A stretch of DNA of 63,985 bases, counting the filler, from Hausera hauseri (taxonomy: Eukaryota), in NCBI GenBank assembly GCA_046269625.1. It is 11 parts of 11 records of this genome, joined end to end, with 100 filler letters (N's around TTAATTAATTAA, not from the genome) between each part and the next. Parts side by side here need not be neighbours in the genome. Positions count along the whole stretch, not along the records: positions 15,800 to 21,784 come from JBJURY010158200.1; positions 21,885 to 26,646 come from JBJURY010445913.1; 9 more parts are not named here. One strand, 5' to 3'. Shown one piece after another: positions 1 through 63,985 of this stretch (the stretch's first letter is position 1; each line of letters opens with the position of its first letter). The notes under the pieces were generated by a model, which worked only from the letters and a program-made list of their open reading frames with translations, did not search any database and was not told the DNA's origin. The translations under genes were made by a program, and so were the position numbers.

Positions 1-1114
1 GAGACTCCGTTTAAACCTCTATATAAATTAAATTAGAAGACAGACTAAGTTTCCAGGAAGTTTACTCAACATATTAACAAGGTGATAAATGAATTATTGA
101 GGTTATTCTGTGGTAGTTACTGAATGATTGTGTGTCCATAGAATCATTTGTAAAAGGTGAGATTGGATAAAAAATTGATTATCTTATTGACTTTTGATAT
201 ACATAGTTTGCACCATTTAATTGTCAATTGTCTAACCGGGACTTGGGTCATTGATAGTGATTCCACCCTTTATTCATTCAGAACGTTTAGTTCTTGATCT
301 ATTCACTCTACTGAAATGATCGAAGTTCCCATTCTTGCCTTTCATTTATATATATTCGATATTAAACTTACATTAAATCTATCCAACGATATTAATTATA
401 TGTAATAGTATAAGATACTTTATCGAGACAATTGCTGTTTTATCGAGACAATTGCGTCGTTTCTATCCATAACAGTGTAAAGTATTTCATCGAGTTATAT
501 ATATTGTTTCTATCTTATGTATTCTGGATCTTTAACGCATATCCAGCTGTTTTATTATGGTGATAAGAACTCCCCGTATTATCTTTTCATTTATGGATAT
601 ATCTAATACTAAACTTAAACTAAAGCAAATAATGGAAATCAAAAATATCATCCACAATATTAAAGAAAAGGAAGGAATACCAAGACGGTTTGCAGAAAAT
701 GGAAATAGGCCAAAACCCAAACCTGAAGTCCTTAGCTCAATGAAGAATTAGTCATCACCCAGCCTCGACATACCATTGAATCGATATCGATTACCTAATC
801 ATAAATGACATCTTGTAGAAAAAATTCAAGGACTCACAAACCCTTCAGATAAAGAGATGAACAGCATGATGAAGTTTGACTCCACTAAACAAACCGAACT
901 CGTATTTTATTTATATGTTAGGTACCGATTAAGGTCTAAATTGACCCCTGTACCACCAACATATAAACTGGTGCCCCGAGTGAGGAGCACAATGGTTGTA
1001 AGGATCTGGATTTAGGGAATAAAGTATTAAGATAAACCTCTGATTTGTGAATTGTTACTCTATTGCAAAATATATTTAGCACCGTAGTAAATATCTAGTT
1101 TCTCGTAATTTTAG

Positions 1115-1413
1115 GAAACCAAAACGGAACCACACCTTGTGACATATGCTTCGGACCCCTCGGAAGAAGATATGCCTTACTAAGATGCACCCATATAATG
1201 TGCACTCGTTGTGCTGACAATTGGCTGATGAAGAATCAGTCTTGTCCATTTTGTAGACGAAAAACCACCTCTTACCAATGTTGGGGAACCACTGTAGTGG
1301 TGATCCCGGACGAAGAAGAAAGCGAAACAGAGGAAGACGAGGATGTGGTACCAGAAGATCAGCACGATCTGTATGTGTATGGACCTAATAGAATCGTATA
1401 CATGCCAATTTAA
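1115..1413 (+). CDS. C3HC4 RING-finger protein with acidic tail (3' exon, no own start codon)
   Basis: The frame of ORF 1198-1413 extends upstream to give CDIC-FGPLGRRYALLR-CTH-IM-CTRC...CPFC. There is no ATG before the first Cys (in-frame TAG at 1096). Acceptor ttttAG at 1113-1114; AATAAA at 1417-1422. Confidence 0.85.
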
Positions 1414-1576
1414 TGAAATAAACCTTTGAATTTTAGCCTTGATAAGAAATGATAATAAAGTATAGGTAGCCTAATAGAATCAGTAATAATCGACAAGAAA
1501 CAATAAACTAATTATAGTAGTAATAGAAGCGTAAAAAGAATAAATAGAAAGTTAAATGAATTAATATTGATTTTAG

Positions 1577-1812
1577 GATGTGTCATATGCAAAAAATCTC
1601 CGGAAGTTAACAATGGAAGAAAAAACCCATGTCCATTATGTTATCTCGTCGAAAAGATGAAGCATCGGGAGGATCAGTTCGAGTGCGCATACTGCGGGGA
1701 GGAAGTCAATATAAGCATTATGATCATGGACTCAAATTGTTTTCTGGTATGTCCCATCTGCTCCTTATCAGGGAATGACTTAGAAGAGATTGATAGATGG
1801 ATGAATTTGTAA
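1577..1812 (+). CDS. Small Cys-rich zinc-binding protein with four CxxC pairs (3' exon)
   Basis: CVIC, CPLC, CAYC, CPIC. The track start is TTG, not ATG. Acceptor ttttAG at 1575-1576; ATTAAA at 1821-1826. Confidence 0.7.
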
Positions 1813-1999
1813 AATGTTTAATTAAATTGGTTATTGTACTTCATGAAATTCGGTATTACATTTTCGTGTGCTCTGATAAGTGAAATCGAGGATTTGTGAA
1901 CGATTATGATACGATAAGAAGAAGTCGTCTTATTAAGAGAGAATTACGATTATTATTAATAAATATGAAAATACTTGGAATAAATTGTTACCATTTAAG

Positions 2000-2448
2000 G
2001 AAACGGAACCACAAACGAAAGTGAAGATAGGATGGAACCAGAAAAATGCCCTATCTGCCTCGAAGAGATAATGCAAGAAAAAACCACACTCCCATGCAAA
2101 CATAGCTATTGCAGTTCCTGCATTAACATTTGGTTGGGGGAGCACAACAATTGCCCCTGTTGTCGAAGAGACTGTACTTTCTGCTGGGTGTGCTCCAAAT
2201 TAATAGCCGAGGACTTGGCCACCCTATCGTGCAGACATATGTTTTGTCAGTTGTGTATTCTGGAATATTTGGCGTGCTGCCGATTATGCCCCTACTGCTT
2301 GGAGACAGTGGATTTTTACACCACAGAAGGGGTGATTACCTATCTGAATTTCGATGGACAATCCTCTATAGAGTTGACAATTGACGAAGATGACGGCAGT
2401 TGGCCGGAAGCATGGCGAAATCCGCAACCCTTTACAATATTAGATTAA
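2000..2448 (+). CDS. Tandem double C3HC4 RING-finger protein
   Basis: CPIC..CKH..CSSC..CPCC followed by CWVC..CRH..CQLC..CPYC. ATG at 2032; acceptor AG at 1998-1999; AATAAA at 2459-2464. Confidence 0.9.
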
Positions 2449-2500
2449 TTAAATTGTCAATAAAATTATGTGTAACAAATTGTTTATTTATTTTCTTAAG

Positions 2501-2808
2501 GTTTACCCTGTACTATGAATTCATCAACTATTCTGAGTCACGGGTTCCCGGCATTTTATCAGACCGATGAAATAAATGCATATACGATATATAATCCATG
2601 TGGAAATTTTACCCCAGTGGGAGCCCAGTGCACAATCTGCCTAAATGACTATTCCATAGACCCAGTGGAGTTAGTTCCCTGTAGGCATCAGTTTTGTAAG
2701 AAGTGCCTGAGAGAATGGTTCTCTATGAGAGCCTCATGCCCAGTATGCCGTACAAATAACAAACTATTTCGATATAAACATGCTTACTTTACGATAAAAA
2801 ATTTATGA
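2501..2808 (+). CDS. C3HC4 RING-finger protein
   Basis: CTIC..PCRHQFCKKCLREW..CPVCR. ATG at 2515; acceptor ttttcttaAG at 2499-2500; AATAAA at 2808-2813 overlaps the stop. Confidence 0.9.
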
Positions 2809-2843
2809 ATAAAAGTGTTTTGTTTGATTGAGTTACATTTTAG

Positions 2844-4066
2844 CTGAAAGACAAAAAATGAAAAAGGTTCAATTCCAAACTCCCCGATATTGCGAATATA
2901 CCAGACCAATGCAACCCAATACGATACAGTACATTCTATGTTATCAGAATAGACAATTCGGACCAGCATCATTCATTAAAAGAAGAGTAAGCTACTCTAA
3001 AATGACAGTGTCAGATAATTCAATGAGAAACACACAGAATAGGAAAATATCGTTCTTGGAATATCCTAATTTACCTGTTCCGGGAGAATTAGCTCAATCA
3101 TATGCTAATGCAGGATTATTTCGGACCACAACGGGACAGATAAAATGTTTATACTGTCAAGGAGAATTCCAATACGAACAACTAAGAAATAGACCGAAAG
3201 AACAACATAAGAAACTACGTGCCACCTGTCCCTACCTACTAGATGTGGATGTAAGCAATATACCACTCATCGATGTATTTACTAAGAAGCCTGACCTGGA
3301 TCCGGACACTAAGTATGACGAAATAATATCTACACAGATAGTCTATCCAACTGATAATATAGTAGAACAAAATATACAATCGACTTTAGACACAGTACAA
3401 AATAGAAAATTAACTTTTCTAGGAAATAAGAAAATGAGGTATTTAGCCCGACAAGGATTGATATCAATATTCAAGGAAGGAGTACAATATGTTAAATGTA
3501 CAAAATGTTTTAGAGAAACATATTGGTTAGAAAAAATCGATCAGCGATGCCCGGCAGTACTACACACCAATAAATGCGAGTACTCAATACATAAAGTATC
3601 TGATAATAATGCCAAAAAGCAATGTAGAATACAATTTAACACAGGAAAATTATATGAATGTTATCAAGATAGTCCTGTCGCCATATCAGTAATATCAAGA
3701 CACCCTACCAAGCGAGAAAACATATTACAATATATCAAACATCAGACAGAAACTCAGTCCGATTGGTCGCCAAATGTATTCGACCTATGTCAGAATCTGA
3801 ATTTTATTGATCCAGAAAAGGAAAGAGAACCTGAGCAAAATATTCTTGACAATTTCTATCTTCGCGATTTGGAGTGTGTAATCTGTTATACGAATGTGGC
3901 ACAAGTCATCTTCTTACCTTGTGGACACTTGAAAACTTGTGAGAGTTGTTCAAACCAAACGACAAACTGTCCGGTTTGTAGGAGTATCATAGAGAGACGA
4001 GTGACGTATTTTCAGTTTTCAGAAGAAATTAGCGAAATAACTTTGGCAAATTTGGACCTTGACTAA
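2844..4066 (+). CDS. iap: Inhibitor-of-apoptosis-like protein (BIR, degenerate BIR, C-terminal RING), single exon
   Basis: BIR1: RKISF..YP...LAQSYANAG...CLYC-x16-H-x6-C (canonical spacing). BIR2-like: RKLTF...LARQG...CTKC...H...C. IAP-type RING: CVIC...FLPCGH..CESC...CPVCR. Acceptor AG at 2842-2843; AATAAA at 4088-4093. Confidence 0.88.
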
Positions 4067-4140
4067 TAGTTAATGTGAATGTATTGGAATAAATATTACT
4101 TATGAATTTGTTGTATTAAAGTTAAATAAATTTATTGTAG

Positions 4141-4315
4141 AACCTTCGACTATCGACAATATGACCTTAGCTAATCTTGATGACTGGATGGTTCAAGTAA
4201 TGACGATAAAGAATCAATCACCCAAATTAGCATATGAATGGTACAGATTGTATAACAACCCCTTACTCGATAAGATAACTGAATTGGGTTATTCCAAATA
4301 TATAGCGATGATCGC
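4141..4315 (+). CDS. Truncated ORF with possible IAP-type UBA-like segment
   Basis: NNPLLDKITELGYSK resembles the UBA helix1/MGF-loop region. Acceptor AG at 4139-4140; runs into the contig end. Confidence 0.45.
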
Positions 4316-4415
4316 NNNNNNNNNNNNNNNNNNNNNNNNNNNNNNNNNNNNNNNNNNNNTTAATTAATTAANNNNNNNNNNNNNNNNNNNNNNNNNNNNN
4401 NNNNNNNNNNNNNNN
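4316..4415. other. Artificial contig spacer; identical spacers at 8984-9083, 15700-15799, 21785-21884, 26647-26746, 33318-33417, 38063-38162, 43896-43995, 48989-49088, 58834-58933
   Basis: N44-TTAATTAATTAA-N44 (stops in all six frames) occurs ten times; base composition and content change across each spacer. Confidence 0.99.
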
Positions 4416-6600
4416 AACAATTTATTATCCATGTGTATTTAATTCGTAAGTATGTATAAAGGTATGTATGAATATGTGTGTGTGGGGGGGGGGGCGGTAT
4501 TTGTGTGCCTGTCTGAAAATACCTCAGATAAAATTGAAATAACTAGCACGTAATAAATGCCCAATATATTGCGCCAAAAAAGTTTGCTGGACTCCAATTT
4601 AGGAATTGACCAATAGGCAGCAAGATTTAGTTATAAATGTCCAGCCACAATATTGGAAATAAATGTCAACAATAAAATGTTAGCCAATCCTAACCGGTGG
4701 ATGGAAAGTCTCATTGTTCGAATGATGTATAAAGACTTCATTTCTAGTTCACAACGTTCAGTTGCTCGCTTCGCGTTTGAACAACTAACTGAAGATTAAA
4801 TCATTTAATCTGTGTTTTCCACAAGTGGGCAATTTATTTAGCTTTCGGAATATTTAACGGTGTTGACATCACTTGTGTCGCATTTATAGATTGTTGTGGT
4901 GTAAACCTCTGGCTGTGCAAGTGTTTTCTGTTGAATTCTATCAGTTCTAGTGAATAGTTTGGTAAGTATTGCATTTTGTATTATATATAGTCATTGATTG
5001 ATTCAATTTTTTAAATTTTTTTCATACCTATAGAAAATCTTATCAATTAAAGTTAGATATGTACTTTTTATTTATTGGAAGGACAGCTCTCAATTGTATT
5101 TACTTTTAATGTTCATTAAATATTTTAAATTTACAATATACTGTACTAATTCATTCACTTCGCTTCAGCACTTGTTGGCGCAAATAATTCTTTGGGGATT
5201 AGCCACTGTCCAATAACCTGCTTATTTATGTCATCGTGCATTTGTTTAAATCAAAAGTTAGTTTTTATTTTAATCAATTTTCTCTTTTTTCTTTTATTTT
5301 TAACGTGATTGTATTCACTGGTAGCGTTTCTCATTCATTAATTCTAATGCTGAACTCTTATTCTCGTTCAAATTCGAAACGAGGTCGTGTGTTCCATGCA
5401 AATAAATGAATATAATACTTTAATACAATTAACTAGTCCCATAATTGCTCATATTGTACAGTCATGTGGTCATTCAAGAATAAAACGCACGTTTTTGTTT
5501 CGCCCCTCAATTATACAAGTTCACTACTTCTATTCTGGAAATTCCAAATAAAATGTGTCTAAACATTTACATACATTTTATTTCCATGCTTTCCTCGCGG
5601 AGATCATTTTCTTCTTCTTTTATATATATGGTAAATACTTTCACTTTCATTTGTTGGCTTTTCTCTGCTGTTGTCTGGGTAAGTTTTGATTGTCATAGTT
5701 TTGTGTTATTCAATCTTGTCGTTCCAGGAAACACGCTAACATACTAAGTAGGGTAGAATCTTTCCATTCCAAAGACACTTACAGGTTCGTAAGTGATATC
5801 CTCTGCTGGTTACTAACATTTTTCACCTACGCAATTTGCTTAAATGTGGATTTAAAGAAGACGTTGTCTTATATCTTGTTTTTGTGTCTTTTTTTAAAGT
5901 CTTTATTATAATATGTCTTGCTTTCTTTGTTCTTTTAAGAAGTTCCTAGATTGTAAAATATAAAGATTACTTCCAACGTTGGAGGCTAATGTTTAAATGC
6001 TTATTGCTGTATCTTTTTTTCGCCAACAATCATTTTTCATGTGTATCACTCTGAGTTTCATTCCAAAGTATGTCATGTCAGTGTTACTTATCTCTCCACA
6101 AATCGTGTGCCCTGTCCTGTCCTTTTCTATTTCATTCTTTTGATGCTGTCCTTGATCGCTTCCTGTCCCGTTTGTTCTGGTAGGTTTCCATTTCAAATGG
6201 TGTGTATCTCTGATTTTACTAGACACACCGTATTGCATATTGTGCTATTATACGGTAGGTTTATACAGATCACAAAATCTAAGACAGCTGAAAACGGCTG
6301 GATGCGGTTCGGGTCCTCGGGTTACAGGCTATCCATATACAGATCAAGTGTATACACATTCGCTCGGTGAATCAAAATAGCATGTTGACGGTAAGGCTAG
6401 TCAATGTCTTAAGACCTACGGAACATTTTCACCCACAGAACTGGCAGAGATTCATCACGTGTATTTACATAGTATTTTGTATATATACATTTTATGTATT
6501 TGACTTGACATTGTCGATCTTTATGATTTTTTTTTTGTATTATTAACTTTCAGGTGTTATTCTGCAGTCACTTGCTTGACCACAGTATTCAGCTGACAAC

Positions 6601-7614
6601 ATGAAGTTTCTTAAATGTGTGTCTCACAACACATCCATGGATGAAAAATCAGACGAAAGTACCCCGCCCAGAAAGAAAACACCAGTTCCAAAGAGAAACA
6701 AACGGCTCTCAATGTTCAAGGGAAGAAAACATAAGAAATACGAAGAGAGCTTTGTGAGCGGTCAAACTAACCCTGAAGTCAACTCAGACTTTGTCCTTGT
6801 CCGCTATGATCAATCACCATTTCGCAGGTCTGCCACAATGCGACCTTGTGCGCAAGACTGTAACAAAAGTCTTTCTGAGTATTTTCCTGTTTATCAAGAT
6901 CGCCCACATTCGTCACAGAGTATCAGTGAGTCGACTACTACAGACTCATCGTTGTCGAATGCCTCGACACTGGTTGATTTGGAAGACCATTTCTGGAAGG
7001 ACGGTTACAGTTCCTCTTTCTCCTACAATGATGGAAATAATACTGTAAATGAAAGTAGCCTATTGAGTGCCACCAAAAACGACCCTGCAGCTTTCATTCA
7101 AAATGACCACCGCCTGAACCTGAAACAGACACCTGGTCACCAAGATTCTGCCAAAGACAGATACAATATAAAAGATATCATTAAAGGTGTGTCTTCAGCA
7201 CCATATGACTACTGGCCTTCTTATCAAGATCGCCAACTTTTGCCACTAAGTATCAATGAGTCGACTACTACAGATCCATCGTTGTCTTACGATTCGACAC
7301 TGGAAGAGCAGGAAGACCATTCCTGGAAGGACTATTATGGTTCATCTTTCACCTACAATGATTCTGAAGCATCTACTCTCTCTTGCAATACTAACGATGA
7401 CATCGATGATATCACTGATAACAGCACTTCGACGATCACCAAGAACGATTCTGCAGCTTTCGTTCAAAATGACGACCACTGCCTGAATCCGAGACTGAAG
7501 CCAAATCGACAGGATTCTGTCAAAGACAAATACAACAATGAAGACATTGTTAAAGGTATGCCTGCAACAATATCTGACTGTCTTGATTCTTCAGCACGTG
7601 CAGTTGAATGTAAG
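6601..7614 (+). CDS. Coding exon of a host gene; Ser/Asp-rich with an internal ~110-aa duplication
   Basis: Acceptor ttttcAG ending at 6553, ATG at 6601, donor AAG|GTAAGA after 7614 (phase 0). The block YQDR..ESTTTD..EDH.WKD.Y.SSF.YND..KND.AAF.QND..QDS.KD.YN..DI.KG occurs twice. Confidence 0.75.
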
Positions 7615-8223
7615 GTAAGAATAACTTTATTGTTCATGTCTTGTGATTGCGACTTCTATTTAGTTTTTGTTATAATTTTACTTTGTCTTTTACAAATATA
7701 TACCTGAGAGGGTAATATAATCTTATTTTATTTTTCCTGTAACACTCTTGGAACTTTAGAACATACACACAGACTTTATATTTTTAACTCCAGTGTAAAA
7801 CGTGTCCTAACAATGCTACAATCATCTGTAAACTAAAGTCTAAAACAAGTACCATCACTCGGAATTAGACAGAAATCATCGCAAACGAAAGCCTCCTAGA
7901 GTGGACAGGAACAAATCATGGACAGCATCATAAAAACTGTGGATAATACTACGCATAAGAAAATAATACAAATGCCAGACATTTCAGTAAGGGATGGAGG
8001 AGGGTCGTGAGGCAAAATAATGAGACAAAAACAGACGTCAGAAGGTATACATATTTCTTTTTAAAAAAATGAAACACAAACTTGTTGTCTTGTTACCGTG
8101 TCTTTGATCCACAATTATAGAGCGTCAGCTTTTGTTGAGTAAAACACAAAGTTAAAATTTGTCATTTTAAATATTTAGATCCAAGTAAAGAATTCTGACT
8201 TTTGATTATTCTTCTTCTTTCAG

Positions 8224-8427
8224 GTAAAAACAGACATTTCTCGTCAAATTCCACGAACAGTGACGTCTGACCCTATGGCAAATCTCGAGTACATGCGCAA
8301 TTTAATGTCACTGGAACAGACCTATATCAGGTGTATGCAGGATGAGATTGGAAAATATTCTCGATCGCTCAAATATGATATCTTTTTCAGACTTCAATAC
8401 AAGAAGGCCTTCAAGGATGTGATGAAG
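8224..8427 (+). CDS. Next exon of the same gene; possible start of a divergent RhoGEF (DH) domain
   Basis: Acceptor ttcttctttcAG and donor AAG|GTATGT, in frame with the previous exon. LMSLEQTYIRCMQ..IGKYSRSL resembles DH helix 1 (E(L/I)xxTExxYxxxL). Confidence 0.5.
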
Positions 8428-8906
8428 GTATGTAGATTAATTGCATGTTTAACTCTCTATGTGTTGTCATCTAGAACACAATTCAGAGACTGTTGTCATT
8501 AGTTACGAATGAATGTACGAAACTTTTACTGAAAATGTGAATGGACTGATACTAAGAAAGGGCCTTCACAGCTGCAGATGTATGTATTAACCACCACCGT
8601 GCAGTGAACTAAAGCAGGCACAGATGATGACTTATTTTAGTAATAGTCAATGAAACATAGTAACACGCAAGGGTATGGAAAACATAAATATTGACACTTG
8701 GTGGACGTAACTACGTTGAAGATCAGACTTATTACATGTATCTTTTTAAAAAATTAAAGTACAATGTCGATACTGTTTCTATATATGTTTCTGTGCTTCA
8801 TTTTGTAGGATTGAAATCTATAACTTTTACTACATTTGTTTCCTTACTGCGATATTAATTTTCCTCACAACTTTCCTTAAAAAATATTTCATCATCGTTT
8901 CCTTCT

Positions 8907-8909
<3 letters not shown>

Positions 8910-8983
<74 letters not shown>
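8910..8983. repeat. (AC)n microsatellite at contig end
   Basis: Uninterrupted AC dinucleotide run. Confidence 0.99.
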
Positions 8984-9083
8984 NNNNNNNNNNNNNNNNN
9001 NNNNNNNNNNNNNNNNNNNNNNNNNNNTTAATTAATTAANNNNNNNNNNNNNNNNNNNNNNNNNNNNNNNNNNNNNNNNNNNN

Positions 9084-10650
9084 GGATGCAACGTTTTTCT
9101 TCTACGTTGATGGGTACTTCTCTCTTTTCACATTCATAGGTTAGCAATACTTCGCCCGTACCTCGACCGAAGACTCCTTCTCTCATGGGAATTATTGGAG
9201 AAGCTAATTCTGGGTTTGCATATATAAGAGCCATTTTAGTTTTCATTATTTCGGTATCCAATTTGCAGTCATTCATTATCATTTTATGATATAATTCCGT
9301 TATTCCAACTTGTCCTTTATCGTAGAAGTAATCGTCTCTACTTTTCAGATAATCTTCAATTCGAACATCCTGCGTTTCCAATTTATAGGTTTTTGCGTTT
9401 ATTTCTGTTTCGGCTACGAAGAACGCTTTATAGTTTGTAGAGAACATTACTACATCGCAACGAGTCATCATTTCTTTTTTTATAAATTTCAGCCCATGTG
9501 GATCTGAGATTAATATAGTAGGTGTAGGGTGTTCTGATACATTTTCGCATGTCCTTGAGTTAGTTTCTGATTTATCCACGTATCGTTTTCCGGTAGTTTC
9601 ATTAAACTTTAGCTCCTTAATTTTGATGAAATTACAGCTTCTTCCAGAGGGAGGTTCCAGTATTATAACCGAACTTCTAAAAGTACGTGTTCCTTCTTGT
9701 AAATGACATTTTTGATTCTCAGTGTATAGCTTAGTGACGCTATGGAACATTACCTTCTGTGATCGCATTTCTGATTCGTAGAAATCCACAACTACTACGT
9801 TTGGCTCTATTCTTTTTCCGGTATCGTATTCTGCTCCATTACAATGTCCGCTATGCATATTTAGTCTTCCAGCCACTACTTTGTATGCTCTGATTATCTT
9901 ACCTGGTTGCATTTCTATTTGCATGCTGTCCCATTGTACCCTTCCGTTCTCTTTGGCTTGTTTGCAGTGCTGACGTTCTAAGTTCATTGGAATTAGTGGG
10001 GTAGTTGGCTTAATTATGGAGGAATGTCCGTGTATTAGGCAGCAATGGAAAATTCTGCGGGATCGTCTCAACATGCACTCCATTCCGTCTAACGATATCA
10101 GTTCTTGTTGTTGATACAGGAAATAACTTTTCTCTCTTGTTTTTAGTTTGTATGGTCTTGCATCCTCGCATATTTCTAGATCCATTAAGGAATATCTCTG
10201 TCCTAATTTAAACTTATCGCAATCATGGACGGTTACAGCGCCTATATGCTTTATTAGCATCATCAAGGTTAGCAAGCTAATCAGCCAGTTTGATTCATTC
10301 TTCCGACTTCCAACGTCTGACGTTGTCAGGCTACGTAACATATCGTCGAGTTTATTGTTGCTTCGTTTGTCTTCTTCTTTGTCAAATAGTCTTGTCCAAT
10401 TTACTTCGCAAGGCATTCTTTTTGCTGCTCTCCGTGCTAAGCTTATAGCCCGATTGATTTCACTCTCTCGATTAGGATTTATTTTGATAGCTAAGTATAG
10501 CAGTACTTTTCTCAATTCTTCATTCGTGTTTTCTACCATAATCTTTTCTATTACTGTCTCGTCGGTTAAGTTACTTTTTGATATTTTGAAACGTGAACTT
10601 CTCATCATTTTGGCTGCATCGAAAATTATCTTTTCTTTGTCATCCAGCAC
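9084..10650 (-). CDS. env: Chuvirus-like envelope glycoprotein of an LTR element (3'-truncated by contig end), preceded by ~120 aa of non-glycoprotein sequence
   Basis: Internal signal-like segment WLISLLTLMMLIKHIGA, then VHDC..YSLMDLEIC, LYQ..C..R..FHC..HGHSSI, GHCNGAEY and LYHKMIMNDCKL..NP...GEVLLTYEC. This Cys/motif pattern matches chuvirus-type G proteins as I recall them. Confidence 0.8.
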
Positions 10651-10656
10651 ATCTCC

Positions 10657-11385
10657 TCAAAAACTAGAATAATTCACAATTCGTATTAAATTTTTCATTA
10701 ACTCGCTTAATTCCTCATTCTCGGTGCTAAGGGTTGGAATCGACATCTGCCTCAGTTCCTTAATTAACTCTGCATTGTGATCCACTTCACCTCGCACCTT
10801 TCTAGGTCTGCCTACTGGGCGTTTCGGTCTTTGACCTTTAGTGGTTGCTTCGCTTAGTGGTACTAAATTTATGTCGTATTGTTCTTTATCTACGTCCGTT
10901 TTTATATACTCAAAATATAGTGCGGCGTCTCGGACTCCAATGATTTGTCCTACGCATTGTTCTGTTTTTGCTTTACGTGTAGCTTCTTCTTTTGTCGGTT
11001 CATTAGCTATTATTACCACTATGCTATTTGTTTCGTCCGGAATAATCCCGACGTCTATTAATTGTTTCAAGTCATCTAATATTCTACCTCTAAAATAAAA
11101 TCTGTGGTTTAACTCGTTTGTTTCACCATTATTTACCAGCCATTCTCTTACGTCCCTTACGTAGGAATATGTAGTCAGCTTGCACCCCTTTTCGTCCATC
11201 CATTCGGATGATACCATCACCTTTATCGTCACTTTGGGTCTAGCCCTCAAGATTTTAGCGTACTTCCTTATCAAAAGTTTCGGCACCGTACTATGGATCG
11301 TGTTTTCGCTCGATAATTTAGTTAAAGTTGGAATAAGTTGTCGTAATTTATTCTCAGTAATATTTACGTTAATTAACTCAATCAA
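10657..11385 (-). CDS. Ubiquitin-like domain plus AT-hook region, in the same frame as the glycoprotein ORF and separated by one TGA
   Basis: VTIKV...VRDVREWL...[20 protein letters not shown] resembles ubiquitin [29 protein letters not shown] is an AT-hook. The junction reads SSF*GDVLDDKEK. Confidence 0.65.
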   Translation of the reverse strand: [242 protein letters not shown]

Positions 11386-12341
11386 TCCTTTTCAGTTAGC
11401 GCTGAATCCAGTAGATTCTCCACATTGAAACTCCTGTCCTGCTGACATGTTTCTATTTCGTTTAGTTGTACTGGAGTCGTAACTTCCCCGGCGAGTATCT
11501 CGTCAAAGTATGCATCCCATTCGGGTTCGTTTCCGGTATCCGGCAGTCGATAATCCACTAAAGCTGCATGGGCTCTTTGAATGTTTTCCCGAATTTCCTT
11601 TAATCTAGGTTGTATTTCTTTCATTTGCGTAGTTCGGAAGCCTACTCCATTCCAACAGGCATACTGAATCATTTTCAGTAATTCACCGAATTCGTCAGAG
11701 TCGATCAGTCCTTTTTGGTGACAATCCGTTAATTCAAGAATCACATCCTTTTGCCATCTTTGTACAAATTCTCGTTTATTCTTAATCTCAGATTCGGTGG
11801 AAGCATATCTATTTCGATAGACTCCGAGCTCTTTTGTTATTTCCTCTAACCTTGTCTCTCTTTCTTTTATCTTGATACATGTTTCTTCCACTTTCTGTAT
11901 CTTGAGCATCAACTGCTTCATCTGCTCATCGCTGATTTCTGCCATTTCTACTAATAAATAGGCTAACTCATGCAGCTCATTTATAACCTTTGAATCAGGG
12001 TCAATTGCATCCGATAATTTCTTTACAAACTTGTGTTCCTGAAAGCTGAAATGTGGGTCGTTTCCGATTTCTATCAACTTGGTATGGAAATTTTGGTCTG
12101 ATCCGGCCATCCATTCTTGAGGTTTGTGTAAAAACCTTATTGTATCCGTTAACGTATCTCGATATCCTGGACAAATGTCCAAGATTTCAATGTCTGGTAC
12201 AGAAATTTCGTCAATTGGTTTCCCGGTTAAATATGGAATCCCTTCTAGTCGGACAATCCTTAACTTTGAATTTACATCGTAAATCATATTCCGTTTCTCC
12301 GTAAAGTTCGTCTTTTCAATCAAGTAGTAGATTTCCTCCAT
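11382..12341 (-). CDS. Helical/coiled-coil protein segment of unknown function (probably a frameshifted part of one long ORF with 12320-12886 and 10657-11385)
   Basis: 319-aa ORF with an E/K/L-rich heptad region; abuts same-strand ORFs on both sides; no RT, RNase H or integrase motifs. Confidence 0.55.
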   Translation of the reverse strand: MEEIYYLIEKTNFTEKRNMIYDVNSKLRIVRLEGIPYLTGKPIDEISVPDIEILDICPGYRDTLTDTIRFLHKPQEWMAGSDQNFHTKLIEIGNDPHFSFQEHKFVKKLSDAIDPDSKVINELHELAYLLVEMAEISDEQMKQLMLKIQKVEETCIKIKERETRLEEITKELGVYRNRYASTESEIKNKREFVQRWQKDVILELTDCHQKGLIDSDEFGELLKMIQYACWNGVGFRTTQMKEIQPRLKEIRENIQRAHAALVDYRLPDTGNEPEWDAYFDEILAGEVTTPVQLNEIETCQQDRSFNVENLLDSALTEKD

Positions 12342-13789
12342 AATCGACGCTTCCCGTTCCTTTTCATCAATTTTAGTCGTCGTATCGCTTCAAATTGAGT
12401 ACGGATGTCTATTTCTATCCGCAACGTGGCTAAATCGTGTGCACTTTCCTCTAGTTGCTTCTTCACCGTTGGCTCACTTTGCGGAAATTCTGTTTTACGA
12501 TCTTCTACCAATTTAGTTAGTCGCGTTACTAATTCGGACCATTCCTACAGTTGATTTGCGATTACAGGTTTCGCCATTATGGCTTTATCTAGCATCTTAT
12601 AGGCATCTTCTAACTCATCGTCTGGTCCTTTTAGGAAATTCTTAACTCGACCGTCATAACTAAACTCGACCTTATACTCGTCCAATTCTACGATACAAGC
12701 TTTTACTGTATATTGAGTATCCTCGTTATTTGGGAACATAATTCGATTTCTCAAATTATAAACCTGTGCTCGTATTTCGTTTTCTATTTTCATACGATCC
12801 CCTAAATTCGTATACTGTCTAGATACGGCGAACGTGAGTTTAATCATCTCCATTAAGGGAGGAATATCTACTAGGTCTATACCCAATATTTATAAGTCGA
12901 TATTACTTTGATTACTGACCGGTTTTCTTTGAGCCGGTGGATCAATACAAGGCAAATTTCATTCATCATACGTTCTAAACTACGAGCTGCTCGTTTTAAT
13001 TTCGGGTTTGTTTCTCAATTTCCTTAATTCATTGGCGTTTTTCCATGAATGACGGACTTTCCACTTCTTGAGATCGAAATCATCAGTATTCATTGTTTCT
13101 TTCTCACTAGTAGGAAGTGGGCAGATCTCGTTAATTTCATTGATTTCCTCTATAGGCTCCGCTACTCCGACAGGTGTGTGTGAACCAATTTCTGGTGTAT
13201 TCAAACTGTGGTCCGTGTCGCTTCCTACAACGACATTCGGGTTTTCCATTTCTTCAATTTTCTCTCTAGTTATTTTAGAGCGTGAACGACTTCTTCCTTT
13301 CGTTTTTAGAAGGGCTACGGCCTCTATTTTTCGTAATTTTAAGTATTAATGGCTCCATAAATTCCTTTTCTGCTGTATCAGCTGTATCATCCTCAGTAAG
13401 CTTAACTACTTTTTCAACTGTAAACTCAGGCTCTGCGTCTAAGTCGACTGTCGTCGATGTGCCTGGTTTATCAGATGGTTTATTGCTTGTCGGAACACTC
13501 TTTTTTCGTGTTATATCGATTCGTTTGGGTGCTATTGCGTGTTCTTATTCAGTTTCTGGTTCTGCTAAGCCATGGTATACTTCTAATAATCTCAGCTCAT
13601 CTCCGTATTCTCTTCTAGCCATCACAATTTGTAAGTTAGTGGTATCCGGCTGAGCATCTAAGAATTTTCTCAAATCCTGTATATCGATGATAGTGCCTGT
13701 ATCCTAACGAATACCATACTTTGCTTCTAAATTCTCACTGATTCTAATCATACTAGTCTTATTTGGCTCAGTAAATGAGACGCTACGTG

Positions 13790-14930
13790 GATTTGGGCAT
13801 GACCTTGAAATGTGTCCAAATTCCCATTCCTGCCGACTCTTTATCGACCGTCTTCGTTCGTCGGTGACTTAGATTTATTTATACACTTATTATACTGGTT
13901 TGACAAACTTTGTGCATTATCAGTGTTTCGTCTATTATCGTTATTTCGGCTATCACCGTTTTGGTTTGAGTAGTTTGAGCCTTTAAAATTTCCTCTATTT
14001 CTATCCCAGTTAGAGTCTGATCTGTTCGTATTTGTATAATTACTACCTCTGCTATTTCTGTAACCGCCACTATTATTCCTATTCCCATAATTTCTGTTAC
14101 CCGAAAGTCGTCTGTCGTCTCTTCCAAAGTTATCATTGCGATTTCTATCATTCCGGTCATTCCGATCATTATTCCAGTCGTTTCTATCATTATATCTGGC
14201 GTATCTATCTAGCGCCATTTCTAAATCTTGAGCTAGTCGTAACGTTCCTTCAAAATTCTCAGGTCTAGCCAAAATCAATTCTTTAACTAAGTCTCGCGAC
14301 CAAATACCATTTATTAGTTGCGTCGTCATCATCACATCTAAATCTGGTGGTGAGGCCTTCTCCTCGGCGTCACGTTCCGCATCTGTCTTAGCTTTAGCTA
14401 CGTTGGCTATCCTTAATGTAATAATATAACTATTAGCAAGCTTCTTCAACGCAAATGCGAACTGGGTTACCGATTCACCCTTTTGCTGTACTCTGTTCTG
14501 AAATACCATAAGTTTTTGTTGCGGCGTTACTGTCGGCAACAGTTTGCGATTTAATGCTCCTACCAGGGAGGATCAAGATTTCTTCTTGTCATTAGTGAGT
14601 TCACTATAGGCATCAGCGGCTAAGTTTTTCAAATACAACGACAATCGCTTAATCATCACTTCAGGAGTAAGACTACACCTTTTGCGGTCAATTTATAAGT
14701 CCTCAAGAACTCATTAAGTCCGTCTGGATCTCCGTCATATGCCGGCAAGTTTAGGGAATCGAACGTGAAAATATCCAGTTTCTGCGCTACTGCTGGATTA
14801 CCTGCTGCAATATTATTTATGTCTTTTGGCTCTAAATTTGCTTTATTTACTTTAGGTTTCTCAAGTGGAATTTTAAACTGTTTATTTTGCCTGACAACGT
14901 CTAATTTGTTCTATTCTCGGAATTTGATTG
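13790..14930 (-). pseudogene. gag: Ty3/Gypsy-like gag, disrupted
   Basis: LPAYDGDP..EFL..RLSLYLKNLAADAY; MHR-like FQNRVQQKGESVTQFAFALKKLA; QLINGI...PENFEGTLRLAQDLE; N/R/D-rich tail; zinc-knuckle remnant EFGHISRSCP near 13795-13825. Contains stops and frameshifts. Confidence 0.8.
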
Positions 14931-15183
14931 TTTATCTACCTTTTCTGTTTCTCTATATATATTTCGACGTGTCTCACGTACAGATGAATTGTCTTTTAAT
15001 ATATTATTTATTCCTGACCTATGAATGTTTGTTCTCAATTAAGTTTTGCTTACTTATCCCCGTCAAAATAGCCTATGTACCCAAATTTTAAATTTCGATT
15101 CTGAATAAATCAAACCACTTGATGTAATGGCGCTGTTCGCCGGTATGTAATTATTTAAATCTAATAAGTAAAGTCTAGCGAGG

Positions 15184-15200
15184 TCCTGCTAGGGTCGTCA
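15184..15200 (-). promoter_or_regulatory. Probable primer-binding site (tRNA-Arg-like)
   Basis: Minus strand reads ...TATAACA-TT-TGACGACCCTAGCAGGA, resembling a TGGCGACC..GCAGGA PBS directly after an LTR-terminal CA, upstream of gag. Confidence 0.55.
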
Positions 15201-15202
15201 AA

Positions 15203-15699
15203 TGTTATATATTTTGGTGGCCCTAACCGTCTCCCACTATGTAACAGTAAGTTTTACTTGAAGTTATTTTGCTATGCGGTTCGGTCTACCGTTATCGCGT
15301 AGACAGAATGTACCTTAACGATTTTGAAATCTCTGTGCGGGTATATGCGTGCGGTCCTGTGCTAATGGTTTCAATATATCTCTCTTAACTATGTAGTTTA
15401 CGTATAGATTTTGACCTTAAGGACGTCTAATCACCATTAAGGGGCAAAGGAAAACTATAAGGAATTTAAATACAACAGATTATATTAATAAAACAATTAC
15501 CAATTGATGCTACACGGTATCGATCAAATATTCACTTTATAAAGTCTTTAAAATTCGCTAAATCGGCGTCTTGGTTCTGAACAATCTTCTAAACTCTGCA
15601 ATTTCAACACAATCGTACACACTCAATTAGACTTCAAAAATTTCTGACTCTATCTCGATTTTGCCAGCCTTATATAGCTCTACCAGCTCAGTTAATTTC
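15203..15699 (-). mobile_element. Partial 5' LTR of the gag/glycoprotein element
   Basis: Ends in CA next to the PBS; TATA-like CTATATAAG on the minus strand near 15670-15678; truncated by the contig end. Confidence 0.45.
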
Positions 15700-16006
15700 N
15701 NNNNNNNNNNNNNNNNNNNNNNNNNNNNNNNNNNNNNNNNNNNTTAATTAATTAANNNNNNNNNNNNNNNNNNNNNNNNNNNNNNNNNNNNNNNNNNNNT
15801 AAATTACATATAATTAGTGTAAATAAATTTTATCGTTATGTTTTATATTAAGAATGAAAATGGAGTCCTAATATTGATTCACCAACTTTTTATGACGCAT
15901 TGGCGTCTTACCTGATTGCAAATCAAATGTATCATATTTTTTCCAATCAAACAGCTATGCCAAATAACCTAAAGTGTGAGAAACTCCAACTCTATCCCAG
16001 ACAAAT

Positions 16007-16885
16007 GTGTATGCAACAAACATCAACCGATATCACCGATTCATTTTTCCAATGATTCTTACCGACCAGCAACGAAAATTGCATATCATTGCCATTCATC
16101 TCACCAATGGCAAAATAACTGTCAATATCAACTATAATGATCCTATATTTGACATCAATCACGAATTACTCGATAACTTTAGTGTGATTACCACAATCCC
16201 GCCTGTGGACATATTGTCTTTTACCATTTCTTCTATAACCAACTGTATATACGTTGTTGAAATAATCCAACCAAAGTTAATATACACCATCCACAATGAG
16301 GACTATGGCCAACTGATTCATATACACAAACCACTCTTACCAGTAAATAAATACTCTTTAACACCAGAAGTATTATCACTATCAGACTTAGAATACCTAT
16401 TCACCTTCGACTCCTATAATTACGTCACGACTCAACCTAATCCGACAACTATTAATCAAACCAATATTGATATCGCTATACTAGACTATAAAGGTGAAAT
16501 TTTATTACAGCAACAAATGTACCCCAGACATAAAGTCATCGACTGGTGAACACCCTTTACAGGCATAACAGACGATCTCACCCTAAACAAAATTGATAAC
16601 GAAGACTTCTTACCCCTTATACAAGATATGCTGAAGCATAAATTCATTATAACAATGCAACTTAATCTACTCTTATGCTCATTGAAGCTACCTATCACTG
16701 CAAATTTCTCAACAGACAAAGTACTCATGATTCGTTTAAGTAAGCAATTACTGCATACCACCATCATTCCTACGTATACATCACCGTTAGTTCAAACCCA
16801 TCTACTTAGACAACTGTATTACTACTTACCGAATTCATTTTATATTGAAGACACTGATACTTGTATAGATCTTAAAGCAATTTAA
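16007..16885 (+). pseudogene. DEDDh (REX/ISG20-like) exonuclease-like ORF with one internal TGA
   Basis: ORFs 16007-16549 and 16628-16885 share a frame. IAILDYKGEILL...YPRHKVIDW*TPFTGIT...IQDMLKHKFII aligns by eye to REX4-type VSIVN..GEVVYD.YVKP...VTDYRT..SGI...LLKGRILVGH. Catalytic acidic residues appear mostly lost. Confidence 0.6.
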
Positions 16886-16925
16886 TTAAATCTCAATTAA
16901 TTCTACTTATTTTCAAATTTCCCAG

Positions 16926-17476
16926 AATGTATGGAATTCCGAGTAATCCGCAGAGTCGTATACACACTTACGCCCTGCTTGCACATGCTATATTCATATT
17001 GTATAGATACATCCCAATCCCAGGCAAACCCTATGCCATATTGCCCAATTTGTAAATATGAAATTATGTATTGCATCCAGCATAATGCATATCCATCTGA
17101 TGCTGACCAATCCTTACTGGATGCCAAAACCTTTGAGATTATCAAACCTACAGACCACATTACATATTGCTATACCTGGGATGTGTCAACCCCTTTTTCC
17201 ATCCTATATTTTCAGCTTCACACTTGTTGTTCATGTCACAAACCCATTAAAACAATCTACAAATTTAGTTCCTGTAATGCCGAATATTGTTCCCATTGTT
17301 ACCAAATGGAATCTCACCATCGACATCTGATATACAGCATATGTTATTTTTATCCACAGTTCATATATTATTACTTCCACCACCCTACAAGAGCTCTCCT
17401 TACTATTACTAACACGTTAATTCCTCAAATTACTTCCAACAAGATACTTCCGATTAGAGCAACAATCGTCAGCTAG
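16926..17476 (+). CDS. Degenerate RING/Cys-rich protein
   Basis: LTPCLHMLYSYC...YCPIC and CCSC...CNAEYCSHC; acceptor ttcccAG at 16924-16925. Confidence 0.5.
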
Positions 17477-18189
17477 AATTCAATTTCCCATCAATCGTTT
17501 TAGCCCATCCACAATAGTTAGACCACTACCAATTACATACCAAGCACCCTTACCCCACATAAACGTCACGTCTCTTCTACGTCAACCATCGTAAATACAG
17601 CATCCACGTTATCATCCTGAACAGATTATTAGACCATTACCTTCATTACCAGTACCTACACCTCCAATAACACCTATACCGACTATATCTTCTAGTCCTC
17701 CACTACCAGCATTATTACATCAAGATTGGTTTCCAGTTCTAAATAGATGTCCTATCCACCTCATTTACTATCTAGCCTCACCTGATCTTCGGGCATCATT
17801 GTAATCCTTTTCCATGATCAGCTTCTAACGTACGAATGTACTACATGTCTTACTCAACGTATACTGTGGCTCAATTTCAATGTAACCATAATCTATGTGC
17901 AACATGTTTCAAAAAACTTCGCTCCCAATTCCCTCAATCCATTGACCCGAACAATGCACTTCGAATAACCTTCCAGAACGGCATTTCATATCCATAATGC
18001 CGTCAACCATCAGTTTATTACGAGTGCTCATACACCTACGACAATCGTACCCAACGACTAAGCCAGTACATCAATCATCTGAACGATGCGACATTAACAG
18101 TCAAACGCAGAAATCTCAGTTACATCGATGTCAGTACCCAGAGCTATCCGGAGGACCGAATCCTCTTTTACAAGGGAGGGAGAAATAAC

Positions 18190-18625
18190 CACAGGGTTTT
18201 CGTTTATTCGTAGAATCTCCTTCGCTCTTTTGAATCCTTCTTCATTTGTCACTTTTCGAACAAATTTTGCTTCTAAGTTGCAAATATCATACCTTTGTTC
18301 CTCCCCATCTTTCTGTCTCCAATCTATTTCGATTCCAAAAGTCTTTTGTAGTTCCATTCCTCCTATTATTTCTGGTGATATGTCTATCAGTACTATGAAA
18401 GTTACGCGCTTCTGTACTACTTTGAGTTCCACATTTATGGACAGTTTACCCATGCGGTCTAGCGGACTACCATTTGCACAACGGAGTATAATATCTAATT
18501 TCTCCAGCTGGACATCTGTTAATCTTTCAAAAATCTTCCTACTCATCACGTTCACCCGTGCCCCTGTGTCCAATAGGCAGTCTTCCCAACTATTTTGTAC
18601 CTTTATTCTTTACCTGGCCGTCCTT
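18190..18625 (-). pseudogene. Retropepsin (Ty3/Gypsy aspartic protease) fragment
   Basis: CLLDTGARVNVMS...LRCANGSPL..MG...IIGGMELQKTFGI. Confidence 0.85.
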
Positions 18626-18639
18626 GTAGTTTATCGTAC

Positions 18640-21330
18640 GTGATACTCTTTTCCGTCAGTTCTTCCATGGAAAAAAGTGATCTTTTTGGAAAAAGTAACC
18701 CTTTGAACGCCCTTAGCTGTCTTTTTGATCTGACCTTTTACAACAGTTTTATGCATTTTGGACATAAGAGCTACAAATATCGAATTAATTATCTCATTCA
18801 CCTCGTCTTTGAATTTCCCAATGAACTTTTTGTTACATATTGAATAATTGGGATGTTCCTTCGGAAAATCTGAGGTATTCATGTGATGTGTCAATTGGAC
18901 AAAGTCCGTATAAATATCATCTGTATGGATCTGATAGATGGAACTATCAGTATCCTTATACATCAGCTTTATGGACTCGAACTTTGGGACCATGATGTCA
19001 TAGTGGAATTTGTACATCAAGGATTTTGACAGGTCCAATATTTCCATACCCACATATACAAGCTTGTTGAATTGCAAGGGTGTTTTCAGCATATGAATGT
19101 TGACTAATTTCTCCATATATATATGATGCTGCTGTGGAAATTGGGCTTGACAATGAGCTTCTTTGCCCACTTCCACTCAGAGAACAGTTCGATGTTGATC
19201 CTGTTGCGGATATTCTTCATGGTTTTGCCAAAAACGCTGTTGTTGTAAAGCTTAAACTGGTCCTTCTCAAAGTCGTTCTTGACATTTGTCCACAACTTCG
19301 TATTGAGATCTATGTTGAGCTGCAGTCAGTTAGACTGGCTGAACTGCATGGCCCGATGGATCTTAGTAATGCGGAGTCCATTCCTGACCGCCTGCTGGAG
19401 ATTTATGTAGAGGGCTACATACCTCTCCTTATTACCCATGTGGCAGAGCAGTTTTCTCTGCTTTCCATGGGGCGGAGCCTTGCTCTCAATGAGGAAATGC
19501 AGCTGTTTATGCCTTGTGTGGATAGAAGCTGGATATTTCCATATCTACCGCCAGCATGTATCCCGTATCTCCAGTGGGATCAAGGGCCAATATAGGGATG
19601 TTTTCAGGATGCTCGATCAACTTGAAGTTATCATATGGCAATGGGGCACTCATTGCCCATCCATATAGGATGTTGGCATCCAGATATGATATATATGAGG
19701 ATTCCTTGGATGGATAATACTGGGCAATATACTTGTTGTTGGCCTCACTATACCGCCGAATGGCCTGGCATATTCCACTCTAATGCTTCTCTCGATAATA
19801 AGGATCATGTCGTAACACTTATTGATCTGCAGCCTGACACCTGTATACCTCAGCATAGCTGACCAACTCATACCTTGCGCCTTAAAGAAGTGAGCCGGAT
19901 CCCAAGCATGGCTGTTTATCGCAACATCCCTGAAACTCTCAAAGACGTCCCTCAGAAGCAGCACATCCGTCTTGAGGTATATGTCAGTGTATTCACCTAA
20001 TGTTCGGCATTGAAATACATGCCAGACATTCTGAGCATGCTGGTAGTCCATATCGCTGATATCGCAATCAAAGAGGATATTGTAAAAGTCCTTTTTGGCC
20101 AGCAATGGGGTCTCATGCAGTGTTCCCATGATGTTATGTAGTCATAGGGAAACACGCCTTTCTTTTTGACGAGGTCAAATGTAGTGTGAAAGAACCGCTT
20201 CGTCTCCTTGAGTTCTCCTGCAGGGAGGTTCTTCACTAAACTGCCAAGTGAAGAGGACATGAACCGGAAAATGTCTACGAAGCGAAACCTGATTTTCCCA
20301 ACATGCTTGGTAAAGGTGATGTATGTTTTCTCACTATTAGGGATCACATCAATGTTTCCTTCAATGCTGTCCAATTCACGAACAATGAAATGGGAATCAT
20401 AACCACTGAGATTATGGAACACTACAGGCACATACGTACGTGTTTTGCAACGTAGATTGTAATTGTTGCATGTCGAGTCTCGATATTTGCCTGTAAAATG
20501 GCAATGATCCCTAACTTTATAATTATCCTTAGTGAATGATTTGGAGTACAAGTAACATGCTGTTGCCTTGCACCATTTTTCTTGCTTCTTCGACATGCTC
20601 ATTGTATCCTTATGCTGCTGCTGAATATCTAAAATCCTATGAGCCATATCTTCAAGTCCATTCATGAAATGAGCTGCCGCGCCTGGACCCCTGAATAGAT
20701 ATGGTTCACGCCCATTTCAGTATTGCATATCCGCAGGAGATAGAATTTATCATCCTCGTCCAATCACAAGATATTGTTGACATTTCCTAATTTTTTAACT
20801 TCATCTCTGGATGGAGGGAACTTGCTACATTGGAGATCATAGTTGTGTTACACATACTTATATAGCCAAATGCGTGAAACATGATTTTTATCCGTTACTA
20901 GTTTTGATAAAATGGCATACATGAAACAAATGTTGCCGTTATTATAGACATTGACATAGCTACCCAATCAGGGAGCTGAATATATGAACTGCCCCGCATT
21001 GTAGAGTACTTGTGAATATACACAATCAATCTCTTGACGGTTGCCAGAATCCATCCGTTCTTCTTAATATGGCTCTCCCCGGCTTCACGGATCAGCTTCT
21101 CGTGCGCCTCTTGCATACATTCTGCTATATTGGTGTTTTCCAATATGGGTCAATTTTTGGTTTTGAAGGCCCTCTTGGATTATGTTTCATCAACATTGAT
21201 GTATGTGGCCTCCAGTATCATATTCACCTTAAGGGCTTTGAGCTCAGTCATGTTGTCATGAAGAATTCCCCCTGTCTCGTCCTTTGTATATAAGAGGAAG
21301 TCTTGGTGGGTCGTTTAATCAGTTGCCTCA
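18640..21330 (-). pseudogene. Polinton/Maverick-type protein-primed DNA polymerase B, frameshifted
   Basis: RGSSYIQLPDW; VRDHCHFTGKYR; VVFHNLSGYDSHFI; KKGVFPYDY; YLKTDVLLL.DVFESFR; KLYNNSVFGKTM; YKDTDS; GKFKDE, spread over several frames. Confidence 0.9.
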
Positions 21331-22138
21331 ATGACATATCTGAGGCATTTTCTTTTTAATTCTGCTGCATCAACTGGCCGCTGTCTTTGGCTTTTTGATG
21401 GAGCCGGTGCGTTTGATGTGGCCGTGCCTGATGTAGCTACGCCTGATGCTGCTGCGCCTGATGCTGCTGCTTATGATGCTGCTACGCATCATGCGGTCGC
21501 GCGTTTCAATTTTTTAATATGCATTGAGCTGCTTCACCAGATCCAGCGGCATAATGCGAGACAGAATACTGTGAAGCATCAAACTGCGAAGCACATGCAT
21601 CAAAATTATCTTGCTCATTAAAGATGGCCTTTTTTGACTTTGATGCGAAGTGACTCAAATGATGTTTGTGATCATAACAGAACTGTATGTAATCTGCGCG
21701 GCATACCGTCTCACATCCTGGGCATATATAATAGAGGATCCTATTGAATTTGTATCCATAATAGCTCCTCATGGCATTATGACANNNNNNNNNNNNNNNN
21801 NNNNNNNNNNNNNNNNNNNNNNNNNNNNTTAATTAATTAANNNNNNNNNNNNNNNNNNNNNNNNNNNNNNNNNNNNNNNNNNNNTATTTTGACATATTTT
21901 AGGTTTGTCAAAAGAGAGGGAATTGAAGAGATTTTATTGATGATTAACTAAATGTTACATGTCGTTTTTAAGTTTAACTTTCTGATCATAGCAGGTTACA
22001 AGGGCAAATAGAAGAGAAATGGGTGAATGTGCCTGTGAGAAAAAAAAAATGTTATCTGAGAGAAAACTAATGATCTTTTTTTTTGTGTAAGCAGTTTTTT
22101 TTGTCTCAACAGCTTGATGTTTCCTTGGTCTTTGCTGT

Positions 22139-23446
22139 TTGGACGATCGAGGCCGCCCAGAGGACAACGTGGGAGGCGTTGGGGGCAAGCACCCGTCAGA
22201 TGGGGGTGCAGGACCTTTGGTCATCGTGTACCTCGTCGTAGGTGCCATGGTTCTGCTGGAGAACGCCTTCTCCCTGACACCAGGACAGGTGCTGATTAAG
22301 GTGGAACAAGAGAGTTTCAGCCTCTCCTGGGCAAGAAACAACAAAGTGAACAGAACACCAGGACATTTTTCATGTCCGGTCCGAAAGCAAATCCTGATGA
22401 AAGAAATAAAATGGCAAGCGGAGATGTGGACTAGTACGGAGTCCATATTACAAAATGTGACAAAAGCATTGAACTGGACAGTATGTACTTTGCAGGTTTT
22501 ATATGCACAGCTGCAAAAAGAACGGTTCCACAGGGTGGTGACGTCATCTAACCATCATGAGTGGCGTAAGCTCTGGAACATAACAAACGATCAATGGTTA
22601 ACGTTATCACCTGAACACACTATATGTGATGACAAAATGTGTAAAGGACATTGGACACAACATGTGGTAGAATGTAATACTACTGTATGTAGGTACCATG
22701 TTCTCCCTGTGATAACCATTCAAGGTTATTGGTTTCTACATGTGAAAGGTAATTGGTTTGAGCCACAGACAAACCTAACCTATGATTTAGACTTATGCGA
22801 GACAGCTGATAAAGGGGTGGTATGTATGCTACAAACAGGTCATGTTAACCCATGCTTAATTAAAGACGAAGTACTGTGTGATTGGACTTTTGAATCAGCT
22901 AGAGACATGCTATGGCAAATAGGCCCACACACTTTGTGCGTAGCAACAATAAAAAGTCACCCACAGTTACCATTTGTACCTTTCTCTGGATGTGTGTATG
23001 ATGTACACTTATGGAATTGGAACAATCAGACTTATAGGTTGACTAAATACAGCACCAAGGAACGTCTTTCAGAAGTGCAATGGCAGGTATTGCAGTTTCC
23101 TTGGCAGATTTCCCTAGATCAGTTCAAGTGCGCATTGAACGGATCTATGGAGCTAAAACGACTGATTGAGTCACATCAAAAGAATGTGTCCGACTTAACA
23201 GTGTCAACATACATCGCCCAGGGACAGGTCCTGCATGCGGCTAAACTCATTGAACAATCATCCGCACATCACTGGTGGGACATATTTTCAGGTATGTCCT
23301 CAACGGCGCGGAAGTATGTAGTCCCTCCTTTGCTTGCGCTTATTTTGTGTGTTGCAATATTAACTTTATGTAATTTAGGCACGTGTTTTTATATCAGGAG
23401 AGTTAAAAACAGGATTAACTGGAAAATTTATAATTCGGCCACTTAA
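22139..23446 (+). CDS. env: Envelope-like glycoprotein (ERV-S/snakehead-retrovirus-like), short
   Basis: N-terminal hydrophobic LVIVYLVVGAMVLL; Cys/Trp-rich ectodomain with N-glycosylation sequons; HHWWDIFSGMSSTA before the TM segment PLLALILCVAILTLCNLG. Track start is TTG; first ATG (GCCATGG) is near 22247. Confidence 0.8.
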   Translation: MDDRGRPEDNVGGVGGKHPSDGGAGPLVIVYLVVGAMVLLENAFSLTPGQVLIKVEQESFSLSWARNNKVNRTPGHFSCPVRKQILMKEIKWQAEMWTSTESILQNVTKALNWTVCTLQVLYAQLQKERFHRVVTSSNHHEWRKLWNITNDQWLTLSPEHTICDDKMCKGHWTQHVVECNTTVCRYHVLPVITIQGYWFLHVKGNWFEPQTNLTYDLDLCETADKGVVCMLQTGHVNPCLIKDEVLCDWTFESARDMLWQIGPHTLCVATIKSHPQLPFVPFSGCVYDVHLWNWNNQTYRLTKYSTKERLSEVQWQVLQFPWQISLDQFKCALNGSMELKRLIESHQKNVSDLTVSTYIAQGQVLHAAKLIEQSSAHHWWDIFSGMSSTARKYVVPPLLALILCVAILTLCNLGTCFYIRRVKNRINWKIYNSAT

Positions 23447-23447
23447 T

Positions 23448-23693
23448 ATGAAAGTACGAATTTATATTACTGACGGCCCTTATGGTCTTGAAAAAACAGA
23501 AATTACTGTAGAACCTGAAATACATCCAGACACATTGGAGGTTGAGCATTTTGCTCATGGATGGTATTATTTTAGGCAAACAACTTATGAGACTCGAATA
23601 GATTTTTTGGGTGCGTTCGCGACAGAACTTCAGCACGTAGACGTAGCAAACCGCTTAGAGTTTAAACTAACTGGGTGGCATTTTCAAAATTAG
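23448..23693 (+). CDS. 81-aa putative retroviral accessory protein between env and the PPT
   Basis: Starts 1 nt after the env stop (TAA-T-ATG) and ends just before the PPT; intact; no family recognised. Confidence 0.6.
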   Translation: MKVRIYITDGPYGLEKTEITVEPEIHPDTLEVEHFAHGWYYFRQTTYETRIDFLGAFATELQHVDVANRLEFKLTGWHFQN

Positions 23694-23713
23694 CCAGAAA
23701 ACCAAGGGTGGAA

Positions 23714-24365
23714 TGAATTGATAAACACGTTTTTCAATATATATGTGTTAGTTTTCTGACTATATTTCAAATGCTTTTGCTTAAATGTGCATGTGTCAGG
23801 TTTTATTCCAGCTGCCCTGGCCTTGACAGGTTTTTTTTCTCTTTCCCTGCCACTTAGGGAGTGTTTTGGGGGAGCTGAGAGGGGGGGGGAGAATGCAGCA
23901 GAAACTCTTCACACGAGATAGCAGCTTTTGGAAAAAGAAAACATGTTTTTGAGCCATCTCCTGAATGCCTGGGAGCAAAACTTGGCCCGTCTTGCGCCTC
24001 ACGCAATTCTGAGAGTTGGCGTAAGCATGCTTTTTTTTGGTAAGGGTGGGGGGAGCTGAGGTATAAAAAACACATGTTCAGTTTGAAAAAACGGAGTCTT
24101 TTGGAACCTTTCGATCGGGGTGTCTAAAACTGTTAATGTGGACCTCATTTCAACTGTGTGGCTCTCCGGTTGGTGTCAAAAGGTGAGGTTATTGTTATGC
24201 ATTAACTGATGTGAGCTATGTACATGTGTGCAAATGCTTTTGCTGGCTTTTATCTGTGGCGGAAATAAATGACACTATCATTTCTAGCAGATTAAGTCTT
24301 GTGTCCTGTCATCATTGTGCCGATTCTTTCCGATCCTGTTATTATTAAAAGAATTTCACAGAACA
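23714..24365 (+). mobile_element. LTR
   Basis: Begins TG after PPT-like GAAAACCAAGGGTGGAA; TATAAAA at 24062-24068; AATAAA at 24264-24269; ends CA (24358-24365, exact end uncertain) before the PBS. Confidence 0.8.
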
Positions 24366-24370
24366 TTAAT

Positions 24371-24388
24371 TGGCGTCACGAACAGGAT
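24371..24388 (+). promoter_or_regulatory. Primer-binding site, tRNA-Ser(CGA)
   Basis: TGGCGTCACGAACAGGAT is the complement of the vertebrate tRNA-Ser(CGA) 3' end ...ATCCTGTTCGTGACGCCA; it lies 18 nt before the gag ATG. Confidence 0.85.
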
Positions 24389-24406
24389 TAAAGAAAGAAC
24401 TGCACA

Positions 24407-26233
24407 ATGCCTTTTTTTAAGAAAAAAGAACAGACGGGGCAGTCGGATGAGAAACCGAGTGAAGTTGTGCCTGGTTGGGGGCAGTCTCCCTATCAGTTGA
24501 TAGCGTTGTGTTTGAGAGGTGCGGGCCGGCAGCCTGAACCTTGGGACGATTCTCGAGACGTGAACAGTCCAGAGGATGTTTTAACAGTGCTACAGCAGAT
24601 TGAAGTAGCAAAGAAAACACCAGTGTCTGGCTTGCGACGCCGTATGTGGGTATGTGCGACCGCATGGAAAAAGTTACACGAAGAGTGTCAGAAAAATCAA
24701 ACACAAGCTCTGCAGGATAAAAATGCGCTCCAGGAAGCGCAAAGTGCCTGCTTGTTGAACAAACAGCATATTCAGCTCCTGTCCTCACAACTCGAAAGGA
24801 TGAGTAAAGTGGCGGAGGGTGCAGTTGAGCAAGTGTCTCGATTAAAACGAGAAAAATTCAGGAAAAAGAAACGAGATGTTTCACCGAAACGAGTCAGGGC
24901 GTTTGTTGCTCAGCTAGATGCTGGATGGGATCCGTCGAGGTGGGACGGAAACATCTGGGGCGAAGAGGAAGGTGAGGAAATGGATGATGGCTGGGCAGAG
25001 GAAGAGCATGCGCCTGTTGTGACCACTAAGAAAAATGTGAAACCTGTTAGAAGACGGAGGAAAGAACAGAATGTGTTGCCAGATATGAGGCAGGAAAGGA
25101 GAGATGTGAATAACGTACCTATTGTGGATATGGAAGGAAATCCAATATGGGACATGGTCCCGCAGCAACAGCCTCAGGCAGAGTTAAAAGTAATAACAGA
25201 GGATTATACTCAAGAAGAAGTTGCTTATTTGTCTAAAAGATATAAGCAGTTGCCGGGTGAGCCTCTTGATGCTTGGCTGGTGAGGCTGCTGGACGAGGGA
25301 GCTGTCCAGGTGGAGGTAGATGTGGGAGATGGAATGTCTTTTGCTGGTTTGTCCACTAACCCAAGCATAAATACAAACTACCGTGCAGAAATCCGGGCTA
25401 TGGCTCCTAACACCGCAAACAACTTGTTTCAGGTCTATGCTGATTCTGTTTTACAAATGTATCCGGGAACTTCTGACTGGCCTGAGATAAAAGGCAATTG
25501 GTTAACATTGAAAGAGTGTAATGCTCTATTGACACGCATGTGTATGAGGGAAGCTGTGTCTCTGCGGGCAGGGCATGACTACCTGGCACTGGAAGTCCCC
25601 AAATCGGTGAGAGACCACATTATTCAGACCGCACCTGTTCATTATCGATCCGCTCTGCTAGCTGTGATAATGGGAGCACCTCAGGTTCCTGCTTTTGAAA
25701 TGAGAGAGCGAATCATGGAGCTGAGTACGCTCGGCGAGTGGGGCCCAGACAGATCAGAACAGCGAGAAAGGTTTCAGAGTCAACCACAGGCTCGCGGGCC
25801 CAGCAGGGACGGTGGTAATAAACAGGGACCACCGCGAGCTGCCTATTGGCGAGCTTTGATACAATCAGGAGTGGCCCCAAAAGACATCGATGGTCTGCCT
25901 ACTGAAGAGTTAAAGGCCAGATGTCAGAGGAAAGGGCTCCAGGTGCATTGTGCTGGGTTTGACATGACTGGGCTCACGCGAGCTCTCTCAGATGTGCTCA
26001 GATCCGCTTCAGCTCCGGTCGCTCCTAAATCTGAGCAGCAGTGGGTGTTTCACCGACAGGGAAGCAGGCAGAAAGATGGTGATGAGTCAGAGGAGGGAGA
26101 AGAATCCTCCACTGATGAGGTGCAGCAGGTCAGAGTTGTAAAGCAGAAGCATAAGGGGAAGAAAAACAAACCTAAGAAAGAACACAGAAACAGACTTTAC
26201 CCTGACCTTGATGACTTGTTGAGCTTCGAATAG
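24407..26233 (+). CDS. gag: Class III (ERV-L/ERV-S-like) Gag, intact 608 aa
   Basis: PGW..SPYQLIA N-terminus, coiled coil, WDP..WDGNIW, and DYTQEEVAYLSKRYKQLPGEPLDAWLVRLLDEGA (ERV-L-type capsid motif); no CCHC knuckle. Confidence 0.85.
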   Translation: MPFFKKKEQTGQSDEKPSEVVPGWGQSPYQLIALCLRGAGRQPEPWDDSRDVNSPEDVLTVLQQIEVAKKTPVSGLRRRMWVCATAWKKLHEECQKNQTQALQDKNALQEAQSACLLNKQHIQLLSSQLERMSKVAEGAVEQVSRLKREKFRKKKRDVSPKRVRAFVAQLDAGWDPSRWDGNIWGEEEGEEMDDGWAEEEHAPVVTTKKNVKPVRRRRKEQNVLPDMRQERRDVNNVPIVDMEGNPIWDMVPQQQPQAELKVITEDYTQEEVAYLSKRYKQLPGEPLDAWLVRLLDEGAVQVEVDVGDGMSFAGLSTNPSINTNYRAEIRAMAPNTANNLFQVYADSVLQMYPGTSDWPEIKGNWLTLKECNALLTRMCMREAVSLRAGHDYLALEVPKSVRDHIIQTAPVHYRSALLAVIMGAPQVPAFEMRERIMELSTLGEWGPDRSEQRERFQSQPQARGPSRDGGNKQGPPRAAYWRALIQSGVAPKDIDGLPTEELKARCQRKGLQVHCAGFDMTGLTRALSDVLRSASAPVAPKSEQQWVFHRQGSRQKDGDESEEGEESSTDEVQQVRVVKQKHKGKKNKPKKEHRNRLYPDLDDLLSFE

Positions 26234-26460
26234 GGAGCAGGCAGAGCCCCGGAAATCAGGATTGCTAAAAATAGAAATGTGCAGAAAGTGTTGGCCCTTG
26301 TAGACACCGGGGCGGAAGCCACACTTATTCATGGCAATCCGAATAAAATAAAAGGAGCAGTGGTTCCCCTCTCAGGCTTGGGAGGAGACATGATTTTTGG
26401 AAAAACTTTGACTTTAAAATAGATAACATGCCTGTGAAGACATTTTATGTACTAGTGACC
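26234..26460 (+). pseudogene. pro: Protease fragment in frame after the gag amber stop; rest of pol absent
   Basis: TAG-GGA... reads GAGRAPEIRIAKNRNVQKVLALVDTGAEATLIHGNP...LSGLGG to a TAG at 26420-26422. A shifted frame continues KIDNMPVKTFYVLV, then AT-rich non-coding DNA follows. Confidence 0.85.
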
Positions 26461-26746
26461 CATCCTTGTAAATATGCAAATCAGATGTTCACAATGAAAT
26501 GTTTAGAAATATCCTGTTGGGAAAATAGATGCTAAATCTTTATAATAGATGTCAAAATCCCTTTTGTTTTATTTTGACATATTTTAGGTTTGTCAAAAGA
26601 GAGGGAATTGAAGAGATTTTATTGATGATTAACTAAATGTTACATGNNNNNNNNNNNNNNNNNNNNNNNNNNNNNNNNNNNNNNNNNNNNTTAATTAATT
26701 AANNNNNNNNNNNNNNNNNNNNNNNNNNNNNNNNNNNNNNNNNNNN

Positions 26747-29700
26747 GTGATATCATGAATTTAATCACGTGACTTCGCGAGACCAATAACGTGACATCAT
26801 GTGATAACATGTGTTTATTCCCCTGACATCACGAGATCAATCACGTTACATCACGTTATATCATGAATTTAATCACTTGACATCGCGAGATCAATCGCGT
26901 AACATCATGTGATATAATGCATTTAATCACGTGACATCGCGAGATCAATCACGTGATATCACGTTATATCATGAATTTAATCACTTGACATCGCGAGATC
27001 AATCACGTGACATCATGTGATATCATGAATTTAATCACGTGACTTCGCGAGACCAATAACGTGACATCATGTGATAACATGTGTTTATTCCCCAGACTTC
27101 ACGAGAGAAAATCACGATACATCACGTTATATCATGAATTTAATCACTTGACATAGCGAGACCAATCACGTTACATCATGTGATAACATGTGTTTATTCC
27201 CCTGACATCACGAGGTCAATCGCATGACATCACGTGATATCATGAGATTGACAACGTGACATCGCGAGATCTATCACGTGACATCATGTGACCAATCACG
27301 TGATATCATGTGATATCACGAGTTAAATCACTTGTTATCGCGAAGTCAATCACGTGACATCATGTGACTAATCACGTGACATCTCTTGATATCATGAGTT
27401 CAATAACGTGACATCGAGAAATCAATCATGTGACGTCATCTGACCAATCCCGTGACATCACGTGATATCACAGGTTCAATCACGCGACTTTACTGGACAA
27501 TCGCATGATATCACGTGATCTCATGAGTTTAATCTCGTGAAATCGCGAGATCAATCACGGAACATCATGTGACCAATCACGTGACATCACGTGACATTAT
27601 GACTTTAATCACGTGACATCGCGAGGTCAGACACGTGACATCGTGTGACTATTCACGTGACATCTCTTGCTATCATGAGTTTAATCACGTTACATCGCGA
27701 GATCAATCACGTGACATCATGTGACCACTCTCGTGACATCACATGATATCGCAGGTACAATCGCGCGACATTACTGCACCAATCACGTGATATCACGTGA
27801 TCTCATGAGTTTAATCACGTGACATCGCGAGATCAATCACGTGACATCATGTGACTAATCACGTGACATCACGTGATATCATGAGTTTAATCACGTGACT
27901 TCGCGAGATCAAATACGTGACATCATGTGACCAATCACGTGATATCACGTGATCTCATGAGTTTAATCACATGACATCGCGATATTAATCACGTGACATC
28001 ATGTAACCAATCACATGACATCACTTGATATCATGAGTTTAATGACGTGACATCGCGAGATCAATCACGTAACATCATGTGACCAATCACGTGACATCAC
28101 GTGATATTATGTGATTATTCACGTGACTTCACGAAAGCAATCACGTGACTTCATCTGACCAATCACGTGACATCACGGAATATGATCAATTTGATCACGT
28201 GTCATTGTGATATCAATCACGTAACATCATTTGACCAATCATGTGACATTACGTGATATCATGAGTTAGTCACGTGATATCGCGAGATCAATCACGTGAC
28301 ATCATGTGATATCATGAATTTAATCACTTGACATCACTAGATCAATCACGTGACATCACGTGACCAATCACGTGACGTCACGTGATATCATGAGTTAGTA
28401 ACTTGACATCGCGAGAACAATCACGTGACATCATGTGACCAATCACGTGACATCACGTGATATCATGAATTAAATCACGTTACGTCGCGAGATCAATCAC
28501 GTGACAACATGTGATATCATGAAATTAATCACTTGACATCACGAGATCAATCACGTAACATCATCTGATTAATCACGTGATATCACGGAATATGATCAGT
28601 TTGATCAGGTCTCATTGCGATATCAATCACGTGACATCATGTGGCCAATCACGTGACATCACGTGATATCATGAATTTAATCACGTGACTTCGCGAGATC
28701 AATCACGTGACATCATGTGACCAATCACGTAATATCACCTGATCTCACGAATTTAATCACGTTTCATCGCGAGTTCAATCACGTGACATCATGTGACCAA
28801 TCTCGTTAGCTCACGTTATATCGCGGTTTCAATCATGTGACATTACTGGACCAATCACGAGACATCACTTGATATCATAAATTTATTCACGTGTCGTCGC
28901 GAGATCAATCACGTGACATCATGTGACCAATCTCGTGACATTACGTGATATCATGTGTTTATTCACGTGACTTCACGAGAGCAATCACGTTACATCACGT
29001 GATAACATGAGATTAATCACGTGACATCACGAGATCAATCACGTGACATCATGTGACCAATCATGTGACATCACATTATATCATGTGTTTATTCACGTGA
29101 CTTCACGAGAGCAATCACGTGACATCACGTGATATCATGAGTTTAGTAACGTGACATCGCGGGATCAATCACGTGACATCATCTGACCAATCACGTGACG
29201 TCACGTGATATCATGAGTTAGTCACGTAACATCGCGAGATCAATTATGTGACATCATGTGACCAATCTCGTTACATCACGTGATATCGCGGGTTCAATCA
29301 CGTGACATCATGTGAACAATCACGTGACATCACATGATATCATGTGTTTATTCAAGTGACTTCACGAGAGAAATTACGTTACATCACCTGATAACATGAG
29401 ATTAATCACGTGACATCACGAGGTCAATCACGTGACGTTACGGGACAAATCACGTGACGTCATGTGATATCATGAGTTTAATTACGTGACATCGCGAGAT
29501 CAATCACGTGAAATCAGGTTATATCATGAATTTAATCACGTGACATGGCGAGACCAATCACGTGACATCATGTGATAACATGTGTGTATTCCCCTGACAT
29601 CACGAGATCAATCACGTGACATCACGTGATATCAAGAGTTTATTCACGTGACTTTACGGAAGCAATCAACTTACATCACTTGATAATATGAGATTAATCA

Positions 29701-32700
29701 TGTGGCATCACGAGATCAATCACGTGAAGTCATCTGACCAATCACGTGACATCACGTGATATCATGAGTTTGATCACGTGACTTCGCGAGATTAATCACG
29801 TGATATCATGACACCAATCGCGTGATATCACGTGATCTGAATAGTTTAATCACGTGACATCGCGAGATCAATCACGTGACATCATGTGATTAATCGCGTG
29901 ACATCACGTGATATCAGGAGTATAATCACGTGACTTCGCGAGACCAATCACGTGACATCATGGCACTAATCACGTGATATCACGTGATCTCATGAGTTAA
30001 ATCACATGACATCGCGAGATCAAACACGTGACATCATGTGACCAATCACGTGACATCACTTGATATCATGATTTTAATCACGTGATATCGCGAGATCAAT
30101 CACGTGACATCATGTGAGCAATCACGTGACATCACTTTATATCTTGAGTTTAATCACGTGATATCGCGAGAAAAGTCACGTTCCATCATGTGACCAATCT
30201 CGTGACATCATGCGATATCGCGGGTTCAATCACGTGACATTACTGGACCAATCACGAGAAATCACGTGATATCATGAGTTTAATCACGTGACATCGCGAG
30301 ATCTATTACGTGACATCATGTGACCAATCACGTGACATCATGTGATATCATCTGTTTATTCACGTGACTTCACGAGAGCAATCACGTTACATCACGTGAT
30401 AACATGAGATTAATCACGGGACATCACGAGATCAATTTTGTGACGTTACGGGACAAATCAAGTAACGTCATGTGATATCATGAGTTTAGTAACGTGACAT
30501 CGCAAAGTCAATTACGTAACATCATATGACCAATAACGTGACGTCACGTGATATCATGAGTTAATCACTTGACATCGCGACATCAATCACGTGACATCAC
30601 GTTATATCATGAATGTAATCACTTGACATCGCGAGATCAATCACGTGATGTCACGTGATATCATAAATTTATTCACGTAACATCGCGACATCAGTCACGT
30701 CACATCACGTTATATCATGAATTTAATCACTTGACATCGCGAGATCAATCACGTAACGTCACGTGATATCACGAATTTAATCACGTGACATCGCGAGACC
30801 AATCACGTGACATCATGTGACTAATCACGTGACAGCACGTGATATCATGAATTTAATCACGTAACATCGCAATATCAATTACGTGACATCATGTGACTAA
30901 ACACGTGACATCACGTGATATCATGAGTTTAATTACGTGACTTCTCGAGATCAATCACGTGACATCATGACACCAATCACGTGACATCACTTGATATCAT
31001 GATTTTAATCACGTGACATCGCGAGATCAATCACGTGACATCATGTGACCAATCACGTGACATCACGTGATATCATCTGTTTATTCACGTGACTTCACGA
31101 GACCAATAACGTTACATCACGTGATAACATGAGATTAATCACGTGACATCACGAGATCAATTACGTGACATGATGTGTAACATGTGTTTATTCCGCGGAC
31201 ATCACGAGATCAATCACGTTACATCACGTGATAACGTGAGATTATTCACGTGATATCAAAAGATCAATCACATGACATCATCCGACCAATCACGTGACAT
31301 CACTTGATATCATGAATTTAATTACGTGACTTCAAGAGAGCAATCACGTGACATCATGTGACCAATCACGTCACATCACGAGATCAATTACGTGACGTGA
31401 TGTGATAACATGTGTTTATTCCGCGGACATCACGAGATCAATTACGTTACATCACGTGATAACATGAGATTAATCACGTGACATCACGAGATCAATTACG
31501 TGACATGATGTGATAACATGTGCTTATTCCGCGGACATCACGAGATCAATCACGTTACATCACGTGATAACGTGAGATTAATCACGTGACATCGCGAGAT
31601 CAGTCAAGTGACATCATGTGACCAATCACGAGACATGACTTGATATCATGAATTTAATTACGTGACTTCAGGAGAGCAATCACGTGACATCACTTGATAT
31701 CATGAGTTTAATCACGTGACATCGCGAGATCAATCACGTGACATCATGTGACCGATCACGAGACATCACTTGATATCATGAATTTAATTACGTGAATTCA
31801 GGAGAGCAATCACGTGACATTACTGGACCAATCACGTGACATCATGTGACCTATTACGTAACATCACTTAATATAATGAGTTTATTCACGTAACTTAACA
31901 AGAGCAATCACGTTACATCACGTTATAACATGAAATTAATCACGTGATATCACGAGATCAATCACGTGACATTAGTGGACCAATCTCGTGACATCACGTG
32001 ATATCGCGGGTTCAATCACGTGACATTACTGGACCAATCACGTGACATCATGTGATATTATGAGTTTAGTAACGTGACATCGCTAGATCAATCACCTGAC
32101 TTTACGGACCAATCGAGCGACGTCATGTGATATCATGAGTTTAGTAACGCGACTTCTCGAGTTCAATTACGTGACATAATGTGTCCAATCACTTGACATC
32201 ACGTGATATCATGAGTTTATTCACGTGATTTCACGTAAGCAATCACGTTACATCACGTTATATCATGAATTTAATCACTTGATATCGCGAGATAAATCGC
32301 TTGACATCACGTGATATCATGAGTTTATTCACGTAACTTCACTAGAGCAATAACGTCACATAACGTTATATCATGAATTTAATCACGTGACATCGCGAGA
32401 CCAATCACGTTACATTATATGATAACATGTGTTTATTCCCCTGACATCACGAGATCAATCACATGACATCACGTAATATCATGAGATTGACAGCGTGACA
32501 TCGCGAGATCAATCACGTGACATCATGTGACCAATCACGTGACGTCACGTGATATCATGAGTTAGTAACTTGACATCTCGAGAACAATCACGTGATATCA
32601 TGTGACCAATTACGTGACATCACGTGATATCATGAGTTAAATCACTTGATATCGCGAGATCAATTACGTGACATCATGTGACCGATCACGAGACATCACT

Positions 32701-33317
32701 TGATATCATGAATTTAATTACGTGACTTCAGGAGAGCAATCACGTGACATCATGTGACCAATCACGTGACATCACTTGATATCATGAATTTAATCACTTT
32801 ACATCGCGACATCAATCAGGTGACATCATGTGATATCATAAATTTAGTCACGTGACATCGCGAGACCAATAACGTGACATCATGTGATAACATATGTTTA
32901 TTCCCCTGACATCAAGAGATCAATCACGTGACAACATGTGATATCATGAATTTAATCACTTGACATCGCTAGATCAATCACGTGACATCACGTGACCAAT
33001 CACGTGACGTAACGTGATATCATGACTTAGTAACTTGACATCGCATGAACAATCACGTGACATCATGTGAATAATCACGTGACATCACGTGATATCATGA
33101 ATTAAATCACGTGACGTCGCGAGATCAATCACGTGACATCATGTGACCAATCACGTAACATCACTTGGTATCATGAGTTTAATCACGTGACATCGCGAGA
33201 TCAATCACGTGATATCATGTGACCAATCACGTGACGTCAGGTGATATCGCGGGTTCAATCACGTGACATTACTGGACCAATCACGTGACATCATGTGATA
33301 TTATGAGTTTAGTAACG
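26747..33317. repeat. Satellite built from palindromic ATCACGTGA(C/T) monomers
   Basis: Whole contig. Recurring blocks ATCACGTGAC-ATCACGTGAT-ATCATGAGTTTA (32 bp), ATCACGTGAC-ATCGCGAGATCA (22 bp) and ATCACGTGAC-ATCATGTGACCA (22 bp); no ORF of 60 aa or more in the track. Confidence 0.97.
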
Positions 33318-36300
33318 NNNNNNNNNNNNNNNNNNNNNNNNNNNNNNNNNNNNNNNNNNNNTTAATTAATTAANNNNNNNNNNNNNNNNNNNNNNNNNNN
33401 NNNNNNNNNNNNNNNNNAATATTTGATTTAATATATCTAGTCATCAGCCTCCATCACTACACCCTAACAAGCGGTTACTCGTCTTCTCTAACAGTCGCTA
33501 TCTAACTACCCATTAACTCAGTCTTTTACGAGACCATCTATACATAAGCAAACATGCATAATCTCTTCATTTGAATCTGATTTTATACGCAAAATATACT
33601 TCAATTTTCATCCACTCATTGAGGCTAACCATAGTCTTTCAATTATTCTCATCGGTTAACGTTATTTATTTTCATCTCCATTAAGATTTTGAACTATTCT
33701 TATAACGAATAACTATTTCTTTCACCTAGAAATTATTAATAAGGGAATTCATATATTTAGCGAGTTATGTTCTTTATTGTGACACGATCATTCATAAATA
33801 AAACAATATCCATTGGTCTAAGCCGTTTATTCATAAATAAAATTCAACTGTTTCAATTTTTTCATTAAAAATAAAACTAGAAATATATTTTCAATGTATT
33901 GCTTGTACTTAGTATCCATATGAAACAACGAAGCATAATCGATTCTCGTCAGAACAATGAACCTCTAAAGTGTGATTATTCAAGTCTTCAAATAACAAAC
34001 ACCAAAACAAAATCGACTCAATCATAACAGTCATTCAAAATTATCAAACCAGTAACAAGGTCTTCTACGTTGTTTTCTTTAATGTAAAGGAACATATTCG
34101 ATTACGACTCATCGGTCTCTCTGCATCACAGTCCACTCAATGAAGTATTTACTAGAGTTTAAATATCAACCAGCTATTTTATACTTAGTAAGAATAATCA
34201 TACTGTTTCATTCCCTCTCACATATGATCTTCCATCTTATCTTTCCTTGACACTCATATTGCCTTATGACCTCTCAAGCATCATCCGTAGGTTTTATTGT
34301 TAGGCGATTTGTATTCACCGGGAAATTTATCTAATCATGAATCCGTTGGGGCTTTTATTTAACTACTTATCCTTTGTGAAGTATATTTAATTAGGATCGT
34401 ATGTGCTTTATATACTCATCAAGTTCACCAGTAATGTACATCATCACTTTTCCACTTATAGGCAATTTCGAATAGGGATCCATACTCTCGATATAAATCA
34501 TTGTACGATGGGCGGTTAATTCGACCGTTACGGGGCTGTCTATTCGTGTTTACAAAAGTACATCCGCTTCAATTAAATATTTTTATCAAAATGAACCATT
34601 TTCACGTAGTTCTTACTCTAAGATTGATCATAATAAGCTCCCGTAACCTTTCTTTAAAGTTACTACTGAAAGTAATGTCATATATTTCTATCTGATTAAG
34701 GTCGACGCTACAATCATACATAGATGTAAATGGGACAATATCAATTTACCGAAAACAGACCAATACTATGATAAATCTACCAGTTGAACAGAATCAAATA
34801 TGTATCAATTATAATTCTTATATTTATAGTCTTATATAAAGTAACTATGCAGAATCGGTTCAGGACAAGGTGGCAAATTTAGAAGCAAACTGATGCATCA
34901 ATCTCACCAGTCACTCAAAACCAAGGATAATCATAATTTGACATCATCAAGATATATATAATAAGCAATTATAACAATTTATTAATTAGCCATGGGTCAA
35001 CAAAGTTATGGTACAATGTAATAGTCAATTATTCAAAGTCATGAAATGATTGGTAAATTTCCCCAGCTTATCTTCTTTATTGAAATATATCGCCATTTAT
35101 CATAATTCCACCGTTTTCTCTTATTACACTTCAAGCAAGGGTCAAACATTCGTCAAAGTAAGAGTACTAATTATTCTCCATTTTTAACTTTATGCCACAA
35201 GAACAATCATCTTGTTCTCCTTCAATCACCATTCCCTCCATTTCATACAACTTCTAACTTACTCTCATTTTCTAGCACATTCGTCATTATCTTTCACCAT
35301 GCAATTTGTTTACACCGATATCTGCTGACTATGCTTTAGAGTCTGTAAGAGAGCATATTTCCGTATGCCTCTCGGAATCCATCAACACGAGAGATCTTTT
35401 ATTCTAAAGACTCCGTCTCCATTGTGGCGTAATGTAGTCTGAGTTCATCACTCTTCGGAGTAATAACACGACCCGTTCAATTTCATCAAGTCCGTTTACA
35501 TGATCCATCTTTCAAATCCAATAACCGATTCGGTTAGGGATACCTGTGTTATTTAACTTGGCAAACGTTTATTATAATACAAATAGGTACAAATGAAAAT
35601 ATAAAAGAGCGGCAATCATTTAACAACTATAATTTAAAAATCAAATCCATCATTACCTTGGATCTCCTCTGTTTGTCGGAAACGATCAGATTGTTCGGCC
35701 ATGATAATAATTAACGTTATTCACTAGTCGATAAATATTATTCGTAGATTCTGTCAACACGTCTATCTTCTTAATCCGCGTAATATTTAATCAATCAATA
35801 TATTAGAGTTTCGTCTTTCTGTATCAAGTTCTGAATTCTATTTTTTAAAAGGAATCATTAATAACAACAGTTCACTGTACCTGTTGTCACAAAATATATA
35901 TGTTCTTCGCACTTCTAAAATTATTTCTTTCGAATTTTTATTGTTAGCGAGCTTGTGTTTTTGCTGAAATGATCGGCTTATATACCGATCCAATGTTTGT
36001 CCATTGATTTCAACAGTGTTTGCTTATCTATTTCATAAATTGAATTTTAAGTTGTTCTGTCAATACCATTTGTGTTTTCAAGTGAATTTTAAATTGGATT
36101 TCGTGTGGGTTGTGTATTTTTCAATTTTGTGATATTTATTTTCTAAAATGGATTTTAATATCACCTTTCGAATTTGTTCTGTTTATGTCAACATGTTACT
36201 TCAATATTCTCTTTATTCCTCCAATAATTAATATTTCAATTGCAATTCTCTGCAATATTCTTAATATTATAAATTACCTATTGATAATTGCCGCATATGG

Positions 36301-36827
36301 TTAACAATACACCAATACTCCACAGATACTATAAAAATGACCATTAAGGGTCTCAACAGTTTAATTGTTGAAGTGAAATGAAACAGATAAAACAAAGAAA
36401 AGTATAATTTCGAATATCAAATATACAAAATTAAATCAGAGTTCTTGTTGATAAATACAGTGTTAAATGTAAAAGAGTTGAACCGAATTTAATAATTGAA
36501 AAGGAAAGAATCTACAAATGTATTTTGATGTCAGTAATGTACAATAATGTTTTTTAAAGTTATCGCGAACCATCAAATATTGTCATTGTCAATCGACTAT
36601 GTTCAGCGTTATGTCATGAGGTTCTATCACGAAGTCCACCATAATCAACCTCAGCACTGCCACATTTTATTGAAATCATTGTCAGACATCCCAATAATAT
36701 TTCTTGTAAGTTTGAAAAGCATTTTAACCTAAATTCATTGAACCAATATAAATTTAAATAAATAATTTTCATTGTTAAAAATTTACCATTTCAACTTTCT
36801 GATAGATTATTAATCATACACAATTGA

Positions 36828-37838
36828 ATGTTCATGAATACTGTGGAATCAAATATGATACGAAACATTCAAAATCCAACGAATAAATTTGTAAAATTGA
36901 AGACCCTCGGAAATGGCGCACAAGGAACAGTATTGAAAGTTCGGGATAAAACAACTTACAATATTTATGCCATGAAAATATTTCATTCCAATAAAGATGA
37001 AGAATTCGTCTTAGATTGTATCAAACGTGAAATAAGAATATTACAAAATCTCCATCATGAAAATATTGTTAATATGATTGATATGCATATTGGTGATGGC
37101 TTATGTAACACTTATTCATTGAATGACGTGTTTATCTTGTTTGAATATTGCACAACAGATTTATATTATGAAATTTATGAGAATGGTGAGACATTGACAA
37201 TAAGTAAGAAACAGCAATACATGAAGGAAATGATTGCGGGAGTTGAATATATCCATAGAATGGGATTTATACATCGAGATTTAAAGCCAGAAAACATATT
37301 GATTGGAATTGGTGGGCAAATTAAAATAGCCGATTTTGGCTGGGCTACAAAAGTAAGACAAGAAGAAAACGCAAAATATACACCAAAAGTAGTGACGATA
37401 TTGTATAGACCTCCTGATATTTTGTTGTATGATCCATTTTATACAACCGCAGTAGATGTTTGGAGTCTCGGATGTATATTTGTTGAATTATGGTCATTAG
37501 AGGCATTATTTACGGGTAGGACCGAAATTCAGCAGTTACTGCTAATCCTTGATATTTGTGGAGGAATCAATTATCCTCGAGGAAACGAGTTGGTCGAGCA
37601 ATTAAACATTAAAATTGAACCAACAAAATCGATTTTGTCAAGTATTTTGAAAATGCGTGTACCTGATGTCAAATGCAGACAATTGATTGAAAATATGTTG
37701 AAGGTTAATCCAGACGAACGAACTATTTTGCAAGATGTTACTGACTTTTTTGACACAGATGACTATCAAGAAATTCAAGTCTGTCGAGAATTTGAAAATT
37801 TTAATCTGAAATGCAAAGATTGGACAGATTGTTCGTAA
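36828..37838 (+). CDS. Divergent intronless cyclin-dependent kinase (CDK9/10/11/12-like)
   Basis: LGNGAQGTV, YAMK, KREIRIL, FEYC, HRDLKPEN, DFG, YTPKVVTILYRPPDILL, DVWSLGCIF, LFTGRTEIQQL. Confidence 0.9.
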   Translation: MFMNTVESNMIRNIQNPTNKFVKLKTLGNGAQGTVLKVRDKTTYNIYAMKIFHSNKDEEFVLDCIKREIRILQNLHHENIVNMIDMHIGDGLCNTYSLNDVFILFEYCTTDLYYEIYENGETLTISKKQQYMKEMIAGVEYIHRMGFIHRDLKPENILIGIGGQIKIADFGWATKVRQEENAKYTPKVVTILYRPPDILLYDPFYTTAVDVWSLGCIFVELWSLEALFTGRTEIQQLLLILDICGGINYPRGNELVEQLNIKIEPTKSILSSILKMRVPDVKCRQLIENMLKVNPDERTILQDVTDFFDTDDYQEIQVCREFENFNLKCKDWTDCS

Positions 37839-38404
37839 ATTGATTCGATAGAAAATTATTCAGAGTAAGATTTGACAGATCACAGAAGTTGCACATTATT
37901 AGAAAAGGTTTTTTAAAAAAACTCAAAAAGATACAGAAAATACCCTTAAGGAATAAGTTAAAATGGCTTTCATATAAATATATGCTGTTCATATTTGTGT
38001 AATATTTTTTATTTTTATTTGTATTTTTTGTTAACAAATGAAACTGGTGCTGACTGAACCACNNNNNNNNNNNNNNNNNNNNNNNNNNNNNNNNNNNNNN
38101 NNNNNNTTAATTAATTAANNNNNNNNNNNNNNNNNNNNNNNNNNNNNNNNNNNNNNNNNNNNTCTCCCTTACATTTCTGTAAGCCGCACCGCTATTAACT
38201 TTTGCTCAGCTCGTTGAGCTCTACCGATTTGAGTCGGTCCGATGTTCGAAGCTTTTCCCACGGGGGGGGGTCGTGAGAAAATCGCGAAATGTGCGCATTG
38301 ACCAATGAGATGCCGAGAATTGGTCGATTGACCAATCAGAGAAGTGGGGTAGAGTGGATACTTCTACCTACTTATGCGCGATGATGTAGAAAACCGAAAT
38401 TATC

Positions 38405-40845
38405 AAGATGTTAGAAAATAATATTAGATGATGCAATTCACCATGGTTATTACCCCTTGTAGTGGTTGCAAAGAAACACGGAGGATCAAGAATTTGTGAC
38501 GATTTCCAGCAGTTAAATAAATAGACAGTTAAAAATCATAAAAACAGTAGTTATTTCTCATGTTCGTTGTAATGAGGTACTACAACAAGAATATGATGGT
38601 ATTTTGTAGGACAAGAGTTTTGGCAGAATTAATAGAAAGTACTACTAGAGAGCAATTCAAAAAGATGTAGGAAAATGGTGTAACGACTGTAAAATTTGTG
38701 TTACTCGGATATCGAGAGGATATAGACTCAAGCCACCATTGTGTCCAATACCTCCTTCAGCTAGTCCAACAGAATTTTGTGCCATGGATATCGCAGTACC
38801 TCTACAAAAAACTCAAAGTAGCACCATCTATATTCTGGTGTTTTTCGGTTACCATACACGATTTACAGAATCTTTTCCAATGACGGATAAAACTGCTTTT
38901 ACAGTATCTGCATTACAGTTTCGCAAAAATGTTTAACAGATCAGGAAGCTGAATTCATGAATAGAATGCTGGATGAAGTATGTCAATTATTTTCCATAAA
39001 AAACTAAGAAGGGCCGCTTATCACACGCAGTGATGGGATGGTAGGTAATATGAATGGAACAATATTGTCCACATTAGCAAGTGTCACAAATGAAAGGCAA
39101 GATGATTGGAAATTATTTATTCCAACTTGCATGTTTGCAATCCAAAATGTACCACATTCTGCTACAAATCAGTGTCCATTCTACCCATTTATGGATGTGA
39201 GCCATTGCTACCGATGGATCTGGAATTGATACTAAGTGAATCAATAAGCAAACATGAAAAAATTATGTTTCATACTTAACAGAATGTCTCACGAAAGCCT
39301 TTGACATTGACCCAGTCCTTAACATTATCAGAAACATTCACAGTATTTTGAGGACCATGAATAACTCCAACGGCTTCCTTGCTTTCTAATATTCGATATG
39401 TACAAGTATGTAGATTTGAAAATGCAAGGTGTGTAGAGCAATATTATCACGTGCATGAACGCTATGAACATTTTTATGGGCGCCTACAGCTATAGAAAAA
39501 CAAAATTAATCGTGAACGAAGCGTTGAATGGCTAAGTGATTCAACCAAATTTATCTAAAATATTTTATGATCATATGAAAGCATTACGATTGGGAATTTC
39601 AGGTTTTCTGACGCCCAGGATGCAGCTAGATTGAGCTGGGTCGTAAACGCATTCTCCGTAGATACCGAATATGTTTCTTACATGAGAAATATTGGTGAAA
39701 AGAAGTTGATTGACTTACAAACCTCCATTACGCCAAAAAACTCTTCGGGTGCATGGTTACGTTAAGTTTCAGCTAATTGTCTAAAGATAGCAAAGCAGCT
39801 GAATGAAGTTGTTATTCAAACCGCACTTCGACAATTTGCCACTACGTATTTTCGTCTTAGCTTCCAAGCACAAGGGAGTCATTGAAAAATAAATAACATT
39901 TTTATTTTGCTTGTTTGTAAAATTATTCCAATTTGGGGTTTGCTAAAATTGAATTTGGATCTCAAGGATCCAGTGTATATAAGGGATGGTTAATTCCTCT
40001 CTTGCAAGCCCCTTCTTTCCGAATTTTGGGAGAACCATTTTTAGCATATAAATACTTACGAACCGAAGGACAATCTGGAGTATTAATACAAATTAAGAAA
40101 ATTAATTCTTAGACATACCACGTTTTCCTATATACTATAATAAATCGACTTGGGTCAAAATCACTTCCAATATCGAAAATCAATAGATATTTCATATTTG
40201 ATAGGCTAATTCCTCCTTATCAACATTTACACCTATCAGGATCGTTCTTGTGGAAAGCAATTCCATGCTTATCTACTGATATTCTGCATGTACTTGGCTG
40301 GAAGTTGTATTTGAAGGAAAATAATTGATAGTATCTGTGGGACATTCCTTACCTTAACTAATAATAATTAACACAGAGGATCATCATTATCGACCTTCAC
40401 TGTGTAGATGCCAATTCACCTGTCTGATAGATATCTCACACCATATTTTAATTAATAAGACATTAAACAAAGCATTTATATTCACCTAACACACCATTGT
40501 ACGTTAAAATCAAAAATTACTATACTTAATCCGCTGACTGTTCCTACAGGATCAAATTTTAATGCAAGAACGTCTCCGGCTGGCCTACAAAATAACAAAA
40601 GGTAATCAGAAGGATTAGAAGATAAAATACAAAAAGTACTACGACGAAAAGACTAAACAGCCAAACATTAAACCAGGAGATAAAGTGATGTTATATACAC
40701 TCTTACGTAAGAATGGCAAAACATCCAAATTGGATAGACCTTATAAATTACCATATAAATAGAAAAAGTGGATCCACCTAATATCTGGCTAAAGAAAAAT
40801 AATGTCTTTTAATGTTCATGTTAATAGATATAAACCGGCAGTTAA
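38405..40845 (+). pseudogene. pol: Heavily decayed Ty3/Gypsy pol (RT start, integrase, GPY/F-like tail)
   Basis: KMLENNI..NSPWLLPLVVVAKKHGGSRICDDFQQLN (~38405-38525); WCNDCKIC; AMDIAVPL; GMVGNMNGTI...DDW...PHSATNQCPF; KPGDKVML..SKLDRPY..NVHVNRYKP (~40670-40840). Confidence 0.8.
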
Positions 40846-43800
40846 GGAGAGTAAGGTTAGAGGAGATGAACGAGAGACGGAAAGAAGCATCAACGAAGAG
40901 ATGATTAAAATAAAACCAACCCGAAGATTTTACAAGATAAAGAAATACTTTACACTGATAATGTTCTTGCTAATGCCACAATTCCTAGATCAAATGACGA
41001 AAATGACGATACAGGAGATTGAACAAGCCGAAATCTGGCATGCAACGGCCGTAAACGAAGATGTATTAAAAAGTTTGCGACACCAAGTAACTTACAATAA
41101 CAAAGTTGAGAAATGTCTTATCTGGCAAATCACAAGACAAATGACTACTGAATATGATAGAAATGCAGATGATACAGTATGATGATGATAAGAGAAACCC
41201 CAATGAAGGACATTATGATTGCCTACTTCACTCCTGGATAAACGGAACACAATATGTTGTAGAAAACTCAGGTACGCATTATGCATACCTTACACTCACA
41301 AAAAAGAAAGGAAATTACTATCGGAGTGAATTTACTAAATTTGCTACATAAATACGAGTTCCCACTAGACACGAGGTGAACGAGATATTACTAGACGAAA
41401 TAATCATCAGCCAGTTATCAGAAAGATCACTTGGATACAAGAGTGGGAGAAATTGCATTGAAATCGTAAACATGATAAAGCTGGAATACATACCATGTGA
41501 AATTATATTCATAAGAGAAAAAGGCACCTTAAAAATATGGTACTTAAATATAGAATAACCGACGAAGAACAACGAGTTTGCTGCACTGCAACCCGATGAA
41601 GAATATATGAGCTAAACTATATGATTACTCGAAAAGAACAGAGAAGATATTTAGGTTGTCTAAAATAAGGGGCCAACAATGTACATCAAGTACCAAAACC
41701 ACATTGAATACGAGGAAAACAAAAGAATGTCGCCACGCCGGCTGTGCATTCCTCGCCAAACAATAAGGACGAAAAGGAGATGATTATGTCAATCAGGCCA
41801 TATGCATTATATTACCGGCAAAAACGTTCTACATAGAAAAACGTGACAATAACAGCCGCACCAACTGCATTAAGAATATCCTTGAAACCAGACCTTGACT
41901 TTTCGAAAATAAAATTTGTATGCGAGTTAAAAGATACGACCGTAGCAAGATGGATCATAACCCCAGACGATCTAATAGTGCTGTGCGTGGCACGAACCAT
42001 TTATACTAGATATACAATCATCTTACAACTATTTGATGACAATAACAAAGTAACATCTACAAAATTTTTAACAGCTCTGACAAAAAGTAAAGCAAGTATA
42101 AAGTCACCTTATAAAAACATCACTCTTAAAAGTATAACAACCTTTAACCTTCATACACCACATACAAGCATTCAAGCATGTTCTATAGTACCAACCACAG
42201 TAATTATAATGATGCTGTTAATAACAATTAAAATGATAGTCATGAAACACAAATACAGACAAAGCTGGATTCGTATTAACATGCCTTATTTAACGAATCC
42301 GTTAAATACAAACAACCCCAACTGACGGTGGATTTTCCGGATTGCTATATATGCAACCCTAAAGACTGAGATAACCACACTATATTCGCTTACCTCCAAA
42401 AATAAAACTCATCGAAATAAACCAACGGCGATTACCAAAATGATATATATGATAACCATTGTGTTATATGCTAGAATCTTCTATGCAAAGATATTGACTA
42501 GTCTATTTATAGTATAAACAGCAACTTCTCATCAGGTTCAGTCGAAAACCAAATCCAAACACTGGTATGGCAATATGAAGAACCATTAGATAAATGCCAA
42601 CCCATCGAATCAATATTACGTACCCCATAATAACTATATGTTCAGTCTCAATTATCCACAAACCCAGCAAATACCCAAGAACCTTAAAGGTTATAGTATG
42701 GATAATAGGTCCCTTGCCTTATTACATATAACAAAAGCCATATCATTCTACATTACAGATATTATTATTTTTCCTGAACAATTTCATTAGACTAATATTT
42801 ATTGTATAGTTGGACAATTTCATATTAAAGCCAAACATAGAACAACATCTATGAAAGAGGATTTAACCATTATGGATTCCGAACATGGCCTCATTCGAAT
42901 ATACCTTTATTCAAAATCACATTCAAAATTAGATCTACTACCAATCGATTAATGATGGCATTCGAAGTAATAGAGAATGCAAATTGTCAACCAAGTCTAC
43001 CCGAAGGAAAATACTTCAATCTCCCAAAACCAGATTACATAAATTACAAAACAGCATCACACAGAAGGATCAGAAGGATCGTTAACAGTGACTGCTTAAG
43101 TGAAAAGTGGTTTTGATTTCATTTAAACATCATGAGTTTATGTAAGTCTTTCTATGTATTCACCTATGTACTTTCATATTTCTAACACTATTGCTTTTAT
43201 TTGAGTAAAGTTTTTGCTTTTATCTGTAAGTAAACAATTTTAACTAATTGATCACTGAAAGTAATTGTTGGAGCTTTTGTCAACCAGGTTAACCCTACCC
43301 GACGAAAACCTGTTTAATTATAATTAAGGGGATGAGATTAAACATTAAGATAATAAGAGTAACGATAGTGTTTCCATACACATTATCACTCTTATACATA
43401 AGTAAGCATAGACTCGGATTTCAACGCATTCTTTCTAACCACTAGATATTCCTTGTTCACCACATTAATTAGCATACGTGAAAACATAAAAAGTCTCTTC
43501 CAACGCTAATTAGTGAGGATTGAACATACCAGCGCAACCTTATAATCAAGAAAAACTTTTATTGCTATTTTCTATATATGGATATTTGTTATCATTGCTT
43601 CGGGAATAATGATCATAGTTTACTTCTCCTTCGCCATGTACTTTAAATTATCCAATGAAATATTTTACCTAGAACAGTTTAATTTACACTAAAATGTAAT
43701 GCAGTATGATACTTAATTAAATTTATATTACTTCGCGCCCGATAAAATTGAGGGTAGACAATGTAATGATTTATATAGTGCAATTTTACGATAGTAGTAG

Positions 43801-44916
43801 GATGTGAGGAGTTCGCGCCACTACCCCCCCCCCCCCGGGAAGGAAAGAAGCCAAGGGGAAGAGGACACGTCATCGGGGGAAAAGAAACTGGCGAANNNNN
43901 NNNNNNNNNNNNNNNNNNNNNNNNNNNNNNNNNNNNNNNTTAATTAATTAANNNNNNNNNNNNNNNNNNNNNNNNNNNNNNNNNNNNNNNNNNNNTCAGT
44001 GAAACTTCGCTGAAGAATTTTAACAGCGATATTGAATTATAATAATAAAAACCTCAGAAGAAGATAGTTGGCAAAGTGGAGAAAATTTTCTATGGAAACA
44101 AAATGGATATAACTTAAGTTTGCATGTTTTGCCGATAATTTTAGAGAGTTTCTAGTTTTAGTTACTTTTTAATGATCAGGGTGATCATTTATTTTCACAT
44201 ACAAAGATTCAAACATGTTTTAGTTACAATCCATGGTAACGTCCGATGGTTTGCTCACCCAGATATGAACCCATGTTGCTGGCTTTGCTGACAAAGGAGA
44301 GAGGCGACAGGTGGTGCACTGCTGAGAACAGAACAGGAGGCTCAGGAGCTGAGGGCCCAGCTGAGAACCTCTGAGGGAGGAGATCCAGAAGCTGGAGGTG
44401 AAGAGGGCTTGTTTGGACGAGAAACAAAAAACTATTAGAACAAAACCAATCTAATTCAAAGAAAACTAATTAATAACAAAGCTCAGCAAGAACATAGATG
44501 CAGATGTAAAGGCTGACATTTCTCAGTGTGCGTTATAATCGTAATTGAATTTACACTGAATGAGTCCCATCTGCTCGCTGTCCGCCAAGAAACGTCACAG
44601 AAGTGATTGATGGCACTCTGGTTTTGAGTTCCGGAAAAAGCCATCATTTGTCAGTATATTGAAAAATGAACCTCGGTGAATGTCGTAATGATAAATAAAA
44701 CTAATGAAACTTTCAAAACAAAGAAATTAATAAAATGTTCACATTTTATGATAATCTTTGGAAGGTGCTCCTAAGTCAAGTAGGCGACAACGAGTGGATA
44801 AATGGTTACTCCTGAACGACTGAATGCTGGGGTAGTTATCGAAACACTCTATGTCACCTTGATGATTGCAGTGGGAGCGCTACCACAGATAAGTCACATC
44901 AATAATTAATACTAAT

Positions 44917-45375
44917 TTAGTGATCAGTCATATGCCACGCCCCTTCCATCCGCCAGACGCTGAAGGCGTAGCTAAGTCTCTCGTGGGCCATGTAACTGCA
45001 GCTCGAGGGGAAATACTTCATCTCCGCCTCATCACTTCTCAGAATCTGGAACAGAAAGTCGATGTATCTACACGCCAACTTCAGTGTCTGGATCTTACTG
45101 AGCTTGTCTGAGGGCAAAGTCGGGATGATTTTCCTCAGCTGGGAAAAAGCTTCATTTAATGACTCTGTTCTTTGCCGTTCTCGAACGTTAGCTAGGCACC
45201 GCTGCGCTTGAAGTTCCTCGGCGGACTGAGGACTTTTTCTTCTTGCTTTTCTAGCGATATCGCTGCTGCTGCCATGTGCTGAGTCTGACTTGAACTGTCT
45301 CTTTCTGGAAGTATAGTGCTCGCCTCTAATGCCGTCTCCACAGCTGTCTTCTGAGGAACAAGATCGCGGGAACTC
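44917..45375 (-). CDS. twist: Twist-family bHLH transcription factor (main exon; start not resolved)
   Basis: [51 protein letters not shown] and the WR motif [16 protein letters not shown]; acceptor ctctttccacAG at 45377-45376. Confidence 0.95.
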
Positions 45376-45607
45376 CTGTGGAAAGAGGTAAAACAATAAG
45401 AGGTTAACAAACCTGGATAATCTAATATTTTCATGTAGTCAGGTATATTTTCCCTATGTAAAATATGCTGCATTCATATGATGAACGTCTTTATATACAT
45501 ATACACACATGGTGAACACACATCATGTGCCAAACTTAGTATTTCAACCTTCTTGCATATGTGGTTCCCCACTGGTCCGGTACTGTCCAATCACGTTAAT
45601 TTTGATG

Positions 45608-45642
45608 TCGTTCGATTCATCTCAGTGAGACGAATCGAACGA
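45608..45642. repeat. Near-perfect palindrome within an interspersed repeat (~45560-46780)
   Basis: TCGTTCGATTC-ATCTCA-G-TGAGAC-GAATCGAACGA; related half-sites near 46080 and 46305; ACCGGAAGTTGCGCAAT repeated at ~46705-46743. Confidence 0.6.
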
Positions 45643-46794
45643 TACCCATAGCGTTTACAGTTACTGAGCTATAGGTCATTTTCCGACCCCTATAACCGTT
45701 GTTGCTTCATCTTCCGCTCATAACTCCGACCGATACAGTCCGCCAGCGTCCATTCGGGTATCCTTTGATGCAGAACAATGTGACGTGTCAAACGATACCC
45801 GAACGGACTCAATCGGTCTGTTGTCGGCTGAGCTGTTGTACATTATTGGAAATTTGCCGGAAAAACCTCAAATGTTCCAGAACCGGAATACCCTTTGTCG
45901 GGCCGCCAGAAGAGTTGTCCGAACATGTTATATATCGATCGAATCGCTCTGCCATACCAAGACCAACTGTGCAGAGAAACCGACAATACGGGTTTTCGTT
46001 CCGACTCAATCCCCAGAAAACCTCAAGTGCTCAAGTGCTCACTGCTCAAACTTGAGTAGGAGAACCATGATCATTGCACCGTTCGATTCGTCTCCATATC
46101 ACCGTTCCAACGCTATGCGGATCAATTCATTATCCACTACCGTTCCGGAGTTATAGCCATTTTGCCGTTCCGCCCCCTTTAAATCGCTCTAGCGCACAAC
46201 TGATTTGTGCTCAAACTACTTACGGGACTGAATCCATTCACATACCAGTCAGTTTTCTGCTCATACCTCCGGCCCGTATGACCCAATCACGTCCCTTTCT
46301 ACTCCATTCGACTCAGCTCATTGAGACGCATCAAACGACACCAAAACGAACTATGTACGACTCCTACAGGCTGAGATATGGACTTTCCGGTCATTTTTAC
46401 CACTGTGCCAAAACCGGCATACACTTTTACGAACCATCCAGAAGGGTTATCCCTACAATCCTTATACCATTCGAATCGCAGTAATGTGCCTAGGTCAACC
46501 GTGAAGAGAAAATTTCATTATTTTTCTTCAGTCCGACGCAATTCCCCAAAAACCACTTTTTCTTTCACGTCAATTTCCCCCATGACCTTAACGCATTTTC
46601 GCAATTTTTAATTTCAGGACACATTTTTGCGTCATTTCCTGTCCGGAAATTGCGTAACTTCCGGTGGATGTGACGCAATTTGTACCGGAGGGTACGTAAT
46701 TTACACCGGAAGTTGCGCAATTTCAGACCGGAAGTTGCGCAATCCGAGGGGTCTGTGCCAGAACCGGCAATTTTATACTACCCACAGTCAATTC

Positions 46795-47060
46795 TAGGAA
46801 ACTTTGGATTTTTGAATTCGAATTAAAATAATGGTATAACACTTTCATATTTTAATTCACGATATCCATTTTTCACATTTGTTCTATCACCGGACTTTTG
46901 TATTCAACAACCACAATTACCAAAAACAGAAAATTTAAAAGTAGGCATACGATTTAGCAAAGCCCTGGAAGTTCCATTAACTTTAATTGCATATGGGTTA
47001 TTTGATTCTGAAATCCAAATGAGTAAAATCGGTAGTTTTCATATAAACAAGTGTAAGTAG
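46795..47060 (+). pseudogene. Polinton/adintovirus major capsid protein C-terminal remnant
   Basis: Hand translation YPFFTFVLSPDFCIQQPQLPKTENLKVGIRFSKALEVPLTLIAYGLFDSEIQM matches the Polinton MCP tail pattern (F.FDLTPD...GNL.L..RF..AL.....I.Y..FD..I.I). Confidence 0.7.
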
Positions 47061-47131
47061 AGCAATGGTGATGGTGAAATGAAGTAATTTATTGTTTGGA
47101 TCATATATTTTAATTAATGTAGTACATTTCA

Positions 47132-47444
47132 GATACACTGTGAGCTAAAACGACAATTGGGAAACCGATTCAGAGGTGTTCATTCGTTGGAGCGATTGCC
47201 ATATTTTCTTCAAAAAGTTGCATATGTAGTAAATACCCATCTGCTAATCTACCAGGTGAACATGGGATAGCTATTGATGTCAGATCAGATATTCGTGTCT
47301 TCGACCCGCAGGGAATGTACTATCCTTCTGCTTTGGTGACTAATTAGAGCGAATGACAACCCCTGTGGAATACAATAACATTATGCATCAAAATCGATTG
47401 ACTATGTTGTGTGGCAATTACTGTATTGCATGGCTTATAAGTTA
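47132..47444 (+). pseudogene. Polinton adenain-like cysteine protease remnant
   Basis: FRGVHS..RLP...YVVNT...LPGEHGIAI...VFDPQG...HQN....CGNYC; H, D, Q, C order as in adenoviral protease; frameshifted. Confidence 0.75.
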
Positions 47445-47548
47445 ACAATAGGGTTCTTAAGGAGCAACATATTAGGTTATGAAATATATATACATGTCTT
47501 TTAGAGGATAACGATGTTGCGGAATTTGTCTAACGTTCTTTGTTTAAC

Positions 47549-47589
47549 GTTCTAATATTTCGATCTTACTAAGATCTTCGTCAGAGAAC
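47549..47589 (-). ncRNA. Minimal type I hammerhead ribozyme-like motif
   Basis: Minus strand: GTTCT-CTGACGA-A-GATCTT-AGT-AAGATC-GAAA-TATT-AGAAC. Stems I and II pair perfectly; stem III is minimal. Confidence 0.6.
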
Positions 47590-48489
47590 ATCGGTCGGGC
47601 ATATATACTGACTGTAAAGTCATCGGCTTAGACAGAGCTTCACCAAATTAAAACATCCAATAGAAACTGATTAAACAAATGATTCTGTCTAAAACGTCTT
47701 CATTTGTGAGATTACCTTTCTATTTATAGTTGGGTATCTATATATACCTATAGTACAACAAATTGTGTGTGAGGTTCAAAACGATGAGTAGACGTCGCTT
47801 AGTTCATGTCGAAATATCTGCCGAAATATCGGAATATCGACAAATTCTGCAACATCGTTGTCCTCTAAAAGACATGTATATATAATTGTTTCTTTAACCG
47901 CAATATTTGGAGAGACTAACAACATCGAAAGAAACTATTACGTCAGCTGATGAGGCAAGTTTTTCATTCTCTAAGAAATCCAAGAAATCAAAGCTACTAT
48001 ACATTCCAAATTATTGTTAATTAAAAGTTATAACAATTTATCCAAAACCTCTGCAACCTTGTATGGGCAAGTATTTATCATAGATAAAACTGGGCGCATA
48101 GGTATATCTGGTATATGAATTTTTGGAAGGCCATATAATTTTGCTGACTGACTTTTCAACAATCTCAGAGATGTGGTTAAATTTTTTACTTATATGATAA
48201 TTTATTTTTAAGCCCTTTAATAAGTCATTTAAGCGCCTTTCATCTAAAAGTGGTAGAAGTAAAATTCCATTAATATCTCAACTTTTAAATTTACCTGGTG
48301 TTATAATGAAGTTCAGAATGAGACTAATAAGAAAAATTTTCTGTCCGTTCCTTTCTTCAATTCGTCCCAAGAATTGAAACAGTCCTTCAGAAAAATATTT
48401 CGTAATTTTACTTACGTTAAATTAATTTTTACATTTGGAAAATAATAGATTACTTTTCAAATAAATGTCACACTCCATGAGTTTTAAGA

Positions 48490-48759
48490 TCAAATTTAGT
48501 TTATTAATTTAAATGTCATACATTTGAAAATTCATATATTGGAGAGACAAATCGTCACCTCCAAACTAGAATGTTAGAACATGAGCAGCAAAATAGAAAT
48601 TCGTCCATATATGGGCATATTTCGAAATGTGTTCACCGACATAAAAAATCGGATATAAGTGAATTCGAAATTTTAAATTCTAATTTCAATAATTATTTTG
48701 AAAGAGTGGAATGTGAAACGTTGACGATGCAAGATTTGAAGACGAATTTGAATGTCTAA
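48490..48759 (+). pseudogene. GIY-YIG endonuclease remnant of a Penelope-like element
   Basis: SNLVY*FKC....SYIGETNRHLQTRMLEH...SSIYGH...FEIL...E.L....K.NLN. Confidence 0.8.
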
Positions 48760-48882
48760 GCTGAAGATTTAGGTTTGCTTCCAATTTTTAATTATTAATT
48801 ATCATGTGCAGCGTTGATATGCACATTGCGTAATAGATTTTTTCGCATATTTAAAGGCGCGATTTCATTTCATTTTCAGTAT

Positions 48883-48922
48883 ATTATCTGATGATGACTC
48901 ATGAAGCCGAAACATGTCATAC
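48883..48922 (+). ncRNA. Degenerate type I hammerhead ribozyme in a Penelope-like 3' end
   Basis: CTGATGA (48888-48894), imperfect stem II, then GAAAC-AT-GTC (palindromic ACATGT), ~130 nt downstream of the GIY-YIG. Confidence 0.6.
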
Positions 48923-50496
48923 AAAAAATAAACATTTTGAACCGAGTTCAATATTTTTATACTAAATTTACAATTGGTTACTGCAGGGNNNNNNNNNNNN
49001 NNNNNNNNNNNNNNNNNNNNNNNNNNNNNNNNTTAATTAATTAANNNNNNNNNNNNNNNNNNNNNNNNNNNNNNNNNNNNNNNNNNNNAGATGACGTGTT
49101 TGAAACTGTTGATCTTTACATAAAATTTTCAACTTATCAACAATGAAATGGAGCCTTAAAAATAGTCACTTACACTTATTAGGATTTATGTGGTGATGGA
49201 CATTTTCTTCAAAAGGCCTACAAAGACCAACAATGAACACAAGACAAATCAGTTCACAAACAATATGGACATTTTCAAATGAGAACTTGTGCACGTCTGA
49301 TGAGCATTCTTTGTACAAAAGATGAGAGCATTTGAATATATAAGAACATTTGCTTTTATGGCTTTAGCTAGAGCATCAAGTTGATATTTTTAAAAGACTA
49401 AAAAAGGCTTTAGTAATTTTAGTATTCATCATGTAACATTTAATTGAAGTCTAGAGTGAAACAAAAGAACACAGAGATGTATTGAACTTGTAATTCATTG
49501 TCCTACAAAAAAAAACTTTAATGCATTGTTTTATGGTTATTAAAGAAAAGTTATTCTTAAACCAGTACAAAATAAAAAAGTGTCTGAATGCATAAACAAT
49601 ATGAAACATAAATTATTGAAGGACAAAACAAGGTGATCAATGAAAATATGATGTACATTTTCAGTCAACCAGGACATAATAAATCCAAAAAGTTCCAACA
49701 TAAAACATTTCTTTTTTTACTTTTACTGGATCTAAAAGTACATGTTGAACCATTATAAAAGGCAGCAATCTGTGATAAAATGTAAACATTTGAAGAAACA
49801 GCACTATAATAAAATGCTAAGTGCAAAGAGAACAAGATTATAAAAGATAATACATTTTCACATCAATTTAAGTCATACAAAACATGTTAATCATAAGAAC
49901 TGATCAATCACTTTTTAACAATAAAAGTTTTTATCAAATTCCCATCTTCCTTTGTTGATTTTGTTAAAACAATGCTGAACAAACTTTATAAAACAGATTC
50001 TCCCATTTTGTTTTAACTACGGTAGACATTCTGTTATTTTGAGGCTAAAGAGTCTTGAGTTAGCTGTATTTGCCATGTTGAAGAGTGTCATATTTCCAAC
50101 TGAAATGGAGTGTAATCAATTGAAAACTAATTACAACTAATGAATTCCTTCTTTAACCTACTGACACAAATGGCAACTTATAGATTAAAACATACAAAGC
50201 AAATTGTGACCCAGAAGTCATTGCTGTCTACTTTATGAATGTAGTGAATATAACTGTGGGTTTCTTTGAGAGCTTAGATTGAAGGACTGAATATGAATTT
50301 GGCTGACATGCACAGATGTTTGGATGATTCAAAAAAATCTACCAGAACCAAATAATATTAACAAATGGTCAAAAAACTAAAAATCAGACAAATTAAAGAT
50401 GATGACTGATTTTGTTGTTGGTTTAGACAGAAAACATTTAAAAAATCTCTCTGTAAACCTACAACTCCAAAGGTATGATGTGGAAAGACAAGTCTG

Positions 50497-52716
50497 TTAC
50501 ACTATGTCCATTACCCATACACTGCTTTCTAACACTCGGTTCATTTCATGCCTGAAGTCTGGGTAGTTTTCATAATTAACTGGCAATTCCAGGTAGCAAC
50601 CACAGGTGTGAGCAACTGGACATCTCTGAAAACCTTGCATCTGTGTGAAGCTGACATTGATGCTTTTCCCCAGAAACAAATCAGATCCTGTGCAGAAGCG
50701 GAGAAAAGGGGAAAGGTGCTGTCTGCCCAGTTCTCTGAGATAAGAGTTGAAATATTTGCCGACGTTTTTCTGCTGCTCATTCATGGTTGATGGATATATA
50801 ACTGATCTGATGACTTTTCTTAATGTTGGTTTTAGATTTTCATATGCTGCTGTGATGCCTTCCAATTCTGACATTTGAGGAATAAGTACTTTGCTCCACT
50901 GCTCAATAACAAAGGCAGGTTCTTGAATCAGTTTTTGGTGGGCAAGCTCTTCCAGTAGTTGTTCAATATTATCAGGGGTTGGCACTCTTCGACAGTTGTG
51001 GAGATCCATGACTTCAAGGAGCTCTTCTTGATCCACACTAGCAAAATCTGAACGACAACTTTCAAGAATCATCCGATCTGACTCTGTAATGTACCTTAGA
51101 AAGCAGTCAACAAGAGGACTCTTAATACAGCCCAGAGCAGCTTGCTCCAATATTACTGGGGCAAGTTTTATAGGCAGGTACTTCTCTTTTTGCCATCCAA
51201 AAGCAATGATCCGACCAATGCTTTCCCATTGTTGCTGTCCAAAATCATGTCGCAAATAGGGCACCTTGAAGTTGTTACCCAGAGTGCATTGCTCATAAAA
51301 GTCCTGCCAAAACTCAGAGAGCACATCCCTTAAAACTCCTCCTTCATCAACTGCGTGTTCCAGCCTTCCATCGGGAAGTATCACTTGGATAGATATGTCA
51401 TCTTGAGTAACACTTTCATCGCAAAAATGTGAAATGAGTTCTTTAAGAATTTGGCCACGATGAAGAACAAGAATTTTTTCCCTTTTGTCCCTCTGAACAG
51501 GGGGTTCTTGCAGAACATCAAGAAGTGGAAGAGACGGCCCAGAACTAGATGATAGTGAAGACTTATGCGAGGAAGCGTGTCATCAAGACTAAGACTATCT
51601 GTTTCAGACTTGTGTTCTGTCAAGAAAGTAATAGTCCCACTATCTTCAGAAACATCCAGATTATTGGCTACATCAAGTTCTGACACACTGGACAAATCTT
51701 CCATGTTGACAGTGGAGTAAACAAAGGAGAAAATATCAGCATTTGTGTTTGTCCAATCACTGCTGGTTCCAACATAAATAACATCAGTTGTATTTGCTGC
51801 TTCAGGTTCAGTCGGCAGTGTGCTTTGACTAGAGTGAGGAAACTGATGTGTGGTTGATGTGCCAGTTGAGGCAATGGTTCCACTGAGGTTTTCTGGCTGT
51901 GAATCAAGAATGTTGTCCTTACTTTTTGTTGTTAAGTAAAAACGCAAAAGAGGCAGTTTTGTCTGTTCATACAGTTCATACTGTAATGTGTTTATCTAGG
52001 GAACGCTCCTGAAAATCAGTTAAGTCAACCTCAAAATCTGTGATTCTGCCCTCTGCATTTTTTTGTCCAGGAAAGAACAACTCCAAAGCTTTTTCTATCA
52101 ACTCGTTTTTTCTACAGTTTTTTGGCACATCTATTTTTCTTGTTCCTCCACCTTTTTTTGTCCTTACTTGAAAAAACTTTCCATTACGAAAGTTAAGCCA
52201 ACCCAGCTCAACTTTTCGGACAGTCTTCTCTGCATTTTTAGAGTTTTCCTTTTCTGACACATGCTCATAATCACCTGTTTTGTTTTTTGATAGTTTTGCT
52301 CTCAGTCGGTCAAAAAGTTTTGGCTTGCGCCCAACAGAGTCTTTTCCTCTTCGTCTGCAAAATCCAAGAACTGCCAGTCGGTCACCATAAGATGGTAGAT
52401 AGACTTTGAGCTGCTCATCCGTCATGAGCAGTAAAACACTGGAATCAATCTACAGGTAAAGAAAAAAATACCTAATTAAAGTTTTTTCTTATGCATAACA
52501 GAAGAAGTACACAGTGCTGAAAATAAAAATGGTAAATGTCTTGGACTTAATAAAAAGCATATTATGAAACATATTTGTCTCTAATATTTGTGCTTGGTAC
52601 AGATTATTCAATCATACTGAGTTTCTTATCAAACTAACTACCTTATCTTTTTCCAGTTGCTGAATGATTTCTTCTGAAACATTCCTTGACCTTAAGAAGT
52701 CATACAGCTCATCCAT
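50497..52716 (-). pseudogene. HECT E3 ubiquitin ligase gene (G2E3-like HECT, SAM-like N-terminus); 2 exons, 2 frameshifts
   Basis: Exon 1 at 52716-52642 (MDELYDFLRSRNVSEEIIQQLEKDK) and exon 2 from 52449 (IDSSVLLLMTDEQL..YLPSYGDRLA). Frameshifts near 51980 and 51560. HECT motifs EHAVDEGGVLRD, FLRFCTGSD and PVAHTC (catalytic Cys). Confidence 0.85.
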
Positions 52717-52832
52717 CCTGTGACAGTTATAAACACAAACTTAATAAAAACAGTTATTGAAGTGTAACGTCACATAAGATGTTGCTGTCCTTAAAACATG
52801 AAAAAGGTTAGAGTTTACAACCCCAGCATGTT

Positions 52833-55791
52833 TTGGCAATTCAATTATCTGATAGGGAAGCAGAATTAAAAAACAATGACTTTAAGTTAGACCACTTAGA
52901 CCAGAAAGACAGAAAAATGATTTTAAACTTATGTTTGGAGAAATACCCTGCTTTTTCAAAGTCGTATAAAACGCTTGGTCTTACATCAATTGTCGTCCCG
53001 AGAATAAAGTTGACCCACGACTATCCCATGGCTTGTAGACCATATCCACTAGCAAAAAATGTATTACCCAAAGCAGAAAAAGAAATTAAGGAATTAATAG
53101 AGGCAGATATTCTGGAACCATCGCAGGCTGGTTACGCTTTCCCAGTAATTTTTGTGAAAAAACCAAGAAAACCAAATGAGGAACAAAATTACAGAATGGC
53201 AACAGATTTTAGGATGCTAAACCATTACACACAAATATATAAAACATTCATTCCAAACATACATGACATATTAAATGAATTAGCAAAGTTTAAAATTTTC
53301 GCACAATTAGACTTAAAATCCGCATTTTTTCAGATTGAGCTCCCTGAGGAAGAGAGGGACAAATGCTCCATCATCACAACTCTAGGATTATGGAAACCGA
53401 AACGTTTACCTTTTGGTTTGAAAAACAGTGCTTCATTCTTTGCAGAATTAATGGGAAAAGTAATTGGTGATTTAAGAGAAAAAAATATTTTATATTACCT
53501 CGACGATTTTTTAATTCGGGCAAATGATATGTTGGAATTAAGAGAGAAAATTACTATCGTTCTGGACAGATTAATAGCACATAACCTTACATTGGACCCT
53601 GCAAAAGCAATAATAGGAGCGAAGAAAATACAATGTCTAGGATTTGAAGTATCATATCAGACCATAACACCGGCTGAGAATAATATTGCAAAGATTACTA
53701 ATTTTAGGACACCACGCTCGATAAAAGAAGTACAATCATTCCTAGGAATGGTAAACTACTTTAGACATTTAATTCCTCAATACGCCGAAAAAGTAGAACC
53801 GTTAGTAAATATTACCAGAGGAAAAGGGGAATTTAAGTGGAATCACAACTGTGAAGAAAGTTTTCACAACATGAAAAATATCATCATGAAAAAACCTGAC
53901 ATTACAACAGTCAATATGGAAAATACATTTTACTTAAGTACAGATGGAAGCAAAACCGCAATAAGTGGGATATTAAGTCAAAAAATAGATGGAAAGGAAT
54001 ACCCAGTAAAATTTTTTAGCAGAACACTTAAACCAACAGAGAAAAGATATCCAAGCTTAAAAATAGAATTATTAGCTATATACGAATCTGTTAAATTTTT
54101 TCGCGAATACTTAATAAATACCAAATTTATACTCCAGAGTGATGCTAAATCTTTACAATACTCATTAAAATTAGACCAACATTGTGATGCAATTGCGAGG
54201 TGGGTATTGTACCTTAGTCAATTTGATTTTAAGTTTAAATATATCCCCGGACAATCGAACCCGTCAGACTATATGTCGAGATTTGTTTTAGAAGAAAGTA
54301 CAGTAAATAATTATAGTCACAAAAATATTTTCAAATAAAACCGAATTAACAGATCAAAAAATCAAACAAAATCAGAGAAGCGATAAAAAATTAGAAGGTA
54401 TAATTATGGAAATTGAGAAAAATAATAACAATAATAAACAGAGGAAATATCAAAATTATAATCTCGATCACAACGGAATACTCAGACGTAAGTTTCAACA
54501 AAAAGAAAATTATGAGGAAAAGAATGTAATTGTGATTCCAGAAAATATGAAAACGGAAGTAATACGCTTAGCACACACCACACATTTTGGCTACAACAAA
54601 ACATGTGAATTAATAAAGAGAAATTATACATGGCAGGGCTTAAACGTCGATGTTAGAGAATATGTAGCAAATTGCGAAACATGTATGAAATATAAACCCA
54701 AAAGTATACCCCAACCAAAATTACAAGAAATGGAGAGATGTACAGCACCCGGTCAATTAATATCAGTAGACATTATTGGACCTTTACCTAGATCAAATAA
54801 GGGACACAGATTCGTTCTAACAGTGGTGGACTATTTTTCAAGGCATTTACAAACTTATGCATTAAGAACAATTACGGCAGAAAGTGTAATTCAATCATTA
54901 ACAACTTATTTTTCTTCTTTTGGCCTTTGCAAATCTATATTATCTGATAACGGAAAACAGTTCGTAGCAGAATCATACAAAAAATTTTTAGAAACATTAG
55001 GAATTAAACCGCGATACGCTTCAATCTATTTTCCCAGAAGTAACGGGATCGTCGAAAGATTGCAAAAATCGTATAAACAAGCTATGATTTGCATGGCAAA
55101 TGAATCATATGACTGGAATGAAAGTTTACCTTGGATCCAAGCATGTTACAATGCATCCCAACATAGCGCTACAAAATTTTGTCCAAACCTGTTACATTTT
55201 GGGCGAGACATCAAAGTACCAATCGATCCAATAACCCACACAAACACAGATGAGTGGAGTTACATTTTTGATAATAAGGAGAATCTAGACCCACAGCGAT
55301 TTAGAGATTATTATTATAAAAATATTCAGAAATTTTTGAAAACGAAAGAAGCAGCTTACATATTCCAAAAACAGGCACAACGAAAAGAAATTGATAACAG
55401 TAAAGACAATAAAGAACGTGTATTCGAAGTGGGAGACCTAGTTTACATTAAAAACTTTAGGCGACAAAATGCATTTGATGCCAGATATGTAGGACCATAT
55501 AGAGTGATCAAATTAATCCGAAATAATAATTTATTAATCAATGATGTACAGGATCCAGCGTCAAACAATTTCAATATAAATCGTAATCACGTAGTGAAAA
55601 AAGGATTTGTAAATAAGAGAATTATACAAGAGGATCAAAACCAAAAATGTAAAAGCGAACAAAATTCAACGGGGATACAGGATAAAAACCAATCGACGGA
55701 CACAAACAATAATAATCAACAAAAAGAAACAGGAAATACAAAAAACAACGTGTATAATTTAAGACCCAGGAATAAAAATCGACGAAATTGA
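52833..55791 (+). mobile_element. pol: Ty3/Gypsy pol (RT, RNase H, integrase) with one frameshift near 54310-54340; no gag or protease upstream
   Basis: YRMATDFRMLN, LDLKSAFFQI, LPFGLKN, YLDD, TDGS, ELLAI; HTTHFG..CETC, VDIIGPLP, SDNGKQF, NGIVER, YVGPY. Confidence 0.95.
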
Positions 55792-58700
55792 CAAAATAAA
55801 TGAATCTCAAAAGAGGTATAATAACGGAGGGAAGATTATAAACGTAAAGTCCAAACGTCAGAAAAAAGAAAATAAAAAAATAAATAAATAAATAAAAGAA
55901 AAAGAAAAAGAATGTTTGAATTTAAAGGCATAGAAGATATAAGTCCGATGCGTTATATAGATATATAGGACCATATAAGATTGTAAAGTATTCAAAAACT
56001 GAAATTATTATAATCAATGAAGTAAATAAACCAAAAAGTTGAAATATGCAAATTAAAAAATTGTAGTTGTCAGAGAATATAGTGTAATTAGACGGATAAA
56101 AAAGAAAATCGAACAGAATAAAAAATAATTAAGTCCCACGACGAAATTTTGTAAATATAAAAAATTTTAAAAAATAATAAACAAAGTTTCGGAAGCGAAT
56201 TAGATTATTAAAATTACAGAATAAGTAAAACATATGCGACGCATAAGTAATTAGCTAAACCAATAAACTGCGCGGGAAAGTAGAGGGGATGAAATTAAAG
56301 GGATGCGATGAAAGGCCCATCCCACTTTTGAGTCAAGAAGAAATGTAAACAAATGAGAAAAACAAAATTGGCGCAGAAAAAATCTGGTAGACCAAAATGG
56401 TTGCCAAATTAGGTTTGCTGGAGGAAGGAGATACGAGGAGATAATGATGTCCTCTCCCCTCCCACAATGACGAGATAAAAATCTACGTCACAAAATTACA
56501 AAGACAGACGAAGTGAAATACAAAATTGGGAGATGGGAGAATAAGATATTTTAAGTCCGTAGTTACAAGTGAGTGCAAAAGAAAAAATAAATAAGTAAAT
56601 AAAGAAAGAAAGAAAGAGTTTTAGACAAATTTGATGCTACCCTCTATATTAGTTAAATGGCTGATAGAGCAAAGGGTACGATAACAGGGGAAAATCGAAC
56701 ACAAATGGTTATGAGAACGAAGAAAAGATTCGAAGATCAAAACATGTAAATATCATTGTAAATATGTACATATAAAATACAAAAAAATTCCCAGTCTAAT
56801 AGCGACAAATGGGAATATTTAATCAAAGAAAGTTATGAGATAAGGTTTAAAGGATTCAGGGTGTTGATAAAAATAAAATAAAACAGATGTTCAGTTTGGA
56901 TACTAAAATGAAAATCGGATACGACCCCCCCCCCAAAATCCGGGATTGAAATCCAACGGAAGAAGGGAGATATGCAGTCAAAAAAAAATTGACAAAATGC
57001 TGGATAACGAACAATAAATATAAAAATATAAAGAAATAAACAAGCACTGATAAAATTACACAGGTAAATACACAGAAATACAAGCAAAAAAATAAACAAA
57101 CCAACCTGAAAACACATACAGGGCAAAATAAATAACAGGTAAATGATAAAATTCCTACCTTTTACCGCGCAGGTTGTGGGCGTGGAGATCTAATGAACCC
57201 CATCCGGTTCATAGATAGTCTGAAACGATTAAAATTTGCTGAAAGGGAAGAAAAAATATTAAAACAACAAATATTGATATCAGAAAGCACAAAATACAAA
57301 GTAAAAAGTATAGTGAAAAACGGAATTTTAATGTGTAAGAGAGCGAATTTTGAAAAAAGTGGCAAGTACTTAAAACAATTAATTTTCCGGATAATTTTAA
57401 TCTATTTGAGTTACGATTAGGCAACGTAAAAGGTCATAATGACAAGGCAAACCGCATAGTGATGTGAAGCAAACGCTAAAACCAAAAAGAAATAAATTAC
57501 GAAATTAGGGTGCAACAAACACGGAAACGGAGCAGGCCAGATGGCAACAACCACTAAAATAAGTTAAAGTCAGAATACGATTTATAGGTGGCAATACGGA
57601 AATAAATCCCAAATAAGACAGTGCAGCCATACCAAAAATTATACTAATACAGGAAGACAGTAAAAGAAAAAAATAATAGAGATTACCAAAATTGCTGAGC
57701 GAGAGAAACTTATTTCACTAAAAAAGAAAAAAAAAAAATTAAAACGTTCAAAGAAGCCAGTTAATTTCAGAATAGCGAAGTCAAAAAAGAAATACTTACA
57801 TTATATAGAGAGTAATCCAAATAAGTAATCAGGTGGGTAAGTCCGAAATCTGCCGAAGCGAGTAATCCAAAGATTGAGTAGGTGGGTTAGGCGAAATAGT
57901 TCCGACATCACGAGGAAGTTACCAAATAGCTGTAAAAAGAAAAAAAAAAAGGGTGACAGACAGAGAATTCAAACGTTGGCAACTGGAAGAAAAAGCATGA
58001 ATTAATCAGAAGAAACATACGTAAATTAACAATAAATAAATAAATAAAAATAAAGTTTGATCAAACTTTGTAAGAAATAAACCAAAAACAGATTCAAATG
58101 CAAACTCCATGACTGTCTTGTGTTCATGTTTTAAATGGAAAAAAACTAATAAAAACAGTTTTAAAATTTTTAAGAAACTAGAAGAAAACTGGTTTTCTGC
58201 AACTATTCCAATGAAAACTAAAGACTTATCTAATTCTTGTTGTCAAGAACTAAAGCTACGATTCGTCTAACAAACACGTTTTTAATTGGCTGTGAGGAAT
58301 AAACATTCATGTAACGTGTAAAAAATGAAAATGTTCTCCTTCGAGACAGATTTGGTTCTTTTGCTCAGAACTCGACTATACACCAGCTCAGAACAGCAAA
58401 CATTTCTCATCACTTGACCTTTATCCTGCAGAGCCCCTGGTTTCATCATCCGTCCACCCTGGGTGTTCACTTCAGGAAGACTGAGGCTTTTCGAATCAAG
58501 TGTTTGAGATGTTGTCTAGACTTTCTCCGTCCTTTGAGGCCTGAGCTACTACTGACACAGTAATGGGGACCAGTCTGGCATTCTGCTGAGTCTGTCTCAC
58601 CTGGTTAGTCAGAAGAAACAGTTTCACAATGACCCATCCAATTTATTGATGAACATGAGCAAGTTGTGTCTACCTCTGATCCGATGGGACAGTAAAATGC

Positions 58701-59049
58701 AGGTTGCTCTGAAAGTTCTGGCTGACAAAAGCCTTGAAAAGTGTGTGGTCATAAATTAGTCTAGTTCAAGTTGTTCAGAGGTGCCCTCAGATGCATTACA
58801 TGCCGTGCGTAAACACTCACACACACACACACTNNNNNNNNNNNNNNNNNNNNNNNNNNNNNNNNNNNNNNNNNNNNTTAATTAATTAANNNNNNNNNNN
58901 NNNNNNNNNNNNNNNNNNNNNNNNNNNNNNNNNTAGTTAGGGTCGCTGGGGGCTCTGGTGTGTTTTTATGTAGTGATAAGTTATATAGGACAAATATTTT
59001 TAGGCGTTGGAAGAGTTTTTCTTCTTTTTATTTCTTAATTATCATCAAC

Positions 59050-59460
59050 ATTCTTATGTCTAGTTAGTTAGGGTCGATGGGTCTTGGTGACCAACAATAT
59101 GTACAGGAGTGTTGGGTCTTGGTAAGCATCTAGATGGGTCTTGGTAAGGATCATTATGTAGAGGAGTGATGGACTTGTGTTAGAACATCATCATCATGTA
59201 GTGGTGGTAACCATTAACATGTAGAGACGTATTCGGGGGTTGGTAAGCACTTGAACATTAGCATCTAGGTGGGTAATGGAACATCAATGTGTAGAGACTT
59301 GTTTGGGGTTGGTAAGCACTGGAACATTGGCATCTGGGTGGGTATTGGAACATCAACATGTAGAGGAGTGATGGATTTGTGTTCGGTCTTGATAAGCATC
59401 TAGATGGGCTTGGTAATGATCATTATGTAGAGGTGTGGTGGGGCATCATCATGTAGTTGA
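59050..59460. repeat. Imperfect local repeats
   Basis: Recurring GGGTCTTGGTAAG, ATGTAGAGGAGTG and GGGGTTGGTAAGCACT motifs. Confidence 0.6.
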
Positions 59461-59869
59461 GTCTTGTTTTATTACCGTGGTCTTATGACAGCTGTATTAT
59501 GGCAGGGGTTTAAGTAACCATCATTATATGCATTGTGTACTATCGTGTGTCTTATGAATATTCAACATGGGTCTTAGTTACCATCATCATCATTGCTATC
59601 ATTTTATATTACAGTCAATTTATTGTCAGTGTGTGTGTGTGTTCTTTTTGTCTTTTTACCTAATGTGAATGCAACTGAAACATATGAAGACCAAAACGCC
59701 AGTAGGAGGGAACGACTTGGTTCGGGCATGACCCCGCTGTTAACAGGACTCAGCAGAAAGCTTGGAAGACGAAAGGTTGAAACATCATAGAATGACCCTG
59801 TGAGAGGGATAATCTTACCAAACATGTTTAATGACAGTTACTCTTCTTCTTCTTCCACAGAGTCAAAAT

Positions 59870-60225
59870 AACACTTGTGATGATTGTGGCCGTGTATTTA
59901 TGAGAGCATCAAATCTTCGGCATCATAAGGAAACTGTCCATTTTCAACCTGGATGTGATGTAAGTTGATTACCAATATTAAAAGTTTAAACAATTATGGT
60001 GTATTTAACCGTAACGTTTTTCCACGGCATATTTGATATGTTTTAGTGAAAAGTTTAGTTACAAGATGTGACTTGTATACTATGCTGATATAGTTATGTG
60101 ATAGTCTATTAATCAAACGCTTGTTTATTTATATACCACAGAGACAAAGACATAAATGTACTGACGGCGAGAGAATCTTCACATGCATGACTGATTTGCA
60201 GCGTCATCTGGATTCGGTTCAAGGT
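59870..60225 (+). pseudogene. C2H2 zinc-finger remnants upstream of the Polinton PolB
   Basis: TCDDCGRVFMRASNLRHHKETVH (~59873-59941) and a decayed HKCTDGERIFTCMTDLQRH (~60151-60207). Confidence 0.6.
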
Positions 60226-60299
60226 AAAAATAAAAACACAGTGTCAGAAGAGGACTCTTTAAATGTATTGCCAGAATAGCTTAGGGAAATTTACAGAGC

Positions 60300-63200
60300 T
60301 AATTGGGGCGCTTTCAAAACACACAGTAACATTAACAAACACATATCCACATACACTCTTTTCACATGCCAGAAAAGATCACAACACAAACTGGAGCCAT
60401 CTTTTAGACAACATATTTAAACATCAGACACGTAGATTCAAGCTCAATTAGAGCCACCATTTTATTCTTAGACACTGTGAGACAGGGGATCTCCATTTCT
60501 TACATGCCTCGTCAAACAACGCTTGTGTTTTAGAGAAACCTAAACTCATAAATAACAGACATGATTTTGCAGATTTTGTCAGGCAGTTAGGAGAGGACGA
60601 TCCCTTAGTTTCGCACACCACAATAAGCCAAACAGTAAGTACCTCACAGAAGCAATTCCAGCCACTAGCTTTTATTTTTTCATCTTCAGGAATATTCAAT
60701 AGGTTGTAATTTACAAAACATACCATCACACATTACAAACAGCGAATACATCTACACATTACAATAGGACTCAAGTTTACAAAAGCACACTGACAACTAT
60801 TGTTGTTTAGGGCTTTAGCTATATTTAGGGGCACCAGTTACAGACAATAGGAAAGCTACACAAGAGCTCGTTAAACACTGGTAAGTTAATCAGGGCATAG
60901 AGTCCCTGATTGATTTCCCTTGAGTTAGTTTAGTTCAGATTCCTGCTTTAGAACAATGGTTTGGTATAAATATCATTGTATTTGAGTTTGATGATGCGCG
61001 AGTCCTTTCCCCAAAACTATACGGTAGTGATAGGTTTAAAGCTACGTTACATCTTTTACATCTTTTTAAAAATCATTTCATGTATATATCTGACATAAAT
61101 AGAGCGGCGCATGCATTCTCGTGTCCAAAGTGTGGCAAGTTGTGGAAACAATACTGGCCCATGACAAGACATGAGAAGACTTGTGTAGGTGATGTACTGG
61201 AAGAAGTCTTTAAGGGTGGTGTTTATACTCCACCCGACACGATTTGTGACATGATTTTCGAGCGAGGGATACAAGTAGAGCTGGGCTACGTGAATCCCTA
61301 TAGGGCAACATCCGACTACAAATGTTACTGTGAAAAATCCGTTATACCACCAAACGCCGAGGTGACCAAATTTCTGGCCAGACATATTCCCTTGTCCTGC
61401 TTCATGGCCTCGAACATGCCAGGTTTTGAAGGACCCGTCTTCTTCATCACCACCAGGGATCCATAGGAACAGGTCGGCCGCATGCTCGATCATCTCAGCA
61501 AAATTGCAGATGAAGCGAATTAGTAACTGCACGAAACTTTTGACGACTTATTCAAGGAATTATAGCACTTAAAAGCTGAATCTCTCGAGGATAGATTATA
61601 CGACTATTTGCGCGAGCTCCCCGTCATAGGTGTTAACTCTGGCAAGTACGATTTTAACGTCATTTAGCCCTACCTCATAAAAGCTATCGCCGACCAAATC
61701 ACCACTGAATCCAAAAAGGCCTCGGGTGATTCATCCAAGCTGGCCTCAGGTGATTCATCCAATGCGACTACGGTTGCGACCCCGTCCTCCTCAGTTGGAA
61801 ATACCTCGGTTGAGGAAGAGAACTCCTCTTGTGTTGGGGAGGACGATTCTTCTTCCGTCGTAGAGGCATCGGTTGTGGACGATTCTTCTTCCATCGTAGA
61901 GGCATCGGTTGAGGACGATTCTTCTTCCGCCATGAATGTATCGGTTGAAGAGGATGACTCCTCTTGTGTTGGGGAGAACGATTCTTCTTCCGTCGTGAAG
62001 GTATCAGTTAAGAAGGTCGATTCGTCCTCAACCTTACCTTTTAGATTCATAGTCAAACGAATTAACGACTTTATGTGCATAGCGTCACAAAAGTATAAAT
62101 TTCTAGACATCTGTAATTACCTGGCCCTGGGGTTTAGTTATAGTAAATACTTAGCCGCCCATAAGTTAAAGAAACTAAAGATTTCTTTTGTTACGAATAT
62201 TTAGATAATTTAGATAAATTAAATGAAACTAGTCTACCTCCCCACTCCGCCTTCCATTCGTCCCTTAAGAATAGCAATATTTCCGAGAAAGATTATGTGG
62301 ATTGTCAGAAAGTTTGGGCCGAAAACCGTATGACCACTGTACGCGGCTTTCTCAGGTGGTTCAACAACAAGGATGTAGTGAACTTCCTAGACATGTTAGA
62401 GCAACAAATTAAGTTTTACGCAAATCTAGGTGTAGATATGTTGAAAGACGCGGTTTCAGTCCCGGGTATAACTTTAAGGTATTTGTTCCAGACACTCCCT
62501 CTAGCGTAGTCTTTTCCTTATGCTCTGAACGCGAGGAAGACCGTCATAAAACCGTTAGGAATAATACTGTGGAAGGGCCCTCGATAATTTTCCATCGATA
62601 TCATGAAACCGGGCAGACGCGCATTAGGGGTAATAAACTAGTTAAGATCATAAAAGGCTACGATGCCAACACCCTTTATCTTTGGGCCTTGATGCAGAAA
62701 AAGCCAACAGATTTCCCCATAATTAGGACTAGTGAGGACAAATTAAAAAAAGCACACAGTTAGTAGGCACACCCAACAGAGTAGGAAATGGTTAGCTTGG
62801 GTTTCGCATAAAAATAGTCTACTTTTAAAAATGCAGTATAACGGATGCGAACACCATGTAGGTCCCAATGGTTATAGAGTAGATGGGTGGGATAAAAAAA
62901 TCGCGGACGGCTTACAAATTTCACATGTGGCCATCCCGATTGCCTAATCACCCGCGGTAATACCGTTAACCCCATCAACAACAAATCCTTGACAGAGTTG
63001 TATGACAAAAACGGTGGAAATTCGCGAGCAGCAGGCGCAGGAAGCTACGGTCGTTGAGATGTGGGAACGCGAGTGGCATGCTCTAAAAAAGTATAATCCA
63101 GCAATCAAGGCTTGCTTAAAAACCACGTCTACACCCTCCGACTGAAGAAGAAATTCTGAAAGCCGCTGAGGACGAAACATGTTTTGGCTTGAGAGAGTGC

Positions 63201-63903
63201 GACATAAACGTCCCGGAATACCTGAGAGCTCATTTCTCTGAAATGGCTCCAATTTTTAAAAACGTTGACGTCTCTAGAGACGATATTGGGGTCTTTATGC
63301 GCGAGCACGGTATCGAAAACAAACTCTTGACGAGTCCTCGTTGTACACTCCTGGGGAGTTACAGAGGCGAAAAGCTCCTCCTGACCACACCATTGTTAAA
63401 GTGATATTTGGATCACGGGCTAAAAGCCGCGAAATATACCAGGTGATGGAATATCACCCGTTGGCCTGTTTTAAAACGTTTGGTGACCCTGTCTCTGAAG
63501 CGCGGCGCAAGGGGGATCTGAACGACGCCGACTCCATTACGGGTGAAACGATTAAGTTGTTGGGGAATGCTGCTTATGGTAAAACCCTAACAAACAAAGC
63601 CAAACATACGAGCGTAGCTTATTGTTATGCGAAGCCTCTCAGCGATTCGTAAATAGCCCCTTCTTTAAAAAGATGATCGAGATTAACGACGTTCTTTTTG
63701 AAGTCGACATGCTGAAGGATAAGATACATTGGGATCTTCCACACCAGATAGCTTTATTCGTGTACCAGTACGCGAAGTTTATTATGTTAGAGTTTTATTA
63801 TGATTTTATAGACTATTTTGTAGATAGGTCCGACTTTCAGTTGTGCGAAATGGACACTGATAATCTTTATTTAGCACTTAGTACCGATGACCTAGTGTGG
63901 TAG
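60300..63903 (+). pseudogene. Polinton/Maverick-type protein-primed DNA polymerase B, frameshifted
   Basis: LPVIGVNSGKYD; KFLDICNYL; LPPHSAFHSSL; NNKDV; GPSIIFHRYHE; GYDANTLY; KLLGNAAYGKTL; QYAK..MLEFYYDF; EMDTDNLY. Confidence 0.9.
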
Positions 63904-63985
63904 GAAAAGAAGTTGGAGACGGGAAAAAGAAAGAAAAAAGGGAAAATAGATAACTCGGTTGTATTTTGAACTGAGTGAACTTTTC

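What the first reader, a model, noticed from the sequence alone, without database searches (positions are those of the whole stretch)
1113..4315. Array of six RING/IAP-type ORFs behind same-phase splice acceptors with individual poly(A) signals: candidate shared-leader, alternative-last-exon E3-ligase system
Seen: each ORF is immediately preceded by a T-rich 3' splice site (AG at 1113-14, 1575-76, 1998-99, 2499-2500, 2842-43, 4139-40). In all six cases the splice falls after the first base of a codon (phase 1). Each of the five complete ORFs is followed within ~25 nt by AATAAA/ATTAAA (1417, 1821, 2459, 2808, 4088). Two ORFs (1115, 1577) have no ATG before their first Zn-binding Cys, so they cannot be expressed without an upstream coding exon. 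For three ORFs an in-frame stop lies at or just before the acceptor. Naive chance of six matching phases is (1/3)^5, about 0.4%, though I picked the acceptors by eye. Inference: one promoter and short coding leader are spliced to alternative terminal exons, yielding a panel of ubiquitin ligases and an apoptosis inhibitor. This resembles the logic of the adenovirus major late unit or mod(mdg4)/lola. The compact layout suggests cargo of a virus or giant transposon.
Basis: partly seen in the sequence, partly recalled or inferred. Interest (0 to 1): 0.88.

Follow-up and report, generated by a model that had tools for sequence, protein, structure and literature searches.

The report
Retrotransposon ubiquitin-ligase array sharing one leader
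A highly repeated piece of DNA, likely the front end of a jumping gene of an unidentified animal, carries six small genes in a row (four with ubiquitin-ligase-type RING fingers, one of them also an apoptosis-inhibitor domain), each behind a predicted splice site in the same reading phase, so that one shared start exon would likely feed them all; no RNA was available to show this.

Summary
All six AG acceptors are at the stated places and in phase 1. A blind score picks the same AG in 6 of 6 gaps (shuffles: same phase 0.3%). All five complete ORFs have an A[A/T]TAAA within 25 nt of the stop. Corrections: unit 2 is Cys-rich but not a recognisable RING, and unit 6 is a RING only by a full-length homologue.

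New here: an 18-nt tRNA-Met primer-binding site (969-986) lies just upstream, and the stretch from about 930 on is a highly repeated family in public runs. The carrier is therefore most likely an LTR retroelement. Among the copies, start-less unit 1 varies at third codon positions only (9 of 9 shown), and all 10 indel sites shown lie outside ORFs, so it is probably translated and needs an upstream start.

The only intact nearby phase-1 leader candidate is ATG 915 with a donor at 922, upstream of the primer site. A better-looking ATG/donor pair at 992/998 is phase 0 and does not fit. No junction was seen (no RNA holder listed), and gag/pol are beyond the contig end. Shared coding leader: about 0.55. 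I found no such layout in print in my searches.

The parts
915..921 (+). Candidate shared leader: ATG, one codon and one base (phase 1), inside the presumed 5' LTR, upstream of the primer-binding site
   Evidence: Nearest of 5 phase-1-capable donors with an in-frame ATG in 1-1113, and tied for best score; weak initiation context; inferred, no RNA
922..927 (+). Candidate 5' splice donor for that leader; unspliced, the frame stops after 5 codons
   Evidence: indel variants at 936-938 fall inside this intron. The AG at 920-921 also scores as an acceptor (rank 6 of 258)
950..961 (+). Presumed 3' end of the 5' LTR (ends in CA at 960-961, 7 nt before the primer site)
   Evidence: Sequence; depth peak in bin 865-1008; LTR start and partner LTR not seen
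969..986 (+). Primer-binding site complementary to the 3' 18 nt of tRNA-Met
   Evidence: 16 of 18 match to the Met PBS printed in PMC1084362; next best place 12 of 18; chance about 0.01 after allowing 60 tRNA types; no tRNA gene or Rfam match here
992..1003 (+). ATG in good context, two codons, then a GTAAGG donor; phase 0, does not fit the six acceptors
   Evidence: role unexplained
1018..1023 (+). Extra AATAAA just after the primer site and the 998 donor
1113..1422 (+). Unit 1: acceptor 1113-14, RING ORF to stop 1411-13, AATAAA 1417; no ATG before the RING
   Evidence: Pfam zf-C3HC4_3 E 1.4e-9; 9 of 9 shown variants at third positions, 8 synonymous
1575..1826 (+). Unit 2: acceptor 1575-76, Cys-rich ORF (four CxxC) to stop 1810-12, ATTAAA 1821; no ATG before codon 27; family unassigned
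   Evidence: Pfam best E 0.07-0.2; Atlas no common family; fold search no match at E 0.001 on a pLDDT 57 model
1998..2464 (+). Unit 3: acceptor 1998-99, double-RING ORF to stop 2446-48, AATAAA 2459; own ATG 2032
   Evidence: Pfam two RING stretches E 1.1e-14; paralogue of unit 1
2499..2813 (+). Unit 4: acceptor 2499-2500, RING ORF to stop 2806-08, AATAAA 2808; own ATG 2515
   Evidence: Pfam zf-RING_2 E 6.3e-13
2842..4093 (+). Unit 5: acceptor 2842-43, IAP-type ORF (BIR plus C-terminal RING) to stop 4064-66, AATAAA 4088; own ATG 2858
   Evidence: Pfam BIR 26.9 bits over cutoff 22.9, RING E 4.8e-14; cIAP/XIAP/NAIP top PDB hits; homologues P0001, P0002
4139..4315 (+). Unit 6: acceptor 4139-40, ORF cut by the contig end; own ATG 4161
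   Evidence: Homologues P0003/P0005 are 161-aa proteins with a C-terminal RING and the Met at the same position

Best explanation
Six ORFs, four of them with RING fingers, lie in a row directly behind a tRNA-Met primer-binding site in a highly repeated sequence family, likely the 5' end of an LTR retroelement, and one short coding leader is likely spliced to any one of their six phase-1 acceptors. Inferred steps: transcription starts in the 5' LTR; the leader (best candidate here ATG 915, donor 922) gives the start codon and one base; the chosen acceptor defines a terminal exon and switches on the poly(A) signal behind it; each short mRNA makes one RING protein or the IAP. If the donor lies upstream of the primer site, these mRNAs would lack it and could not be reverse-transcribed, while rarer read-through RNA would serve as genome and gag/pol message. 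The proteins would act as ubiquitin ligases and an apoptosis inhibitor that protect the element in the host cell; that function is inferred from domain families only.
For: Blind acceptor pick 6 of 6, all phase 1. Poly(A) hexamer behind 5 of 5 complete ORFs. Primer site 16 of 18. 3153, 694, 52 and 98 contigs of 85-100% likeness laid in runs X1-X4, summed depth in X1 rising from 22-64 before 864 to about 400-23000 after, transitions 5-6 times transversions. Of the 40 variants shown (of 652 rows), 25 lie in ORFs and 17 are synonymous against about 30% expected; unit 1 is 9 of 9 third-position. All 10 distinct indel sites in the 12 rows shown (of 36) lie outside ORFs; one at 1549 breaks the open frame upstream of acceptor 2 in about half of the X1 depth. 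A variant at 2849 in X1 and X2 keeps the frame from acceptor 5 but carries its Met three codons earlier, and P0001 starts at a third position. P0002 (IAP) and P0005 (unit 6) each lie on a 3474-nt contig, probably the same one.
Against: No spliced junction was observed. The phase-1 donor at 922 scores only -0.2, below the donors at 157, 980 and 998, none of which has a phase-1 ATG; ATG 915 has a weak context and four ATGs lie within 110 nt upstream. The ATG in the best context (992) is phase 0. Units 3-6 have their own ATG with no other ATG before it, and the unit 6 Met is conserved at 43-45% identity. 3 of 4 shown variants in unit 3 are non-synonymous and none is shown for units 2 or 6. An X3 loose end at 1823 lacks the ATTAAA of unit 2. 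In-frame phase-0 AGs also exist upstream of units 1, 2 and 6 (1097, 1550, 4120), though they score lower. gag, pol and a second LTR were not seen, and 1-864 has low depth, unexpected for a typical LTR.
Confidence: 0.55

Rival explanations
1. The acceptors are used, but the leader is non-coding (cis-spliced from the LTR or a host spliced leader added in trans, operon style). Units 3-6 start at their own ATG; units 1 and 2 are truncated, decaying or use another start.
For: Poly(A)-to-acceptor spacing of 34-177 nt is operon-like (recalled). Units 3-6 have a clean first ATG. The unit 6 Met is conserved. The best donor after 157 is at 980 and has no phase-1 ATG.
Against: Gives no reason for one phase with open reading from every acceptor. 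Unit 1 shows codon-position bias, including 1182 upstream of its first Met. The unit 5 Met moves between copies.
Confidence: 0.2
2. No splicing: as in Drosophila MDG1-group elements, unspliced RNAs ending at internal poly(A) sites, or small promoters in the gaps, are translated by scanning or reinitiation; the T-rich AGs are downstream poly(A) elements.
For: MDG1 sORF1/2 lie upstream of gag, unspliced, with a poly(A) site between them (10.1101/2025.03.14.642691, passages). Acceptors 3, 5 and 6 do not beat shuffles singly.
Against: Units 1 and 2 have no ATG before their Cys motifs and 3 and 5 out-of-frame ATGs before the first in-frame one. Three gaps are only about 35-75 nt long. Six-ORF scanning is implausible (inference).
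Confidence: 0.12
3. The array is not LTR cargo but alternative last exons of a host gene, or part of an integrated DNA virus or DNA transposon; the primer-site match is chance or a neighbouring insertion.
For: No gag, pol or second LTR on the contig. Low depth over 1-864. A strong donor at 157 could close an upstream exon. The primer-site p is only about 0.01 after correction.
Against: The primer site coincides with the depth peak, has exactly tRNA-primer length including the CCA complement, and has no tRNA body. Thousands of diverged contigs and intron-less ORFs. No relative in viral contigs.
Confidence: 0.13

Closest known systems
Burro / GYPSM1 giant gypsy elements of planarians (PMC6431247, section 7 read whole)
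   Same: High-copy LTR element carrying BIR, RING-type and other apoptosis or ubiquitin domains; an upstream accessory ORF is described in the Dugesia tigrina element
   Different: In Burro these domains sit mostly inside one polyprotein of about 4900-5100 aa. Here they are separate ORFs, each with an acceptor, stop and poly(A) signal. No sequence link to Burro was tested.
MDG1-group elements of Drosophila (412, mdg1, Stalker; 10.1101/2025.03.14.642691, passages)
   Same: [quoted passage not shown]
   Different: Two ORFs with their own starts, reported as unspliced, helix-turn-helix-like and membrane proteins. Here at least six, RING/IAP, two without a start.
Complex retroviruses, HTLV-1 pX (PMC3185783, passages); snakehead retrovirus leader peptide (recalled, paper not held)
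   Same: One first exon in the 5' LTR spliced to several acceptors. Reuse of one ATG for several accessory proteins is recalled, not seen in a call.
   Different: Their accessory ORFs lie 3' of env and share the 3' LTR poly(A) site. Here they lie right behind the primer site and each has its own poly(A) signal.
mod(mdg4)/lola alternative last exons and the adenovirus major late unit (recalled)
   Same: One 5' part joined to many 3' exons with separate poly(A) sites
   Different: Host genes with a long shared domain, or a DNA virus with a non-coding leader. Here a retroelement with a leader of one or two codons.
Bdelloid LTR elements with enzymatic ORF3s (PMC5408684, passages)
   Same: Captured non-env cargo, said to be typically expressed from spliced messages
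   Different: One ORF3 in addition to gag and pol; GDSL or DEDDy. The word RING does not occur in the main text, against my recollection.

Membership tests
LTR retrotransposon / retrovirus-like element | 18-nt primer-binding site complementary to a tRNA 3' end | tested here: met
   969-986, 16 of 18 to the Met PBS in PMC1084362
LTR retrotransposon / retrovirus-like element | LTR ending in CA just before the primer site | tested here: inconclusive
   CA at 960-961, 7 nt upstream; longer gap than usual (recalled); LTR start not found; low depth before 864
LTR retrotransposon / retrovirus-like element | Repeated family of diverged copies | tested here: met
   3153 and 694 contigs at 85-100% likeness in X1 and X2
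LTR retrotransposon / retrovirus-like element | gag and pol, paired LTRs, target-site duplication | not testable with these tools
   Contig ends at 4315; no genome held; no related locus found
Burro | BIR and RING-type cargo | tested here: met
Burro | BIR inside the giant gag-env-pol polyprotein | tested here: not met
   The IAP is a stand-alone 406-aa ORF with stop and AATAAA; relatives are 384 and 252 aa, though only lengths 226-721 were searched
MDG1 group | sORF1 (helix-turn-helix-like) and sORF2 (membrane, FAST-like) upstream of gag | tested here: not met
   The ORFs here are RING, IAP or Cys-rich
IAP proteins (unit 5) | BIR domain and C-terminal RING | tested here: met
   Pfam above cutoffs; PDB hits; Atlas nearest clusters are IAPs
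IAP proteins (unit 5) | Blocks apoptosis | not testable with these tools
   No assay; the BIR scores only 4 bits over its cutoff
RING E3 ligases | RING motif in units 1, 3, 4, 5 and the unit 6 homologue | tested here: met
RING E3 ligases | RING motif in unit 2 | tested here: inconclusive
   Pfam zf-C3HC4_3 E 0.1, RING_ZNF598 E 0.2, below cutoffs; no fold match
Shared-leader alternative last exons | Acceptors in one phase, each exon with its own poly(A) signal | tested here: met
Shared-leader alternative last exons | A common upstream coding exon in matching phase | tested here: inconclusive
   Candidate 915-921/922 exists but is moderate; rival 992/998 is phase 0
Shared-leader alternative last exons | Observed junctions and 3' ends | not testable with these tools
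   No RNA holder listed
Spliced-leader operon | Every ORF has its own start codon after the acceptor | tested here: not met
   Units 1 and 2 lack one
Spliced-leader operon | Host has spliced-leader trans-splicing | not testable with these tools
   Host not identified; run labels are coded

The most novel reading that the evidence does not exclude
A lineage of LTR retroelements runs a modular accessory operon in front of gag: a micro-exon in the 5' LTR supplies a start codon plus one base to at least six interchangeable terminal exons, each with its own poly(A) site, so new ubiquitin ligases are added by duplicating an acceptor-ORF-poly(A) cassette and the accessory mRNAs are kept out of reverse transcription. 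If the true leader is only Met plus one G, units 1-4 would all begin Met-Gly and all four fit a recalled N-myristoylation pattern (4 of 4; background 0.18 per site), giving a panel of membrane-anchored ligases.
Probability: 0.35. Interest if true: 0.86.

Novelty: new variant of a known kind. Interest (0 to 1): 0.72.

Why it matters
LTR elements are usually drawn as gag-pol with at most one or two extra ORFs, and internal poly(A) sites should cut the genomic RNA. An element that keeps at least six accessory genes under apparent selection, each with its own poly(A) signal in front of gag, would show complex-virus-like gene regulation in an animal retroelement. It would give a simple route for cargo growth and a testable case of a transposon carrying a panel of ubiquitin ligases plus an IAP, the host-tinkering role proposed but left unconfirmed for Burro (PMC6431247).

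Tried and rejected
RNA: no RNA holder listed among 5 runs. The four runs laid (4 of 5) are contigs of unrecorded kind; none of their 6 joints has GT..AG ends. This says nothing on expression. X1 may be the window's source or close to it, so it is not independent support; X3 and X4 hold small shares.

Related loci: none in viral contigs or metagenome contigs. The one primer-site pattern hit, L001, looks by eye like a bacterial tRNA gene and was dropped. Genome contigs (prokaryotes) was not scanned.

Proteins: no homologues for unit 3 (E 1e-5) or unit 1 (E 10), so whether relatives have an ATG there is untested. Units 2 and 4 were not searched in that database. P0004 is a chance hit. The IAP model was unusable (pLDDT 34); a second degenerate BIR is seen by eye only.

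Rejected readings: unit 6 as gag (its homologue is a RING protein). A seventh unit at AG 817-818 with ORF 809-1015 (acceptor rank 31 of 258; frame-breaking indels at 936-938; it crosses the primer site). A coding middle exon from 922 (stop or indels). A 46-nt mini-LTR at 916-961 (TG..CA ends, but too short). A flatworm-type spliced leader ending in ATG (recalled; would be phase 0). Links to other contigs of the window.

Literature: searches returned no paper describing this layout; most subscription papers are not in the library. Grohme 2018, Ciminale 1992 and the snakehead retrovirus paper were not held under the ids tried; Daidara gave 0 papers. PMC8532177 and PMC12564054 passages added nothing. 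No supplements were read; Burro annotation files might show upstream ORFs. Earlier scan findings: no sequence look-alikes.
Full report
Setting. The window is a string of 11 contigs separated by N spacers. The finding fills contig 1-4315, which shares nothing with the other ten by blastn or tblastn. No genome is held, so the carrier had to be inferred from the contig, public runs and protein relatives.

Checking the observation. All six AGs are at the stated places, and only phase 1 opens the long frame behind each. In 5000 shuffles the best AGs shared a phase in 0.3% and never also read open into all six ORFs. Singly, acceptors 1, 2 and 4 beat shuffles (p 0.014-0.034) and 3, 5 and 6 do not (0.22-0.29). 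Units 1, 3 and 4 are paralogues and the unit 6 homologue resembles the end of unit 5, so the phases are partly inherited; as three lineages the match is about 1 in 9. Duplication of whole acceptor-ORF-poly(A) cassettes is itself what the model predicts. Hexamers follow 5 of 5 complete ORFs (1.3e-4 by composition).

The proteins. Units 1, 3 (two fingers) and 4 are RING proteins and unit 5 is BIR plus RING, nearest to cIAP, XIAP and NAIP among solved structures and to IAP clusters in the Atlas. Unit 6 is cut off, but its homologues P0003 and P0005 are 161-aa RING proteins. Unit 2 has four CxxC pairs and no assignable family. P0002 (IAP, 56% identity) and P0005 each lie on a 3474-nt contig, probably the same one, which would mean units 5 and 6 are neighbours in a diverged relative; this rests on equal length only.

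The carrier. Positions 969-986 match the tRNA-Met primer-binding site printed in PMC1084362 (one passage seen) at 16 of 18; the next best place has 12, and chance is about 0.01 after allowing for 60 tRNA types. The match stops at 18 nt and there is no tRNA gene. A CA lies 7 nt upstream. Four runs of unrecorded kind gave 3153, 694, 52 and 98 contigs at 85-100% likeness; summed depth in X1 is 22-64 before 864, peaks at about 10000 in the bin holding the primer site, and reaches about 20000 at the 3' end. Summed depth is not a copy number, but the count of diverged contigs shows a repeated family. I read this as the end of a 5' LTR followed by cargo (about 0.8). Against it: no gag, pol or second LTR is on the contig, and 1-864 is rare in the runs, which needs a subfamily-specific LTR.

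Are the ORFs alive? Of 40 variants shown (652 rows in all, chosen by the tool), 25 fall in ORFs and 17 are synonymous against about 30% expected. Unit 1 has 9 of 9 at third positions, one of them upstream of its first Met. Unit 5 has 7 of 11 synonymous; unit 3 only 1 of 4; units 2 and 6 have none shown. All 10 distinct indel sites in the 12 rows shown (of 36) are outside ORFs, which fill 79% of the span. An insertion at 1549 breaks the open frame upstream of acceptor 2, so that stretch is not coding. Start-less unit 1 therefore looks translated, which is the strongest argument for an upstream coding exon.

Where is the leader? Five donors in 1-1113 have an in-frame ATG in phase 1; two end in T and would make a stop in units 1-3 and 6. 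The nearest is ATG 915 with a donor at 922, giving Met-Leu and then Gly, Ala or Glu at the junction. It lies upstream of the primer site, and the indels at 936-938 fall in its intron. But the donor is moderate, the ATG context is weak, four ATGs lie shortly upstream, and the same AG scores as an acceptor. A tied candidate has ATG 517 and donor 560. The ATG in the best context, at 992 before a GTAAGG donor, is phase 0 and gives only 5-27 aa frames with the six acceptors. The leader could also lie beyond the contig start. Units 3-6 have their own ATG 5-11 codons in. That Met is conserved in unit 6 but shifts in unit 5: three codons earlier in an X1/X2 variant and at a third place in P0001. The evidence is mixed. 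One more hint: the starts of units 1-4 all fit a recalled myristoylation pattern if Met directly precedes the junction Gly (4 of 4; background 155 of 851; p 0.001, or 0.03 counting paralogues once). That favours a Met-plus-G leader, which the 915 candidate is not.

Mechanism. Shown: layout, phases, domains, primer site, repetition, codon bias. Inferred: transcription from the LTR, splicing from one leader, terminal-exon coupling of acceptor and poly(A) site (established knowledge, recalled), read-through to make genomic RNA, ligase and anti-apoptotic activity. For units 4-6 the acceptor lies 34-51 nt behind the previous hexamer, so cleavage and splicing would compete for the same T-rich tract. 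I give the shared coding leader 0.55, a non-coding or trans-spliced leader 0.2, no splicing 0.12, and a non-LTR carrier 0.13.

Comparison. Burro elements carry BIR and RING-type domains, mostly in one polyprotein (PMC6431247, passages and section 7). MDG1 elements have two ORFs and a poly(A) site before gag but are reported unspliced (10.1101/2025.03.14.642691, passages). HTLV-1 splices a first exon in the LTR to many acceptors (PMC3185783, passages). Bdelloid ORF3s are single cargo ORFs (PMC5408684, passages). It works like a complex-retrovirus accessory region crossed with alternative last exons, but fails a defining test for Burro, MDG1 and operons. Searches showed no paper on this layout; the library lacks most subscription journals.

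Verdict. Real, probably functional, carrier narrowed, key junctions unseen. New variant of a known kind; interest 0.72.

Noticed in passing
window 9084-15699 (-): Gag-like, coiled-coil and ubiquitin-like-looking stretches (by eye; no Pfam support) followed by a mononegavirus-type fusion glycoprotein (Pfam E 7.7e-25): the order described for Burro polyproteins, here broken by stops. No sequence link to contig 1.
   Followed up: partly
window 15800-21784: On +, an exonuclease-like ORF (by eye) and a weak RING-like ORF (16901-17476, Pfam E 0.004) behind a T-rich AG at about 16924-16925; on -, an aspartic protease and broken DNA polymerase B pieces. Possibly another cargo-bearing element.
   Followed up: partly
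window 419-455 and 779-793: A 17-nt exact direct repeat and four DRE-like ATCGA motifs, suggesting a promoter in the presumed LTR.
   Followed up: partly
window 632-751 and 117-156: A 39-codon ORF from ATG 632, and a possible 40-nt exon ending at the strongest donor (157); neither is explained.
   Followed up: no
window 1548-1565 and 4118-4135: An 18-nt repeat (89%) just upstream of acceptors 2 and 6; could be a branch-point motif or shared ancestry.
   Followed up: no
window 21885-26646: Env-like and gag-like ORFs and a protease motif by eye, retrovirus-like; no Pfam hit.
   Followed up: no
window 26747-33317: Short-unit satellite-like DNA with high CpG content (o/e 1.69) and no ORF of 95 aa.
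   Followed up: no
window 36828-37838: Intron-less CDK-like protein kinase ORF in AT-rich DNA (Pfam E 4.2e-58).
   Followed up: no
window 44917-45438 (-), 50497-52449 (-), 52812-55791 (+), 58934-63985: Twist-like bHLH; HECT and SAP ORFs; gypsy-type RT, RNase H and integrase; polymerase-B-like fragments by eye.
   Followed up: no

Follow-up and report, generated by a model that had tools for sequence, protein, structure and literature searches.

A probable trans-mobilised, pol-deleted endogenous retrovirus of ERV-L-like type in Hausera hauseri

Contig JBJURY010445913.1 (C445913) of the short-read Hausera hauseri assembly GCA_046269625.1 (G000) carries a gag gene, an env frame and one LTR, has almost no pol and ends in the sequence with which it begins. 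Is it a circular element, a locus used by its host, or a retrovirus that moves with borrowed enzymes? The contig was analysed within a window of 63,985 nucleotides, the whole stretch of DNA under study, in which 11 contigs are joined by N spacers. It is probably a pol-deleted copy of an endogenous retrovirus (ERV) from an ERV-L-like class III fish lineage, with an open gag and a broken env, likely amplified recently via the Pol of a related helper.

Organization and lineage of the element

The following features were identified, all on the plus strand.

21885..26646, +, whole contig C445913, a circularly permuted LTR-gag-Δpol-Δenv-accessory element, 4,762 bp between N spacers
21885..22013, +, foreign LTR-like repeat, 3' part of a 199-bp piece (97% to L013, 88% to L010)
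22011..22070, +, last 19 pol codons and stop (74% over 19 aa to the pol end of L012, E 2e-6)
22090..22112, +, pyrimidine tract and AG, likely splice acceptor for env and accessory ORF, judged from sequence
22117..22299, +, 60-aa Arg-rich ORF with a conserved Cys/His motif, overlapping the 5' end of env
22118..23446, +, open env frame of 442 codons between stops, 197 codons deleted in frame near 22388-22391
23448..23693, +, 81-aa accessory ORF directly 3' of env (ORFs at the same position in L022, L025 (two) and L026)
23696..23713, +, polypurine-tract-like stretch (comparable tract before TG in L017, L025 and L026)
23714..24365, +, LTR, single assembled copy, 3' end approximate (TATA at 24062, AATAAA at 24264)
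24371..24388, +, primer-binding site (G000 has this 18-mer at 6 sites)
24407..26233, +, gag, 608 aa, coiled coil at the N-terminus and capsid-like domain, amber stop, in frame with the protease
26234..26450, +, truncated protease remnant with the active-site DTG kept, frame broken after 62 codons
26449..26508, +, integrase-core remnant, 20 codons (70% over 20 aa to P0040 378-397, E 2e-7)
26500..26646, +, foreign LTR-like repeat, 5' part, from its TG (96% to L010 941-1086)

The 77-bp exact terminal overlap of the original prediction was confirmed (21885-21961 = 26570-26646), and none of the other 10 contigs in the window has one. The 77-mer sits within a 199-bp piece of an LTR-like repeat, foreign and of very high copy number, that had previously been missed and whose first bases (26500 on) double as the end of the integrase remnant. 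In X2-X4, three of the four public runs examined (X1-X4), depth was 76,000-135,000 on the 3' part of this piece and 118,000-169,000 on its 5' part, and no contig crosses it. The overlap is a repeat node common to C445913 and contig C83139; L013, the other contig beginning with the 77-mer, runs on into the remaining repeat and non-coding DNA. Because the overlap lies inside this repeat, the predicted circular element of 4,685 bp most likely reflects a loop that the assembly closed in the repeat, and not an episome. The episome was set aside as the main reading, as another contig has the same repeat node at the overlap. Two near-identical LTRs were likely collapsed by assembly at k=77, with the path cut at the repeat.

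The predicted single LTR, PBS and PPT were all recovered, and these cis signals are kept as in non-autonomous ERVs mobilised in trans. For the PBS, putatively that of tRNA-Ser(CGA), a search returned no matching tRNA gene. Neither a second LTR copy nor a flank junction was found in this assembly, and no target-site duplication of the element was seen there.

The 608-aa gag is intact as predicted, with an open reading frame that is full length compared with 6/6 relatives. Its translation contains no CCHC zinc knuckle. Neither gag nor env nor the 81-aa ORF matched a Pfam family, sequence and profile searches of the PDB with gag and env returned nothing meaningful, and Foldseek on the Gag model found no match at E<=0.001. 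The top match in VIA was the foamy virus capsid 8ozk_A (Z 6.2, rmsd 4.4, 152 aligned, residues 269-449), a score equalled by coiled coils. Among the 40 of 141 differences listed, 14/20 in gag were synonymous versus 28% expected (p 1e-4), an excess that may predate the loss of pol.

Homologues of this Gag in killifish and pipefish are named Fv1-like (E 1e-89 to 1e-103), and a caecilian homologue has the order PR-RT-RH-IN-dUTPase. A dUTPase is located at the 3' end of pol in L012 and P0070, and C445913 retains only the 19 codons behind it. Homology thus supports the predicted class III assignment: Gag is homologous to ERV-L/Fv1 and has no CCHC knuckle, and the lineage has the dUTPase at the pol 3' end. 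Judged from sequence, this fits an ERV-L-like class III lineage (clade Huo), with the RT itself deleted from the element.

Deletions in pol and env

Past its amber stop, gag continues in frame into 62 codons of protease (about 60-75 had been predicted), whose Pfam RVP match (E 0.001) falls below the cut-off. At 26449 this remnant is joined directly to that of the integrase, assigned by means of P0040, which carries an rve domain; RT, RNase H and the N-terminus of IN are absent. The joint was bridged independently by an X1 contig (26152-26525), and the RT/RNase H loss lies within C445913, upstream of the foreign repeat. The pol-less state that had been predicted is therefore genuine and, as in non-autonomous ERVs, a functional pol is absent. 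The last pol codons match the pol terminus of L012, where pol carries a dUTPase and sits directly before env. Both this pol end (22011-22067) and the integrase remnant (26449-26508) had been overlooked. The 4/4 related G000 contigs showing the interval (L021, L022, L023 and L026) have pol deletions too, at different breakpoints.

The search for a pol-containing helper in the fragmented G000 assembly yielded none. The best RT match was 45% identical and broken (150 of 5,046 candidates scored), and the best IN match was 47% identical and likewise broken (150 of 7,545 candidates scored).

The env frame is open; its predicted intactness (435 aa, counted from a TTG) was rejected, since the furin site, the fusion peptide and the start codon present in paralogues are missing. 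Compared with the 671-codon paralogue frame in L022, residues 121-317 (197 codons) are lost, comprising most of SU, the furin site and the fusion peptide, while the TM ectodomain and membrane anchor remain. The first in-frame ATG, at 22247, lies inside a signal-like hydrophobic stretch. The furin + WYD motif, absent here, occurs in 14/22 database homologues; the remaining 8 may simply not include the region. Because the furin site and fusion peptide are missing, the Env of this copy is predicted from its sequence to be unable to fuse membranes. It may be of paramyxovirus-F/foamy type (PF00523-like): the homologue P0016 has an Atlas feature score of 0.95, and a low-confidence model (pLDDT 49) gave a fold match to feline foamy Env (E 0.014); in VIA only helices of this poor model were matched.

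The env deletion junction was bridged in X1 only (contig 22288-22813); in X4 the main contig ends at 22390 and 22391-22483 is uncovered. Amplified copies may therefore carry an env different from that of C445913. When mapped to L022, depth in X2-X4 was 0-15 on the SU segment missing here versus 146-694 on the shared leader. This drop was not counted as proof of SU-less amplified copies, as TM also maps poorly there.

Around env, the region of the putative splice acceptor is homologous in L012, L021, L022, L023 and L026. The predicted 81-aa ORF is present and matches its L022 counterpart with 32% over 41 aa (E 3e-4); no Atlas family was assigned to it (Atlas peak 0.76). The conserved Cys/His ORF over the env 5' end had been overlooked. 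Its motif is found in 6/6 loci examined, one of which a contig end interrupts, and P0006 and P0010 carry it N-terminally; one Cys of it is lost in C445913, and the sequence suggests that the ORF is likely an accessory gene.

Depth in public runs and alternative readings

Near-identical sequence is found in 23 public runs from 19 studies. In X2-X4, depth was ~35-200x a rough host baseline, a contig depth that does not equal copy number, with a baseline of a few short contigs of an inferred host stretch in L022. Single long contigs had depths of 190-680 in these runs, whereas the presumed host exon in L022 reached 2.8-6.2. As a baseline, the adjacent contig (15800-21784) was dropped, since it is a repeat family. 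Between closely related runs depth differs about 30-fold, X1, the closest run, reaching only about 1-6x baseline. Deletion variants were abundant: a junction that links gag 25830 to 22017 and leaves out pro and pol had a depth of 179 in X2 and 74 in X4, and an in-frame 783-bp gag skip was present in 4/4 runs.

The internal RT/RNase H deletion bridged in X1, together with the high depth in the three other runs, supports the prediction of a young element that depends on a helper, whose Pol it borrows in trans. That it keeps its structural genes is true of gag only; from the env of this copy the cleavage site and fusion peptide are gone, and high depth is also seen for the capsid-less variant. 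The LTR would drive synthesis of the RNA, with priming at the PBS and PPT; this RNA would enter the element's own Gag shells or, for capsid-less variants, those of a helper, and reverse transcription and integration would fall to a helper's enzymes. Template switching in the course of reverse transcription is the likely source of the layered deletions and of the foreign LTR segment, whose joint falls at short shared sequence.

It is unlikely that the copy in G000 is a single- or low-copy decaying provirus, with amplification confined to sister variants in other species. The low depth in X1 agrees with this, as do the unbranched state of C445913 at sites variable elsewhere, the broken protease frame and the loss of the env start and fusion parts. 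Against it, the pro-IN and env junctions are common to X1 and hence not private, and a single two-LTR provirus would normally leave flank junctions, of which none were found in G000.

Quite improbable is a truly circular or tandem structure, either a one-LTR circle or an LTR-sharing head-to-tail array grown by unequal crossing-over. Env, LTR and gag are unbroken in one contig with the LTR present once, flank contigs were not found, and in both X2 and X4 the LTR at 23996 is about as deep as env. However, the repeat node common with C83139 already accounts for the contig cut, and in X2 the LTR at 23762-23774 and 24238-24300 is about 2.5x as deep as env, a ratio expected of two-LTR proviruses accompanied by some solo LTRs.

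A host-used locus or family, with a Gag that has a developmental role (as Bik or ENS-1/ERNI) or a fusion-less Env acting as a receptor-blocking decoy, appears very improbable. The synonymous excess in gag (14:6), the preservation of frame by both the env and gag deletions and the precedent in the available part of PMC12067270 speak for it; an in-frame deletion, however, arises by chance in one of three cases, env differences are 5 synonymous versus 5 non-synonymous (p 0.11), depth varies about 30-fold between species, and capsid-less variants are abundant. Depth is multi-copy-like, and the co-opted gag/env locus of the original prediction is not supported.

That the assembly skipped a full pol between pro and env via a repeat is barely credible and largely refuted: the contig does end precisely in a high-copy repeat inside the pol interval, and the 199-bp piece is crossed by no contig, but RT and RNase H are missing already upstream of it across a joint bridged by X1, L013 leads from the same 77-mer to non-coding DNA, and nothing more than the dUTPase and some of IN could lie concealed.

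Beyond the helper-dependent, pol-deleted ERV copy, a wider scenario is doubtful: a fish radiation under colonisation by a still-active Δpol/Δpro/Δcapsid/Δfusion swarm of an undescribed ERV-L-like retrovirus with an F/foamy-type envelope and two accessory genes, in which selection holds gag and a fusion-less, membrane-anchored Env in frame, for the host or for the element (like Bik/ERNI Gag or an Env decoy). If true, the transition from an enveloped virus to an ERV-L/MaLR-like retrotransposon would have been caught under way.

Comparison with known systems

Part of the value of the element lies in its parent lineage, which unites an ERV-L-type gag and dUTPase-pol with a putatively F-like envelope and two conserved accessory ORFs. 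Neither ERV-L elements nor MaLR are known to carry env; relatives of the C445913 element, unlike MuERV-L/HERV-L, have a full env (putatively F/foamy-like, with a weak foamy Env fold match) and accessory ORFs. A search of the available literature found no description of such a lineage, and Repbase or a supplementary dataset may already contain this family. The spread in depth and the abundant deletion variants would offer a natural series from enveloped class III viruses to intracellular parasites, which would also serve to ask whether Gag is retained for host use.

With class III MuERV-L/HERV-L (clade Huo) the element's lineage shares a Gag without zinc finger, Fv1-like homologues and a dUTPase in pol, and with SnRV-like viruses an in-frame gag-pol stop, as described in the available parts of PMC6001957 and PMC2717909. 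Like lokiretroviruses, it is a fish retrovirus, with an Env that may be PF00523-like as in theirs; unlike in these, for which the available part of PMC7947760 describes no dUTPase, its Gag homologues point to Fv1/ERV-L, and the smc gene is absent from it.

A pol-less, gag-keeping lifestyle is already known for ERVs of mouse, chicken and zebrafish, and is found here in a little-studied virus group. Mouse IAP IΔ1, ETn/MusD and MaLR are likewise deleted or non-autonomous ERVs mobilised in trans; IAP and ETn, however, are class II, and MaLR is class III but mammalian (PMC1331978, available part). Like zebrafish Bik-1/Bik-2 (BHIKHARI), the element is a fish ERV, likely amplified recently, with an intact gag; in the available part of PMC12067270, no Bik copy has pol and the partner element is not identified. 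Bik, by contrast, belongs to the lokiretrovirus clade (endogenous lokiretroviruses), with Bik-2 lacking pol and env, whereas relatives of the C445913 element have an ERV-L-type pol ending in dUTPase. Chicken ENS-1, a non-autonomous variant of ENS-3/Soprano, which is sister to ERV-L, is young, multi-copy, pol-less, about 4.7 kb long and ERV-L-related, with a coiled-coil and capsid Gag and lineage-variable copy number (PMC12067270, same part), traits that the C445913 element shares or, for the multi-copy state and variable copy number, may share. This likeness is one of organization; any host function of the C445913 element would be hypothetical, and unlike ENS-1 it retains an env remnant and two accessory ORFs.

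Layout of the element and loss of pol and part of env

The element represents an ERV family that is real, young and pol-less, and whose kind is already known; it combines cis signals and an open gag with deleted pol and env, shared junctions and high depth in relatives. Its contig (C445913, 4,762 bp) is one of the 11 short contigs in the window, and the source assembly G000 is fragmented (869 Mb in 909,086 contigs). The following features were assigned:

about 23714-24365: LTR
24371-24388: PBS, presumably for tRNA-Ser
24407-26233: gag, 608 aa
in the gag frame, behind an amber stop: protease remnant, frame broken after 62 codons
26449-26508: integrase core remnant of 20 codons, into which the protease remnant runs, 70% to the homologue P0040
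26500, through the 77-bp overlap of the contig ends, to 22013: foreign LTR-like repeat, 199 bp in total
22011-22067: last 19 codons of pol, after the foreign repeat
3' of the pol end, in order: likely splice acceptor, 60-aa Cys/His ORF, env, 81-aa ORF, PPT

As predicted, gag was open, and it had full length against all six relatives compared. The predicted absence of pol was confirmed as well: RT and RNase H are deleted inside the contig, upstream of the foreign repeat, and the protease-integrase joint was bridged with one mismatch by a contig (26152-26525) from X1, the sequencing run closest to this copy. A full pol hidden by an assembly shortcut is thereby largely rejected, and at most part of the integrase and the dUTPase could be hidden. 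Pol was deleted in all four related G000 contigs showing the interval (L021, L022, L023 and L026), at breakpoints differing from those of C445913 and common to L022 and L026. In the related contig L012, which ends there, the dUTPase-bearing pol end of the family lies directly before env. The best RT in G000 (among 150 scored of 5,046 candidates) had 45% identity and the best integrase (among 150 scored of 7,545) 47%; both were broken and neither was close, so no helper was seen in G000.

Env had been predicted to be intact, which did not hold. Residues 42-120 and 318-670 of the L022 env frame have counterparts in it, and the 197 codons missing in between include, with that frame as reference, the furin site and the fusion peptide. 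The start codon that precedes the signal-like segment in L012 and L022 is absent, and the first in-frame ATG falls within this segment. The deletion junction was bridged by an X1 contig (22288-22813, depth 11). In run X4 the main contig ends at 22390 and coverage is nil over 22391-22483, and for runs X2 and X3 no bridging contig was among the matches listed; the env defect is therefore demonstrated for G000 and X1 only. A full-length Env homologue was likened to PF00523 fusion proteins by language-model features (score 0.95), and profile and fold searches with Env were weak or blank.

L022 (G000:C679996), a pol-deleted copy of the same family, carries an open 671-codon env frame with furin site and fusion peptide (1087-3102). 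With a depth of 50-120 in X1 compared with about 4-11 in both X2 and X4, this sister subfamily seems to have been amplified in a different species.

The Arg-rich Cys/His ORF (22117-22299; C-x4-H-x3-C-x2-C-H) overlaps the 5' end of env in a different reading frame, is conserved in L012, L021, L022, L023 and L026, and is fused to Env in the gene models P0006 and P0010. It is probably an unannotated regulatory accessory gene. The 81-aa ORF showed an 88-bp skip (23576-23665) in three of four runs and is thus broken in many relatives' copies.

Contig ends, depth and spread

G000 contains three exact copies of the 77-mer, at both ends of C445913 and at the start of C83139, which goes on as the remainder of the foreign repeat. 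This repeat reached depths of 76,000-169,000 in X2-X4. The contig was thus cut at a repeat branch point, and the circular form does not stand as originally predicted. The LTR occurs once in G000 and no flank junction was found there; therefore a collapse, a tandem array and a circle are indistinguishable in this assembly. Two stretches of the LTR had about 2.5-fold the env depth in X2, which favours two-LTR proviruses, but at 23996 LTR and env depth were about equal, giving no such support.

The element stretch was present in 23 runs from 19 studies, and 11 of these runs contained at least half of its words. Depth was examined in X1-X4 against a host baseline of 2.5-6.2 from a putative host exon of L022 (1-615, minus strand; an open frame with KPKPNL-type repeats and no Pfam match, which we take to be BDP1-like). 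As a rough guide rather than a copy number, contig depth was about 35-200-fold the baseline in X2-X4, compared with about 1-6-fold in X1. Long unbranched contigs at high depth, such as one of 858 bp at depth 262 in X2, suggest near-identical, young copies. All four runs contained a gag variant in which 783 bp across the capsid region are skipped in frame, and X2 and X4 showed a joint from gag to the pol end. Among the 40 of 141 differences listed, 32 fell within the three ORFs: 14 synonymous versus 6 non-synonymous in gag (p 1e-4), 5 versus 5 in env (p 0.11) and 2 versus 0 in the 81-aa ORF. The selection seen in these counts may be older than the loss of pol.

Host and other sequences

Named env homologues came from teleosts and sharks and named gag homologues from teleosts, amphibians and one bird; judged from these, the host is likely a fish. 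G000 seems to hold non-fish DNA too. An intronless AT-rich protein kinase (36828-37838; Pfam Pkinase) and, by eye, a twist-like bHLH frame (44917-45438) may derive from such DNA in a mixed assembly. Passages of PMC4977317 describe teleosts as lacking class II ERVs, so L047 (G000:C903512), a betaretrovirus-like gag-dUTPase-pro-RT with CCHC knuckles, is likely contamination, or worth a look.

The foreign LTR-like repeat was also found at L010 (G000:C797579; 941-1590) and L013 (1-546), with extreme depth in X2-X4. It has a TG start behind a purine tract and a CA end before a PBS-like sequence, presumably for tRNA-Trp. Joined directly to it, L010 1-918 is a 306-codon open frame with a bacterial lipoprotein look (by eye) and no Pfam match. 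This may reflect a chimeric contig, contaminating DNA or an unusual element.

Elsewhere in the window, 15800-21784 is a degraded Polinton/Maverick-like repeat, present in dozens of copies (identity about 72-89%), in which frames like those of DNA polymerase B and of a protease were recognised by eye, and 26747-33317 is an entire contig of degenerate, CACGTG-rich satellite (22/32/54/76-bp units). A 542-codon minus-strand frame (9028-10656), chuvirus-like by eye and adjoining gag-like frames, resembles a glycoprotein of viral origin that an LTR retroelement has captured. At 1999-4066 and in L043, L044, L046, L051 and L060, frames of RING/IAP type and numerous dUTPase genes lie beside an ATPase-like frame (150 dUTPase matches in G000), representing a large viral or Polinton-like family.

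Family and probable amplification in trans

Gag had 86 homologues, 10 of which were looked up: three close clusters from killifish and pipefish bear the names Fv1-like or Gag, and one homologue, from a caecilian, has PR-RT-RH-IN-dUTPase. In the structural model of Gag (pLDDT 76), a long coiled coil was seen together with a capsid-like region; the latter matched the foamy virus capsid best, at a weak Z of 6.2. By these similarities the lineage would fit class III (clade Huo), near ERV-L but with an envelope; ERV-L and MaLR are not known to carry an env. No description of the lineage was found in the main texts searched, and the first part of the bioRxiv preprint 10.1101/2021.11.23.469661 covers gamma-type Env only.

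The element RNA would be transcribed and packaged, and would be copied by the Pol of a helper. Template switching may account for the deletions and the foreign LTR piece, the first bases of which coincide with the last codons of the integrase remnant. Complementation in trans is among the three standard routes of ERV amplification in a section of PMC10435555, and was suggested for fish foamy-like ERVs in part of PMC5512871. Close precedents for amplification in trans are ENS-1 and Bik (excerpts of PMC12067270) and IAP IΔ1, ETn and MaLR (excerpts of PMC1331978).
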